Below, piece by piece: positions 1 through 64,000 of a stretch of DNA of 64,000 bases. Position 1 is the first letter of the stretch; every line of letters begins with the position of its first letter. Origin of the DNA: Geosiphon pyriformis uo1 (taxonomy: Eukaryota > Fungi > Glomeromycota). A program made the position numbers and the translations under genes. The notes below the pieces were generated by a model. The model did not search any database, was not told where the DNA came from, and saw nothing but the letters and a program-made list of their open reading frames with translations. The stretch lies in the NCBI GenBank assembly GCA_016748015.1, contig JAAOMT010000067.1, positions 124,001 through 188,000 on the forward strand, written 5' to 3'.

Positions 1-3000
1 CTTTTGCCAAAAAAACTTTTAATAAAAAACAAAGTGGCTGTATTTTTAAGACCTAATTATATCTAAACTTATTGCAAAAAACAAGTTTATTTTGGCATAA
101 CAAATTATGCAATATTTTAAAAATAAAGTTTTTCATAAATTTTATCTCTGTTTGTTTAATAGAAATATTGTTGTTTTAAAAGATTACTTTTGCTTATTGT
201 TATTACTTATTTTTATGCAATTAAAATTTTGGTTTTTCTACATACAAAAAACCAGTCAAAATTATACTACTTATAAATAGAAAATGCTATACAATTGCAT
301 TTTTAAAACATTAAAATTTAGTTAGTGAAAGAATAGTATTTGTTTAAATTAGCCAAAAATTGAGTTGAATAAATACTTTCAATATATATAACTTCTATTT
401 TATTGATAGTTTCTTTAACTACAATAAAAAAACTTTAAAAAACAGCTTTTAAGTAGAAAACAAATACAAATTATGTATTAATTAATAATAACTTTTTAAA
501 AAATCTGTTGTGTATAATAATATAAATATAAATTATTCTTTTATTTGCTTTATACAAAAAAAATGCCTTAAAAATAACTATAAAAAGACCATAAAACAAA
601 ATTTTATACCAGAAAAACTAAATAATTTCAAGAAAAAATATTAATTAAACTTTTTTATCTAAAAACTATGTTAAAAGCTTATTTAAGAGACTTAACAAAA
701 CAATAAATACAAGTAACATGACTAAACTGGATTTGTTCATCTATTTTAAAAGAATTAAAAACTTTAACATGATGCAAATATGAAATAAAGCTGTAAAAAA
801 ATATAAAATGACTATTTTAAACAATATTTTTAATTTTAGTATTTTACTTATTATCTTTTTATAAAGTTTTAGTTCTAGGATAGTCTTGATCAAACAAAAT
901 AAAAAATATAGATAATAATAACTACTATATTATTATAATTACTCTATAGCAAATTGTTTAAAACAAACACAGTCTTTTCAATATAAAACAGCAATTAGTT
1001 TTTAAACAAAAAATTAACTATTAAATATTTAAAACTTTTTACAATATTATTTAAAAAACAACAGACATGATAAAATTTATGTTATTTTAAAATATATGGG
1101 TAATTTATTATTATATTAATTTTTATCAAATTAGATTATTTTAGAAAATATATACTTTTTTATAAGTACTTTAGATACTAAATGTTTCAATCTAATAGAG
1201 ATATTTCTTTAAAGTTATAATTTTAGAAAGTATAATTCTTTAATTAATATAGCTTTAATTCCGAAAAATATGTTATCTTTAATTGAAACCAGGTTTTTTT
1301 TTAATACTTTAAAAATCTATTTTATGGTTGTATTAATAGCATAGTACAGAAAAAGTTCAAGTAAATAAAAATAATTACAATGAATTTTTAATTTTTTGTA
1401 ATATATAAACACTATTATTGTTATAAAATTATAGTATTAATCTTATTTTTATTTCTCAGGCTTTTTTTACAAATATAAAAAAAGATTAATTCGAAAAAAA
1501 TAAAGTCTTTAATAATTACTAATATAACAGATTACTACACAATTTACCAAATATTATTAAAAAATATATATATATCTATAACAAATATGTATAAAAATAA
1601 TATTTACAATAAAAATTTGTGTAATATTATCTAAATTTTTTTTAAGTACATTTTACTTCAGTTAGAATGACACAGTATTAAGATATTTAAAAGCAAAAAG
1701 TCATAAAGAAGCAAACAAAAAAAAAGCAGTATAGTTTAAATTAAAAGTTCAGAAATTCAAAGTATTAAATATTTTGTCTTATAAATAAATTAACAATAAC
1801 TATTGCCAATAAATGGCTTATATTTATAGTATAAAAAATTAAAAAAAAGCTGTAACAATTTTTTGTAGTTATTTACCAGAGATATATAGCATAAAAGTAA
1901 ATAAAATAAGCAGAACATAAATATTAATACAGTATTTCCAAATATTAAGAATATAAAAAAAAAATAAAAATAAAAATAAAAATAAAAAAATCAAGACTAA
2001 AAGTTATTAATAAAAACTATTTAGGCTTTTATATTTATTATGAAAATACTTATTAAGTTAAAAAAAATTTTGGAAGTTATTATATATAATAATATTCAAC
2101 ATATTATAATCAAAAAAATAACATTTATAAAAAAAATAGTAATAATAAAGATTGCTAATTTTCTTTAACTCTTTGTTCAGTAGCATACAGATAATAATTG
2201 GCTTTTAGAATACCACATTTTAACATACTGTTGGCTGTATTATTAAATACTATTGTAATTATTATTAGTTTTCTATTTTTATTTAAAATTTATTTATTGA
2301 CTTATAATAAAACTTTTATTTATTACAGTTAACTGCTATTAACATATATAATACATATTATAAATAATAGAATATTCTAAAAATAAATCAGCCATTTTTG
2401 AAGTATTTTTTAATATAAATTATATAGAGTTTCTAATATATTTATATGAATTTTAGTTTGTATAGAGACTAATTTTTGTCAACAAATAGACTGTATGTTT
2501 ATTAAAAAACTAAGCTTAAAAAAACTTTTATTAAATTAAATTATAAAATAACAAGAAGAAAAAAAAGTAATATTATCAAAACTGTATTAAATATAGAAAT
2601 ACTAACATAAGATTATTTGAAAATAGAGATATTGGCTACAAGTTATATATTATAGATTAAAAATTTGATCAATATATTAAAACTTTTGTAAAAAATATTT
2701 TATAGCTAAAAGTTAAATAAATAAATTTTAGCCACAAAATTAAAAAGTTATCATAGAATCTGAATTCTAAGAATTACTATAAGTTAAAAAAAATTAAATA
2801 AGAAATATTAATCAAATAATTTGAAGTTTTTAAGTTAGAAAAGATAATTATAAAAGCTAAAAGCTTATTGTGTTTCTTAAATAAAACTTTGCAAGCAACA
2901 AATTTTATAAATACTATTATAACTTCTCTAAATACAAGTCTATTAAATAAAGCTATAAAAAAAAATTATACAGAAAAAGTAAAACTCAAACAGTTTTATT

Positions 3001-3160
3001 GTTTTTCCAATTATTTTGCTCAACTATTTAACTTTTTATTTGTTTCTAAAATAAATAAATTTATTTTGACTAATTATTAAGCATTTCTATTTACACAAGA
3101 AAATTATTTTTTCTGAAACAAATTTTGATATTTTTATAATTTTTATTACAATATTAATAA

Positions 3161-6100
3161 TAAAATTCCAATTGAACTGAATTGAATTGAACTTTAAGTG
3201 TTGTTTAAATCCAGTTCAAATTATGAACTAAACTTGAACTAAACCAATTTTTCAAAGTAAGTTTGGTTCAAATTTGGTATTAAATCTTTTTAACAAGTCT
3301 AAGTTTGGTTTAAGTCTGGTTCAAAGTTTATAAACTTGTTCAAGTTTAATAAAATTAAAAAAAATATAACTTGTAGTACTTATTTATTAATTATTATTTT
3401 GTTTAATTACTATAATCAATTAAAAAAATATATAAAACTATATATATATAACAATTCTACTCTTTAACTTACCAAAATAAATTTATTGTCATTATTATTC
3501 AATATTACTAAAAATTTGAAATTTGAAATAACAGAATTTGATAATTTAAATAATTTTAATATTAATATATTTAGTAAACATAGTTTTAGAGTAAAATATG
3601 AGACTATTTTGATAAGTTTAAATGAATAAATAAATAAAAACAGCTAAATATACAGTCTTAAAATATGTGTATAAACCATTTTTTTGTAAAACTATGAGCA
3701 CTACCAAATTTTTATAGTGTTATTTAAAAACTTTTTACTAAACAGTATATTGTTACAATAAAAAAATATTATAAGAAAAAACAAAATGTTCAAAAAAATT
3801 GCAAGTTAATTAAAGAAATGTTTTAACAGATAAAATTGCTATTTTTTTTTATGATTTTTAGTTAATCTAACTAAAAAACTACTCTAGTTTTTTGTAGTAA
3901 CTGCTATTAATATTGATTATAAAAAACTTTGTAACATGATTATTATTTGGCTTATCAATTACCAGTAACCACTTTTTATAGTAAAAGACCCTAAATTAAT
4001 TAAAATATTCTAATATTTAAACTCTACTTTTTAGCCTGTTTGTGTTAATACAATTAAAAATAGAATTATAAAACTTTATGTCTTGGATAGACAAAAATTA
4101 AGAGTAAGTAATACTTTTATTATAAAATGTTTCTTTTTTTTTACCCATACTTATAATATAATAAATATACTTAGGCATTATTAAGTCTAAAATTTTTTTT
4201 ATATTAATTTTTTGAACATTTTCTAATAATAAAGTTTTTATTTTTATTACTGTTTATTATATTAATAACAATTAGAACCTTTAATAAACAATAATTATTT
4301 TGGATTAATAAATAGATGACATAATAGAATAAATATTGTGAACAAATTTTTTTAAATAATGAAATTACATTAAAGATATGTACATATATTTTTGCATAAA
4401 TTTGGATTAGTTAATAGTCAATAATGAAATTGACATATAATACAACATGTTAATATCATCTAAGATTCAGAATTATTTCAATGCTTATATTATCAAAAAT
4501 TATATTTTTTTAATGTTAACTTAAGTTGGTTTTTATTATTGCTCTAAATTTAAATTTTTAGTATTAATATTATTTAAGACTTAGAATTATTATAGTGTTT
4601 ATATTATTAAAAACTGTATTTTTTTAATATTAGCTTAAATAGTTTTTATGATTGCTTTAAGCCAAATTTTTAACCAAAAAGATTAAAAAAAAAGATTAAT
4701 AAAAGTTATACTCATTCTCTTTTTATACAAGTTTACTATTAATTTTATTAATTATAGTCTAATTTTTTTTAATAGCTTTTTGTTATTATCTTTAATAATA
4801 CTATAAATAATAATACTTTTGTAAAAGAATTAGTGAAAAAATTAAAAGAGAAAAATATTTAATAAAATTCAAAAAATCTTTGATTTTAATGTTTTAATTA
4901 TATTTTAAACTTGGTAGTACAGACAGCTCTAAATAAAATAAAAAATGCTATTTTCAAGATATTTGTTAAAAACTCAAACTAAATATATTTATCTAAAATT
5001 TTTTTAATATAAATTTTGTATAAATTAAAGATTAAGGAACTTAATTTTGCAATTTATATCTTGTTTTAATGTTTTAAACTCCTTAAACAAGCTTATAATA
5101 CATATTAAATTAAATATTATAAACTTATTCTAGATTGTTTTATTTAGTAAAATTTTACTTATAACATAGTTAGAAATAGATTATCTCTTAAATTTGCAAG
5201 TTATTTATTTTTGATTTTATATATTTTAAATACAAAAATTCTAACTGTAAATTTATAGACATTAAATATTCTTATTAGTACTTATATTGACTTCTATCAA
5301 TATGTTATTTCATACAATTAGTGGGATGTTTTTGATAAAATTACTAAATTTTTTGAACTATTTAAAAATATTATGATTAAAATGTTAGCCAGTTCAAATA
5401 ATGCTGCTTTCTTAATTATTCTTCTTTTTAATATTATTTTTAATTATGTCAAAAACACAGTTGATGATAATAAATTTGGTAAAGTATTATAATTTCAATT
5501 GTATTTATTTAGTTATTTATTTAACATATTTAATATTAAATCTATTACTTGTTATAGCAGTTAAAACAGCAAAAAAAAAGTTAATTGAATATTACTCTAA
5601 AACAAATATAACTGTAATGTTCTGCATTACATTAGATCCAAGAAAAAGAATTTATTATTTTACAAAAAAAAAATTTTCAAATAATATTATTAATAAAACA
5701 AAAAAATTATAAGTTATTAATTTATTTAAACAGTTTTATTTTCTAATTTTTACATAATAAATAAACTTTTAAAATGCATATTCTCTTTAAAATAGAATAC
5801 ATACTAAACATTATACCAACATTAAATAACAGTTTTTTGTTGAATAGAAATTTTAATAATACTATAGTATTAGTTATATAATTCATATTAAAGGCAAATT
5901 TTGATAATAATAAGGAAAAAAAACTTGATAAAATTAATTGTTATATCTCTGAAAAAATGGCCAATAAGAAAATATATATAATAATATAATAAAAAGTATA
6001 TTACAAAAAATATTTATTTAAATTAACATTTTATTAATAATTTGATAATTAAATACATCAAACACAATTTTTTTGTTTTGTATATATGATTCATAATTAT

Positions 6101-6486
6101 TTAGCAATTTAAAGATTATTTGTTGCTTTTGAACATGTTTTTTCTGTAGGTGAGAATATAATTACAAATATAAGATCTTGTTTAATGCCTAAAACTATAA
6201 GAGCAACAAAATATTTTCAATTATAGATATAAAGACTATTAAAAAAAATTAAATAATAATATAGTATAATATAATGTTTTTAATAATTAAACATGAACAT
6301 ATTCATAAATTTTGAACCAAATTTGAATTAAACTTGTTATATGTGTTTGAGTTTAGTTCAAGTTTGATAATTTTAAGTCTGATTTAAGTTTGAATTTAAA
6401 ATTTTGTCAAATTTTCTGTTTGAGTTTGATTTGGTTTAATAATTTAATTGAACTTAAACCAAATCAGACCAAACATTAAAATTCTA
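3161..6486 (+). mobile_element. Degenerate hAT DNA transposon
   Basis: Decayed ~12-bp TIRs (taaaattccaat at 3161 / attaaaattcta ending 6486). 8-bp TSD attaataa (3153-3160) / gttaataa (6487-6494). Clustered GAAC/GTTC subterminal repeats at 3170-3350 and 6290-6475. Internal transposase relics. Confidence 0.85.
3640..6240 (+). pseudogene. hAT transposase pseudogene
   Basis: Motif relics in order: WLINYQ*PLFIVKDP (~3950), CFNYILNLVVQTA from CxxH (~4890), KKKLIEYYSK...TLDPRKRIYYF (ORF 5446-5712), and C-terminal dimerisation relic VAFEHVFSVGENIITNIRSCLMPKTIRA (~6120-6205). Boundaries approximate. Confidence 0.8.
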
Positions 6487-6704
6487 GTTAATAATTTTGG
6501 AATTTATTTTTGCTGGTATTAATTACTTTTAAGTTTTTTTATTTACTAAAAACAGTTCTAATAATAAAGCACTATATGAGTTTTATATTAATTTTTTTTA
6601 AATTTTATAAAATTATTGCAAATTTTATTAATAAGACCACTTTTTAACAAAACACCAAATTAAACATTAGTAAAAACAAAAATATAATGTAGACAAAAAA
6701 ATAC

Positions 6705-7406
6705 TGTTATGATTGAAATTTATAGTTTTTATTAATTATTATATGTATTAGCCACTGATATTATATAATTAGCTATCCTATTTTTAGATAATAATCATTA
6801 ATCTAATTAATAACTTAACCAATAATTTAATTATTAACTTAGTTATTAACTTAATTATTGACTATTTTCAATAGCTATATAAACAATAAATCTCTTAATT
6901 ATAAAAGTATTAATAATTTAAGTAATAAAATAAAACTTACTATTAATTATTTTCTTTTATATTACTTATTTTTTTTTCTTATCTTTAAGTATTTAAACAT
7001 CTTAGAATAAAAGATTATTTGTTAGCATTTACATACTTTATCTTTTTTTTTTTTGATTTGTATTTGTTAGAATTAGCTTGAACAATAATTGCTTGCTTTT
7101 GTAATTTATTAAATAAATAAAAAATTAAAAAGCACAATAATACTTGTTATTAATTTTAAAAATTGCTAAATTAAAGCATAGAATAATAGCAGCAATATTA
7201 TTTTGTTAACAATTATAGACTATTCTTTTACTTTTAAATTTTCAGAAAAAATTTACAACTGTAATTTTTATAAGACTAATTATGTATATTAAATTCTTAC
7301 TCATTCAATTTATTTTCTTATTGTAATTTTTTCTTTGATTATTTTTATCACTTTATAATTCTGTTTTTTTTTGTTATCCATTAGCTTATTACTGCAATTC
7401 ATAACA
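6705..7406 (+). repeat. 5' LTR of C'
   Basis: tgttatgattgaaa...ataaca aligns to C LTR 55311-56048 and is followed by taaaag-tggtattt (PBS relic). Confidence 0.88.
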
Positions 7407-8201
7407 TAAAAGTGGTATTTCCTATAAAGTTGTCAAAATCTATCTTGCTTTTTATTGTATAAGTAATTATTTATATCTGCTATAACAATTAAAAGAACAT
7501 TTTGCAGTATACAACAAAAATGATTTAGGTTTTATTAAACTTAACTTTCTGCCCTTCTGCTTAATCTGTTTTTCTGTTAAAAAACAATTCAGTAAACAAT
7601 TCCAAGATTTTTGGAACTGGTTTCTAAATAAATATTTAGTTAAAACCTATATAGTTTATATAATCTATTTTTTTGATCAAGTTTATTTTGAAAAAACTCT
7701 TAAAAAAAACCAACAACATTAATTAGCTCTTATATTCAACAATTTTAAACAACAGCCCTTTGATTTCGAATACTTAAATTACCAAATTCATATTTGAATT
7801 GCTATTTATCAGTTATCTAAAACTTCTTTTAAAACAGAAAAAAAAAATTACCAAACCACTTATATTTTTAATTTTTTTTCAAGTAAATCAAATCATTTTA
7901 CACAAACAACTACTTTTGAACCAATGGCTGTTGACTCCATACAAATAAATATTTTAACCACTTTCCAAGATATACAAATTGCTTTAAAGTAAAAAAACAA
8001 TATCTTATTACTATTATTCAGAGATAATGTCTAAGATCCAATTTAATTGTTAAATAACTTTGAAAGAACAGTCACAACCAACCAATATAGTGCTAATTAC
8101 AAGTTCCAAATTATTAGTGAATATTTCAAGACTTTTTTAATACTTAGTTTTTACAAAAAACTAATATTAATGCCCAACAAAAATTATTAAATAGATACTA
8201 G

Positions 8202-9063
8202 TGTTACAGATAATTATTTGGGATGTTAAAACAAATAACAATCTATAACTTAGTACTTAATTAATATAATAGTAATATCTGAAAGTTTTGGTTGAGTTCT
8301 TTGTATAATAGACAGAGATTCAATAGTTGTTTTCAATAGCCTCCTGGAATTACAATTCTATCAATTTTTTTCTCAGCTTGATGGCCAGCAATTTTTTAAT
8401 AAGCTATCCTCAATTTTGAGTGTCTATTCTTATTCCTGAGTCTTTTACTAGTGTTATATTCTGACATCAGTATTTTATGCATTAATTTTTTTTATTAATT
8501 AACAAATTAACAATAAAACAAAAGAAAAAAAATAATAAAAATAATAAAAAACAAAAACAAAATAAGCCAAGGCAAAAAAGAGTTAGTATTCTGTTAATAG
8601 CCATAATCAAGAGTTATTGGTCTAGTGTAGTTAAGTATTAGCAACTATTAACATGAGTTGTTAATAGTGGAAAGATAAATTGTGAATGTTTAATAAGTAT
8701 TTTATTAATATTTGATGTTTTTACTTCAAATTATAGAATATTATCATATAAAAAAATAGATAGGGAATTGGAACTAAAAGTTCTAAACTAAAGATTTTGT
8801 TTTTTTTGCTTCTAATACTACTGCTATATATACATAAATTTCAGTATACAAGATTTCTTGAATTCCTTAATTTTCTAGCCAAAAATTCTGAAATTCTTGG
8901 AATCCTGTAATTTTTTGAAAGAAATTTTGGAATTTTAGAATTCTATAATTTTTTTTACTAGAATCTTATAATTTTGAAATTCTGGAATTCCACTTTTACT
9001 ACATCTTATTCTGATTGGCTAATTTGTGTACTAATATATAATTCTTATATTCTATGAGTAATA
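8202..9063 (-). repeat. Solo LTR of family A inserted in C' gag
   Basis: Aligns end to end with LTR 31783-32660. Flanked by ctag/tcag (decayed 4-bp TSD). C' gag is continuous across it. Confidence 0.88.
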
Positions 9064-9719
9064 TCAGCAAATACCAAAAAAAACAATATCTCTTTTATTA
9101 TTCAGTTTGAAAACAAATTTAGAACTTTAATCTTAATATTCAAGTAGTGCATAAAATTAAAAAAAGAACTCAAGGCTCAGAAAAAGTAGTAATTGAATAC
9201 ACAAAAACAATAAAAAAGCTTATTAAACAAGTAAATTCTAAAAGAAACTAAACAAAAAAGCAAAAAATTTACTCTTTTACAAAAAGATTAAAAACTGATT
9301 TATCATATACTTTTTGGTTTTTTTTGGCTTTAAATAATAATTTTACAATAAACATGGCCATTGAACTTGCCCAAAAAATTAATTCAACCAAAAAATACAT
9401 TTAAGATTTATACTTTTAGTTTTTATTTTTGTTTTTATTCTGGTTTTTGTTTCTCAAATGACTGCTATTTTTTTTACTATTTAAACTTGAGACTTAAATA
9501 AATAATTAATAAATAGACTAATAGCAAATTTTGTCTGGTTATTAGAACTATTGACATAAACAGTTAGAAATAATTAATAACAACAAAAATCCAGATTTAA
9601 ACTTCATTTTAATTGGCCTCAGCAACTATTTTACCAAAAACAACAAAATTATAGTCCATTTGTATACTATTATTGTAAATTAAATAAACATTTTTTAAAA
9701 AATACAACAATTCTCTATT

Positions 9720-10349
9720 TTTTTTTTTTAAAGTATTTAACAAATGTAGTTTAATTGTTATCTAGTATACAGAATCAAACTAAGTGGTCCAAACTAAATG
9801 CAATTCACACATTTTCTACATGTGGCTAGCCATTCGGGCCAGACAAGGCAACACTACACATCTATATTAACACAGAAATTACTATCTAAACCAGAAAAGA
9901 AAAGACAAGATTTGCAATAGCCAAAGCTAACAGCAAAAGATTCAAGCACACCAAAAAACCTGATCATACTATCTGACAATACAGAATTTACACAACAAGA
10001 AAAACCTGACAACACATCACCATTACCAACCAAATCAGCCTTTTTTATATGTACTCTTAACTCAGATCTCAACAATCATATTTTAGAACAATGTAACTCA
10101 ACCAATCTCCCAACCAAATTGACAACAAAATTAACAGCTTTATTTTTCCCATCAAAAACTCCAATAGCCTCTTTGTACCACTTCTTTAGCACAAAACCCT
10201 TACATATTGTCGAATACAAGCCAACATCCAAATGACAAAGATCAAATACCCAAGAAACAACAGATAGAAACAAGCTATGGGTACCAACTAAGGAAGCCCA
10301 GAAAGCAGAAACCTCAAACAAAACCTCTTTCTGAATATCTACATCCCAG
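9720..10349 (-). mobile_element. 5'-truncated non-LTR (LINE) retrotransposon insertion
   Basis: Poly-T at the left end (minus-strand poly-A). 11-bp TSD aattctctatt at 9709-9719 and 10350-10360. Minus-strand reading frame (ORFs 9854-10075, 10076-10414) ends ~130 nt before the tail. C' gag resumes after it. Confidence 0.82.
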
Positions 10350-11839
10350 AATTCTCTATTGTCACCTCCAATTTCTAAAAACAATAATAACCAAAATAAT
10401 AGATCTATTAACAAAAATGTTTCTAATTAAAAACCTAATTATGCCAACATTAATTTTTTAGAAAAAAATCCCTTAGATAAAGCCATTGTTTATTAGTCTT
10501 TAAACTGATAAATGTATTTTCAAAAAGTAAGAATACAAACTAATCAGAAGAAAACTCTTTTTTCACTTTTAACATAACTAATAATAATCATAATATAGAT
10601 AAATTAGTTATTAATCTCTCTAACTTAACCAAAAAAATAAGCTAAGATTGATTTTACTTTGGACCTTAATAAAGCTTTTAAATCAACTGTTAATAACAAT
10701 AAGCCATTAAAAGCTAAAGTTTTTAAAAATCTTCTAAAGTTAAAATTTTCAGAAATAGTACAAAAATCTGGTCCCTATTTTGTTATTAAAAATCATGAAA
10801 ACTTTAGCACACATTATTTTTGGCCAATTAATAATCTATCTACAGTTCAGAAAAAATTTTCACAAATCTTTAATCTTAAAGAAAAAAACATCAAAAACTA
10901 ACAAATACTTTTATTAAGCTGGACTTGTTAACAATAATAATATTATCTTTTTGATTTGCAAAGTCCAAGTAACTGGTTATTTTATTGATCTAATTTTAGA
11001 TAATAGATTATCTGTTAATATTATTGTCAAACATTTCTTTAAAGCAATTAGCAAAAAAATTAATGAATCTTTTACTTAATTAATAACTAATATACATGGT
11101 AACAAAAAAATATTTGGGCATAGCAAAAGCTGTTTTTGTTTACATTAATAGTATTAGCATTAAAACTGACATAAAAGTTTTTGAAGTTAAAAAATACACT
11201 ATTATTATTAACAATAAGTGGCTTAAAAAAACCAAAGTTTTATTTGACTATAAACTATGTAAATTAATCATCAAATATAGTAAAAAGCCCATTGTAATTA
11301 AATGCTGCTATTGAATAACTCTTTCAATATCCAAGCAAAACCCAAAAAAAAAACAATCAAATAAATTAGATAATAAAGAAAGCAATAAAAAATAAAATAA
11401 AAAAGAACAAGAAAAAATTGCCAAACTTGCTTATATTATCTTTACCAGCAATGACAAGTTATTAGATAATATTAAAGCAAACAAAAAAAAATTATTGTAA
11501 ATAACAAGATAATTTGTTAGTCTTATTATAATATATTTAAAAGAATTTTTGACCAAAAACTTAACAAAAAAGCCAAATACAGTTATTAGTGATATGGCTT
11601 TTGTGTTTAGTGTTTGTGCAATAAACTATTGTATTCTTCTAATAATGAATGCAAATCTTGTTTAATCTATTACAAAAATTAGAAACCAATTAGCTTAATA
11701 CTAAAAAAAAAGATAAAAGAAGTACAAAAATTCTTTGAAAATAAACCACCAAAAATTTAATTAATAGTAATGAAACAAAAAAAAATTTTCCCTTACTTAT
11801 TATTATATCTGTCTCTTGTTTTTGTAATAAAAAGTTTAC

Positions 11840-13520
11840 CAATAACTAATATCTAAGGTTAGACTAAAAAACTATTGGTCTGAATGCATCTAATCTCTTA
11901 GCCAGTTTATCAACCTGTTCCATAAGACTAACAAGATTATGTTCAAGAGTAGTAAATCTATCACTTATGTTTAAAAAAACCAACAGGAAAAACTTTGCAT
12001 CCAAATATGAACCAGCACCAAAAAAAATCAAAAGCATTACACAAAAAGTAAAACCATTAGCAATTTGAATCCAAGTTTTGTCTTCAAATAAAACTGAATG
12101 AGTGATTAGTGCTTGCTTTTTTTTTATATATACTCACTAAACTAATTTTAAAAATTGACCACATATTTGTTATGCTTATCAGAACTTCTACTTATTAAAT
12201 ACATATTAGAAACATAACCAAATTGTTTGTATTGTACATAACAAGCCAAAGAAAGACTAGTCCAATGCAAATTTACACTTTTGAAAACCAAAACCGAATT
12301 AAATATAGCAAATTTAGATGTCTTATTAGCAAAAAAAATCATAGCACATCTATTATGTACATATAAACTAGGGTTGTGGCCAATAAAACAAGTTTTCCTA
12401 TTATATAACTCCAACAAACTAAAAAGATCATAAGCAGAGATGCCAACTGACAAAATATATAATAAAGCCCAATGTAGATACCTAAATATTTATGATTGTT
12501 TATTATTAATTACCAAAGCCACATATACAGAATTTTTTTTAGAAGAATTAATCATTTAGAAGCAACCAAATAAGTAACATCTAATATATCAAACTCTACT
12601 AAGACTTTTTGCTAAAGACTAATCAATTGTAATTTAATTAAAACAATTTTACCAAATTTGGAAAAAACTAATTTTATTGCTGATTTGGAAAGATCTACTA
12701 TAATTTTTTTGACAATCATCTCTCGATTTGTGTGGCTATTTGTTTTTTTTACATTATTATTAATTAAAATATTCTTACTAATAGTCATCTCTCTAGTTTT
12801 TTTAAATACAACTCAAATATAAAAAAAGATCTGATTATTTTTAAGAATTTTGAGGAAGTAGAAGTTTTTCCAAAACTATCTACATAATAAAAAAATTTTT
12901 TAACACATAGTAATTTATTACCATTAGTTTTGCCAGAAATGACAGACAATTTAATATTTAATGTGAATAATTTTACCAAATCAAAACTTTATTTTTCTGA
13001 GACACATAATCCAACCAATAAAAGTTGCTTAAAGCTATTAAACTTAGGTAATAAAAGCATTAAAACATTATCATTATTATCACTTAAATTTATAAATAAA
13101 AATGTTATTAATAAGTATCCTAATACATATATTTGAGTACAAGTTTTCTATAGTATGATATTGTTTATATTATTTTTAATCATCAAATTATCCAAATTAG
13201 CATAGCTTGTTTTTTTGGTAACCATATTTTTTATATTTTCCACATCTAAAAAACTACTGACACTACTAGCTTTGCTACTAATTTTACTACTTCAGAACAT
13301 TACAGACTTCCTATCAAAAACATCAATATTTTTGAGATTTAAAAAGCCAACAGACAAGTTAATTATACTAATACTTATATCAAGCTTTTTTGGTTTTTTA
13401 TAAAACACACTGTAGGAGTAAACATTTTTTATACATTTTTTTTGGCACTTAAACAGGTCTCCAAACCAGCCAAATTAGAACCAGAACTACCAGCAAAAAA
13501 GCTCACTGGATTTATTACAA
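11840..13520 (-). pseudogene. Probable LINE ORF1 (gag-like) relic
   Basis: ORFs 12148-12453 and 12785-12979 resemble, from memory, repetitive glomeromycotan non-LTR ORF1 proteins (VGxxAxDL...GKTCxI..RCA..F; decayed Cys/His knuckle). Not verified by a search. Confidence 0.5.
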
Positions 13521-14656
13521 CAAAAAAAGTTAAGTTGAAAAAAATAATTAAAGAAATACAAAAGAGAAAAAAAAAGACTAATTAAATTTTCAATAAATCT
13601 TTATTTTTATTATGATTAGAAAATTGACAAGAAAAATTTTTTTTAATATATCAAAAAAACTATCTTATAACAATAGTTAAAACAAAAAGTTTTAAAGTTT
13701 TAAACATTATTTTCTTTATATTAATTAATAAAATTTTAATAAAAAAAGATTTTATTATTATTAAAGCAGCTAAACAAAACATTTTGGCAATTTATTTTAT
13801 TTTTGGCTAATGGTTCTTTTTTAATTAAAGTTTTTTTTAAAAGATATATTAAAGTTAATTCAAGTATTATTTCTATTTTTTAAAAAGTTTTAATGTTTTT
13901 AATAATAAACTAGTTAATAAACTGGTTTTTTTGTTCTTATTACTAGTATTATTATTACTTTACAAATAGTTATAAAAGCCAAAGATTTTAAAAAACAATA
14001 GTAATTACTTGTATTGACTATTGTTATACCAAATATTTTTGTGATTTTAAACAAAATTTTAAATAAAATCTTCTTAATAGTATTTAGTTCTTTTTTTAAT
14101 ATAAATAATATTAATAATAATATGTTTTTTAAGATAAACCAAAACTAATTACTAACTATATTGTTAAAATATAATGTTTTTTAATAGATTATTATTAGTT
14201 TTAAAAGCAAAACAAGATGTATTTTTGGCTGTATTTTTACTTAATTAATTTATTAAGTTATTTAATTTTTAAGAATTAAGTTGATTAAATAGAAATAAAA
14301 TCAATTTCTTTTTTTTTGTTTTTTGATATTGTCTTTAATAGTATTTAAAAAACAATTTTTAATTACTAAAAATTTTTTAAAAGAGTAGTTTCTATTCTAA
14401 TATTTAAAATTAAATTAGTTTTAGTTAATTTTTTGTTTAAATTGCTGTTTGGTTTTGTTAAACTTAAATCAAGTTTAAAAAATATGTTAAGTTGTTTTGT
14501 ATAAATTTTATATTTAAGACTTTTTTGATTGCTGTTACCAAAATTGTTGTTAATAATTTTTTTTTAATCTTATTTAAAATTGTAAAATTTTTTATAATAG
14601 TTTTTGCTTTTTTTTTTAATTTATTATTATATTTTATAATATATTTTTAAGTATAT

Positions 14657-17600
14657 TGTTATTAAAAAAATTTTATTCTTTTTTTTTTACTGTTGTTAAT
14701 ATTATTTGTTATTTATTTTACTGTTAATAAAAGCTGGTAAATTTTTAATAAATTAATTATATTTTTAAAGTATCTTTTTATACTTTGAATTATATATATT
14801 ATTAAGTTTATAATAAAATAACTAATTTTATGCCAATTATTTGTATAATTATTTTGCAGTAAAAGTAAATTTTTTTATAAAAATTTTTTGTTTATAAGCT
14901 TTTTAATAATATGTAGTTACTTTGTTGTAAAAGTTAATTTTTTTACAGAAAATTTTAACTATAGACTATTTAATAATATAAGAATTTTTAAAAATAAAAA
15001 TAAAAAATAAAAAAAATAAAAGTATGTTTAAGAAAGTTATTTCTAACCTAAAATTAATAATTAATTAATTTTAAAATATTAGTTTTGATTTAATTATTTT
15101 AAACTAATAATAATTAAAAATTCAGGTTTTTAAGATAAGTTTTATTGAATTGAATTGTTATAATTAGTTATTATTTCGAATTAAAATATATTTTTTATAA
15201 AGAAAAGTTTTTTTTTATACAATTTGTTATAATACTATTCTATAATCTAATACTTTTTTTAATATTTTGGTAAATTAAAGATATATTTTATTAAGCTACA
15301 AATTGTTTTTGTAAACTATTAATTATTTAAATAAACTGTTAAATATTTTATTATTTAAAATATATTAGTAAATTTATAATTATTATAAAGTTTAGTATAT
15401 TGTATAATCTGATTATTATAATTAATTGTATTTGTGTTTTGTATAAATTGAATTATTAATTAAATAATAATTTGGATAATTTAATAAAATAATAAATAAT
15501 AATTTAATTTGATAATATATGTTAATTAATAATAAAAATTATCTTTATAATTTTATACTAATTAATAATTTAGATTTTTATTATTAATATAATTTTTTTT
15601 AAGACTAAATTTTATTAAAATTCAAGTACTGTTTGTAATTTTCAGATAGTAATCCAAAATTATTGAAATAATTTGGTCTAAAAATTGTTAAAATTTCAGT
15701 TTTGTAAGCTTTTTAATATATTAAATCTTAAAAAATTGTAATATTTGATTTTGTAAAATGTTTTTACAAGTATAAAATAAATTATAAAATTTAAAAACTG
15801 TTTTAATTTTGCAATAAGTGTTTTTTAGTTTAATTGTTGTCGTAAATTCATTGTTTATTTGCTTCTAAATAGTTTTTGATATAAAACTTATTATTTCGAA
15901 TTTCAGTTTTTTTTATAAAATATTTTTTTAATATAAAATATTTAAAAATTAAAAGATATTTACTGTTTTATTTATTAAAATACTATTAAAGTTTTTATTA
16001 AATTGTAATATTAAAAGAATGTTAATAAAAATAAACAAGTTTTTTTTTAAAGCTTGCTTTAAAAGTTCTAATAAGTAATTTTAAAATAACTTTTTGTATT
16101 TTTTTATAAAAATAATAATTTTATGTATTTATTATTTAAATTGTAATAAATTCTATCTAAATATAACTAATTTGTCTTTTAATAATTGTTATAGATAAAT
16201 TAAAAAGTGTTTTTAAGCCTAATATTAGTTTTTAAAATATTTGTTAAATGTTTTAAAAAATAGTTATGATAAAATTAAATATAAAATTATAAAAAAAATG
16301 AAAATTATTTTTATTAAAGTATAAAAAATAAATATTTAAATATTTAAATTTTAAATGCTTAAGCTTAAAAATAGTTTAATTACAATTATTAGTTTTAAGT
16401 TTTAAATTCTAAGAAATATTTTTCGGGTTAATTAAAAAAAATTGTGTACTAATTGTAAAATTAAAAATTTAAATTGGGTTTTAAATAATAATATTTAAGT
16501 CTGTTATTATGTATAACTTTTTTTAAAATCTTATTATTAAATCTTAATTTATATAATCTATTTTTTGAAATTTTGTGTATATAAAATGAACTATTTTATT
16601 TATGATCCAATTTTTTATTTTATTGTTTTTCAGTTTTAATTTGTATAAAAAATCTTATTTTTAACTTTAAATTTATTGATAACAGATAACAATTTATTAT
16701 TATGTTATTTTTTTTTAAGTTTAAAAATATTCTATATAAGTAATTATAATTTAATATTTTTCTTTTAGTATACTAAAAAGTATATAGACTCTTTATTAAA
16801 GTGTTTTTTGAAATTTTTTTTGTAATTAGTTGAATTAAATATGTTTTTAATACAAAACTAACTGACAATATTACTGTTTTTCTATAATTTAAGTTAAATA
16901 ATATGTGTTTATTATATTTTTTTTAATATTATATATAATAATAATACTAATAAAAATATTTTATTTTTGCTTAAAATTAATTAAAACTTTGACTAATAAT
17001 TTGCAAAATATTCTATAAGTTTATTTATTTATAAATAATAAAATAAAAATAAAAATCTTTTAATATTAAATCAGTTATAAATTTTTTGTATTAAATTGTT
17101 TATAAAATGTGTTTTTTAATTAAATAAAAATTCAATTGAATATTTATATTTACAAATAATGTTTTTATAAATAAAATTTACTACTAATTTTGTATTAATT
17201 TATTAAATAACTTTTGTTTTAGATTATTTTATTAAATAATCTACACTAATTATAATATAATAGTTTTTTTGAATTGTAATAAATAATAATTTAACTAAAT
17301 TAATATTAACTTAATTGAAAAATCATTTAACTTTAATTGAATTTAAAAACTTAATAAGATGTGTTTTTTTTTGGTAACTATTACATAAATTAATATATTA
17401 ACAGATTTTTTTAATATTCTTAACCAAAAATAATATTTTAATGTTTTTTAAATAATTATATTTTTTTAAATTATTTTAATAAAAAATTTAAATACATGTT
17501 ATATAAGATTGTTTTTTTTTATATTTTTAAATTAATTTGAGTAAATTGTTTAGATTTTTGTAATTTTAATAATAAATAGTATTATAATATAAAAATATTG

Positions 17601-20600
17601 TTTTATTTGGTATTATAATTAATGTTTTTACTTAAAAACTAGTTTTTTGTTTTTGTAAATATTTTTAAGTAGTTTTTAATATTGTTATAATTATTAAAAT
17701 CTATTTTTTATTAATTTATTAGATTAATTAATATTTTTAAATATTTTAATTTTGTTTTATTCTTAAAAAACTATTAATATTAGTGTGTAATTTTTTTGAT
17801 TTATAATGTATAGTGTATTTGTAATTAGTTAAAAACTGTATCTAATAAATTTATTTGGTATTAAATTAAAAGCTTTTAATATTAAGCTATTTAAATCTAA
17901 TATTATTAATAATAATAGCAAATTTTTTAAGTTTAAAATAAAAATTAAAGTGTTTAAAAGTTTAAATTATAACTGTTATTTCTAATTTAATAACAAAATA
18001 GTTTTATTTTGTTAATTATAAAGTTTTATTAACATAAATAATTATTTTTTTATTGTTATTCTTATTTAATTAAAACAAAATAGCATTAAAAACAGTATAA
18101 AAAGCATCTATAATTAGTTAAAATCTTTTTTTAAAATCTAAATAAGCTAAAATTAAGTTTATTAAAAGCAGTTTGTTGTTTTATAGTCTATTAATATTTG
18201 ATATTTTTATTGATTAAGTAGTTAAGTAGTTAAATATTTCTAAAAAAATTTTAATAAATTTTAGTAATATAATATTAATTCTAAGAATTTTTTTAATTTA
18301 ATAGTATTTTAAAGGACTATAAAGTTTTTAACAACACTAATTTTTTTTTGCTAATAATATAATTAAAAAAAACCAAATTTGTTTTTTCAAACTAGTATTT
18401 TTTAATATTAAGTTTTAATCTTGTTTTTTATAATTATTAAAAAAATTTTTGCAAGTAAATTAAATAAACTTTAAAAAATAGTAAATAGATATTAGTATTA
18501 TTAAAATAAACAACTATTAATTATTATAAAAATTTAATATAGACAATATTTATAAGTTATTAAAATATTACAAATGTATTATATAATTCAAAAACAATAT
18601 ATTAAACTTATAATTTTTTTAAATTATAAAGACTGTTTTTAGGCAGTTTTTAAGATCTATTATAACTTTTAATATTTATTTTTTAAGTTTAATATTAAAA
18701 AATATTTAGACTTTTTGAAAACATTTAACATATTATTAATTTATAATAAAAAATATCCATCTTTAATTATAATATTATTTAATTAACAATAGTTAACACA
18801 AAATTGTATTTTTTTTTTTAATAAAATTACTAATAAAACCTATAAACTTATTAACAATTAGATAAATTTATTATTAAACATTTATTGTATTTCTTTTTTA
18901 ATAAATTAATGACTGATAAATAATATTTGATAAGTTTGTTATCTTTTTGGTTTTATATTTTTAATATAGATTTAGTATTGAACTAAATTAGTTTTTTTTA
19001 AATTATTATTATTTTTAATAATCATATTTATGTATTTTATAATAAGCTGTTTGTGTTGTTTTTTTTATTGTAGTTTTAATTATTTTATGTTAATTTAAAA
19101 TAATTTTTAGTAGTAAAGTTTGTTTCAAATTTAAAAAAAATATTCAATAATTTATGTAAAATTTAAATTTTTTTGTAATAATTTTTACTAAAAAATGTTA
19201 TTATGTATAATTTTAATTTCTAATTGATTAATTAAAATAATAAAGTAGTTATTAAGATTGTAAAAAATAATGTTAAATTTTTTGATTTTTTTAAACAGAT
19301 AAATTTCTAGAATAAAAATTATATGTTTTTTGTAAATTTGTTTATTTAATTTAAAAATTTCTTATATAATAATAGATTTTAAACAAATATAAGATTTTTA
19401 ATATTCTTTAAATAATATAATTATAATTGTTTTTAGTAATTTGAAAATTTGGTAAAATTTATATTGTATATTAAATATTATATTTATTAGAACAATAAAC
19501 TATTTAATTAATCTAAATTATTAAAATTATTTTTATTTTATTAAATTTAACTTAATTATTAATTGATTGTAAATTTAAAATATTGATTAAAAATAAATAA
19601 ATAGTTTAAAAAATTTGCATTATTGTTTTTAATAGGATTTTAAGAGCAATTTTCAAATTAAATTAAGTTAATAATTTTGGTTGTAAGATTAAAATATCTT
19701 TTTTTAAATATTGAAAATTATATTTAATATTAATTTTATAAGTTTTTTTTGGTTTGATTTTTTAAAGTATTTTAATTGTAAACAAACCAATTTTTGGTAA
19801 AATAAATTAAAATTATTGGATTTTTTTTAATTTTATTATTATTATTTTTAATAAGTAATAATATATTAAAAATATAATATTTAAAACACTATTAGTTATT
19901 ATAAAACATAATTTATTTTTTGCAAAATTAAATATTTAACTGTTTTAATTATTAAACCTGAATTTTTTTAAAGAAATAAATATAACTAAATATTATGTAA
20001 TATAATTTAATTTCATTTTTATAGTTAAATATAACAAGTTTTAGAATATATTTAATATATTTAGCTTTTTTTATTTGTCAAACATTCTTTTGAATTTTTT
20101 TATTAATAAAAACTGTTGTTAATTTATAGATTATTTTAGTATTATAAAAATAATAGTACAATTTGTTAAAAATACTTTTATATACTATTGTAAAAAACAT
20201 TTTTTTTTTAAAAAATAATTAAAATATACTAACAAGTCTAATTATAATATTTTTTTTATTGTAATATTAATTTAATTTATATTTATTTAGTAATAATTAT
20301 TTACAAATAAAACATAATTTGTTGTTTTATTTTTTATTTTTTTTTGGTTTACTAAAATGTTTTTAATAATAGACTTTATATTAATAGCAAATATAATTTC
20401 TATATTTTTTTTAAGAAATATATATGTTTTTATAGATAAAAGCTTTTTATTATAATTTTTGTATTTGAATAAAATATATATTTGTTGTTTTTATGGTTTT
20501 GGTTTTAAGTGAAAAACATATTAATTACTAGTTTATTTATTTAATATTAGTTCAAGTTATAAATTCAAGATTTCAGATTATAATATGTTAATTATAGTTT

Positions 20601-23600
20601 TAATGTTTCAAATAACTGCTGTTTTATTTATTAAGTTCAATTAAATTATAAATTAAATAATATTTAGATTTTAATAATTGTTTTTTTTCTCTTTAAATTC
20701 AAAAACTAAGGCTTTTTTAAAATATTTGTTAAAAATATCACAAATAGCAAATATTTTAATATATTGTTTTTAGTATAAAATTTTTAATTTTTGAATTTCT
20801 TAATCTAAATTTGTATTAACTTTAAAAAACCAATTATTTTTAACAAAAACTTAATATTAAAATATATTTATAACAAAAACTTTAACTAAATAATATTACC
20901 AGAAAAAAAACATGAATTTGAAAATCTTTTTAGCAATTATAATAATTTTTTTTAGTAATATATATAATCATATAATTACTAATTATAATAAATACATAAT
21001 TATATAGATTATTTAGTATTTAAAAAAGCAAAAAAAATGTCAAATAAATTATTAAAGCAAAAAAAATTGTCATTATTATTTATTTTTGGATAAAAACCAG
21101 TCTTAATATAAGTTTTATAAAAAAAATAATTAAATACATATTTAAATTATAAAAAACAAATCAAAACCAAAAATAAAACTATTTAACCAAAACATAATCA
21201 GAATTTTTTCAAGTAATCATTAAAAATATGTGGTATTTAAAAGCTTATTTTGAAAATAACAATAAAGAAATTATAAAAAAGTTTATAAAAAACATAATTG
21301 AAAATACTTAATTTAAATATTATTGTCAAAATTTAATCTATAACAATATAATACTTTTTATTATTTATAATAAAAATAAAATTAAATAATAAAACTAATA
21401 ACTTATTTATTAAAATAAAACATAATATAAAATATTAATAATATATATTTAAGAATTAAAAAATAATAAAAATTTAGATAAATAATAGTGAATATATAAT
21501 ATATTTTAAACATTAATAAAAAGTATTTAAAGCTTAAGAAAAAAAGACATATAAAGAAAATAACTGACTGCTTATGATAAAAAAATTGGTTAAATATAAA
21601 ACTAATATTTTTTTTAATTTATAAAAGAATTGTATATATAATTAAATAATATAAGATTTAGAATTGTGATTTTATATTATTAATACTAATTGTAATTATA
21701 ATTAATACAATTAAATATAAATTAATTAATTACATTTCTTAATAACTATTTTTAAATAGTAATTACAGATTTAAAATATTAGACTGTATAAATAAAAGTA
21801 TATAAGAATTTTAAAGCATAATAAAATCTGTTATTATTAAATTACATATGTCAATTCTTAATTTTTATTGGTGTTTTTTAGTTTATTAAGATTTTTTTGT
21901 ATCTAATTTAATTAAACAACTAAATTGTATTATATTTTTTGTTATTATTAAGCTAATTGCTAATCTTTTATTTTTATTTGATGGTTGATTTTGTTAATTA
22001 AACATAATAATATAGATTTTTTTTATATAATTTTAATAAAAATTTTTATAATATGTTGTTGTAATTTTTGCATTAAAAATTATAAAAATTTCTGGTAATA
22101 TTTTTTTTATTTTTGTAAAAATAAGTTCTAGTAAATTGTTAAAATATTTTTTTTTATAGAAAAAATTAAAGTCTTCTAAGATAAAAGTTTATAATATTTA
22201 TAGTTGTTTTTATACTAATAATAAAAAACATTATATATTATCATAAAAAACACAAATTTGAGAATTTTTTTATAATAACAATATTTTTTTTAATAATATA
22301 TATAAACATATATATAACTACTAATTATAGTATATAAATAATTATATAAATTATTTTAGTATTTAAAAAAGCAAAAAAAGTGTTAAATAAATTGTTAAAC
22401 AAAAAAAAATTGTTATTATTATTTATTTTGGATAAAAATCAGTTTTAGTATAAATTTTATAAGAATAAATAATCAATATATATTTTAACTATAAAAAGCA
22501 TATTAAAATTAAAAGACAAATTATTTAATATAAACATAATCAGAATTTTTCAAGTAATTATCAAAAATATATGATATTTAAAAGCTTTTTTTAAAAGTAA
22601 CAATAAAGAAATAATAAAAAAATTCATAAAAAAAAAAAACTAAAATACTTAATTAATTAAAACATTATTGTCAAAATCTGATTTTTAACAACATAACACT
22701 TTTTATTACTTGATTAATATTATAATAAAAACAAGATTAGATAATAAAACCAACAATTTATTTGGTAAATAAAACATAATATAAAATATTAATAACATAT
22801 ATTTAAGAATCAAAAATTTGAATATGTAATAATAAATATAATATACTTTAAATATTAATAAAAAGTATTTAAAGCTTAAAAAAAAGAAAAAAAAGAAATA
22901 AAAAAAAAATAATTGACTACTTATTATAAAATTATAAGAAAAAATTGATTTAATATAAAACTAATACTTTTTTTAGTTTACAAAAAAGTTGTATATATAA
23001 CTAAATTACATAAAATCTATATACTATATTTAAATTATTCTAAATCTATTTATTATTTATATACATTAAATTAATTAATTTAGTTGTAAATTTACTTAAT
23101 ATATTATTTTTCTAATAGTTAATAATTTAGATAATTAGATTTAAATAGCTAGATTTAGAATTGTAATTATATATTATTAATATTAATTGTAATTATAATC
23201 AATATAATCAGATATAAATCAATTGATTATATTTCTTAATAATTATTTTTAAATAATAATTACAAATCTAAAATATTGAATTGTATAAATAGAAGCATAT
23301 AAAAATTTTGAAACATAACAAAATCTGTTATTATTAATTATATGTATTAATTTTTAATTTTTATTGGTATTTTTTAATTTGTTAAGATTTTTTTGTATTT
23401 AATTTAATTTAAACAATTAAATTATGCTATGTTTTTTTGTTATTATTAAACTGATTGCTAATCTTTTATTTTTTATTTGCCAACTAATTTTTTTAATTAA
23501 ATATAATAATAAAAGTCTTTTTTATATAATTTTAATAATAATTTTTATAGTATATTATTGTAATTTTTGTATTAAAAACTGTAAAAATCTCTAATAACAA

Positions 23601-24433
23601 TAATAATTTTATTAATTGTAATAATTTTTTTAATTAAAGTTTTTTTTATATTATTAACAATAACAATTACTATTTGAACAGATCAGTTTACACTTTTTTT
23701 TTAGTTTTTGTATTAATTGATAAATAATATTTTTAGTTAATTTATTATTTAAAATTAACTGAATTAATTTTTTTAACTTTAATTTTAATATATATTAATA
23801 TTAATAAAACAGAATTATTTTTTCATTTAGAATTAAATCAAATACTTATAAAATAATAAAATACAGAAAAAAAATTAGTATATTATATTTATTAATTATT
23901 ATTATTATATTATTGTTATATTAAATTAATTGGGTTTTTTATAGAATAAATTTCGAATTATAATTTTATTTGCTATAAATTCAACTGAATTTCACAAATT
24001 ATAATCTTTAATAATAAAATATATAAAAAATCCAAGATGCTTTAAAAGAATTAATACTTTTAACTTATTTATAATTTACAAATTTAATTCTAAAGCATGG
24101 TTTAAATATATAAATAAAGATTTTTAAATTCAAAATCAGCATATATTACTTTTAGTTAATAATATAATTTTTTATATTTAAATTAAAAAAAAATTATTTT
24201 AATTAATCAATATTATTTTGTACTATTTTTTTCTAAATATTATATTATATTTTTAATTAATAAATATTGATATTATTAAATCTTTCAAAAGCAAATATAA
24301 GTACTTATATTGTTAATATATTTTATATCAATTTGAACAAAAAATTAATATTGAACAATTAAATAATATAATATATATAATATTATTATTATTATTTAAT
24401 ATATAATTTTATTTAATATTTATTTATTTTTTA
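14657..24433 (-). mobile_element. Very degenerate copy (B') of family B, cut by assembly gap
   Basis: Colinear with B: LTR ~14657-15589; ORF3 (15600-15730 aligns to 42830-42960); IN, RT/RH, dUTPase and PR regions; differences almost all C>T/G>A. Interrupted in PR by element E. Confidence 0.82.
20894..23599 (-). mobile_element. Non-autonomous LTR element E (two long LTRs, 135-bp internal region)
   Basis: Direct repeats 20894-22100 and 22236-23599. First copy bounded by the inverted repeat tattaccaga/tctggtaata. Internal 22101-22235 has decayed PPT and PBS at its two ends. TSD ataa/ataa. B' protease sequence resumes after it. Confidence 0.8.
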
Positions 24434-24531
24434 NNNNNNNNNNNNNNNNNNNNNNNNNNNNNNNNNNNNNNNNNNNNNNNNNNNNNNNNNNNNNNNNNNN
24501 NNNNNNNNNNNNNNNNNNNNNNNNNNNNNNN
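24434..24531. other. Assembly gap (N run)
   Basis: 98 N bases. Confidence 0.99.
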
Positions 24532-25598
24532 AAAAAAAAAAAAAAAAGAAAAAAAAATAAATTTAGTATTATCAATTATCATAATTAAGAACAATTGGTC
24601 CAAATTATTAAAGTTCTAAAGTTATTTATGCTAATAGTATCTGGTCTAAAACAAAAATAAAAAAACAATTAATTTAATTTTAACAACACAAATTTGAAGA
24701 TTATATATAAATAAATTAAAAAATATTTTTATTTAATAATAAATATAAAAATATAAAAAAAAGATAAAAATAATTTGTTAAGTTTTTAAAATTAAGATAT
24801 GTTTTTAAGGAAATAGGTTTTTATTTTTTGTCTGTTTTTTTTTATCTGTTTTTTTTATTTGTTAAAGCTACTTATTTTTATACATATTTTCTAGTTTTAC
24901 AAAATTGTTTTTAATTATTTGTTATTATTAGTTATTTGTTATTGTTTTTGTTATTGTTTTGTTTTTTTATATTATTCTGTATTATTTTATATTATTATAT
25001 TTTTTTTATGTTATTATATTTTAATCATATTTTAATCATGTTTTTTTAATAGCTTTTGGATTGTTTTTTATTTGAATTATAATATTTTTTCTTTTTAAAA
25101 TTAAGCTTCTGTAAAATTATATGTATTTATAACAATTGTTCTTTTGGTATAATGTTTAATTGTAGTGTTAAGTATTGCTTTTTATAGGTTTTTAAACTGT
25201 ATATTTGTTATTTATTTTATGTTGTTAACTGTAATAGTCTTTAGTAAATTGTTTAATAGTATGATTAAACAATACTTAAATATTAAATACAGTTAATATA
25301 TTGCTTTATAATATAGTATTAAGTTGTTTCTTTTAATAAATTTTTCTATTTGTTTGAGAGCTTTTCTGTTAAATATTTGTTTATTAGTATTTAAGTATGA
25401 TGTTTGTAGATCTAGTCTTTTACCAATTTTAAAAAACCAGTATACTAATAGAAGTCTTTCTTTTTACTCTTTAAAAATTTCTAATATCTACTTTTCTGTT
25501 ATTGGTTTTATAATTAGCTTACTTAAAACTTTTTTAATTTTATCAAATATGTACAATCATATATATTTTTTTTTAATTGATCATAAAAATAAAAATGC
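24532..25598 (-). mobile_element. Relic of LTR element D (ORF3 C-terminal part, PPT and partial 3' LTR)
   Basis: Minus strand reads YWFFKIGKRL...KQIFNRKALKQIEKFIKRNNL...KAIY*LY...ITNIQFKNL, homologous to ORF3 of A. Followed by gaagcttaat + purine tract + tattata (decayed LTR start at 25084). Confidence 0.7.
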
Positions 25599-27020
25599 TG
25601 TTACTTATAGAATATAGGATTTATATTAGTATATAAATTAGCCAATTAGAATAGACATAGTAAAAGTAGAATTCCAAGATTCCTTTCAAAAGAATTGCAG
25701 AATTCCAAAATTACAGGATTTTTGTATGAAGAATTACAAGATTTCAGAATTTCAGAATTTTTCTTGAAAAATTACAGATTCCAGGAATTCTAGAATTCCT
25801 GGCTAAAAAATTGAAGAATTCAAGAAATCTTATAAGATAAAATTTATATATATATAGCAATAACATTAGAAACAGAAAGACAAAATTCTTAGTTAAAATT
25901 TTTAGTTCCAATTTTCTTATCCATTTTTTCATATAATAATATTCTATGACTTGAAATAAAAACATCAAATATTAATAAAATACTTATTACTATTGCAATT
26001 TATCTTTTTATTATCAACAATTTATGTTGATAATTGCTAATACTTAATAATACTAATAGCTTTTGATTATGGCTATTGATGAGATACTAACTTTTAACTT
26101 GCCTTGGCTTATTTTCTTTTATGTTCTTTATTTTTTTTTCTTTATTTGTATTGTTGTTTACTAATTGATTAAAAATTAAGGGCTAAGTTATTGACATTAA
26201 AAATTGTCTGATAAAAGACTCTTGTAAAAAAGTAGATATTTGAATTTAAGGATTACTTATCAGAAAATTGCTGGCCACCAAGCTGAGAAAGAAATTAATA
26301 GAATTACGATTTTAGAAAACTACTAAAAACAATTATTGAATCTTTGTTTATTATATAAAAAATGTCACCAAAATCTTCAAATACAAAAACCTTCAGAAAT
26401 TATTCACTTTTCAAGATATTACATCCCAAATTATGAGTTTGTTATTTGTTTTAACACCCCAAATAATCATCTGTAACATTTGGTGTTTTCTGTAAGGTAT
26501 AATTCAACAGAAAACCAGCACTTATAGCAACTATCTATAATAGTGGCAGAATTAAAAGTAACAGAAACCAACTACTTGGAATTTGTAAAATTTTTATTCT
26601 ACTACTATTATACTTATTTTGAACTGACAAATAATAATTGGCTAACAGAATCAGCTTTTAATTGTTATATTAATGAAAAAATTATATATTACTTAAGAGA
26701 TCAAAGAAATCTAAAATCTGCTTTTAACAATTTTTTTAGTGAACTACTTTAGCACACTACACTTCCACAAAACTATTTATTTACATCTCTAATTATGAAA
26801 ATAAACAGGGAAATTGAAAAGTACACTAAACAAAAATTTCCTATTACTTTTGCTAACAAAAGAAAAGAAAGATTGTAAACACCAGCAAAAACACCAAAGC
26901 AGATACAACCACCCACCTGAAAAAAACTTAGAGTCAAATTACGAATCAACTCATTATATCATGACATATTTGGAAGTACCATCAACATAATATTAACAGA
27001 CACATTCACATTAAACATAA
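25599..27020 (+). mobile_element. 5' part of family-A element A'' (LTR, PBS, gag N-terminus)
   Basis: LTR 25599-26478 (tgttac...gtaaca) is the reverse complement of the A LTR. PBS relic tggtgttttctgtaagg at 26481. ORF 26543-26752 is homologous to A ORF 40762-41019. Interrupted at 27020 by A'. Confidence 0.88.
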
Positions 27021-27929
27021 TATTACAGATAATTATTTGGGATCTAAAAACAAATAACAAATCTGTAACTTGGTGCTTAATAACAGATATGATAAGGATA
27101 ATCTTTGAAAGTTTTTGTGATCTAAAGATTTTCATTATCTGAGGGTTTGTTAATCTGAAGGTTTTGAGTTTGAGTTTTTTGTATAATAAACAGAAATTTA
27201 ATAGTTGTTTTATCAGTAGTCTTTCGAAATCACAATTTTGTCAAATTTTTTTTTTTAACATAGTGGCTGGTTTATTCTGGCAGTCATGCCTTTCTGGTAA
27301 GCTATCCTCAATTTCTGAGTTTCCTATTTTTGTTTCTGAGTCTTTTACCAAGCTATCTTTGACATTAATAACTCAGTACTTAATCTTTAATTAATTAATA
27401 AACAACAAGAAACAACAAAAGAAAATAAAAAAAATAAAGAAAATAAAGAAAATAAAGAAAATGCAGAAAATAAAAAACAATTAAGTTAATATCTTATCAA
27501 TAGCTATTATCAAGAGCTATTGTTCTAATGTAGTCAAGTATAAGTTACTATTAACATAAAGTATTAATAGTGGACAATTGAATTGATATAATTAATAAGT
27601 ATATTTATTGATAGTGTAAATATATGAATGCTAACTAGGAAGTAGAACTTAGATGTCTGTCTTTTCTGTTTCTAATACTACCACTATATATACATAATTG
27701 AGATTCCTCAATTTCTCAATTTTTTGCACTAGAAATTCTGGAATTCTGCAATTCCTTGAGAGAAATTCTGGAATTCTGGAATCTTGCAATTCTTTATATA
27801 AGAATTTTGTAATTCTGCAATTCTGCAATTCTTTTAAGAGACATTCTAGAATTTTTTATTTACTATGTCTATTTTTGATTGGTTAATTTATGTATTAATA
27901 TAATTTCTATATTTTATTCTCTTTTTTTA

Positions 27930-28623
27930 ATATTGAGCTCTGTTAAGATCTCTTAATTTCTCTAATTCTCCAGATTGAATTATATCTTAAACTTCTTTTT
28001 CGAGAATTACTTGTGTTATTTGATTTGTAATTTCTCAAATTGGACATTGGTCATTTTATTTATTTGATTAGTAATAACTATATTCATTTCTGAATTGAGT
28101 AGTATTTCTGGTTGGTTTTGAAATCCAGCTTGTAATTAATATATTGCTTATGCTTATGTGGTTAGATGTTTTTTCCCACAAATTGTTTAAATTGTTGTAG
28201 TATTTTTGTATCAAATAATTGCTTTGTTTTATCCATATATAAGTTCTGAATGTTCAGGTGTTGTTCTAAGTAAAAATAACAAAAGTTTCTTGGAAATTGT
28301 TGTATCCACTAGTTCCAAGTTTTTTTGGTCAATTTTTGGTATAGTATAACTTTTGTTTATATTTTTATTGCCATTTTTACTTTTAAAATTATCTTGTTAA
28401 TAATGTTTTCTGGTTTTTTTTTGTACTTTATATTGGAATTTCTTCTTTGTATCTTTATAATAAATGATTTATTGGTTAATTGTAATTTCCATATATTGTT
28501 GTTGAATCAGTTGGAAAAGTTGTTGTGCCAGTATGTAGATATTGTCAGTAATTTTTATTTTTCTGATATCTTTTGTTATGTGCTGATTCTTTATATAGAG
28601 TTTTGATGTCTTAATTTGACATG
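27930..28623 (-). pseudogene. Accessory ORF3 of A'
   Basis: Nucleotide alignment to 32674-33370; relic FCYFYLEQHL...KQLFDTKILQQFKQFV. Confidence 0.75.
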
Positions 28624-29993
28624 TTCATGTTAATAATTATTATTGGTTCTAGATTTTGTGAAATCTTTTCTAATTGAACTAGTATTCTCTATACTCCTAA
28701 TTGTAAAATATTATTGGTCAATAATAATGCTATATTATGATACAGTTTTAGTCGATTATTATGTGCTGCTTTGGTTAAGATTTTGTTGTTTCATCTTAAT
28801 CTATAAGTTCCATTTCCTAGAATTTCTTCTATGTGAAATAGTTTGTCTCATTTGGAGTCAAATTTTTTACTCCATTGTTTTTCTACTTTGGTATGATGTA
28901 AAAATACTTTGTTTCCAATCTTGAATTCAACTGGTTTATCTGATAATTGATTATTGTGTCTTTTTTTTTGTTTTTTTTGTAATTTTTGGATGTTATCAAC
29001 TGCTCTTTGCTATTTGTTTTCTAGTGTTTCTATTAAGTCATATGTTCTTCTTAATAATGTTTCTTGGAAATTTTCTTCTGTTATTGGTTCTGTTGAATAT
29101 GTTTTAACTTCTATTTTGATTGGTACTGTTGCTGTTTTATTATATACTAATTTAAATGATGTAGTTTGTATAGTGTCTTGTTTCATTGTCCAATAAGCAA
29201 ATAATACTGATAATATAAACAAATCTCATTCATCTTGGTTTTTTTAGCTGATTTTGGCTATTGTTTGATACAATGTTCTATTGAATCTTTCAACTAAGCC
29301 ATTAGTTTGTGGATGATATGATAATAACAATGGTCTTTTAATTCCAAATTTTTAACTTAATTCTGCTAATATTCTGTTTACAAAATGAGTTTCTTGGTCA
29401 GATAACAATTTTTTTAAACATCCATGTTGGCAGATTAAATTTTGATGAACAAATTTGGCAACAGATTTTGCATCTGCTTTTTGAATTGCTTTTGCTTCTG
29501 GCTATTTAGTAAGATAATTTATGGCTACTGCAATATATCTATTTTCTCTGCTGGTTATTGTTAATACTCTGACTAAGTTAATTCCAATTCAATCAAATAG
29601 TTGTTTTATTTTAATTGGTTATAATGATTTGCTGAGTCTTGTCCTTTCTCTTCTCTAACAAACATCACAATTTTGAACATATTGAATAATGTCTGAATAT
29701 ATTAATGGCCAATAATATTTTTTTTTGGTTTTTTTTATAGTTGCTTCTTTATGAAAATATTCTGCTATTAGATCTCAGTATATGTTATATAGTATTGTTT
29801 CTTTTTTTGCTTTTGTGATTACTTTGAGTAATTAATCTGAATTCTTTTTGTTTTTCCAATATAATATATTCTGGTAAGTGATAAAATGTTTGGATTGTTG
29901 TTTTATGTTGTTTCACTTTTTTTGAGATAATTTTTTTTGGAATTGTTGAGTATTAATATAATATTAAAGTTGTTGATATTTTTGTGTATTTAT
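28612..29993 (-). pseudogene. Integrase of A'
   Basis: ORF 29010-29222 matches the A integrase; YYWP and YHPQTNGLVERFNRTL-type relics. Confidence 0.85.
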
Positions 29994-30024
29994 TTTTTGT
30001 TATATTTTTGGGTTGAAATGGTTT

Positions 30025-31782
30025 TTAGATTTGTTTTATTTGTAACAAACCATCAACATTTCCATTTTTTTTTCTTTTTTTATACTGTACTATATAATTA
30101 AATAGAAATAGTTTTATTTTTTATCTTGTATAATAGTTGTCTCCAAATTCTTGCTTCTGAATTGATGTTAATCTCTTGTAATTAGTGTATACATCAAACT
30201 TTTGACTTAAGTATTTCTTTTATTTGATGACAACTCAGTAGATAACTAAGTGCTCTAATGTTGGTGTTCTATAATTTTTCTCAGCTGGACTTAAGCTTTG
30301 GCTGGCATAAGCTACTGAATGTTTTTGTCCATCTGGTCTTTTCTGAGATAATACAGTTCTTAATACTTGACCAAATACATCAGTGGTAATAATGAATGGT
30401 TTAATGTGATCTGGATAAATTAATACTGGGGCTTGAATAAGTTTTCTTCTCAGTATGTCAAAAGCTTTTTGTTAGATTTCAGTCTATTTGTATTTGGAGT
30501 TCTTTGTTTGAAGTTGGTACAATAGTTAAGCTAATTTGAAAAAGTTTTTGATAAAGTGCTGATAGTATTTAGCAAATCTCAAAAATGCTTTTAATTCTGT
30601 CAAGTTTGTTAATACTAAAAAGTTCTTTATTATCTCTATTTTATCTGGATCTGTTTTGATTCCATCTTTGCTCATTACATGTTCCAAAAATTTCAACTCT
30701 GTTTTTCTGAAAAAGCACTTGGTGGCATTTAACTTTAGTTCTGCTTGTTTCAGTTTTTTAAACACTTGTTGTAAATAATAAAAATAGTCATCAAATGTTT
30801 TTGAAAATACGTTGGTATTATCTAAATACACAACTATTAATTTCCATAATAGTCTTCTATAAACAATTTTTATTAGTCATTGGAAGATGGCTGAAGTATT
30901 CATTAAGCCAAAAAGCATAACATTAAATTCAAAATTTTCTTCTTGGGTTATAAATACTGTCTTCTTCTTATTTTTTGGTTTTATGGCTACTTGCCAATAA
31001 TCACTATTCAAGTTTAATGTTAAGAACCATTTTTTTCCTCCAAATACATCAAAAAGTTTTTGAATCTTTGAGATTGGGTAGCTATCTTTTTTTGTTACTC
31101 CATTCAGTTTTTGGTAATTCACACAAAATCAAATTTTTCCATTTTTTTCAAACCAATACAATTGGTAAAGATCATGAACTTATTAATGATTGAATTAACC
31201 TATTGTTCAACATCCAGTTTATTTCCTGTCATATAATTTTATAGTTTGCTGGTAGTACCTGATATGCTTGTTGTTTAATTGGCATTGTATCTTTTGTCTT
31301 AATTTGGTATTGGATAATATTGGTTTTGCCAAATTTGTTCTCACTGGTAAAGATATCAGTAAAATTATTGAGTAATATTTTGAGTTGTATTTGTTGAAGT
31401 GGGTTCAAGTTTCTTAAGTTTATTTGTTCTAATTGTTCTGGTTGGAGCAAATAATATTCTTTTTATTTGTAAATTGTTTCTGATGTAATATTCACATATC
31501 TACATAGTTGTGAAAAATCTAGAATGAAGTTTGGTGGTTGCTTCTCAACTTCAATAATTAAGTATCTAATAATGGTCTCTTTTGTTATTTCAATGGAGTT
31601 TTCAGTTGTGTTGTAGATAGAAATTTTAATATGGTTGTTGTTTTTGGCTGGTATGTAAAAATTGGTAAGCCCAATTTTTTTGATTTACAAATGGTTGGCT
31701 TGGCTTCAAAAATCTGTAATTGATCTTTCACTTTTTTTTCTACTATTAATATATATTTGTCATATGATAGAATAGAAACTGG
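30025..31782 (-). pseudogene. RT/RNase H part of pol of A'
   Basis: ORFs 30526-30831 (YLDN from YLDD), 30877-31122 (YWQV...KTVFIT...FEFNVMLFGLMN) and 31229-31450. Confidence 0.9.
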
Positions 31783-32660
31783 TGTTACAGATGACAATTT
31801 CTGGTGTTGAATTAAATACGAACCCATAACTTGGTGCTCAAAGCTATTCTTATTGTCGATGATCTGAAGGTTTGGTATCTGAAGGTTTTGTATCTGAAGG
31901 ATTTGGTTGAGTTTTTTGTATAATGAACAGAGATTCAATGGTGATAGTTTTTTCTGTAGCTTTCTAAAACTGCAGTTTTGTCAATTTTTTTCTCAACTTG
32001 ATGGCTGGTATTCCTTCTGGTAAGCTATCCTCAATTGAGTGTTTTATTCTTATTTCTGGGTCTTTTACCAGTCACATTTATCCTGACATCAGTGTCCCAT
32101 GCATTAATCCTCAATAGAGTTAGTAAACAACAATAAAATCAAAACAAGAAAATAAAGAAAAGAAAATAAAATAAAGAAAGAAAAGAAATAAGCCAAGGCG
32201 ATTTGCAAGTTAGTATTCCATCAATAGCCATGATCAAGAACTATTGTTCTAGTGTGGTTAAGTATCAATTACTATCAACATAAAGTGTTGATAGTGGAAA
32301 TGGGTTTGAAATAACAAATAGTTATTTATTAGATGATTGTAATTTGGAGAATTGCTTAAATTAAATCTAAAACTAAGAGGTTTGTTTTTTCAGCTTTTAA
32401 TCCTGCTGCTATATATACATAATTGAGATTCCTCAATTCCTCAATTCTTCATGACAAGAATCCTGGAATTCCTGGAATCTTGCGATTCCTTTGAGAAAAA
32501 TCCTGAAATTCTGGAATCCTGCAATTTCTTATCGGAGAATCCTAAAATTCCTGGAATCCTGCAATTCCTGAGAGGAATCCTGGAATTCCATATTTACTAT
32601 GTCTACTTCTGATTGGCTAATAATCATGCTAATATATTTCCTATATTTCTATGAGTAACA
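31783..32660 (-). repeat. 3' LTR of A
   Basis: tgttac...gtaaca; direct repeat of the split LTR at 41082/51852. Confidence 0.97.
32409..32618 (-). promoter_or_regulatory. U3 promoter of A LTR: CCAAT box, GGA(A)TTCC(A) tandem array, TATA box
   Basis: Minus strand agccaatc (32611-32618), array of ggaatcct/ggaattcc units (32424-32590), and tatatata (32410-32417). Function is inferred from position. Confidence 0.6.
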
Positions 32661-32675
32661 TTATTCCTTCCTTTT
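32661..32675 (-). other. Polypurine tract of A
   Basis: aaaaggaaggaataa abutting the 3' LTR. Confidence 0.9.
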
Positions 32676-33370
32676 AATATTCAGCTCTATCAAAATCCAA
32701 CTTGTTTAATTCTCCCTCTTGAAGTATTTTCTGGATTTCATTTTTGAGAATTACTTGTGTTATTTGGGTCTGTAATTCTTTAAATTGAGCATTGGTAATT
32801 TTTCCCAATTGATTACTGGTAACCATATCTATTGCTTTGTTGAGTAATATTTCTGGTCTATCCTGAAATGTTGTGTGTATTCGGTATATAGCTCAGGCCT
32901 GTGTGGATAAGTTGTTCTTTTCCACAAAATGTTCTAATTATTGTAGTATTCTTTTGTTGAATAATTGCTTTGTTTTATCCATATATAGATTCTGAATATT
33001 TACATGTTGTCCCAAGTAAAAATAACAATAGTTTTGTGGAAATTGTTGTATCTATCAATTCCAAGTTTCTTTAGTCAACTCTTGATATAGTGATTCTTTT
33101 GTCAACTCTCTTATTGCTAAATTTTACTTTCGCAATGATTTTGTCCACAGTATTTTCAGTTTTCTTCTGTGTTCTGGATTGCAATGTCTTTCTAGTATCT
33201 TGATATTGAATGGTTTGTTGATTGATTGTAATCTCTATTTCCTGGTGTTGGATCAATTGAAAGAGTTGTTGTGCTAGTGAGTGAATGTTGTCTGTAATTT
33301 CCATTTTTCTGATATTTCCTGTCATGTTTACCATGTCTTTATATATTCTTTTGATGGATCAATTTGACAT
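32674..33370 (-). pseudogene. Accessory ORF3 of A (unknown function)
   Basis: ORF 33071-33334 plus a frameshifted continuation YCYFYLGQHV...AIYRIHTTF...QLGKITNAQFKEL, homologous to ORF3 of B, C and D. Confidence 0.8.
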
Positions 33371-34717
33371 GTTGTTGTCAATAATAATGATTGGTTCCAG
33401 ATCTCGTGAAATCTGATTTGGTTGGACTAGTATTCTCTGTACTCCTAATTGTGGAATATTACTGGTGGATGGTAGTATGGTGTTGTGGTATGGTTTCAGT
33501 CGATCTCCATGTGCTGCTTTGGTTAAGATTTTGTTATTCAGTCTAAATTTGTAAGCTCTATTTCCTAGAATTTTTTCTATGTGAAATGGTCTGTCCTATT
33601 TGGGGTCAAATTTTCTACTGCATTGTTTTTCTGCTTTGGTATGATGTAAGAGTACTTTGTCTTCAATCTTGAATTCAACTGGTTTGTCTGGTAGTTGATT
33701 ATCATGTCTTTTTTTTTGTTTCTCTTGTGACTTTTGTATGTTATCAGCTGCTCTTTTTAAGTTATATGTTCTTCTTAACAATGTTTCTTGGAAATTTTCT
33801 TCTGTTATTGATTCAGTTGGATATGTGTTGACTTCTATCTTTACTGGTAATGTTGCTGTTCTACCGTATACTAATTCAAATGGTGTTGCTTGTGTAGTGT
33901 CTTGCTTCATTGTTTGATAAGCAAATAGTACTGATGGTATCAACACATCTCAATTGTTCTGGTTTTCTTGACTGAACTTAGCTATTGCTTTACACAATGT
34001 TCTGTTGAATTTTTTGACTAATCCGTTGGTTTGTGGATGGTATGGTGATGATAGTGGTCTCTTAATTTCGAATCTTTGGCTCAATTCTGTTAATGTTCTG
34101 TTCACAAAATGAGTTCCTTGGTCTGATAATAATTTCTTTGGACATCCATGTTAACAAATTAAATCTTGATGAATGAATTTGGCAACGGATTCTGCATCCA
34201 CTTTTTGAATTGCTTTTGCCTCTGGCCATTTAGTGAGATAGTCCATGACTACTGCTATGTATCTGTTTCCTCCTCTGGTGATTGTTAATGGTCTGACTAG
34301 ATTAATTCCAATATGGTCAAATGGTTGTCCCACTTTAATTGGTCTTAATGGTTCACTGGGTTTTGTTCCTTCTCTTCGCTGACAAGCATCACAATTTTAA
34401 ACATATTGGATGATGTCTGGATACATTGATGGCCAATAGTATTTTTTTCTGGTTCTTTTTATGGTTACTTCTTTGTGAAAGTGTCTTGCTGTTGGATTTG
34501 AATGCATGTTGAATAATATTGTCTCTTTTTCTGGCTCTGTAATTACTCTGGTTGGTTGCTCTAGCTCTCTTCTATTTTTCCAATAAAGTATATTTTGGTA
34601 AGTGATAAAATATTTTAATTGTTGTTTGATACTCTTTCGTTTTGTTTGAGATAAATTCTCCTTGAACTGTTGAGTGTTTATATAATGTTGCAGTTGTTGA
34701 TATTTTTGTATGTTCAT
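33359..34717 (-). pseudogene. Integrase of A (own ATG)
   Basis: ORFs 34397-34717 (H..H, YYWP), 34151-34333 (PFDHIGINLV...DYLTKWPEA) and 33596-33946 share one frame, different from the RT frame; GPF/Y-like C-terminal domain. Confidence 0.92.
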
Positions 34718-34778
34718 CTTTTGTTATATTTTTTGTTGGTATTGTTCTGGTTTTATTATATTTTGGGTTGAAATGTTC

Positions 34779-37700
34779 TTAGATTTGTTTCATTCATGAC
34801 AAACCATCAGTATTTCTGTTGTCTTTTCCCTTTTTATAATGTATAGTATAATTATATAGTGTGAATGCCATTTTCTATTTTGACTATCTTCCATCTCCAA
34901 ATTCTTGTTTTTGAAGTGATGTTAATCCTTTGTGATCTGTGTATACTTCAAACTTCTGGCTCAAGTATTTTTTCTATTTCATGACTGCCCAGTATATTGC
35001 TAAGTGTTTTTGTTCCAGTGTTTCATAGTTCTTTTCGGCTGGTGTTAAACTTTTGCTGGCATATGCTACTGGATGTTTTCTGCCGTTTGGTTCTCTCTGA
35101 GATAATACTGCTTCCAATGCTTGGCCAAATAGATTGGTGATAATGATGAATGGTTTGCTATAATCTGGATAGATCAGTACTGGAGCTTGAATGAGCTTTT
35201 TTTTCAGAATATCAAAAGCTTCTTGTTGACTTTCTGTCCATTCATATTTTGTATTCTTGGTTTGCAGTTGGTTGAGTGGCTGCGCTATCTTGGAAAAGTT
35301 CTTGATAAAATGTCGATAGTAGCTGGCAAATTCCAAAAATGATTTCAGTTCTGTCATATTTGTCAGCACTGAAAAGTTCTTTACTATCTCTATTTTCTTT
35401 GGATCCATTTTGATGCTGTCTTTGCTGACTATTTGTCCCAAGAATTTTAGTTCTGTTTTGCCGAAAAAACACTTTGTTGCATTTAACTTTAGTCCTGCTT
35501 TTCTTAGTCTTTCGAACACTTGTTGAAGATGATAAAGATGATCATCAAATGTTTTTGAAAATACATTGGTGTCATCCAAGTATACAACTACTAATTTCTA
35601 CAATAAGCCCATATAAACAATTTCCATTAGCCTTTGGAAAGTGGCTGGTGCATTGGTTAAGCCAAATGGTATTACTTTAAATTCAAAATTTTTTTCTTTG
35701 GTGGTAAATGCTGTCTTTTCTTTGTTAGCTGGATCTATGGCTACTTGCCAGTAACCACTGTCCAGGTCTAATGTTGAAAACTATTTGTTTCCACTGAAAG
35801 CATCAAATAATTCTTGGATCCGTGGAGTGGGGTAGCTATCTCCATGAATTACTCTATTGAGTTTTCTATAATCCACACAAAAGCGGATCTTTCCATTCTT
35901 TTTATAAACAAGTACCACTAGTGACAACCATGGGCTCATTGATGGCTGAATTAGCCCATTGTCAAGCATTCGGTTTATTTCTTGCCGGATAATCTCATGG
36001 CTAGCTGGTGGTACTCTGTATGCTCTTTGTTTAATTGGCATTGCATTTCCAGTCTTGATCTGATGCTGGATAATATCCGTTCAGCCAAACTCATTTTTGC
36101 TGGCAAAGATGTCATTGAAATTGTTGAGCAACATCTTAAGTTGCATATTTTGAAGTGGATCCAAGTTTCTCATGTTCATTTGTTCTAATTGTTCTGGTTG
36201 GAGCAAATAACATTCACTTCGTCCATATATTGTTTGTGATGTTATATCAACATATTCACAAAGCTGTGGAAAGTTTGGAATGGGGTTTGGTGGTTGGTCT
36301 TCTATTTCTGTGGTTAAATATCCGATGGTGGTTTCTTCTGGTATATTGATGACATTGTCAGTGTTGTTGTAGATGGGAATTTTTATGCGGTTATAGCTTT
36401 TGGCTGGTATGTGAAGATTGCTTAGTCCAATCTCTCCTGATTCACAAAGGTTTGCTTCAGCTTCAAAAATTTGTTCTTGCTCCTTTTCCTTCTTTTTTAT
36501 TGCTAGCATGTACTGGCTATATGATAGAATAGAAATAGCTTGACCGGTTGAGATAATTTTTTCTTGGCCAACAATTTCTTCCTCTGTCATATTAACTGGT
36601 ACATCTATTCTACTAGTTAACCCAAATCCCTGTATTCCTCTTGCTGTTATCCCTAATTCCTCCCTCTTTTTTACTGATACCAACTGAGCTACTCTAACCA
36701 GAGGCAGAAATATTGCCTGTGCTATCTTTTTGTTGGATTCTATTATATAGGTCTTTTCTGAGTCATTTTGTAACATAGTGATGATATTTCTTACATATCC
36801 TGTGTCAATTATTTCTCCTCTTATATTAATCCCTTTTTTCACTAAACTATTCCTAGATGCTAATTGAATCATTGTTGTTGCTGGAATTTCCAGCACTATT
36901 TTCAGATCAATACAGGTGCGCAAATGTGGTTCCAATTTGATGGCATCTTTTTCTGAAAATCTTAGATCAAACCTGGTATCAGTATCATGCATGCATTCTG
37001 GCATGATACCTTCATCATTATCATTGAACCATTTCAGTTTCTGTTCCTTAGTGAGGTCAGAGAGTGCGATATATTGTTCATAGTTTAAATCGGAGTTGAA
37101 ATCTGAGTTGGAATTGTTGTCGTTGTTAATGCCATTTTGAACAGAACTGGAACTGGTGTTTTTGTTGTCATCTTTGTTGAAGTTTGAATCGGAATTGAAA
37201 ATCAATTCCAATTCCAATGTGCAGCTGCTAATTGGTTCTTCCTCTTCAGGAATTGTGTAGATCATGCGTGGTGGTAGATTGTAAATGAAGTCACACTCAT
37301 TACAATATTGGAAGTTACATGGAATCAAACAATAGTTACATAGTCGAGTGTTTATTTCTTCCAATATTTGTTCCTGCTCTTCTCTGATGGGTGCTAAGTT
37401 CTGATAGTGTTCATGAAATTCTTCTGGGCTGTTTTCTAAGTTGAAAAAGGCATACAGATTGAGAACCAAAACAATGTTTGTTGGTTCTGGAGGGTTGTTT
37501 TTGATCTTCAGAATTTCACTGGGCAAAGTGCCCTCTACTTTGGCATTGGCCATTTACCAGATTTCATTTTTGTTGTGTGGGTAACCTTCTAAGTGAGAGA
37601 TTACTCGGTGCCAGGCGGCTGTTATTGGCATGTCGCAACTCACCCAATCACTAATGAGGATTGTGTATTGGCATGAAGTGTCGCACATTTCTTCTTGACC

Positions 37701-40700
37701 AGGAATGTCATTCCACATTCCTTTGTCGAGTAACTGTTCGCCGCAAGCGAGACATGGTTTGTTGTCCCACTTGCCTTGTCGTTTTGGGTAACTATAGCAT
37801 TCTCTATGGCATGGTTTGCAGTAGTAGTGGGTTCATGTCTAGTAGTCTTCGTTTGGTGTGATTCATGCTCCCATGGAAAAAAGTTTCTTCTTGCAGTCCT
37901 GACATTTTAAGGGAATGTAAGGTGGCTTCTTTACTGGCTTACGTAAGTATTTTCTTTTCCAGCCACTGGTTATTTTTTCTGTGGCTTCGTTGGCTTTTCC
38001 AGATAAGTCTTCTTCTTTCTTCTTTCTTTTCCCTTTTTTTTCCCAGCTGGTTGGTATTGCTTTGCTTTCGTCATCATTATTCCAGGCATCAATAGTGGTC
38101 TCACAGGTATGTTCTTCTGTTTCTGTTCTTTTTCCTTTTATATTGTTCATTTCTTCCCAGTCTAGAATTGGTGGTAGCTCATTGTGTTTGACGTCGGCCC
38201 ACAATACTTGGTACATCTTCCAAGTAGGCTTTGGTTTTTCCTCCTCGAAATCGATGAGCAGCATTGATGATGTGACGTTGTTAGGTTTGAAATGGCCACA
38301 CGTAGCTAGTACTTACGTGTATTGGCTGTTTTGGCTAAGTTGGAATTCCTGTGTGTTTCAGTCAAGCATTGCGTTGGTTTTGAACAACCAGTTGTTGTCA
38401 ACGAGAGCTTGGTACTGGGTTGCTTCCATTACTAATATCTTGATTGATACAGTGATACCATTGATTTCAATGGATAGATTGTTAATCTCGCCAATGGGAG
38501 TTTTGGTTGCTCTATCGGCTGTTATGATTCTGGCACTGGCAGCACAATCAACTTGGCAACCTAATTGGTCCATAAGTTGTCATGTGATAATGCTGCCTGC
38601 TAACCCACTATCAAGAATAAGCTTGATGGAATGGCCATCAATTTTGGTATTGGTGTACATCGCCGTAATGGGTTTTTCCTCAATAGTGGCTTCGCTGAAC
38701 AAAAGAATTCCTGATGGTTCCTCAATTTCAAATGGGAATATGGTTGCAAGTGACTCGTCTTCTGTGACAGTGGCTGGTGGAATATTGCTGGTGAGTGTTA
38801 ATTGTTGGTTGGATCCCGAATTGGTGTTGGTGGCATCTTCTGGGGTAACCAAGAGACTTAAATAGTTCTGGAAATTTGGGTTTTGGATGGCACTAGTACC
38901 CGAATTTTGTGAATGCAATCCTAATGGTAAGTTGAAAGAACTGGGGATCAGTTAGTGGACAACTATTGCCAATCTCCAGTTTTGTGTTATTCTAGATCTG
39001 GGGTGGCCTGATGTTATATTAACTGAATTTTGGGGTGGTGTCTGAATTGATTGGGGTTGATAAATTATTTGGGGTTGTGACTGATAGATTACTGGTGGCT
39101 GTGGTTAATAAATTTGAGGTTGATATACTGGCAGTTGATAGATTGGTGGCTGCGTCATTAGCAAGTAAGTAGTTTGATCTTGATTTGGGTAATGATTCAG
39201 AGTTTGAAATCTGTGATCAAGATTTTGATATTGATTTCCCAATTGTGAATTGTTGCTATAAAATTTGCAGTCTGTTTTTATGTGTTCTTGTTTACCACAG
39301 TTGTGGCAAACACATGTTTTTGGCTGCCATGACTGATTAGGTGCTGCTGATGATAATGATAGACATAACTGATTTTGGAAATGATTCACATTTTCTGGAT
39401 TGTTGTGTTATTGTGGTAGTTGATAAATTGCGCGATTGTCAGTTAAGTATTCCTTTAACTTCTGATTAATTGAATCACTGAATTGTTTCAATTTAGAATC
39501 CAATTCAGATGATCTATTCATCACTAGGTTCACAGCATAGGCATAATTGACTTCTAATTTGGCAGATTTGAAATCTCTGGCATGTGTGACTGCATTCTGG
39601 AGAGTGGTTGGATACAATGGGCATATGTGTTGCAGGATGCTACTGCACAGACCATGAATAAATTGATTGAAAATTTGTGGCACTGTGAAATAATTAGCAT
39701 CAATTGCTTGGATTTGTTGGAGATTTCTATGGAAGTGTCCCAGATATGTGGTAACTGCTTCAGTTTCTCCTTGTTTAATTGTAGTGAAAGTGTTGGCTAA
39801 TCTGTTGATACTGTTGTTATTGCTAAAGTATCTCAAAAATTCTAATTTGAAGGTGTTGAAATCTTGGAGTTTGTCAATCAGGCTTTGATACCATAAATCT
39901 GCTGTATCCTTAAGAAAATAAGGTATGACTTACATGGCTCTGACGTCATTCCATCTATTGGCTGTGATGGCTTTTTCTATATTGTTTAGCCAAACTTGTG
40001 TGTCATCCTCTTTGTTGGTGAATTTGTCAAGCTTTGTGATTGGTGCATATGCCATTTGTTGTTGTTGCTGTGGTGGAAGTTGTTATTGTTGTTGAGGTAA
40101 TACTGGAAGTGGTTGTTAATTTTGTTGGTTCAGTATTTGGATGGGCTGACCAATTAGTTCAACTGGTGGTTAATCAATGACAATAACTGGAGGTAAGTGT
40201 TGATTAATTACTTCGGAGTTTTGATTTTGTGGTGCTTGAATATTTGGAGTTTTGATTTCTGAATTTTCTCACTGAGTTTAAATGTTCGGGAATTCAAATT
40301 CTGGGTTTTCAAGGATCGGGTTTTAATAAGTAAATTTTTGATCTTCCGATTTTTCTTCCTTTTCTTCTTCAGATAGTTCTCATGGGGTAGTGGTTCCAAA
40401 GTCCAGTTGAGGTGGCAGTGATCAAATTCCTAATGGTGTTAGTGATTGCAACTTAAATCCTTCAAAATATTTGCCATATAGTCCTAGTAGATCTGTTTTT
40501 TTTTGTTTACTTTGGAATAGAAATTGTCTGAATGTTGATATCGCGTTTGATGTGGACGTATTTGCTAATGTTATATTGATGGCGCTTCCTGGTGTGTAGT
40601 GATAAGATGGAACAGTTGGTGATTCAACTCTTGTTTTCTTCCAAGTGGGTGGTTGTATCCTTTTGGGTGTTACTGCTGGTGTTTGTAGTTTTCCTTTGCC

Positions 40701-41019
40701 TTTATTGGTGTAAGTAATTAGATATCTTTGTTGGGTGTGATGTTCAATTTCTTTGTTGATCTCAGTAATAAAGGAGGCAAAATTGTGATTTGTTGGCAGA
40801 TTGGTATTTTTGAATTAATTCTCTATAGAAAGTTTCCCTGGCTGATTCAGTATTCACTGGTGTTCCTAACAAAGAGAAAATCTTTTCATTGATGTAAAAA
40901 TTAAAGACTGATTTGGCAGATATATGATTGTGGTTTAATCCCAAATGTTGACAATAGTGTTGAAATAAGGATTTTGCGAATCCTAAATGGTTTACTCCTA
41001 TGTTTTCTAATTCTGCCAC
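34779..41019 (-). pseudogene. Gag-Pol of A (N-extension, capsid, CCHC, protease, Cys-rich module, dUTPase, RT, RNase H)
   Basis: Eight ORF fragments from 34974 to 39836 lie in one frame: CHNCGKQEHIKTDC knuckle, LILDSG protease, dUTPase motifs, VYLDD RT, HPVAYASKSL RNase H. Confidence 0.93.
36610..37010 (-). pseudogene. dut: dUTPase domain within pol of A
   Basis: All five trimeric dUTPase motifs are recognisable: xFDL, SRNSL, IIDTGY, KIAQAIF, RGIQGFG. Confidence 0.88.
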
Positions 41020-41061
41020 TTTTGGATGGTGTTTGTTGGTGCTGGTTTTTTGTAAGATTAT

Positions 41062-41079
41062 ACCTCACAGGAAGCACCA
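41062..41079 (-). other. Primer-binding site of A
   Basis: tggtgcttcctgtgaggt, 2 nt after the LTR; complementary to a tRNA ending CTCACAGGAAGCACCA. Confidence 0.9.
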
Positions 41080-41081
41080 AA

Positions 41082-41834
41082 TGTTACAGGTGACAATTTC
41101 GGGTGTTAAATTAAATATGAACTCATAACTTGGTGCTCAAAGCTATTCTTGTTGTTGATGATCTGAAGGTTTAGTATCTGAAAGTTTTGTATCTGAAGAG
41201 TTTGGTTGAGTTTTTTGTATAATGGACAGAGATTATATGGTGATAGTTTTTTCCGTAGCTTTCCGAAACCACAGTTTTGTCAATTTTTTTCTCAGCTTGA
41301 TGGCCAGTATTCTTTCTAATAAGCTATCCTCAATTGAGTGTTTTACCCTTATTTCTGGGTCTTTTACCAGTTACATTTATTCTGACGTCAGTGCCCCGCA
41401 CGTTAATCCTTAATAGAGTTAGTAAACAACAATAAAATCAAAGCAAGAAAATAAAAAAAATAAAATAAAATAAAGAAAGAAAAGAAATAAGCCAAGATGA
41501 TTTGCAAGTTAGTATTTCATCAATAGCCATGATCAAGAGTTATTGTTCCAGTATGGTTAAGTATCAATTATTATCAACATAAAGTATTGATAGTGGAAAT
41601 GAGTTTGAGATAACAAATAATTATTTATTGAATGATTGTAATTTGGAGAGTTGCTTAGATTAAATCTAAAACTAAGAGGTCTGTCTTTTCAGTTTCTAAT
41701 CCTGCTGCTATATATACATAATTGAGATTCCTCAATTTCTCGATTTTTCATGACAGGAATCCTGAAATTCCTGGAATCCTGTGATTCTTTTGAGAGGAAT
41801 CCTGGAATTCTGGAATTCTGTAATTCCTTATCAG
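41082..41834 (-). repeat. 5' LTR of A, part 1 (split by B)
   Basis: Aligns to 31783-32535. Confidence 0.96.
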
Positions 41835-42820
41835 TGTTACCAGAGGTTTTTGGTCTTTTCTTAGCTCTTGTATGTTTGTTGTAATGCTGTTAATTCACGA
41901 TTATGGAAAGTGTTTGAACCTCCGATAACTGAATTTATCTTCAAATTATCTTCTATAATTTGAACTGCTGGGCTTATAAATAGAATGGCCAATTCTGTGC
42001 CAGTTACTTTGTATAGTTACATTGTAGTAAACGTCAACTCTTTCCCAGAAATTGTTCATCTGAAAGCTCACTAAAAATATGTAGTTACTTTGCTGTGAAA
42101 GTCAACTCTTTTACAGAAATTCTTGTCTGTAGGATACTCAAATGATTTATAATAAGAACAGAAAGAAAATAAAGGAAATGTAAAAAAAAAAGTAAAACTG
42201 ATAATTTATAGGAGCTGTTTCGGATCCAGGCCTGGAAGTGCTTTAACAGTCTACTGAAATTGGTAGCTAATCAATTTCAAACTGTTAGTAGAAATTGGTT
42301 AATTTCAAGGGAAATAATTTAAGAATTTGGCTTTTCGAATTTATTTGATATTTATTTTGTTTTTGTGTGTAAAGAATGATTCTAATTATTAAATCTGAAG
42401 TAAGATACATTTTCTTGAAGAGAAAAGCTCTTCTTTTATACAACTTGTCATAACACTATTTTATGAACTTGAACTTTGCTCTTTTCTACAATTTTGCTGA
42501 ACTAAAGATATATTTTGGCAAACTACAAGTTATTTCTGCGAACTATTAGATATTTCAGTGAACTATCAATTATTTCGGCAAATTTCTACAAATTTCGGCA
42601 AACTTTTGAATGTTACATATTTCAGGGTATTGCATGATTGATCATTACACTTAGGTTACATTTGTGTTATGTACAAATTGGGTTATTAATTAAATGATAA
42701 TTTCGGACATTTTGCCAATGTAATAAGTGATAATTTGAAATAATAATATATGCTAATTAATGATAAAATTTATAAGGGTAATTTTATGCTAAATAATATT
42801 TCTAATTTTGTCTGGTAACA
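41835..42820 (-). repeat. 3' LTR of B
   Basis: tgttaccaga...tctggtaaca; direct repeat of 50739-51723. ~21-bp ttcggcgaact-like array at 42460-42610 and TATAAAA at 42434-42440 (minus strand). Confidence 0.97.
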
Positions 42821-43508
42821 TAACCTCCTCCTCAAAACTGAGCTCCATCGAAGTCCAAGTACTGTCTGTAATTTCCAGATAATAATCCAAAATTATTGAA
42901 GAAATTTGGTCTGAAAATTGTTGAAATTTCAGTTCTGTGAGCTTTCCAATGTATTGAATCTTCAAAGGCTGTAAAATTGGGTTTTGTAGGACGTTTTCAC
43001 AGGTATGAAATAGGTTATAAAGTCTAAGAGCAGCTCTTAGTTTATAATGACTGTTTGTAGGTCCAGCTGTTGTCTTGAATTCATTGTAGAGTTGTTTCCG
43101 AATAGCTTTTTTTGTGAGGTTTGCTGCTGTAAGCTCCTGTTTTTGTTCATGAAGTGTTTTTCCAATGTAGAAATATCTATATATTGGAGTATAGTTGTAG
43201 TTTTTTTCATTAAGACACAGTTGAAGTTTTTGTTGAATAGTAGCATTCAGTGGAATACTAATAGGAATGAGTATTAAGTTTTCTCTTAAAGCAAGCTTTA
43301 GAAGTTTTGGCAGGTGAATTCCAGAATAACTTCTTGTGTTCTTCTTATACAGGTGATATTTTTGTGCATTTGGGGCTAAATTTGTAACTACTTCTGTTTG
43401 GGTATAATTAATGTGGTTTCCAGTAACAGTAATAGATAATTTGGGTATTGTTTTTAAAGCTAACATTAGTTTTTGGAATAATTATTGAATGTTTTGAGAA
43501 ATAGACAT
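42789..43508 (-). pseudogene. Accessory ORF3 of B (unknown function)
   Basis: 225-aa open frame 42789-43466 plus an in-frame upstream ATG at 43508 (MSISQNIQ*LFQKL). Motifs YRYFYIGK, AALRLYNLF, YIGKLTELKFQQF. Reads through the PPT into the LTR. Confidence 0.82.
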
Positions 43509-43630
43509 TATAAAAGATTTGAAAATAAAAGAAAATTATTTTTGGTGTATGGGTTTTTATGTTATTTTTGTTTTGTTTTTGTGAAATTGTTTCTAAATTA
43601 TAATGATATAACTATAATGATAAATTTAAA

Positions 43631-45016
43631 TTAAGTGTTTAAGTTGGGAGGTTGTTCAATGACAACTATTGGTTCTAATTTTTGGAGAATATTTTTGGAA
43701 TTGATTAAAGAAAAATGTGTACCAATTTGTGAAATTAATGGTTCAAGATTGTTTCTGGAATTATAGTGTTTCAAACAATCTCTATGTGCAACTTTTGCTA
43801 GAATTTTGTCATCAAGTCTTAGCTTGTATGATCCATTGCCTAGGACTTCATGGATAAAGAATAGTCTATCCCATTTATTTTCAAATTTTCCACTCCATTG
43901 TTTTTCAGCTTTAGTTCTATGTAAGAGAACTTTGTTTTCAATTTTAAATCCATTGGTAACTGGAGGCAATTTGTCATCATGCCATTCTTTTTGTTGAGCT
44001 TGGAAGTGTTTAATATGGGTGGCTGCTATTCATTATTTTCTTTCCAATGTGCTAAGCAGAGTGTAGGCTCTTTGTTGTAGTGTTTCCTGGAAATTGTTTT
44101 TATCAATTGGTTGTATTGGGTATGTTTCCATGATGAAACTAATTGGTAATGTTGCTGTCCTTCCATAAGTTAAATCAAATGGTATGTGTTTTGTGGTATT
44201 TTGTTTTAGTGTTCTATATGCCAGTAATACTGATAAAATAAAGAGATCCCATTCTTGCTTAAAATTGGTTGAGACTTTGGCTAATGATTCACACAATGTT
44301 CTGTTGAAACGTTCTACAAGTCTATTTGTTTATGGATGGTAGGGTGAAGATAATAGTCTCTTGACATTAAATTGTCCACAAATTTTCTAGATTAAATTGT
44401 TCACAAAATGTGTTCCTTAATCAGATAAAAGTTCTATTGGGCATCCATGTCTACAAATGATGTCTTCATAGATGAAGTTTGTTACTGATTTTGCATCTGT
44501 TCATTGAATGGCTCTGGCTTCAGGCCATTTGGTGAGATAGTACACAGCTATTGCAATATAAAGGTTTCCTTGGTTTGTGATGGGGAGTGGTCCGACTAAA
44601 TTGATATCAACTCGGTCAAACAGCTGTTCAACTTTGATTGGGTTTAAAAGTTCTATAGAGTGAGTTTCTTCTCTTCTTTGACAACTATTACAAGACTTAA
44701 CATATTCATGAATGTCTTTTCTCATTTGAGGCCAAAAATAATATGCTAGTGTTCTCTGGGTGGTGCTGTCTTTTCCTAGGTGTGCTGATGAAAGGTCTGA
44801 ATGCATGTTATATAAAATGGTTTCTTTTTCATGTTCTTGTATTAATCTGAGTGGATTTTTTAGGTTTCTGAAGTTTCAATAATAAATAATGTTGTTGTGT
44901 AAGAAATATTGTTTGGCTTGTTGTTGTAACCAATGTTTTTCATTTGGGAACCAATCTGTTGGGATTGTTAATGTCTCCAGATATTGTTTAAAATTGTTGT
45001 AGTTTTCGGGGTTCAT
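43631..45016 (-). pseudogene. Integrase of B (own ATG)
   Basis: Starts MNPENYNNFKQYL at 45016. ORFs 44501-44806 (H-H...CNSC), 44033-44296 and 43631-43969 (WSGKFENKW...LGNGSYKL). Confidence 0.92.
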
Positions 45017-45062
45017 TGTTTGTTGTTTTGTTGTTAATTCAAATGGGTGTTGTTTTTATGTT

Positions 45063-48000
45063 CTAATCTTGCCTTATTCTTGAGAAACAATCAACATTGG
45101 TGTGGAGTTTTCCTGGTTTGTGATGTACAATGAATTGGTAGTTGGCTAAAAATCTTGTCCATCAGGTTTGTTTGACATTCAGCTGAGTGTTTTTGTTTTG
45201 AAGCCATTTGAATCCAATATTATCAGTAATAATATCGAATTCTTTGGGTTAGAGGTAAAGGTTGAAGTGATGTAGGGCCCAGATTACTGCTGCAGTTTTT
45301 AATTCTGTTGCAGGGTAGTTTTTTTCAGCTGGCTTCAATGTTTTGCTAGCATAAGCAATTACTCACTCATTTCCATTGTTATCTAATTGTGATAGGATGG
45401 CACCAAAGACAGTATAAGAGACATCTGTTGTTAACCAGAATCGGTTGCTGAAATCTGGGTAAGCAAGAATTGGAGCTGTGGTTAGTTTTTCTTTAAGGAT
45501 TTCAAATGTATTTTGGTGTTCAGCAGTCCATTTGTATTTGACATTTTTGGTGATAAGCTGGTTGAGAGATTTTGCGATTTCTGAGAATCCTTTGATAAAC
45601 TTCTGATAGTAGGAGGCTAACCCTATGAATCCTCTTAATTCTGTAGTGTTTTGAAGAGTTTTGAAGTTTTTGACAGCACTGATTTTTCCAGGGTCTGGTT
45701 TGATTCCATTTTTACTAACAATGTGACCAAGAAAGACCAAGCTTGTTTTTCCAAAGTAGCATTTTTCGATGTTGAGTTTCAGTTCTGCTTTTTGTAATTG
45801 TTGAAATACTTCTTGCAGGTGTTTTAAGTGTAATTCAAATGATAGAGAATAAACATCAGTATCATTAAGATAAACGACTACTAACTTCCAAAGGAGTCCT
45901 TTGTACACAATATCCATTAATCTCTGAAATGTTGCTGGTGCATTGCATAATCCAAAAGGCATTACATTGAATTTGTAGTTTTCTCCTTGGGTTGTGAAGG
46001 CTGTTTTGGAATGATCTTTGGAATTCATGGCAACTTGCCAGTATCTGCTTTCTAGATCTAGTGTTGAAAAGTATTTTGATTTTCCAAGAGCATCTAACAT
46101 GTCATCAATTCGGGAAAGAAGGTAAGCATCTTCCATGGTGATGCTGTTGAGTTGTCAATAATTAACACAAAATTGTATCTTTCTATTTTTCTTCTTAACT
46201 AGGATCACAGACAAGGCCCATAGACTCATTGATGGTTGAATAAGCCCATTGTTAAGCATCCATTGTACTTCTTTTCAGATAAATTGGTGGCTTTTTGGAG
46301 CAACTCGGTAGGCTTGTTGTCACCTTGGTTTGGCATCTCCTGTATAGATTTGGTGTTAAACCAAATCAGTTCTTCCTAAGTCATTGTTGTTTTCGACAAA
46401 GATATTGGCAAATTCTGCAATTAGCTCTTTAAGCTGGTTTTGTTGTTGTGGTTCAAGTTGTCTCATGTTGATTCAAGATAGTTTTTCTATAACAACATGG
46501 TAGTTTTCAGAGCTGGTGTTTGGGTTGATTTTTGGTAGTAAATGTCCAATAATTTCAGAGAAATTGGAGATTGTTTGGGGTAATTCTTGTTGAAAGATAT
46601 TACTGTGAATAACTCCAATTTCTAAGTTATTTAATAAAACTATGAGGAAATTGTTGGGATTGTAAAAAGTAACTCGGATTTTCTTTGTTCCTTCTGGAAT
46701 ATAAATGTTTGGGATCGAGATATTATATTCCAAGCAGATTTGTTTGTTGGACTCAAAAATTTGTTGTGTGGTTGTTGGCTTTTCACAAGTGTAAATTTCA
46801 GTGTGTTTTCCAAAGAGTGAAATGGTAATTGGTTGTGGAAGTTGTAAAATCTAGTAAGATTCTTTCTGTTTATTGAGAGCTATGTTTACTAAAACTGTGA
46901 ATTGTCCAGTTGAACCAAAACCTTGGGTTCTTCTTTCACTTTTTCCCAATAGTTCTCTTTAATTGACTAATTGTAAACCCAAAATGTTGATTAAAAGTAA
47001 ATAAATGGCTTGAGCAATTTTCTCAGCATGTTTAATCTTAAATGGCTTGTCAGTTTCATTTTGGAGTATTATTGTTATGTCACCAGTATATCCAGCATCG
47101 ATTATTCCTCTTTTGACATTGATTTTTTTGCTTGCCAGAGAGGACCAGGAGGCAATTTGAACCATTGCTCCTGGTGGGATTTCAAGAGCAATTTTGAGGT
47201 TGATTTTTGTGAGAGATTTGGGTTTGAGAATGAGAGTATCCTTGTCTGGATATCTTAGGTCATATCCAGCATTAATTTTATGTGCTTTTTCAGGTTTTAT
47301 TCCTTGTTCGTTGTTGTTGAAGTATTTGAGTTGTAAGGCAGACTGGTTTTTGATGAAATAGATGAGTGTTGTTTCAATTTTTTCTGTTGCTTCAGGTTTT
47401 CCAAATTCAATTTTGTTCTCATTGTTTTTACTGGGCAGAAGAATGCTAAGAGCATAGCATTTAGAACACCACTGTTAATCACAAGGCATAATGCATTTTT
47501 CACATAGCCTAATGTTCATTTGCTTTAATCATTGAATTTGAGCTTTTTGGGTTGGATAGGTGTGACTTGCAATTTGGTGGTAAACTTCTACTTCATCTTC
47601 ATAATTAAATCTAGCTAATTCCATAGTGTATTCAATGTATTCTGCTTCCTTCATTTGACAGACATCTTCTTTGGTAGCTCTATTAATTAATGCCATTGCT
47701 AGATTAAAAATCATCTTAGCATCATGGGGGTAGTGATAAAGTTTGTTGAGAGCACTGTTGTATGCTGCATTAAAGGGTGTTTCTCTTTTTACTTTTTCTG
47801 AAATTGATAAAGCATATTGGTAGGTCTGATTGCAGACTCTTCCTCTCATTGTTACATCAATCCAATTGCATTCTTCTGGTAGCATATCTCCACAAGTCAA
47901 ACAAGGAGTGTTATCCTATTTTCTGCTTCTTTTTATTAGATGGCCCCATTGTTCTCTGTGGCAAGTCTTGCAGTAATAACAAGTATGATTTTCATATTCT

Positions 48001-50694
48001 TCTTCAGGTGAAATGCAGGCTTCCATTGAGAAGAGTTTCTTTGGCAGTCCTTGCATTTGAGTGGAATGTAGGGGCATTGTTTTTGTGGTTTTGGTTTTGA
48101 ATAGGGGACATTCCATCCAGTTGTCACTGGTTCTTTTGTTTCAAGAGAATCATTTGTTGAAAAGTACTGTTGTTTAGTTTCATCGGCCCAATTGGAGGTT
48201 GATCCAAGTGCCATAAATGTTTCAATGATGGGCTTTTCTTCTTCTGGTTTGAATTCAAAAGCCAGGGCTTTTTTGGAGCATTTGTTGAATGTACCACAAA
48301 TGACAGGTACCTAGGCATGTTGTCCTTGGTAGGAGATTGTTAACTCTTGTGTCTTCCAATTCAAATTAGCATTGGCTTTTTGAAGCCAATTATTTCCGAC
48401 AAGAGCTTGGTACTGGGGCACATCCATTACAAGAACTTTGACTGGAATGGTGATTCCATTAAGAGTGAATAGAAAATTGTCAATTTCTTTTACTGGAGTC
48501 TTTTTCATGCTATCGGCAGTAATAATTACTGTTTGAGCTTGTCGGTCAACATTTCTCTTTAACTGTTGCATTAACTGGTAGGTGATGATACTTCCGGCAG
48601 ATCCACTGTTTAGGATTAAGTGAATTGCTTTTTCTTCGACTTTTGCTTTAGTGTATATAGCAGTGATTGCTTTTTGTTTATTGGTGGCCACATTGCTAAG
48701 CAGGAATGGTGACTTATTTGCTTCAAACTCAAAAGAAAATATGTCTGAAAGGTTGGCATTTTTAGCAATTCTGGCTGGTGAAATTGTGGTAGGAGTATAG
48801 GAAGGGTTTTGTTGTCATGCTGCAGCTCTATCTTCCGAGAGTACAGTATGGTGAAAATCCTGTTCTTCAGGTATTGTAAGATAGCTAAGTTGAGTATGAT
48901 AATGGGTGGGTTTTGGCTAAGCTGGATTTCGGGGAACTAATTGGTTGTTTGAATTGATTCTATTGTTGTTTACTTGGTATCGATTTTGTGGTGTAAATTG
49001 ATTTTGTGGGATTAATTTTCGAGCAGGCACTTGATAATGTTGTGTGGGTGGTTGTTGGTATTGCTGTTGAATTGGCTGTAGGCAGGCTGATAATAGTTAC
49101 TTTGATATTGGGGTCTTGGTAGATAGTAAGCTGGTGATGGTGGTTGATAATAAGATTGTTGTGGTGGAGAATAACGTTGATTACTCCTATTTTGTTGGTT
49201 TCGTTATAGCTTTCTGCAATCTTTTTTCCAGTGGCCAGGAATTTCACAGTAATGGCAACTCTGAGGCTGGTTATTAGAGGGTGATGTGAAGTTGTTTTGA
49301 TTCCGTCTTTGGGGTGGTTGATATCTTTGAGGTTGCTGTTGTTGTTGGTTGGTGAAATAGTTTTCGACTTTTTTTGCAAGTTGGTCAATTTTTTCTTCAG
49401 CTGCTGAGCTGGTTTCTCCAATGATTAAGTTCATGAGTTTTGTACAATTGGCTTCTTTCATGGCCATTTTATATCTCTTTGCATGCTGAATGGCAGAGTT
49501 TAAATCTTCTGGGGCATGTGAGTGAATCTTTTTAATCAGTTTATCCTTTAAACCAGCAATAAATTGATCCAAAATTTGAGCATCGGAATAATAATTATTA
49601 GTTTCAAGTTGGCAAATTTGTCTAAGAAGTTTTTTGAATTTCCCAATATAAGTCATAACAGATTCGGAGGGTTCTTGTTTGATATTGTGAAAACAATTTC
49701 GAAGAGTGATTGAGGTGTTGTTATCAGTGAATTGTTCTAAGAAGGCAGTTTTGAAAGCTGTCCAGTCATTAAAAGAGGTGGTCAAGTTTTCAAACCATTC
49801 ACCTGCTGTTCCTTTGAGAAAGTAGAGAATTGTTCTTAACATTTTGGCAGCATTCCATCTATTTGCATCTCCAGCTTTAGTAACTTGGTTGAGCCATTTT
49901 TGAGGACTGGTCTCAATGTCTTCTCTATTGAATTTAGGGATTTTTGCAATGTATGCTGTCATTTTATCTTCTTTGTTTTCACTGTCTATTGATTCTTCTT
50001 TAGATATTTCAGAGTCGTTTTCTTTGTTCGCTGCTGTCTCATAGTGTTCACTTTGATTTTCAGCTAGAAAGTCAAGAAGATTGGAACTAGTTTGAAGGAG
50101 TTCTTGTTGTCTGGTGGGACTTCTGGGTAATGTAAAATCTTCTAGTCTTGTAAATCAATTTAAGAGTGAATTAAGTATTTGTGCTTGTGCAAGTAAAGCT
50201 GAAAAAGGTGTGATAGTAAGTGGAAGTTTTGAACTGGTTCCTTGTTCAGGTGTTTGTAAGTGTTTGGCAGTTGTTTTTGGTAGTATTGGAGTATTTGAGG
50301 TGGTTTTTGAGTATTGCTTCAATTTTTGTTTGTCTTTGTTGCTTGTTTCTGTCTCTGATTCAAAATCAATGGAGTATTGAGATTGCACTGGATATATTTC
50401 TTCACAGTACTTGATAATGTTAAAATTTAGTTCTTGAAAGTAAGTGACAAGTGTTTCACTGTTAAGGTCTTTAGTTTCTAACTGTGAATAGTGTACTAAA
50501 TTATTGTAAAGATTGCTTCTAACTTCTGAGATATTGTAATTTCTAAAAAAATAATTGTTGATATGGTTTTCAATGTATTGGTATACTGATTTCTTGACAA
50601 CTTCAATTCCGTCTGGAATGTTGAATCTTTGCTTGCAGTGGGTGTAAATTAATTGGTAATACTCTAGAGTTGTTGCGTCTGGTGTGGTTGCCAC
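45063..50694 (-). pseudogene. Gag-Pol of B (capsid, CCHC, protease, Cys-rich module, dUTPase, RT, RNase H)
   Basis: ORF 49204-49962 capsid plus CHYCEIPGHWKKDC; 48311-48691 LILNSGSAG protease; 46959-47165 dUTPase; 45363-46136 RT ([18 protein letters not shown]). Confidence 0.93.
46905..47290 (-). pseudogene. dut: dUTPase domain within pol of B
   Basis: Motifs NAGYDL, SWSSL, GIIDAGYTGDI, KIAQAI, QGFGSTG. Confidence 0.9.
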
Positions 50695-50738
50695 TTTGAA
50701 GTTGTTTTGCTGTGTTGTTTCTGTGAAAGAGCACCAAA

Positions 50739-51723
50739 TGTTACTAGAGGTTTTTGGTCTCTTCTTAGCTCTTGTATGTTTGTGTAATGCTGTTAATTCA
50801 CGATTATGAGAAGTGTTTGAACCTCCGATAACTGAATTTATTTTCAAATTATCTCCTATAATTTGAACTGCTGGGCTTATAAATGGAATGGCCAATTCTG
50901 TGCCAGTTACTTTATATAGTTACATTGTAGTAAATGTCAACTCTTTTCCAGGAATTGCTTGTCTGAAAGCTCACTAAAAATGTGTAGTTATTTTGCTGTA
51001 AAAGTCAACTCTTCTACAGGAATTCTTGTCTGTAGGATACCCAAATGATTTATAATAAGAACAGAAAAAGAATAAAGAAAATATAAAAGAAAAAGTAAAA
51101 CTGATAATTTATGAAAGTTGTTTCAGATCCAGGCCTGGAAGTGCTTTAACAGTCTACTGAAATTGGTAGCTAATCAATTTCAAACTGTTAGTAGGAATTG
51201 GTTAATTTCAAGGGAAATAATTTAAGAATTTGGCTTTTCAAATTTATTTGATATTTATTTTGTTTTTGTGTGTAAAGAATGATTCTAATTATTAAATCTG
51301 AAGTAAGATACATTTTTTCGAAGAGAAAAGCTCTTCTTTTATACAACTTGTTATAACACTATTTTATGAACTTGAACTTTGCTCTTTTCTACAATTTTGC
51401 TGAACTAAAGATATATTTCAGCGAACTACAAGTTATTTCTGCAAACTATTAGATATTTCAGTGAACTATCAATTATTTTGGCAAATTTCTACAAATTTTG
51501 GTGAACTTTTGAATGTTACATATTTCAGGGTATTGTATGATTGATCATTGCACTTAGGTTACATTTGTGTTATGTACAAATTGGGTTATTAATTAAATGA
51601 TAATTTCGGACATTTTGCCAATGTAATAAGTGATAATTTGAAACAATAATATATGTTAATTAATGATAAGATTTATAAGGGTAATTTCATGCTAAACAAT
51701 ATCTCTAATTTTGTCTGGTAACA
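50739..51723 (-). repeat. 5' LTR of B
   Basis: Direct repeat of 41835-42820; adjacent PBS tggtgctctttcacag. Confidence 0.97.
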
Positions 51724-51727
51724 TCGG

Positions 51728-51852
51728 AGAATTCTGAAATTCCTGGAATCCTGCAATTCCTAAGAGGAATCTTAGAATTCCACATTTACTATGCCTACTT
51801 CTGATTGGCTAATAATTATGCTAATATATTTTCTATATTTCTATAAATAACA
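51728..51852 (-). repeat. 5' LTR of A, part 2
   Basis: Aligns to 32536-32660 and is followed by TSD ctgg. Confidence 0.95.
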
Positions 51853-51856
51853 CTGG

Positions 51857-54800
51857 TTAATAGGTAGAGATAATTTCTCTCTTATCAATAATTTTTTCTT
51901 CTGTCATATTAACCAGTATGTTTATTCTACTTGTGAATCCAAATCCACTAATCTTCTTAACTGTAATCTCTAATTCTTTTCTATTTTTTACTGATACTAA
52001 CTGAGCTATTTTAACCAGAAGCAGAAATATTGTCTGTGCTATTTTTTTGTTTGGCTCTATGATATAAGTTTTTTCTGAATTATTTTGTAACATTGCAATA
52101 ATATTTTATACATATCTTGTGTCAATTATTCCTTTTCTAATATTAATCTCTTTTTTTACTAAACTATTTCTAGATGCTAATTGAACTATTGTTGTTGCTA
52201 AAATTTTCAGTACTACTTTTAGATTAATACAGATGCATAAATATGGTTCCAATTTGATAGTGTCTTTTTTTGGATATCTCAAATCAAACTCTGCATTAGT
52301 ATTGTGCACATGTTCTGACATAATACTTTTCTCACTATCACTAAAACATTTAGTTCTTGCTTCTTTGCAAGATTAGAAAGTGCAATATATTGTTTGGGGT
52401 TTGAATTGGAGTTTGAATTGTTATTATTATTATTATTGTCATTTTAAATGGAACTAGAACTGTTGTTATTGTTGTTGTTGTCAGAGTTTAAATTAGGATT
52501 GAATGGTAATTCTGATTCTGTTTTGCAGCTGTTGATTGGTTCTTTCTCTTTGGGGATAGTGTAGATTATGTGTGGTGGTAGATTGTAAATGAGATCACAC
52601 TTATTACAATATTAAAAGTCATAGAAAATTAGGCAGTGTTGATAAAATTAAGTGTTCAGTTGTTTTAAATGCTGTTCTTGTTTTTTTTTGGTGGATATTA
52701 GGTTCTATTAATGTTTGTAAAATTGCTTTGGATCATCCTTGATATTATTAAAAACATCAAAAGTAAAAATATATTCAAGTTCAAGAAGAGACAACAGATT
52801 ATTCTTAATTTTCAGTAATTTACTAATCAAAGCACTTTCAACTTTGGCACTTGTCATTTTCCAGATTTTGTGCTCATTATGTGGGTAATCTTTCAGATGT
52901 CTGAGTGCTTATTTCTATGCATTATTAATTGAGATCTTTTTTTGTATCCAGTCATTTATGAGAATTGTGTATTAGCACATTTTATTACATGTTTCTTCTT
53001 GTCCAAGAATGTTATTCTACATTTTTTTGTCTGGCAAAGTTGTTCCACATACCAGGCAAAATTTATTATCTCATTTTTCTTGTTGTTTGGGTTGTCTAAA
53101 GCATTCAAGAATGCATAAGTGGCAGTAGAATTTAGTTGCTGTTGTTTATTCTTTGTCATTATCACAGCATACACTCATTATAAACAATTTCTTATTATAA
53201 TCAACACATATGAGCTTGGGTCAATGATAATTTGTTTAAAGTAGAATAGTGTATGAGATATAAATAGAGATAATAGTCTGAATTTGTTCATTTTTTTTTG
53301 CTTTCCTTTTTCTCTTTTCTTTTCAAATTAAAATTAGTAGTAGCTTATTGTGGTCTTCAGCCCATAAGACTTGGAATGTTTTTCAAGTAGGTTTTTTTTT
53401 TCTTCCAATTTAATTAATGGTACTTGAATAATATGGGTTGGTTTAAAATAATCACATATAGCTGGTATTTAAGTATGCTGACTGTTTTGGCTGAGTTGCA
53501 ATTTTTGGGTGGTCCAGTCAAGCACAGTGTTTGTTTTGAACAGCCAGTTATTACCAACTAAAGCTTGATACTGGGTGACTTCTATTACAAGAACTTTAAT
53601 AAGTATAATAAAGCTATTAACTTCAAAAGGGAAGTTATCTATTTTGCTAATAGAAGTTTTATAACTCTATTAGCTGTAATTATTCTGGTGCTGACAGTGT
53701 AATCAACTAAACAATCTAGCTAGTCCATAAGTTGTTATGTAATTATGTTGTCTATTGAACTATTGTCTAATATTAATTTAATAGAGTGGTCATTAATTTT
53801 GGCATTTATATATATTGCTGTGATAGGCTTTGTGTTAAGAATGACTCTATTAAATAATAATGTGATGGTTGATTCTTTTATTTTGAAGGAAAAAATTGCT
53901 ACAAGAGATTCATTTTTAGTGACAATTGTTGGTGGAATATTGTTGATAAGTGGCTGCTGTTAATTAGGCTCTGAGTTGTGGTGTTGAGTATTTTCTAGAG
54001 TAATTAGGAGATTTAAGTAGTTCTGAGAATTCGGGTTTTAAGTGTACTTAGTTCCTAAATTCTGTGAATGTGATCCTGATACTTGGTTAAAAGAACTGAA
54101 AATTGGTTGATAAACAACTATTGTCAATCTCCAGTTCTGTTAAATAGTTCTCAGCCTTTGATTTCTAGGTAACATCTGAGTTGAAATTAGTGGCAGGTTT
54201 TGAATTTGTTGGGATTGATATATTATTTGCAGCTGTGATTAATAAATAATAAGTGCTAAAGTTTGATAAATTGGAGGTTGTTAAATTGGCTGCTGTGTTA
54301 TTTGTGTGTAATGAATTTGATAGTGATCTTGATTTGAATACTGGTTCGGAGCTTGAAATCAGCAATTAGGATTTTGATATTGATTTCTTAATTGTTGGTT
54401 ATTTATGTATATACAGTAATTAATTTGTAAATAGCTTTGTCTATCACAATAGTGGCAGTTACACGTTTTTGTTTATTATTGTTAATTGGTTGCTGGTAAT
54501 AGATGTAATTGATTTCAGGCCTAATCTTGGTTTTTCTGACTATTGCAACATTGTGGCAGTTGATAAATTGCTTGATTGCTGTTAGCTAAGTACCCTTCAA
54601 TTTTCTGATTGATCAAATTACTGAATTGTTATAGCTTAGAATCCAATTTAAATGATTTGTTCATTACTAGATTTACAGCTTGGATGTGGTTAGCTTTGAA
54701 TTTAGCTGATTCAAAATCTCTGATATAGGTAATAATGGCTTGAAGATCAGCTGAATGTAATAGATGTACACATTGGAAAAGGCTACTGCACAAATCATAG

Positions 54801-55310
54801 ATAAACTAATTTAAAATTTGGGGCTTTGTGAAGTAGGCTGTGTCAATTGCTTAGATTTGATGCAAATTCTAATGAAAACATTCTAGGTAAGTGGTAACTG
54901 CTTTATTATCTCCTTGTTTAATGGTAGTAAAGGCATTGGCTAGGTAATTGATGCTGTTATTATTATTAAAATATCTTAGAAATTTTAGTTTAAATGTATT
55001 AAATATTTGAGGTTTTTTGGGCCAAACTTTAATATTATAAGTTAGTAATATCTTGTAAAAAATATGAAATTGCTTAAAAGACACTGTCATCATTTCAATT
55101 ATTAATCATGATTGCTTTGGTAACATCATTTATCCAGGTTTGAGCATTATCTTCTTCACCAGTAAATTTTTTATGTTTTGCAATTGGAGCAAAGGCTATT
55201 GGTGTGATTAGCAATTGTTGTTAAAGTTGTGGTTATATTTGTGGTTGTGGTGATAGCTGTTAAAGTAGTACAGCAACTGGTGGTGGATCAATTATAATTA
55301 CTGAAGATAG
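51857..55310 (-). pseudogene. dUTPase, Cys-rich module, protease and gag of A'
   Basis: ORFs 51857-52093 and 52106-52321 are dUTPase fragments closely similar to A. Protease ~53450-53850 and capsid ~54600-55200 align to A. Confidence 0.88.
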
Positions 55311-56048
55311 TGTTATGGTTGAAACCCATAGTTTTTATTAGTTATCACATGTACCAGCCACTAATGTTATATAATTAGCCACCCTATTTTTAGATAGTGA
55401 TTGTTGACTTGATTAATGACCTGACTGTTGACCTGATTATTAATCTGATCATTGACCTGATCATTGATCTGATCATTGACCTGATCATTGATCTGATTAT
55501 TAACCTGATCATTGATCTGGTTGTTGACCACTTTAGATAGCTATATAAGTGATGATTCCCTTAGCTGTAGAAAGACATGATCAAAATAATGAAATAAAAC
55601 AACATCAATTACTTTCTCTCATATCGCTTATTTTCCTTTTCTTACCTTCAAGTATCTACTTGTTGGCATTCACATACCTTATCTTTTTCTGTTCTTGATT
55701 TGTATTTGTTAGAATTAGCCTGAGAAGCAATTGGCTTGCTCTTGTAATTCATTGAATAAAGAAACGATTGAAAAGCACAACAATATCTGTTATTGATTTT
55801 AAGAATTGCTGAGTTGAAGCATAGAATAATAGTAACAGTGTTATTTTGTTGACAATCACGGACTATTCCTCTATCTTCAGATTTAAAAAAAGATTAGCAA
55901 CTGTGATTTTTATGAGATTGATCACGCACATTGAATCCTTACTCATTCAATTCACTCCCTTATTGTAATTTTCTCTTTGTTTATTTCCATCACCATATAA
56001 TACTGTTCTCCCTTGCTATCTGTTAGCTTGTTACTCCAACCTATAACA
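55311..56048 (+). repeat. 5' LTR of C
   Basis: tgtta...taaca; 12-bp tandem array ~55400-55530; TATATAA at 55542-55548. Confidence 0.97.
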
Positions 56049-56054
56049 TAAAAG

Positions 56055-56070
56055 TGGTGCTCCCTGTGAG
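56055..56070 (+). other. Primer-binding site of C
   Basis: tggtgctccctgtgag, 6 nt after the LTR end. Confidence 0.85.
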
Positions 56071-56100
56071 ATTGTCAAAATTCACTTATTCCCTTATTGT

Positions 56101-57639
56101 ATGGGTGATTACTTATATCTGCCACAGCAATCAGAAGAACACTTTGCAGCACACAATAGAAACGACCTAGATTTCATTGAACTTAATCCTCTGCTCTCCT
56201 GCTTGATCTGCTTCCCCCTTGAAGAACAATCTAGTAGACAATTCCAAGACTTTTGGAACTGGTTCCTAAACAAGCATTCAACTGAAACCTACACAGCTTA
56301 TACAACCTATTACTTTGACCAAGCTTATTTTGAAAACAACTTTGAAGAAAGAAACAACAGTATCAATCAGCTCTTATATTCTGTAACCTTTGAACAACAG
56401 CCCCCTGATTTCGAATATCTGAATCATCAAATCCACATTTGGATTGCTGCCCATCAAGCAACTGAAACTCCCTTTGAAACAGAAGAAGAAAGCTACCAAA
56501 CTGCCCCTGTTTTTGATCTTTTATCAAGTCAATCAGACTCGTCTACACAAACAGTTATCCCTGAACCAATGGCTAATGACCCTATGCAAGCAAACATTCT
56601 GGCCACCCTCCAAGGTATACAAACTGCTCTAGGAAGAAGAAACAATACTCCACTACCACTATTTAGAGGTAATACACAAGATCCAATTGAATGGTTGGAT
56701 GATTTTGAGAGAGCTGCCACAGCCAACCAATATGATAAAGAATACAAGTTCCAAATCATTGGTGGCTACCTCCAAGGCTTTCCTGCTACCTGGTTCTCAC
56801 AAGAAACAGATGCCAATGCTCAATACAGAATAATCAGATGGACACCAATCAATGCTGGAGAAGAAAATACCTCTTTCACTACCCAATTTGAGGCCAAGTT
56901 CAGAACCCCAATATTAATATCCAAATGGTGCATGGAATTGGAAAGAAAAACCCAAGGCCCTGGAGAAGTAGTGACTAAATATGTCAAGGCTATTAGAAAG
57001 CTAATCAAACATGTAGACTCTGAGAGAAATTGGATGGAAGAGCAGAAAATTCACTCCTTCACAAAAAGATTGAGAACTGATCTATCATATGTTCTTTGGC
57101 CCCTCCTGGCCCTGAAAAATAATCCCACCATGGATATGGCCATTGAATTAGCACAAAAAATTGAAGATAACCAAAGGATGCACTTGGGATCCACACTACC
57201 AGTTTTTGCTCCTGCTCCTGTCATGGCTCCTGCTTTTCAAATGGCTGCTACTTCTTTTGCCACTCACACTCAAGATTCAAATGAACAGTTAATAGACAGA
57301 CTTACAGCAAATCTAGCCCAGTTATTAGAACTCTTAACCCAAGCAGTCAGAGAAAATCAACAACCACAAAGACCCAGATTTGAACTATGCTTCAATCAAT
57401 CCCAGCAACCATCTTATCAAAGACAACAAAATTATGGCCCATCTGTATGCTATCACTGTGGATTAACTGGACACTTTTCAAGAGATTGCAACAATTCTCC
57501 ACTGTCTCCACCAGTTCCCAGAAACAATAATGCCCAGAACAACAGACCCAACAACAACAATGTTTCCAACCAAAGACCCAATCATGCTAACATCAATTTC
57601 TTTGGAGAAGATCCCCTAGTTGAAGCCACTATTTATTAG
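56101..57639 (+). CDS. gag: Gag of C (retrotransposon capsid + CCHC zinc knuckle), 512 aa open
   Basis: FRGNTQDPIEWLDDFERAA capsid signature, QGPGEVVTKY MHR-like segment, CYHCGLTGHFSRDC knuckle. The ancestral stop is possibly 57652-57654. Confidence 0.88.
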   Translation: MGDYLYLPQQSEEHFAAHNRNDLDFIELNPLLSCLICFPLEEQSSRQFQDFWNWFLNKHSTETYTAYTTYYFDQAYFENNFEERNNSINQLLYSVTFEQQPPDFEYLNHQIHIWIAAHQATETPFETEEESYQTAPVFDLLSSQSDSSTQTVIPEPMANDPMQANILATLQGIQTALGRRNNTPLPLFRGNTQDPIEWLDDFERAATANQYDKEYKFQIIGGYLQGFPATWFSQETDANAQYRIIRWTPINAGEENTSFTTQFEAKFRTPILISKWCMELERKTQGPGEVVTKYVKAIRKLIKHVDSERNWMEEQKIHSFTKRLRTDLSYVLWPLLALKNNPTMDMAIELAQKIEDNQRMHLGSTLPVFAPAPVMAPAFQMAATSFATHTQDSNEQLIDRLTANLAQLLELLTQAVRENQQPQRPRFELCFNQSQQPSYQRQQNYGPSVCYHCGLTGHFSRDCNNSPLSPPVPRNNNAQNNRPNNNNVSNQRPNHANINFFGEDPLVEATIY

Positions 57640-57641
57640 CC

Positions 57642-57689
57642 TTTAAACTGGTAGGCGCATCTCCAAAGGGTAAGAGTGCAAGCCAACCA
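57642..57689 (+). promoter_or_regulatory. Putative -1 programmed ribosomal frameshift signal
   Basis: T_TTA_AAC in gag phase, 5-nt spacer, hairpin GGC-GCA-TCT-CC/AAA/GG..AGA.TGC..GCC. Downstream pol is in the -1 frame. Confidence 0.7.
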
Positions 57690-60367
57690 GAAGAAAACCC
57701 CTTTTACACTTTTAACTTAACTGATGATGACCATGACATGGATGAATTAGCAATCAACCTCTCTGAATCCACAAGAAAGAAGAAGAAAGCCAAAGTTGAT
57801 TTCATTATAGATCCCAATAAAGCTTCTACATCAACTGCTGACAACAATGAGCCCCCCAAAACCAAAGTTTTCAAAAACCCTCCAAAGTTGGAACCCCCAG
57901 AAATAATACAAAAATCTGGCCCCTATTCTGTTGTCAAAAACCTCATGGAAACCCCAGCACATATAACCTTTGACCAATTGATGACCCATCCATAATTCAG
58001 AAAAGATCTTTGCAAATCTCTGATTCCAAAGAAAAAGACACCCAAAACCAACAAACGCTCTCACCAAGCTGGACTTGCTGACAATAGCAATGTCACTCTT
58101 CTAATTTGCAAAGCCCAAGTAGCTGGCTACTTTATCAATTTAATCCTAGACAGTGGATCATCTGTTAGTGTTATTGCTAAACACTTTCTTGAAGCAATTG
58201 GCAGAAAAATTGATGAACCATCTACACGACCAATGACCAATGTGCATAGTAATAAAAATAAAGGGCTTGGCATAGCCAAAGCTATTCCTGTCCACATCAA
58301 TGGCATCAGCATTGAAACTGATATGGAAGTATCTGAAGTGAAAGAATACACCATTATTGTTGGCAATAAATGACTCAAGAAAGCAAAAGCTTTGCTTGAT
58401 TATGAACTCTGTGAACTAACCATCAGATGTGGTAAGAAACCCATTGTGGTTAAATGTTGTCATTGGACAACTCCCCCAGTACCCAAGCAGAGCCCAGAAG
58501 AAAATAAATCAGACAAATCTGATGATGAAAAAAGTGAGAAAGAAGAAAAACAAGAAGAACAAAAAAAAACTGCTGAACTCGCCTATACCATCTTTACCAG
58601 CAATGGCAAACCACTAGATAATGTCAAGGCAGATAAAGAAGGAATCATTGTCAATGGCAAGCTGATCTGCTGGCCTTATTATGACATGCTCAGAAGAACC
58701 TTTGACAGAAAGCCAGGCAAGAAAACCAAATACAGTTATTAGTAGCATGGTGCTTGTGCCCAGTGCTGGTGCGACAAACCATTGTATTCTCCTAGTGATG
58801 AATGCATGTCCTGCCTGATCTATTACAAAGATTGGGAACCAATCAGCTTGATATCCTGAGAAATAATAAAAGAAGTCCAAAAGTCCCTTGAAAATGAACC
58901 ACCTGAAATCCAATCACTGGTTGTAGAACAAAGAGAACTCTCTCCAGAAGAAAAAAAAATAGACATTGAAAACCTGCTGGCTAGAAACAGCCCAGTTATC
59001 TCAAAAGAAGGTGAACCTTCTGAACGTACACATGTGATACAACACACCATCATTACCAGAGAAACTTGCCTCATCTATTTGAAGTCCTATCAATCCAACC
59101 GGCACAATGACGAGTTTATCAAAAAGGAAATAACCCAAATGAAAAACCTTGAATTTATATAGGAAACCAAGAATGAATGGGCATTCCCAGTTGTAGTGGT
59201 ATCCAAAAAAAGAGGAACCTTACACTTTTGTGTTGACTATTGCCAATTAAATGCCATTACTGAAAGAGACATGTACCCATTTCCCAAGATTGATGCAATG
59301 CTAGACCAATTCCATGGTGCTGCTTTCTTCTCAACTATTGACTTAACTGCTGAATTCTGGCAAGTAGAAATGGATCCAAAAAGTAAAAAGAAAACTGCCT
59401 TCATCACTAAGTATGGCACCTACGAATTTACAGTCATGTCTTTGGTCTCACAAATGCTCCTCTCATCTTTCAATGCTTAATGGACAAAGTATTTGAATCA
59501 GTAAAAGAAAACTTTGTTCTAGTCTACTTGGACAACATAATGGTATACTCAAAAACCTGGGATGAACACCTTGAATATTTGCAAAAGATTTTTGACCTCC
59601 TTAGAAATGCTGGCCTCAAGATCAATCCAATCAAATCATTCTTTGGACGTCAATCCACCCAGTTCCTTGGCCATCTTATTACAAAAGATGGAATCTTCCC
59701 TGATCCAGCCAAAATTGAAAAAGTTCAAAACATTAGACAACCAATAAATGTTCATGAACTATGCTCTTTTCTTAGTTTGGCCTCTTATTATTGCAAGTTT
59801 GTTAAGAATTTCTCCAAAATCACCACTCCTCTCAATCAGCTACTCAGAAAAAACATCAATTATTACTGGGGCACTTATCAACAAAAAGCATTTGAAATTC
59901 TGAAAAAAAAACTGGTTACAGAACTCATTCTTATGCAACCTAATCTGAATCAATCTTTTATTCTCCATATTGATGCATCTGGCTATGGACTTGGTGCTGT
60001 TCTTTTTCAGAAAGACAAAGATGGCAGGGAACATGCCGTAGCATATGTCAGTAGAACTCTCACACCAGCAGAAAGAAACTACTCAGTTACTGAGCAAGAA
60101 TGCTTAGCAGTAGTTTGGGCTACCAGCTACTGGGACAAATATCTTAAGGGTGTGAAATTTTTGGTGGTAACAGATTACCAAGCTTTGGTTTGGCTACACA
60201 ACAAAAGAAACCTGGAACATAAATGAATAACTCACTGGATACTCCACTTGGATGAATTCAACTATAACATTCAATACCACAAAGAAGCTAATCATCAAAA
60301 TGCTGACACTTTCTCCAGACTTTACCATCCAGTGATAGTAAAACCCTTTCAAACCAAACCAACTTAA
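57642..60367 (+). pseudogene. Pol of C (protease, small Cys cluster, RT, RNase H; no dUTPase)
   Basis: LILDSGSS at ~58140; FCVDY..LN, FWQV, YLDN, IDASGYGLGAVL, ERNYSVTEQECLAVVWA. Confidence 0.93.
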
Positions 60368-60400
60368 TTATTTGTAACTCCTCTACAAACAAACATAATA

Positions 60401-61714
60401 ATAGACTTGAACAACTACTCTGCCTTAATGGAATTTTTGGGTAAAGAACAATACCTGCCAGACTATACTTGACAGCAAAGAGAACATTTGTGTAAACAAT
60501 TAAATTTCTATTTGATTTGCCAGAACCAGTTATATAAAAGAAATAAAAAAGATTTTGACCACCCCCAGAGAGTCATCAGATTTAAAGAAAAAAAAATTGT
60601 GATCTACAATATGTACACTGATCCATTAGCTGGACACTTTGGAAAAACAAAAACAATCCAGAAAACTTTAGCTCACTATTACTGGCCTACCTTGGGAAAA
60701 GACATTGCTGAATACATTAAAACTTGTGATACCTGCCAAAAAAGAGGAAAACCCAATCGCAAGGAAGATATCCATCTGATCTCTGTTGGTCAATCATTTA
60801 ACAGAATTGGTATAGATGTTGTTAGACCTTTAACAGTAACTTCTAATGGCAACAGATACATTATCACAGCTACCAACTATCTTACAAAGTGGGTAGAAGC
60901 AAGAGCCATCCCAGATCAAACAACAGTCTCAATTGCCAATTTCATTTATGAAGATATTATCTGTCGCCATGGCTGCCCCAAAAAACTTTTATCTGATAGA
61001 GGAAGAGCTTTTTTTAGTACACTGGTTAAAGAACTTTGCAGAAAAATGGGAATATGTCATAAACTCTTTTCCTCTTATTACCCCCAAACAAATGGCCTAG
61101 TGGAACATTTCAATAGAACACTATGTGAAACCCTAGCCAAAACCAGTGAAGAAACCAACCTATGGGACAAAGTATTGCCTTCAGCCTTGTTCGCCTACAG
61201 AACTGTGAATCATGACATAACAAGTTATGAACCCTTTTATCTATTCTATGGACGAATGGCAACTCTACCAATAGAAACGGATATAGAAACAATACCTTTT
61301 GAAGAAATAACAATAGGAAATTACAAGGACATTCTGCAAAGAAGACTTGGTACCATTCTTGACTCATTGGTAGAAGCACGGATAATTGCCTTTGAAAAGA
61401 TAAAACAGTTCCAAGAGAAGCTCAAAAAGAAAAAGACTTATAAAACACTTTCTTTAAGTGTTGGTGACTTAGTTTTGAAATACTGTTTAGACAGAGACAA
61501 TGTCTATGGTAATAAATTCTCTAGCCACTGGAAAGGACTTTTTATAGTCAACAAAGTTTTGAACAATGGTTCATATATCCTACAAGATTAATATGGAACA
61601 ATATTCAGTAATTACCCTGTTCATGGCATGCAACTCAAGAAATATCACAAACGACCTGATTGGTTACCTGTTGTGATAATACCAACCCAAATAATCAGCA
61701 AAAATCAGATATAA
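60401..61714 (+). pseudogene. Integrase of C
   Basis: ORF 60488-61591: GHFG..YYWP..CDTC, IGID, SDRG, QTNGLVE (DDE). Continues past one stop to WLPVVII...QI*. Confidence 0.93.
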
Positions 61715-61755
61715 ATAAATGCACCATTCTCAAAACAGAGGTATCTTCAATTGAC

Positions 61756-62412
61756 ATGAACAATTATTTTCTGGATCAAAACATTCAAAACACTTTCTAT
61801 ACTCTCCATGAATACTGGATCAAAAATTATCCAAATGCTATTCTGACTATTGGAAAACAAACCATCATAACTGATAATGGTAAAACACATACTGTTATTA
61901 GACCAAAGAAAACCACTACCAGAAGAGAAAGAATTGGTAGCAAAATAGATAAGTATTTACTGAAAAGCATAACAGCAGCAATACTTACATCTTCCATGAC
62001 AATTGGAAAAACGATTAAGGAAATCTTGCCCATAGACAAAAACTTGTTATATGGAAGGCAACTAGAACTCTATGGTTATTTTGGTGAAATCATAGAAGAA
62101 ATGAAGCTCATGAAGAAAACAACTTCAGAGATACAAGTGAAAATTTTGGGCATTATACGTTTAAATGTCCCAAGAGTTTTGACCATTGCAAAAAGAGCCA
62201 AAACTCTTATACAAAGATTTGGTCTCTTGGATACAAAGCTTATTTTGCCTCAAGTACTATATACTTTATCCACAAAAAACTTCAACAAACTAGTTAGTTT
62301 TGAGTTAGACAAAACCCTTCACGTAGACTATCCCATAAATAGCTTGATTTCACCGGAGCTTAATCTCTTTGGAGAAGATGATGTTACAGTTGAAACCCAT
62401 AGTTTTTATTAG
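61756..62412 (+). CDS. Accessory ORF3 of C (unknown function, open)
   Basis: Open frame from ATG 61756. Motifs QNIQNTF, LYGYFGE, IAKRAKTL, LYTLSTKNFNKL align weakly with ORF3 of A and B. Ends inside the 3' LTR. Confidence 0.72.
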   Translation: MNNYFLDQNIQNTFYTLHEYWIKNYPNAILTIGKQTIITDNGKTHTVIRPKKTTTRRERIGSKIDKYLLKSITAAILTSSMTIGKTIKEILPIDKNLLYGRQLELYGYFGEIIEEMKLMKKTTSEIQVKILGIIRLNVPRVLTIAKRAKTLIQRFGLLDTKLILPQVLYTLSTKNFNKLVSFELDKTLHVDYPINSLISPELNLFGEDDVTVETHSFY

Positions 62413-63107
62413 TTATTACATGTACTAGCCACTGATGTCATATAATTAGCCACCCTATTTTTAGATAGTAATCATTGACCTGATCAATGATCTGACCATT
62501 GACCTGATCATTGACCTGATCATTGACCTGATCATTGACCTGATCATTGACCTAATCATTGACCTGATTGTTGATCTGGTTGTTGATCACTTTAGATAGC
62601 TATATAAGCGATGATTCCCTTAACTGTAGAAAGACATGATCAAAGTAACGAAATAAAACAACATCAATTACTTCCTCTCATATCGCTTATTTCTCTTTCC
62701 TTACCTTCAAGTATCTACTTGTTGGCATTCACATACCTTATCTTTTCCCCTTCTTGATTTGTATTTGTTAGAATTAGCCTGAGAAGCAATTGGCTTGCTC
62801 TTGTAATTCATTGAATAAAGAAATGATTAAAAAGCACAACAATATCTGTTATTGATTCTAAGAATCACTGAGTTGAAGCATAGAATAATAGCAGCAGTGT
62901 TATCTTGTTGACAATCATGGACTATTTCTCTACCTTCAGATTTAAGAAAAGATTAGCGACTGTAATTTTTATGAAACTGATCACACACATTGAATCCTTA
63001 CTTATTCAATTTACTCCCTTATTGTAATTCCCTCTTTGTTTATTTTCATCACCATACAATACTGTTCTTCCTTGCTATCCGTTAGCTTGTTACTCCAACC
63101 TGTAACA
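62382..63107 (+). repeat. 3' LTR of C
   Basis: Direct repeat of 55311-56048, preceded by PPT tttggagaagatga. Confidence 0.97.
62470..62590 (+). repeat. 12-bp tandem array (ATTGACCTGATC)n in U3 of C
   Basis: About ten units directly upstream of TATATAA (62601-62607). Confidence 0.9.
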
Positions 63108-63960
63108 ATAAGTTTTGCTAATTAATAGTCACAGAGTTTGGATTGTTCTAATTTGGCTAAATTAGAACAATTAGAGTTTCAAATTCTGGGTTTTCTGAGA
63201 TTAGGTTTTTATACTTAAATTCCTGATTTTCATCTTTTTTTTCTAATTTTATAATCTCCCAAGGACTGGCAGTTTCGAAATTTGGTTGAGGTGGCAGTAA
63301 TTGAAATTCTGATGGCATTGGTAATTACAAATTAAATTCTTCAAAATAATCATTATAAGTTTCCAATAATTTTGCTTTTTTTTGTTTACTTTAAAATAGA
63401 AATTGGGCTGATGCTGTTTTTGCATTTGATATGGATGTGCCTGTTGATAAGATGTTGATAGCACTTTCAAGTGTATAGTGGTAAGATGGATTGGTTGATA
63501 ATTCAATTCTTGTTTTCTTCCAAGTAAGTGGTTGTATTCTCTAAAATATTACTGCTGGTGTTTGTAGTTTTCTTTTGTCCTTGTTTGTATAAGTGATTAG
63601 ATATTTTTGTTGAGTGTGATTTTTAATTTTTTAGTTAATTTTAGTGATAATTAATGCGAAATTATGAGTTATTGGTAGGCTGGTGTTTTGAATTAATTTG
63701 TTGTAAAAATTTTCTCTTGTTAATTCAATGTCTACTAGTGCTTCTAAAAAATATGAAATTCTTTCATTAATGTAGAAATTAAAGGCTAATTCTGTTAATA
63801 AATAGTTGCTGGTTAATTCTAAGTGTTAACAGTAGTTTTGGAATAAGAATTTGGTGAATTCTAAATAGTTTGTCTCTATTTTTTTTGATTCTGCCACTTT
63901 TAAATGGTGGTTTGTTGGTGCTGGTTCTCTGTAGGATTATATTTCACAGGAAGCACCAAA

Positions 63961-64000
63961 TGTTACAAGTAATTATTTGGAATCTGGAAACAAATAACAA
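63961..64000 (-). repeat. Start of 5' LTR of A'
   Basis: tgttacaagtaattatttgg matches 27021; adjacent PBS. Confidence 0.9.

Follow-up and report, generated by a model that had tools for sequence, protein, structure and literature searches.

In Ty3/Gypsy retrotransposons (Metaviridae) and in retroviruses, integrase (IN) is normally cleaved from Pol and is packaged that way. For Ty3 and Ty1, IN supplied apart from RT does not rescue cDNA synthesis, as stated in an excerpt of PMC5371799, and elements with a split IN must therefore have solved this dependence on a fused IN. In the literature searched, which lay outside the Repbase and GyDB entries, we found no earlier description of a split-IN layout. 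Here we describe such a layout in 64,000 nucleotides of a Geosiphon pyriformis contig (the window).

Restarting of translation after a long ORF usually requires a helper. The core of the TURBS of caliciviruses and influenza B is UGGGA, which is complementary to 18S rRNA. Caulimoviruses, which like the elements described here are reverse-transcribing and carry several cistrons serially on one RNA with variable short gaps, have, to our knowledge, no integrase. According to an excerpt of PMC10275272, their virus-encoded helper TAV permits restarting after long ORFs, whereas TURBS-type reinitiation falls off past ~30 nt and can dispense with a strong Kozak context; in the same text, the UAAUG junction of the non-LTR retrotransposon SART1 depends on RNA structure located 3' of the ORF1 stop. 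A stand-alone IN-like protein of ~400 aa, with a YPYY-type N-terminus, H2C2, DDE and GPY/F, is described for Ginger1 in the portion of PMC2836005 consulted.

RESULTS

Integrase lies outside the Pol frame in three families of the window

The elements of the window (Table 1) resemble Ty3/Gypsy elements in their long terminal direct repeats with TG...CA ends, PBS-like and polypurine tracts, target duplication, zinc-knuckle Gag and domain order (Gag, PR, [dUTPase], RT, RNase H, IN), but differ in that IN lies outside the Pol frame, that a third conserved cistron, ORF-X, stands behind IN, and that extra cistrons can be inserted before IN. Their RVT_1-type RT is 45-50% identical to fused Gypsy-type RTs and is nested among them in a tree built without Copia, BEL, a retroviral outgroup or named reference clades. 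Elements with a dUTPase in the PR/RT interval have been described from fungi and rotifers, as given in an excerpt of PMC6431247. In element A, gag, PR, dUTPase, RT and RH share a single frame, followed by a separate IN and a decayed ORF-X homologue. Element B has inserted into the 5' LTR of A; it is flanked by a 4-bp target duplication (CCGA/CTGA), has PBS-like and polypurine tracts, and has LTRs that are 94.7% alike and end in TGTTAC...GTAACA. A further, C-like copy near 7-12 kb has no RNase H-IN junction.

Table 1. Positions in the window of the elements, their coding regions and their RNase H-IN junctions
Feature	Position	Strand	Remarks
Element A	31783..41832	-	decayed Ty3/Gypsy-type LTR retrotransposon
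A dUTPase domain	36594..37043	-	protease/RT interval
A RT-RNase H coding region	34782..36080	-	6 internal stops
A RNase H stop	34779..34781	-	TAA (34781-34779)
A spacer	34718..34778	-	61 nt, A/C-rich, AUG-free, no predicted fold
A integrase ORF	33356..34717	-	own ATG (34717-34715); H2C2, rve, weak SH3; 3' end approximate; internal stops
A' junction	29991..30027	-	TAA (30027), 31-nt spacer, decayed start ATA (29993)
Element B	41835..51724	-	LTRs 41835-42821 and 50739-51724
B dUTPase domain	46887-47333	-	protease/RT interval
B junction	45014..45065	-	TAG (45065-45063), 46-nt AUG-free spacer, IN ATG (45016)
B integrase ORF	43631..45016	-	461 codons, 7 internal stops
B ORF-X	42789..43508	-	239 codons, one stop; 122-nt spacer before; end crosses polypurine tract
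B' junction	17702..17748	-	TAA (17748), 41-nt spacer, decayed start ATA (17704); heavily decayed copy
Element C	55303..63119	+	LTRs 55303-56061 and 62374-63119, 89.9% alike
C junction	60365..60403	+	TAA, 33-nt in-frame spacer, IN start ATA in window
C integrase ORF	60401..61714	+	
C ORF-X homologue	61756..62412	+	

Direct reading of the sequence bore out the preliminary description that in A, A', B and B' RNase H closes with a stop codon and IN opens at a homologous Met position. The RNase H ends read D-G-L-S-(TGA)-M-K-Q-I in A and D-C-F-S-R-I-R-Q-D in B before their stop codons. The spacer lengths previously given for A, A' and B were reproduced, as was an in-frame TAA three codons before the IN start in A and A'. 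The RNase H stop of B' was also correctly placed, but its spacer, put at ~26 nt, had to be revised to 41 nt since the homologue of the IN start is the ATA; the corrected length is still not a multiple of 3. The window spacers are A/C-rich, and the predicted folding of those of A, A' and B was 0 kcal/mol.

All of these copies are decayed, with 6 stops across the 433 RT-RH codons of A and 5 across its 453 IN codons, 7 and 7 internal stops in the same regions of B, 1 and 2 in those of C, and a CpG observed/expected ratio of 0.13-0.29, so that decay could not be excluded as the cause from the window alone. For family C, it had been suggested that the in-frame TAA might be a decayed CAA. We consulted Logan contigs from a DNA run of the organism (X1), which may be the window's own sample and therefore tests copies within the genome rather than an independent organism. 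The 1151 contig pieces covering the C junction had 32 variable places in all, none of them at 60365-60367, and at 60403 an A>G change made up 54% of the depth, such that an ATG at 60401 is the majority reading and IN begins with M-D-L, homologous to the other IN starts. The invariant TAA leaves the decayed-CAA option unsupported and, together with the majority ATG, implies that family C is split too. For the A junction (6808 contig pieces from X1, one from run X2 and none from run X3), the stop and the ATG were absent from the best 40 of 95 variable places in X1.

The split is conserved in intact relatives

IN, which in canonical Gypsy elements lies inside the Pol polyprotein, lies outside it in all three window families and in every close metagenomic relative with both an RNase H end and an IN (17/17), 12 of which have no stop inside either matched region. 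Distant controls were fused in 21 of 28 cases. Intact members are present in Rhizophagus irregularis and R. clarus. The other half of the close loci (17/34) had no matched RNase H end and were mostly short or stopped in the RNase H tail. One intact locus, L036, is split by 278 nt and has an IN that is 35% identical; the RT tree places it apart from the split group, and the counts for that group do not include it.

Across 30 junctions, the spacer ranged from -11 to 727 nt, and phases 0, 1 and 2 occurred 7, 10 and 13 times, respectively; such free lengths in all three phases rule out a single recoding signal. Continued production of a fused RH-IN by readthrough or frameshifting is thus very improbable, as is the notion that the split is mere decay of dead copies. 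Such an explanation would suit the seven in-frame junctions (family C included), the many decay stops of the window copies and the existence of fused proteins with the same IN type (P0124, P0127, P0129 and P0135), but it is already largely refuted by the 23 junctions that are out of frame, in both phases, by the close loci free of any other stop, by the invariant stop of family C and by the IN Met at one homologous position. Although 118 of the 120 best IN homologues start with Met, this count is partly built in by gene calling and by a 249- to 793-aa window, and only the common position of the Met was taken as evidence.

Translation of the integrase

The stop and start codons are at most 11 nt apart in 6 of the 30 junctions, including a TAATG (L010) and an ATGA (L015), as in TURBS, whereas the remaining 24 spacers are at least 30 nt long; at none of the window junctions do the two codons lie within ~20 nt. 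Among 20 spacers not exceeding 200 nt, ATG was the most depleted of the 64 triplets (2 seen versus 15.3 expected), a depletion matched by 0 of 1000 shuffles; GTA and TGC were likewise depleted (5 versus 17.9 and 3 versus 10.7 expected). At 24 of 26 junctions an ATG was present within the last 100 coding nucleotides before the stop, and longer spacers went with longer AUG-free zones (rho 0.69, a correlation that is partly a consequence of the depletion itself), which together indicate that the clean zone begins at the stop codon. Four spacers of more than 200 nt were not depleted (31 ATGs versus 29.6 expected), with the nearest upstream ATG 60-141 nt before the IN ATG. Simple rescanning accounts poorly for two of them: the 727-nt spacer of L017, whose 12 ATGs open ORFs of 1-21 codons, and the 308-nt spacer of L084, which has 4 ATGs. 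The IN start has a strong context (purine at -3 in 25/29, G at +4 in 24/29), a feature dispensable for TURBS, and the TURBS core UGGGA occurred in none of 19 RNase H ends (last 100 nt).

The preliminary description had held that IN is a separate AUG-initiated gene expressed apart from Pol, and this part of its interpretation stands, with 17 of 17 loci split and all phases represented. Of the three routes it proposed, reinitiation agrees better with these data than internal entry or a subgenomic RNA does, and from the arrangement of the reading frames we consider that IN of this Glomeromycotina Ty3/Gypsy lineage, which is polycistronic, is on balance likely to be translated by termination-reinitiation. 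The stop-start overlaps, the AUG-free zone beginning at the stop, the chaining of extra cistrons and the lack of a common splice acceptor all argue for this route. The extra cistrons stand before IN in two relatives: in L015 they are chained by two ATGA overlaps, and one of the ORFs has a Pfam match to an Mrr-like nuclease, while in L020 they are of 83 and 85 codons with overlaps of 13 and 8 nt.

The main rival is that IN, and ORF-X with it, is translated from subgenomic mRNAs, which either an internal promoter close to the RNase H end or splicing out of the LTR leader would supply; env of errantiviruses and pol of foamy viruses offer parallels. The 5' leader of a subgenomic mRNA would be depleted in AUGs as well, and the strong start context also suits such a leader; the long ATG-rich spacers of L017 and L084 would fit an internal start, and some relatives, L005 and L023, have pyrimidine-rich spacers. 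(The IN of L023 groups with plant elements, and this contig may be chimeric.) However, the 60 nt before 29 IN starts hold no common splice acceptor or branch pattern, and the window spacers are A/C-rich; a conserved acceptor was considered for A, which has an AG right before its ATG, and was rejected as B and most relatives lack one. Moreover, a transcript serving a stop-start overlap would have a leader made of RNase H coding sequence, in which ATGs occur 7-85 nt upstream, and each of the chained cistrons of L015 and L020 would need its own transcript. We regard subgenomic mRNAs as a possible but rather unlikely source of IN.

In one sub-lineage of 10-11 loci, a two-stem RNA with covariation directly precedes the IN start; it lies 4-38 nt upstream of the AUG in the nine loci measured and recalls the structure at the SART1 junction. 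Rfam gave no match at E values up to 1 (15 loci), and in the window the model found nothing better than an E value of 0.67. A pseudoknot between the internal and apical loops was not supported: of its three pairs, two are invariant and the remaining one does not form in 3 of 10 loci. In viral contigs, the motif pattern occurred in three, none with the stems, and was taken as chance; a search of these contigs for IN gave just three weak matches.

A stable hairpin at this distance from the AUG would hinder plain scanning, and together with the unstructured A-rich tracts of most lineages, such as the window spacers that lack a predicted fold, it would be compatible with internal ribosome entry on the genomic RNA. 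Yet internal entry leaves both the stop-start overlaps and an AUG-free zone beginning at the stop unexplained, finds no room in spacers of 2-5 nt, and would draw on an RNA motif limited to its sub-lineage and absent from the window; we judge it improbable. Reinitiation itself has to contend with window spacers of 31-61 nt, beyond the range of TURBS, and neither a helper nor a TAV homologue was found.

ORF-X

The ORF-X of element B is 86-90% identical to hypothetical proteins of Geosiphon pyriformis. It gave no Pfam match above the cut-off and, despite a confident structure model, no fold match (best Foldseek E value, 0.13 in PDB and 0.25 in BFVD; best VIA-align Z score, 5.0, to generic helical repeats). 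Neither Foldseek nor VIA-align confirmed the first Atlas match, a closterovirus coat protein (0.94, 150 shared features). The absence of a fold match for a predicted structure does not establish a new fold. In P0124, RT-RH, IN and ORF-X lie in a single frame, and hence the same domains also occur as a polyprotein.

Origin of the split

The tip groups of the RT and IN trees agree (L103 was left out as decayed, and P0127 was lost at the length filter). RT-tree support for a single split clade is weak (71/88), and in the IN tree a clade of the split rows alone is rejected (p-AU 0.004) because the fused P0124 lies inside it. For that reason a first AU test, in which split plus Ginger-like rows were rejected (p 0.014), was set aside: the split rows alone were rejected as well, owing to P0124. 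The order IN before RT, seen in L104 and P0188 (which we take to be Gmr1-like Gypsy elements), illustrates that IN can move as a module, but these rows fall outside the split group on both trees.

Whatever the route of expression, an ancestor that lost its own IN might have acquired a Ginger1-like transposase by capture of a stand-alone gene complete with ATG. The split INs lie on the YPYY-type side of the tree (99/100), with three Ginger-like rows (P0151, P0183 and L046, assigned from domain layout and not Repbase Ginger1 sequences) and away from the INs of several Gypsy groups, and the AU test does not reject a tree that unites the split rows with P0124, P0200 and the Ginger-like rows (p-AU 0.195). 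A tree uniting the fused neighbors with the split rows, however, is equally not rejected (p-AU 0.139), and the RT-tree neighbors P0124, P0129 and P0135 are fused, with the same IN type in frame. The window IN has the YPYY-type N-terminus, H2C2, DDE and GPY/F of Ginger1, as read from the alignment, but these traits are common to several Gypsy clades, YPYY being listed also for Athila/Tat, Cer1, a Rhizopus Gypsy and DGLT-A in the portion of PMC2836005 consulted. Nor is the layout that of Ginger1, a lone transposase between TIRs with no RT or RNase H: the window IN lies within LTRs directly behind RT-RH, no TIRs or introns were seen, and a C-terminal OTU or Ulp1 domain was found neither in the INs of the window nor among the Pfam assignments of the 120 best homologues. 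The tree tests do not tell the two origins apart, and the suggestion of a Ginger-like capture is unsupported and, in our view, unlikely; the split would most simply have arisen by fission of a fused Pol that already carried this IN type.

DISCUSSION

These elements have an IN cistron split from Pol, a split conserved in intact relatives, a strong IN start context, AUG-free spacers and an ORF-X cistron. If IN is made by reinitiation, a 40S subunit would stay on the RNA past the Pol stop and either restart at once, where stop and start overlap, or scan an AUG-free spacer of 30-190 nt to the IN AUG; the same stop and restart would be repeated for ORF-X. Restarting only after translation of Pol would couple IN output to RT output, and IN would be made on the RNA being packaged, taking the place of the protease cut. 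It could then reach the cDNA by non-covalent binding to RT, Gag or RNA or by meeting it after the particle opens. More tentatively, a polycistronic Glomeromycotina branch (Pol, IN, ORF-X and captured genes) might combine restarting and, in one sub-lineage, the two-stem RNA with an ORF-X of new fold serving as restart helper or IN carrier, a combination that we think doubtful as a whole.

Gene models seem to splice across the RNase H-IN junction, and INs of this kind may be scored as Ginger transposons in surveys that rely on domains; the rve domain has served as a mark of Ginger (PMC5751038). LTR retrotransposons and retroviruses are taught as delivering IN within Pol, and a lineage with a free IN and high copy number in its hosts represents another route. 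It makes testable both eukaryotic restarting after long ORFs without TURBS and the joining of an unfused IN to cDNA, and it would offer a living model of the step from a Gypsy integrase to the stand-alone transposases of the Ginger type.

Window elements and their junctions

The window contains three near-complete LTR elements (A, B and C) plus decayed fragments. Element B (41835-51724) sits in the 5′ LTR of A within a 4-bp target duplication, and the start of its gag-side ORFs and the end of its ORF-X, the third cistron behind the integrase (IN), lie near or within the LTRs. The preliminary description had placed an RNase H stop, a spacer and an IN start in A, B and A′ (a decayed copy of A), and these coordinates were confirmed on the sequence, with Pfam matches to RVT_1 and RT_RNaseH upstream of the stop and to Integrase_H2C2 and rve downstream of the ATG. 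For B′, a decayed copy of B, the stop position was correct and the spacer length was not, being 41 nt. B′ lies, in extremely decayed form, in the region 14800-26000 together with a duplicated segment (20893-23625); this region has a GC content of 11-14% and a loss of C/G far above that of neighboring elements. A passage of PMC11952901 puts LTR sequence at 41.2% of the Geosiphon pyriformis genome.

All of the window copies carry decay stops and have lost CpG, so that evidence from outside the window was needed. We aligned contig pieces of X1, a DNA run of the organism and possibly the source of the window's sequence, to the A and C junctions. At the A junction (6808 pieces), both the stop and the ATG were absent from the 40 of 95 variable places listed. 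At the C junction (1151 pieces), the complete list had 32 variable places; the TAA at 60365-60367 showed no variant, and position 60403 was A>G in 54% of the depth, giving an ATG at 60401. Family C, previously called ambiguous, is therefore split, with an in-frame spacer of 33 nt.

The split arrangement in relatives

A protein search with the IN of A yielded 586 proteins of 249-793 aa, the best 120 of which were mostly 400-440 aa long with a common start position (M-D/N/E-x-x-x-Y); the named proteins among these were from Rhizophagus irregularis. From 575 metagenomic loci we retained 80, the 34 closest and 46 others. An RNase H end lay upstream of IN in 17 of the closest loci and all 17 were split, the two matched regions being free of stops in 12 and containing one stop in 5. 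Five intact split elements retained the RT YxDD and RNase H motifs. Among the 46 others, 28 had an RNase H end: 21 were fused in one frame, 4 had stops inside IN, 2 were broken or distant (L051, L080) and 1 was intact and split. This last element, L036 (1-2666, 4531-6295), is placed by the RT tree outside the main group, has a tandem repeat in its 278-nt spacer and a long ORF downstream, and is possibly an independent split. Nine usable loci came from prokaryote-labelled assemblies (seven fused, L088 split, L103 decayed), and such loci are likely to be fungal or animal contamination; likewise, the eukaryotic retroelement contigs L084-L094 and L096 within bacterial genome assemblies probably reflect binning contamination.

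Longer forms (768-2190 aa) were sought as well: of 629 proteins found, the best 120 included six with at least 44% identity. In four of these, all fungal gene models (P0121-P0123, P0128), neither the end of RNase H nor the Met of IN is present, suggesting that predicted introns span the junction. The uninterrupted RNase H-IN frame that the preliminary description had set against a separate IN was absent from the 17 close loci with an RNase H end but present in the proteins P0124 and P0127, and in P0124 a single open frame comprises RT-RNase H, IN and ORF-X.

In some relatives, a stop also separates protease from RT (L001:870-875, L017:3358-3363, L022:1585-1590, L013:1866-1900), in frame in the first three; it may reflect readthrough, an additional cistron boundary or decay.

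Junction anatomy and expression of IN

Across 30 junctions (27 loci plus A, B and C), the distance from the RNase H stop to the IN start ranged from −11 to 727 nt, with phases 0, 1 and 2 occurring 7, 10 and 13 times, and was at most 11 nt in 6; recoding or decay as an explanation is nearly excluded. The 20 spacers of 30-190 nt contained 2 ATGs versus 15.3 expected (0/1000 dinucleotide shuffles), the lowest observed/expected ratio of the 64 triplets, GTA and TGC being likewise low. Four spacers of >200 nt showed no ATG depletion (31 versus 29.6 expected). A cruder test of the 60 nt upstream of 28 IN starts, coding or not, gave 10 ATGs versus 18.6 expected (2/200), and the final 100 coding nt upstream of the stop contained ATG in 24/26 junctions. 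Long gaps consist partly of small chained ORFs, joined by overlaps in L020 and L015 and by gaps of 3-4 nt, then 103 nt, in L001; those of L017 and L084 do not resolve in this way. Directly upstream of the L015 IN is an ORF (521-1237) with a Pfam Mrr_cat_2 nuclease match (E 5e-9) and an ATGA overlap on each side.

Three features lead us to infer, with slightly better than even confidence, that IN would be made by ribosomes restarting after Pol termination: the AUG-free zone starts from the stop, TAATG- and ATGA-type overlaps occur, and added cistrons are chained in like manner. No core of TURBS, a motif-dependent termination-reinitiation system, was found at the RNase H ends. The IN starts have a strong context, and no common splice acceptor was found upstream of them. 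Expression from a subgenomic RNA is a less likely alternative, and internal entry is more doubtful still.

A two-stem RNA in one sublineage

Ten loci share an RNA motif of ~40 nt. Its start lies 21-143 nt downstream of the preceding stop (8 loci measured) and its end 4-38 nt upstream of the IN ATG (9 loci measured), a position that suggests translation control. Its two stems are separated by an internal loop (11 nt, on one strand only) and capped by an apical loop of 8 nt, with 94.5% of cells paired and both-sided change in 7/11 pairs. The covariation score was reached by 0/500 shuffles and by none of the slid controls, the structure having been derived from the same, related sequences on which it was tested. 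A model from the ten motifs, searched in 88 sources, recovered its ten source loci and, more weakly, L004 (E 0.026), but no others; the window had no match to it, and the loci had none in Rfam. Upstream ORFs in six motif loci are similar to the Cys/His-rich tail of RNase H seen in L006 and L084, indicating that all are elements of one kind; the motif is missing from L084. This acidic C-terminal tail of the sublineage (300-580 aa; L006:3497-4441, L084:2-943, L017:4954-6705) has no Pfam match.

Coordinates of ORF-X and of the two-stem RNA
Feature	Sequence	Coordinates	Strand	Remark
ORF-X	window	42789-43508	-	element B
ORF-X	window	61756-62412	+	element C
ORF-X	L005	2284-2715		example among other loci
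Two-stem RNA	L002	579-630		just 5′ of IN ATG
Two-stem RNA	L003	179-230		just 5′ of IN ATG
Two-stem RNA	L006	4457-4508		just 5′ of IN ATG
Two-stem RNA	L009	484-535		just 5′ of IN ATG
Two-stem RNA	L018	169-220		just 5′ of IN ATG
Two-stem RNA	L023	439-490		just 5′ of IN ATG
Two-stem RNA	L025	2-53		just 5′ of IN ATG
Two-stem RNA	L029	486-537		just 5′ of IN ATG
Two-stem RNA	L034	13-64		just 5′ of IN ATG
Two-stem RNA	L085	155-206		just 5′ of IN ATG
Two-stem RNA	L004	18-67		weak

ORF-X

An ORF of 120-280 aa, usually overlapping IN or separated from it by a short spacer, follows IN in most loci with sufficient DNA and in B and C; A has a decayed trace. ORF-X of B is 86-90% identical to G. pyriformis proteins, and a search of representatives clustered at 50% identity gave 473 relatives (E ≤ 0.001), many of which carry annotations as hypothetical genes of Geosiphon. 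Its 3′ end lies at the polypurine tract. There was no Pfam match above the cut-off, and the predicted model, all-helical and confident (pLDDT 92), had no fold match in structure searches.

Origin of the split

We built unrooted trees for RT-RH (42 rows, LG+G4) and IN (45 rows). On the former, a weakly supported branch (71/88) has the 22 split rows to one side; in quick trees they are adjoined by fused P0124, P0129 and P0135. Judging from these sequences, IN and RT travelled together, since tip groups on the IN tree match those on the RT tree (A+B, L010+P0123, L005+L021+P0121, L001+L022, L020+L031, L007+L011, L008+L019); C groups with L013+L027 on the IN tree only. The IN backbone is unresolved within a 99/100 group of split, Athila-like, Ginger-like (P0151, P0183, L046) and fused fungal-type INs. 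Fused P0124 is sister to L010+P0123 (100/99), L010 being a TAATG-type element, and may be a re-fusion or possibly a retained polyprotein state. AU tests on IN rejected split-only (0.004) and split plus Ginger-like (0.014) groupings but not split with P0124 (0.097), with P0124, Ginger-like and P0200 (0.195) or with P0124, P0129 and P0135 (0.139), so that more than one origin of the split fits the trees, fission being the simpler.

In the literature searched, which included few subscription journals, we found no description of an LTR retrotransposon whose IN occupies a separate ORF downstream of RNase H. The “separate ORF” passages of PMC6839031, PMC6431247, bioRxiv 10.1101/2021.03.30.436303, PMC5751038, PMC13465315, PMC3248453, PMC10275272, PMC11952901, PMC2939329, PMC5371799, PMC7459421, PMC5911963, PMC2582038 and PMC4427930 refer to gag and pol, to env or to non-LTR elements. 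Repeat libraries (PMC11952901 supplements, Repbase) could contain these elements. IN is here a separate, conserved gene whose mechanism of expression is inferred, and the split is a real, lineage-wide variant of Ty3/Gypsy organization.

What the first reader, a model, noticed from the sequence alone, without database searches (positions are those of the whole stretch)
42789..43508. Conserved non-env accessory gene (ORF3) in the env position of four divergent families
Seen: A (32674-33370), A', B (42789-43508), B', C (61756-62412) and D (~25100-25598) each have a ~220-240 aa ORF, or a relic of it, between IN and the 3' LTR, although their LTRs are unrelated. Shared motifs occur in order: NIHSLAQQL / NIQ(Q)LFQKL / NIQNTFYTL; YCYFYLGQ / YRYFYIGK / YWFFKIGK / LYGYFGE; AIYRIHTTF / AALRLYNLF / AKRAKTLIQRF; LGKITNAQFKEL / IGKLTELKFQQF / LYTLSTKNFNKL. 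No signal peptide, TM helix, furin site or Cys pattern is visible, so it is not an envelope protein. It looks basic and helical. Inference: an ancient retained accessory factor (transactivator of the U3 arrays, anti-silencing factor, IN partner or movement protein) that may define an undescribed complex LTR-retrotransposon clade.
Basis: partly seen in the sequence, partly recalled or inferred. Interest (0 to 1): 0.8.

Follow-up and report, generated by a model that had tools for sequence, protein, structure and literature searches.

The report
Fungal retrotransposon's unknown third gene
Several jumping-gene families in this fungal DNA carry a real, conserved extra gene where retroviruses carry their envelope gene; its protein is predicted to be soluble and mostly helical, matched no protein family we searched, and most likely helps each element keep its own promoter switched on, which is untested.

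Summary
The window is a nest of Ty3/Gypsy elements, and every named relative is from the fungus Geosiphon pyriformis. Families A, B and C carry a sense, ATG-started ORF of about 210-240 aa between integrase and the 3' LTR; D survives as a cut relic. A, B and D are clearly homologous (A-B hhalign 92.8%, E 4e-7). C fails local tests and is linked only by a global profile test (z about 5.7; controls at most 1.2). The family has at least six lineages in Geosiphon and two intact environmental relatives, one shown in the same RT-RH-IN-ORF3-PPT-LTR layout. Selection is purifying but weaker than on RT (transversion ratio 0.39, p 0.03, against 0.12). AlphaFold gives a confident soluble helical model (pLDDT 85.5) with no TM helix and no significant Pfam, PDB or BFVD match. 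It is not env. My best guess (0.4) is a nuclear DNA-binding factor for the family-specific U3 repeat arrays, acting as a transactivator or anti-silencing factor. Binding, expression and localisation are untested. Extra ORFs in this slot are a known kind; this protein family appears undescribed.

The parts
42789..43508 (-). ORF3 of element B, 239 codons, one premature stop at codon 9; runs through the PPT and 32 nt into the 3' LTR
41835..42820 (-). 3' LTR of B (TGTTA...TAACA), 94.7% identical to the 5' LTR
42521..42576 (-). 20-bp tandem array in U3 of B, upstream of a TATA-like site near 42440
43631..50154 (-). gag-pol of B (gag, protease, dUTPase, RT, RNase H, integrase ending in an SH3-like domain; no chromodomain hit), broken by stops and shifts; IN stop lies about 120 nt before the ORF3 ATG
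50739..51723 (-). 5' LTR of B, followed by PBS TGGTGCTC at 50736; B sits inside the U3 array of A's 5' LTR with a 4-bp target duplication
32674..33334 (-). ORF3 of element A (about 210-220 codons; one frameshift near 33120, 4 stops); ends just before the PPT
31783..32660 (-). 3' LTR of A with a 39-40-bp array (32452-32589, GGAATTCC-type units) upstream of TATATATAG
27930..28573 (-). ORF3 relic of A' (older A-type element that holds A, B and C)
15595..16267 (-). ORF3 relic of B' (strongly AT-decayed)
25100..25544 (-). 3' two thirds of a D-family ORF3, cut at about 25599 by an A-type LTR on the + strand
   Evidence: 45-59% to D-family proteins, E down to 6e-38
61756..62412 (+). ORF3 of element C, intact 218 aa; runs through the PPT and 31 nt into the 3' LTR; probable remote homolog of the others
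62382..63107 (+). 3' LTR of C with a 12-bp array (62471-62588, TGACCTGATCAT) upstream of CTATATAAG
55311..61712 (+). 5' LTR (to 56048), PBS TGGTGCTCCC and gag-pol of C (no dUTPase match)

Best explanation
ORF3 is a real, separate third gene of a group of fungal Ty3/Gypsy retrotransposons, and its predicted soluble helical protein most likely binds the repeat array in its own family's LTR and would keep that promoter active against host silencing. Shown: own ATG after the IN stop; homology across at least eight lineages at 25-41% identity; purifying selection weaker than on pol; no membrane anchor; a different repeat array before the TATA-like box in A, B and C. Predicted: an N-terminal helix with two strands (residues 7-38), a basic flexible linker (41-53), and a six-helix core (82-220) whose conserved residues cluster in the YxYYxIG helix and in a helix-G-K-T-N-helix unit that carries the conserved R155. 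Inferred and untested: expression from its own or a spliced RNA, nuclear entry, DNA binding by the helix-turn-helix-like unit, recognition of the cognate array, and an activating or anti-silencing effect. On this reading ORF3 and array diverge together, which would explain why ORF3 changes faster than pol and why the LTRs are unrelated.
For: Homology. Same layout outside Geosiphon, ORF3 intact while pol has two stops: L001. Selection: A/A' third against second codon position 71/202 against 35/202, p 7e-5; pooled transversions at 0-fold sites 48/759 against 4-fold sites 9/61, ratio 0.39, p 0.03; RT 0.12. Confident model, pLDDT 85.5. Positive net charge in the linker (7 of 7 rows that have it) and in the helix-turn-helix-like segment 121-165 (9 of 9 rows); Y102, N145 and L167 kept in 8 of 8 family groups, R155 in 7 of 8. 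Arrays with palindromic units in U3 upstream of TATA-like boxes. Host pressure: CpG observed/expected 0.13-0.29; LTR pairs differ by 178 transitions against 8 transversions. Precedent: VANC proteins act on short tandem motifs of their own family (PMC6719617, passages). Very weak leads only: three ParB-type DNA-binding domains among 50 listed rows (Z 3.2-4.1); DUF1016_N below its cut-off in 5 of 52 B proteins.
Against: No significant match to any DNA-binding fold or family. U3 arrays are common in LTRs and are usually read by host factors (own knowledge). L001's LTR shows only AT-rich degenerate repeats, not a clear array. The environmental proteins have pI 5.4-5.9 and net charge only +2 to +4 without the tail. 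No conserved classical NLS: 8 of 12 proteins have a K/R cluster motif, at scattered positions. The acidic tail is partly forced by the purine-rich PPT and is absent or short in A, D and H, so it is no evidence of an activation domain. B/B' alone shows no codon-position signal (p2 0.265, p3 0.261), and transversions by codon position pooled are not significant (43 against 30 of 432, p 0.14).
Confidence: 0.4

Rival explanations
1. ORF3 is a partner of integrase or the pre-integration complex. It would bring the cDNA into nuclei or steer insertion into repeat-rich chromatin, in place of the chromodomain these elements lack.
For: IN ends after its SH3-like domain with no chromodomain hit. The elements are nested in one another and B sits in A's LTR array. 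ORF3 identity broadly follows IN identity.
Against: Nesting is expected where LTR elements cover 41% of the genome (PMC11952901, passages). ORF3 is far less constrained than IN.
Confidence: 0.2
2. ORF3 binds RNA. It would suppress small-RNA silencing or help export or package the unspliced genomic RNA, like Rev or a viral silencing suppressor.
For: Small, soluble and moderately basic. A related fungus uses small RNAs against TEs (10.1101/2021.03.30.436303, passages). Fast divergence fits an arms race.
Against: No RNA-binding fold or motif matched. A general suppressor would not need a copy in every family.
Confidence: 0.2
3. ORF3 is a functional analogue of env or of a movement protein that spreads particles between nuclei or hyphae of the coenocytic host.
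For: Only its position in the env slot.
Against: No TM helix, signal-like hydrophobic N-terminus, furin site or Cys pattern in 11 of 11 proteins; no match to viral structures.
Confidence: 0.07
4. ORF3 is a captured host fragment that hitchhikes without function, its 3' end kept only by the PPT and LTR start.
For: Selection is weak and one of two pairs shows none. An unnamed Mucoromycota protein cluster looks alike by language-model features (0.94, below the recognition threshold), which hints at a host-like origin.
Against: Collinear full-length protein homology at 25-37% identity with start and end kept, a confident fold, and an intact copy in another organism's element cannot survive neutral decay at a depth where RT has fallen to 49-58% identity.
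Confidence: 0.04

Closest known systems
Sense additional ORFs between pol and the 3' LTR (aORF-3S, 'env-like') of plant Ty3/Gypsy elements such as Athila and Bagy2 (PMC7264820, main text read)
   Same: Same slot and orientation, kept in many copies, function unresolved.
   Different: Those are called env-like for their TM domains; this protein has none. No sequence link was found.
Non-envelope ORF3s of bdelloid rotifer LTR elements (PMC5408684, abstract only)
   Same: dUTPase-bearing LTR lineages with a third ORF that is not env.
   Different: Theirs are recognisable enzymes (GDSL esterase, DEDDy exonuclease); this one matches no enzyme or Pfam family.
'add. ORF' of unknown function and dUTPase in fungal Gypsy elements (PMC2864245, passages); antisense ORF of Boty (cited in PMC7264820)
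   Same: Fungal Gypsy elements with an unexplained extra ORF; dUTPase between PR and RT.
   Different: That survey concerns chromodomain-bearing elements. I could not see its figure or supplements, so identity with its ORF is untested.
VANC anti-silencing proteins of Arabidopsis VANDAL DNA transposons (PMC6719617 and PMC13547354, passages)
   Same: Proposed working principle: an accessory protein acting on short tandem motifs of its own family; accessory TE proteins are less constrained than core ones.
   Different: DNA transposon, MAIN-related fold, function shown by experiment. Here no homology was seen and the function is untested.
Foamy virus Tas/Bel1 and other retroviral 3' accessory genes that run into U3 (recalled, no call)
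   Same: 3' accessory gene next to or overlapping the LTR; LTR transactivation is the model.
   Different: No sequence or fold match; those viruses also have env.
ParB/Spo0J/KorB helix-turn-helix DNA-binding domain (1vz0, 1r71, 6s6h)
   Same: Partial helical overlay: Z 4.1, rmsd 5.2, 87 residues; Z 3.5, 4.5, 92; Z 3.2, 3.1, 59.
   Different: The scores lie within the noise for helical bundles; no sequence support.

Membership tests
Ty3/Gypsy (Metaviridae) LTR retrotransposon | gag, PR, RT, RNase H, IN in the order RT-RH-IN | tested here: met
   Pfam hits in order in B and C; A's IN by similarity; L001
Ty3/Gypsy (Metaviridae) LTR retrotransposon | Paired LTRs with TG...CA, PBS, PPT, short target duplication | tested here: met
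Chromovirus | Chromodomain at the end of integrase | tested here: not met
   IN ends 20-45 residues after the SH3-like domain in A, B, C and L001; no chromodomain hit in the IN-end ORFs of A, B and C
Sense additional ORF (aORF-3S / ORF3) of LTR retrotransposons | Separate sense ORF between pol and the 3' LTR, kept in many copies | tested here: met
   72 of 120 listed B and 35 of 120 listed C proteins are of full-length size
env / env-like protein | Signal peptide and TM anchor | tested here: not met
   Hydropathy peak at most 1.37 in 11 of 11 proteins; hydropathy only, no dedicated predictor was run
env / env-like protein | Furin site, Cys-rich ectodomain | tested here: not met
   0 of 11 with R-x-K/R-R; 0-2 Cys
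env / env-like protein | Spliced subgenomic RNA | not testable with these tools
   No RNA run was listed; acceptor-like and TATA-like sites are inconsistent between families
ParB/KorB-type helix-turn-helix domain | Structural match of the HTH core | tested here: inconclusive
   Z 3.2-4.1, tied with unrelated helical bundles
VANC-like family-specific anti-silencing factor | Binds a tandem motif of its own family and lowers its methylation | not testable with these tools
   Arrays exist; binding needs an experiment
One ORF3 family that includes C | Significant profile similarity of C to A, B and D | tested here: inconclusive
   Local tests negative; global test z 5.7-5.9 against B/F/G, 2.4-3.0 against all families, 0.8-1.5 against A; 17 control segments at most z 1.2

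The most novel reading that the evidence does not exclude
A widespread, undescribed lineage of 'complex' fungal LTR retrotransposons encodes its own sequence-specific DNA-binding protein with a fold not yet in the PDB. Each family's ORF3 co-evolves with its own U3 repeat array as a private switch that overrides methylation, which would help explain how LTR elements came to fill about 41% of the Geosiphon genome.
Probability: 0.25. Interest if true: 0.8.

Novelty: new variant of a known kind. Interest (0 to 1): 0.5.

Why it matters
Extra ORFs of LTR retrotransposons are common and nearly all unexplained. This one has at least eight diverged versions, a confident predicted structure with no match, and a candidate target next to each version, so binding and specificity can be tested directly with cognate and swapped pairs. 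A self-encoded, family-specific LTR regulator would be a retrotransposon counterpart of VANC and of retroviral transactivators. It also shows that several hundred 'hypothetical proteins' annotated in G. pyriformis are copies of one transposon gene family.

Tried and rejected
No host genome is held, so no genome-wide dN/dS or ORF3-array co-phylogeny was possible. No RNA holder was listed, which is no evidence on expression. The homodimer prediction never ran because the queue was full, so there is no result on self-association. No significant hit in Pfam, PHROGs, NCBIfam, PDB sequences, PDB folds (62, 63) or BFVD (64); these blanks do not prove a new fold. The ESM Atlas gave nothing for P0001 and only weak unnamed look-alikes for P0355. 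IMG/VR: 0 of 229 and 0 of 251 pattern matches encoded a relative. Rejected: env; chromodomain; the acidic tail as an activation domain (it is the PPT read in frame); D as a decayed A copy (it matches its own family at 45-59% and A at 30%). TATA-like sites 40-126 nt before the ATG in 3 of 4 and pyrimidine tracts in 2 of 4 are what AT-rich DNA can give by chance. The ORF3 tree has long branches meeting, and I draw no order of events from it.

Full report
Setting. The window is AT-rich (GC 11-40%) and is a nest of decayed Ty3/Gypsy elements (Pfam gag, protease, dUTPase, RT, RNase H, integrase). All listed relatives of the three ORF3 queries are named Geosiphon pyriformis hypothetical proteins: 120 listed of 205 for B, 120 of 121 for C, 78 of 78 for A. 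The host is therefore this fungus or a very close relative (inference). LTR elements cover 41.2% of that genome (PMC11952901, passages). No whole genome was held.

Anatomy. Self-comparison and junctions give B = 41835-51723 (-), LTRs 94.7% identical, inserted in the U3 array of A's 5' LTR; A = 31783 to about 51850 (-); C = 55311-63107 (+), LTRs about 90% identical. A and C sit inside an older A-type element, A'. LTRs start TGTTA and end TAACA, the PBS begins TGGTGCT in A, B and C, and B and C have 4-bp target duplications. In each, IN ends shortly after an SH3-like domain, and a separate ATG follows about 30 nt (A), 40 nt (C) or 120 nt (B) later. B and C read through the PPT and 31-32 nt into the LTR; A stops just before the PPT. 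D is a 3' relic cut by an A-type LTR.

Is it one family? A against B: BLASTP 25% over 115 aa, E 3e-8; hhalign 92.8%, E 4e-7, 185 collinear columns. A profile of A+B found 113 representatives among 1.84 billion proteins. They sort into A, B1, B2, D, E and H, plus two intact full-length proteins, P0351 and P0355. Of 20 looked up, 18 are named G. pyriformis and 2 are unnamed environmental sequences from ENA and JGI. Identities between the main families are about 25-41%, B1-B2 66%. The window's D relic matches D proteins at 45-59%, E 6e-38. C is the weak point. It has no significant local match to A, B or the pooled profile (best E 0.011), and its HMM scores (0.1-8.0 bits) overlap shuffles (18.5% and 26.3% of 1000 reach the median). 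A global profile alignment with the PPT-coded tails removed gave z 5.7 and 5.9 against the B/F/G group (0 of 60 shuffles each), 3.8 and 3.0 against B, 2.4 and 3.0 against all families, and 1.5 and 0.8 against A; the A-B control gave z 8. Four single C proteins scored z 2.2-5.1, while 17 gag, pol and antisense-ORF segments scored at most 1.2. The alignment is collinear, 39 identities in 189 pairs. With the shared position, size and end, I put C's homology at about 0.8. This is a home-made test run four ways.

Outside Geosiphon. P0355 lies on contig L001 as RT-RH-IN, a 317-nt spacer, ORF3 (230 aa, intact), PPT and TGTTA-LTR, again overlapping the LTR by 32 nt; its pol has two stops. Its RT-RH is 49-58% identical to the window's elements. 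Over six pairs ORF3 identity (20-33%) broadly follows pol identity (43-60%), with C most distant in both; the pairs are not independent, and the lowest values are near background. The context of P0351 could not be fetched.

Selection. Changes after insertion are almost all transitions (178 against 8 transversions in three LTR pairs), so transversions mostly record the active past. ORF3 of A against A' differs at codon positions 1, 2, 3 by 0.23, 0.17, 0.35, like RT (0.21, 0.14, 0.35); position 3 against 2 gives p 7e-5. B against the heavily decayed B' shows no such pattern (0.36, 0.27, 0.26). Pooled transversions at 0-fold against 4-fold sites: 48/759 against 9/61, odds ratio 0.39, p 0.03; RT 23/783 against 17/86, 0.12. 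Transversions by codon position are not significant for ORF3 (p 0.14). So ORF3 is constrained, but clearly less than RT, as reported for accessory TE proteins in Arabidopsis (PMC13547354, passages).

Protein. With a 39-sequence diverse alignment AlphaFold gave pLDDT 85.5, pTM 0.69: helix 7-20 with two strands (24-38), a low-confidence linker (42-49), helix 54-66, and a core of helices 82-95, 100-119, 126-141, 146-160, 177-182 and 185-220, mostly above 90. There is no TM helix, furin site or Cys pattern. Conserved residues cluster in P-x-x-Y-x-Y-[YF]-x-[IL]-G and in [GE]-x-[TN]-N...A-x-x-R-[LI]-Y-x-x-F. The linker and the 121-165 segment are net positive. No fold search gave a significant match: best Z 4.6 of 48,161 chains, none at 5 or more; Foldseek had none at E 0.001 in PDB or BFVD. 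ParB, Spo0J and KorB DNA-binding domains appear at Z 3.2-4.1, which is a lead at most. Family libraries were blank above cut-off.

LTR arrays. A, B and C each have a different tandem array in U3, upstream of a TATA-like box: 39-40 bp with GGAATTCC-type units, 20 bp with AACT-n3-AGTT, and 12 bp TGACCTGATCAT. The LTRs are otherwise unrelated. L001's LTR has only AT-rich degenerate repeats. Such arrays are usual in LTRs and can serve host factors (own knowledge), so they fit the model without proving it.

Mechanism. Shown: a separate, conserved, selected gene with no membrane anchor. Predicted: a soluble helical fold. Inferred: a nuclear DNA-binding protein that reads its own family's array and keeps the LTR active under heavy methylation (CpG o/e 0.13-0.29; methylation and small RNAs act on TEs in a related fungus, 10.1101/2021.03.30.436303, passages). 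The working precedent is VANC (PMC6719617, passages). I give this 0.4, an integrase partner 0.2, an RNA-binding factor 0.2, an env or movement analogue 0.07, and no function 0.04. Nothing here tests binding, expression or oligomeric state.

Novelty. Sense ORFs in this slot are a described kind (PMC7264820, main text; PMC5408684, abstract; PMC2864245, passages). Eight literature searches listed no description of this protein in Geosiphon elements. I read only the seven papers named, the Geosiphon genome papers did not come up, Repbase and GyDB could not be searched, and unseen figures and supplements of PMC2864245 and PMC11952901 may bear on this. Three earlier AI notes of this scan describe extra ORFs of the same kind in other genomes; sequence look-ups found no look-alikes, so they are not shown to be this family and are no support. 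Verdict: a real, apparently undescribed accessory-protein family of fungal Gypsy elements; new variant of a known kind; interest 0.5.

Noticed in passing
window:1-26000 against 28000-64000: Older copies have decayed to 11-18% GC. About 65% of the C/G sites of B read T/A in B', in all four dinucleotide contexts alike, and young LTR pairs differ almost only by transitions, with CpG highest but all contexts hit. This is a strong cytosine-loss process that is not limited to CpG and lacks a CpA preference.
   Followed up: partly
window:36081-37553 (-) and 46959-47474 (-): A and B carry a dUTPase between protease and RT, preceded in A by a Cys-rich stretch (CxxC...CxxC) and an acidic low-complexity tract; C has no dUTPase match.
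   Followed up: no
window:50155-50919 (-): A 254-codon open frame runs from inside B's 5' LTR across the PBS up to one stop before gag; it may be a long N-terminal extension of Gag with no Pfam hit.
   Followed up: no
window:51724 and 41834: B inserted into the U3 repeat array of A's 5' LTR (4-bp duplication CCGA/CTGA); A sits inside its relative A', and an A-type LTR cuts D's ORF3.
   Followed up: partly
window:37921-38865 (+): A 314-codon antisense frame over A's gag-protease region, hydrophobic and Ser-rich, no Pfam hit; probably the mirror of a purine-rich coding strand.
   Followed up: partly
window: about 24420-24520: A run of N (assembly gap) just beyond the D relic hides D's possible 3' end.
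   Followed up: no
protein P0355 (L001:2456-3148): Language-model features place it next to unnamed eukaryotic clusters (top: 190 aa, 98 members, mostly Mucoromycota, score 0.94, recognition below threshold); a possible wider or host-derived family that I could not fetch.
   Followed up: no
proteins: Many annotated G. pyriformis 'hypothetical proteins' are ORF3 copies or chimeras of ORF3 with IN, gag, protease or neighbouring repeats, which inflates that genome's orphan gene count.
   Followed up: partly
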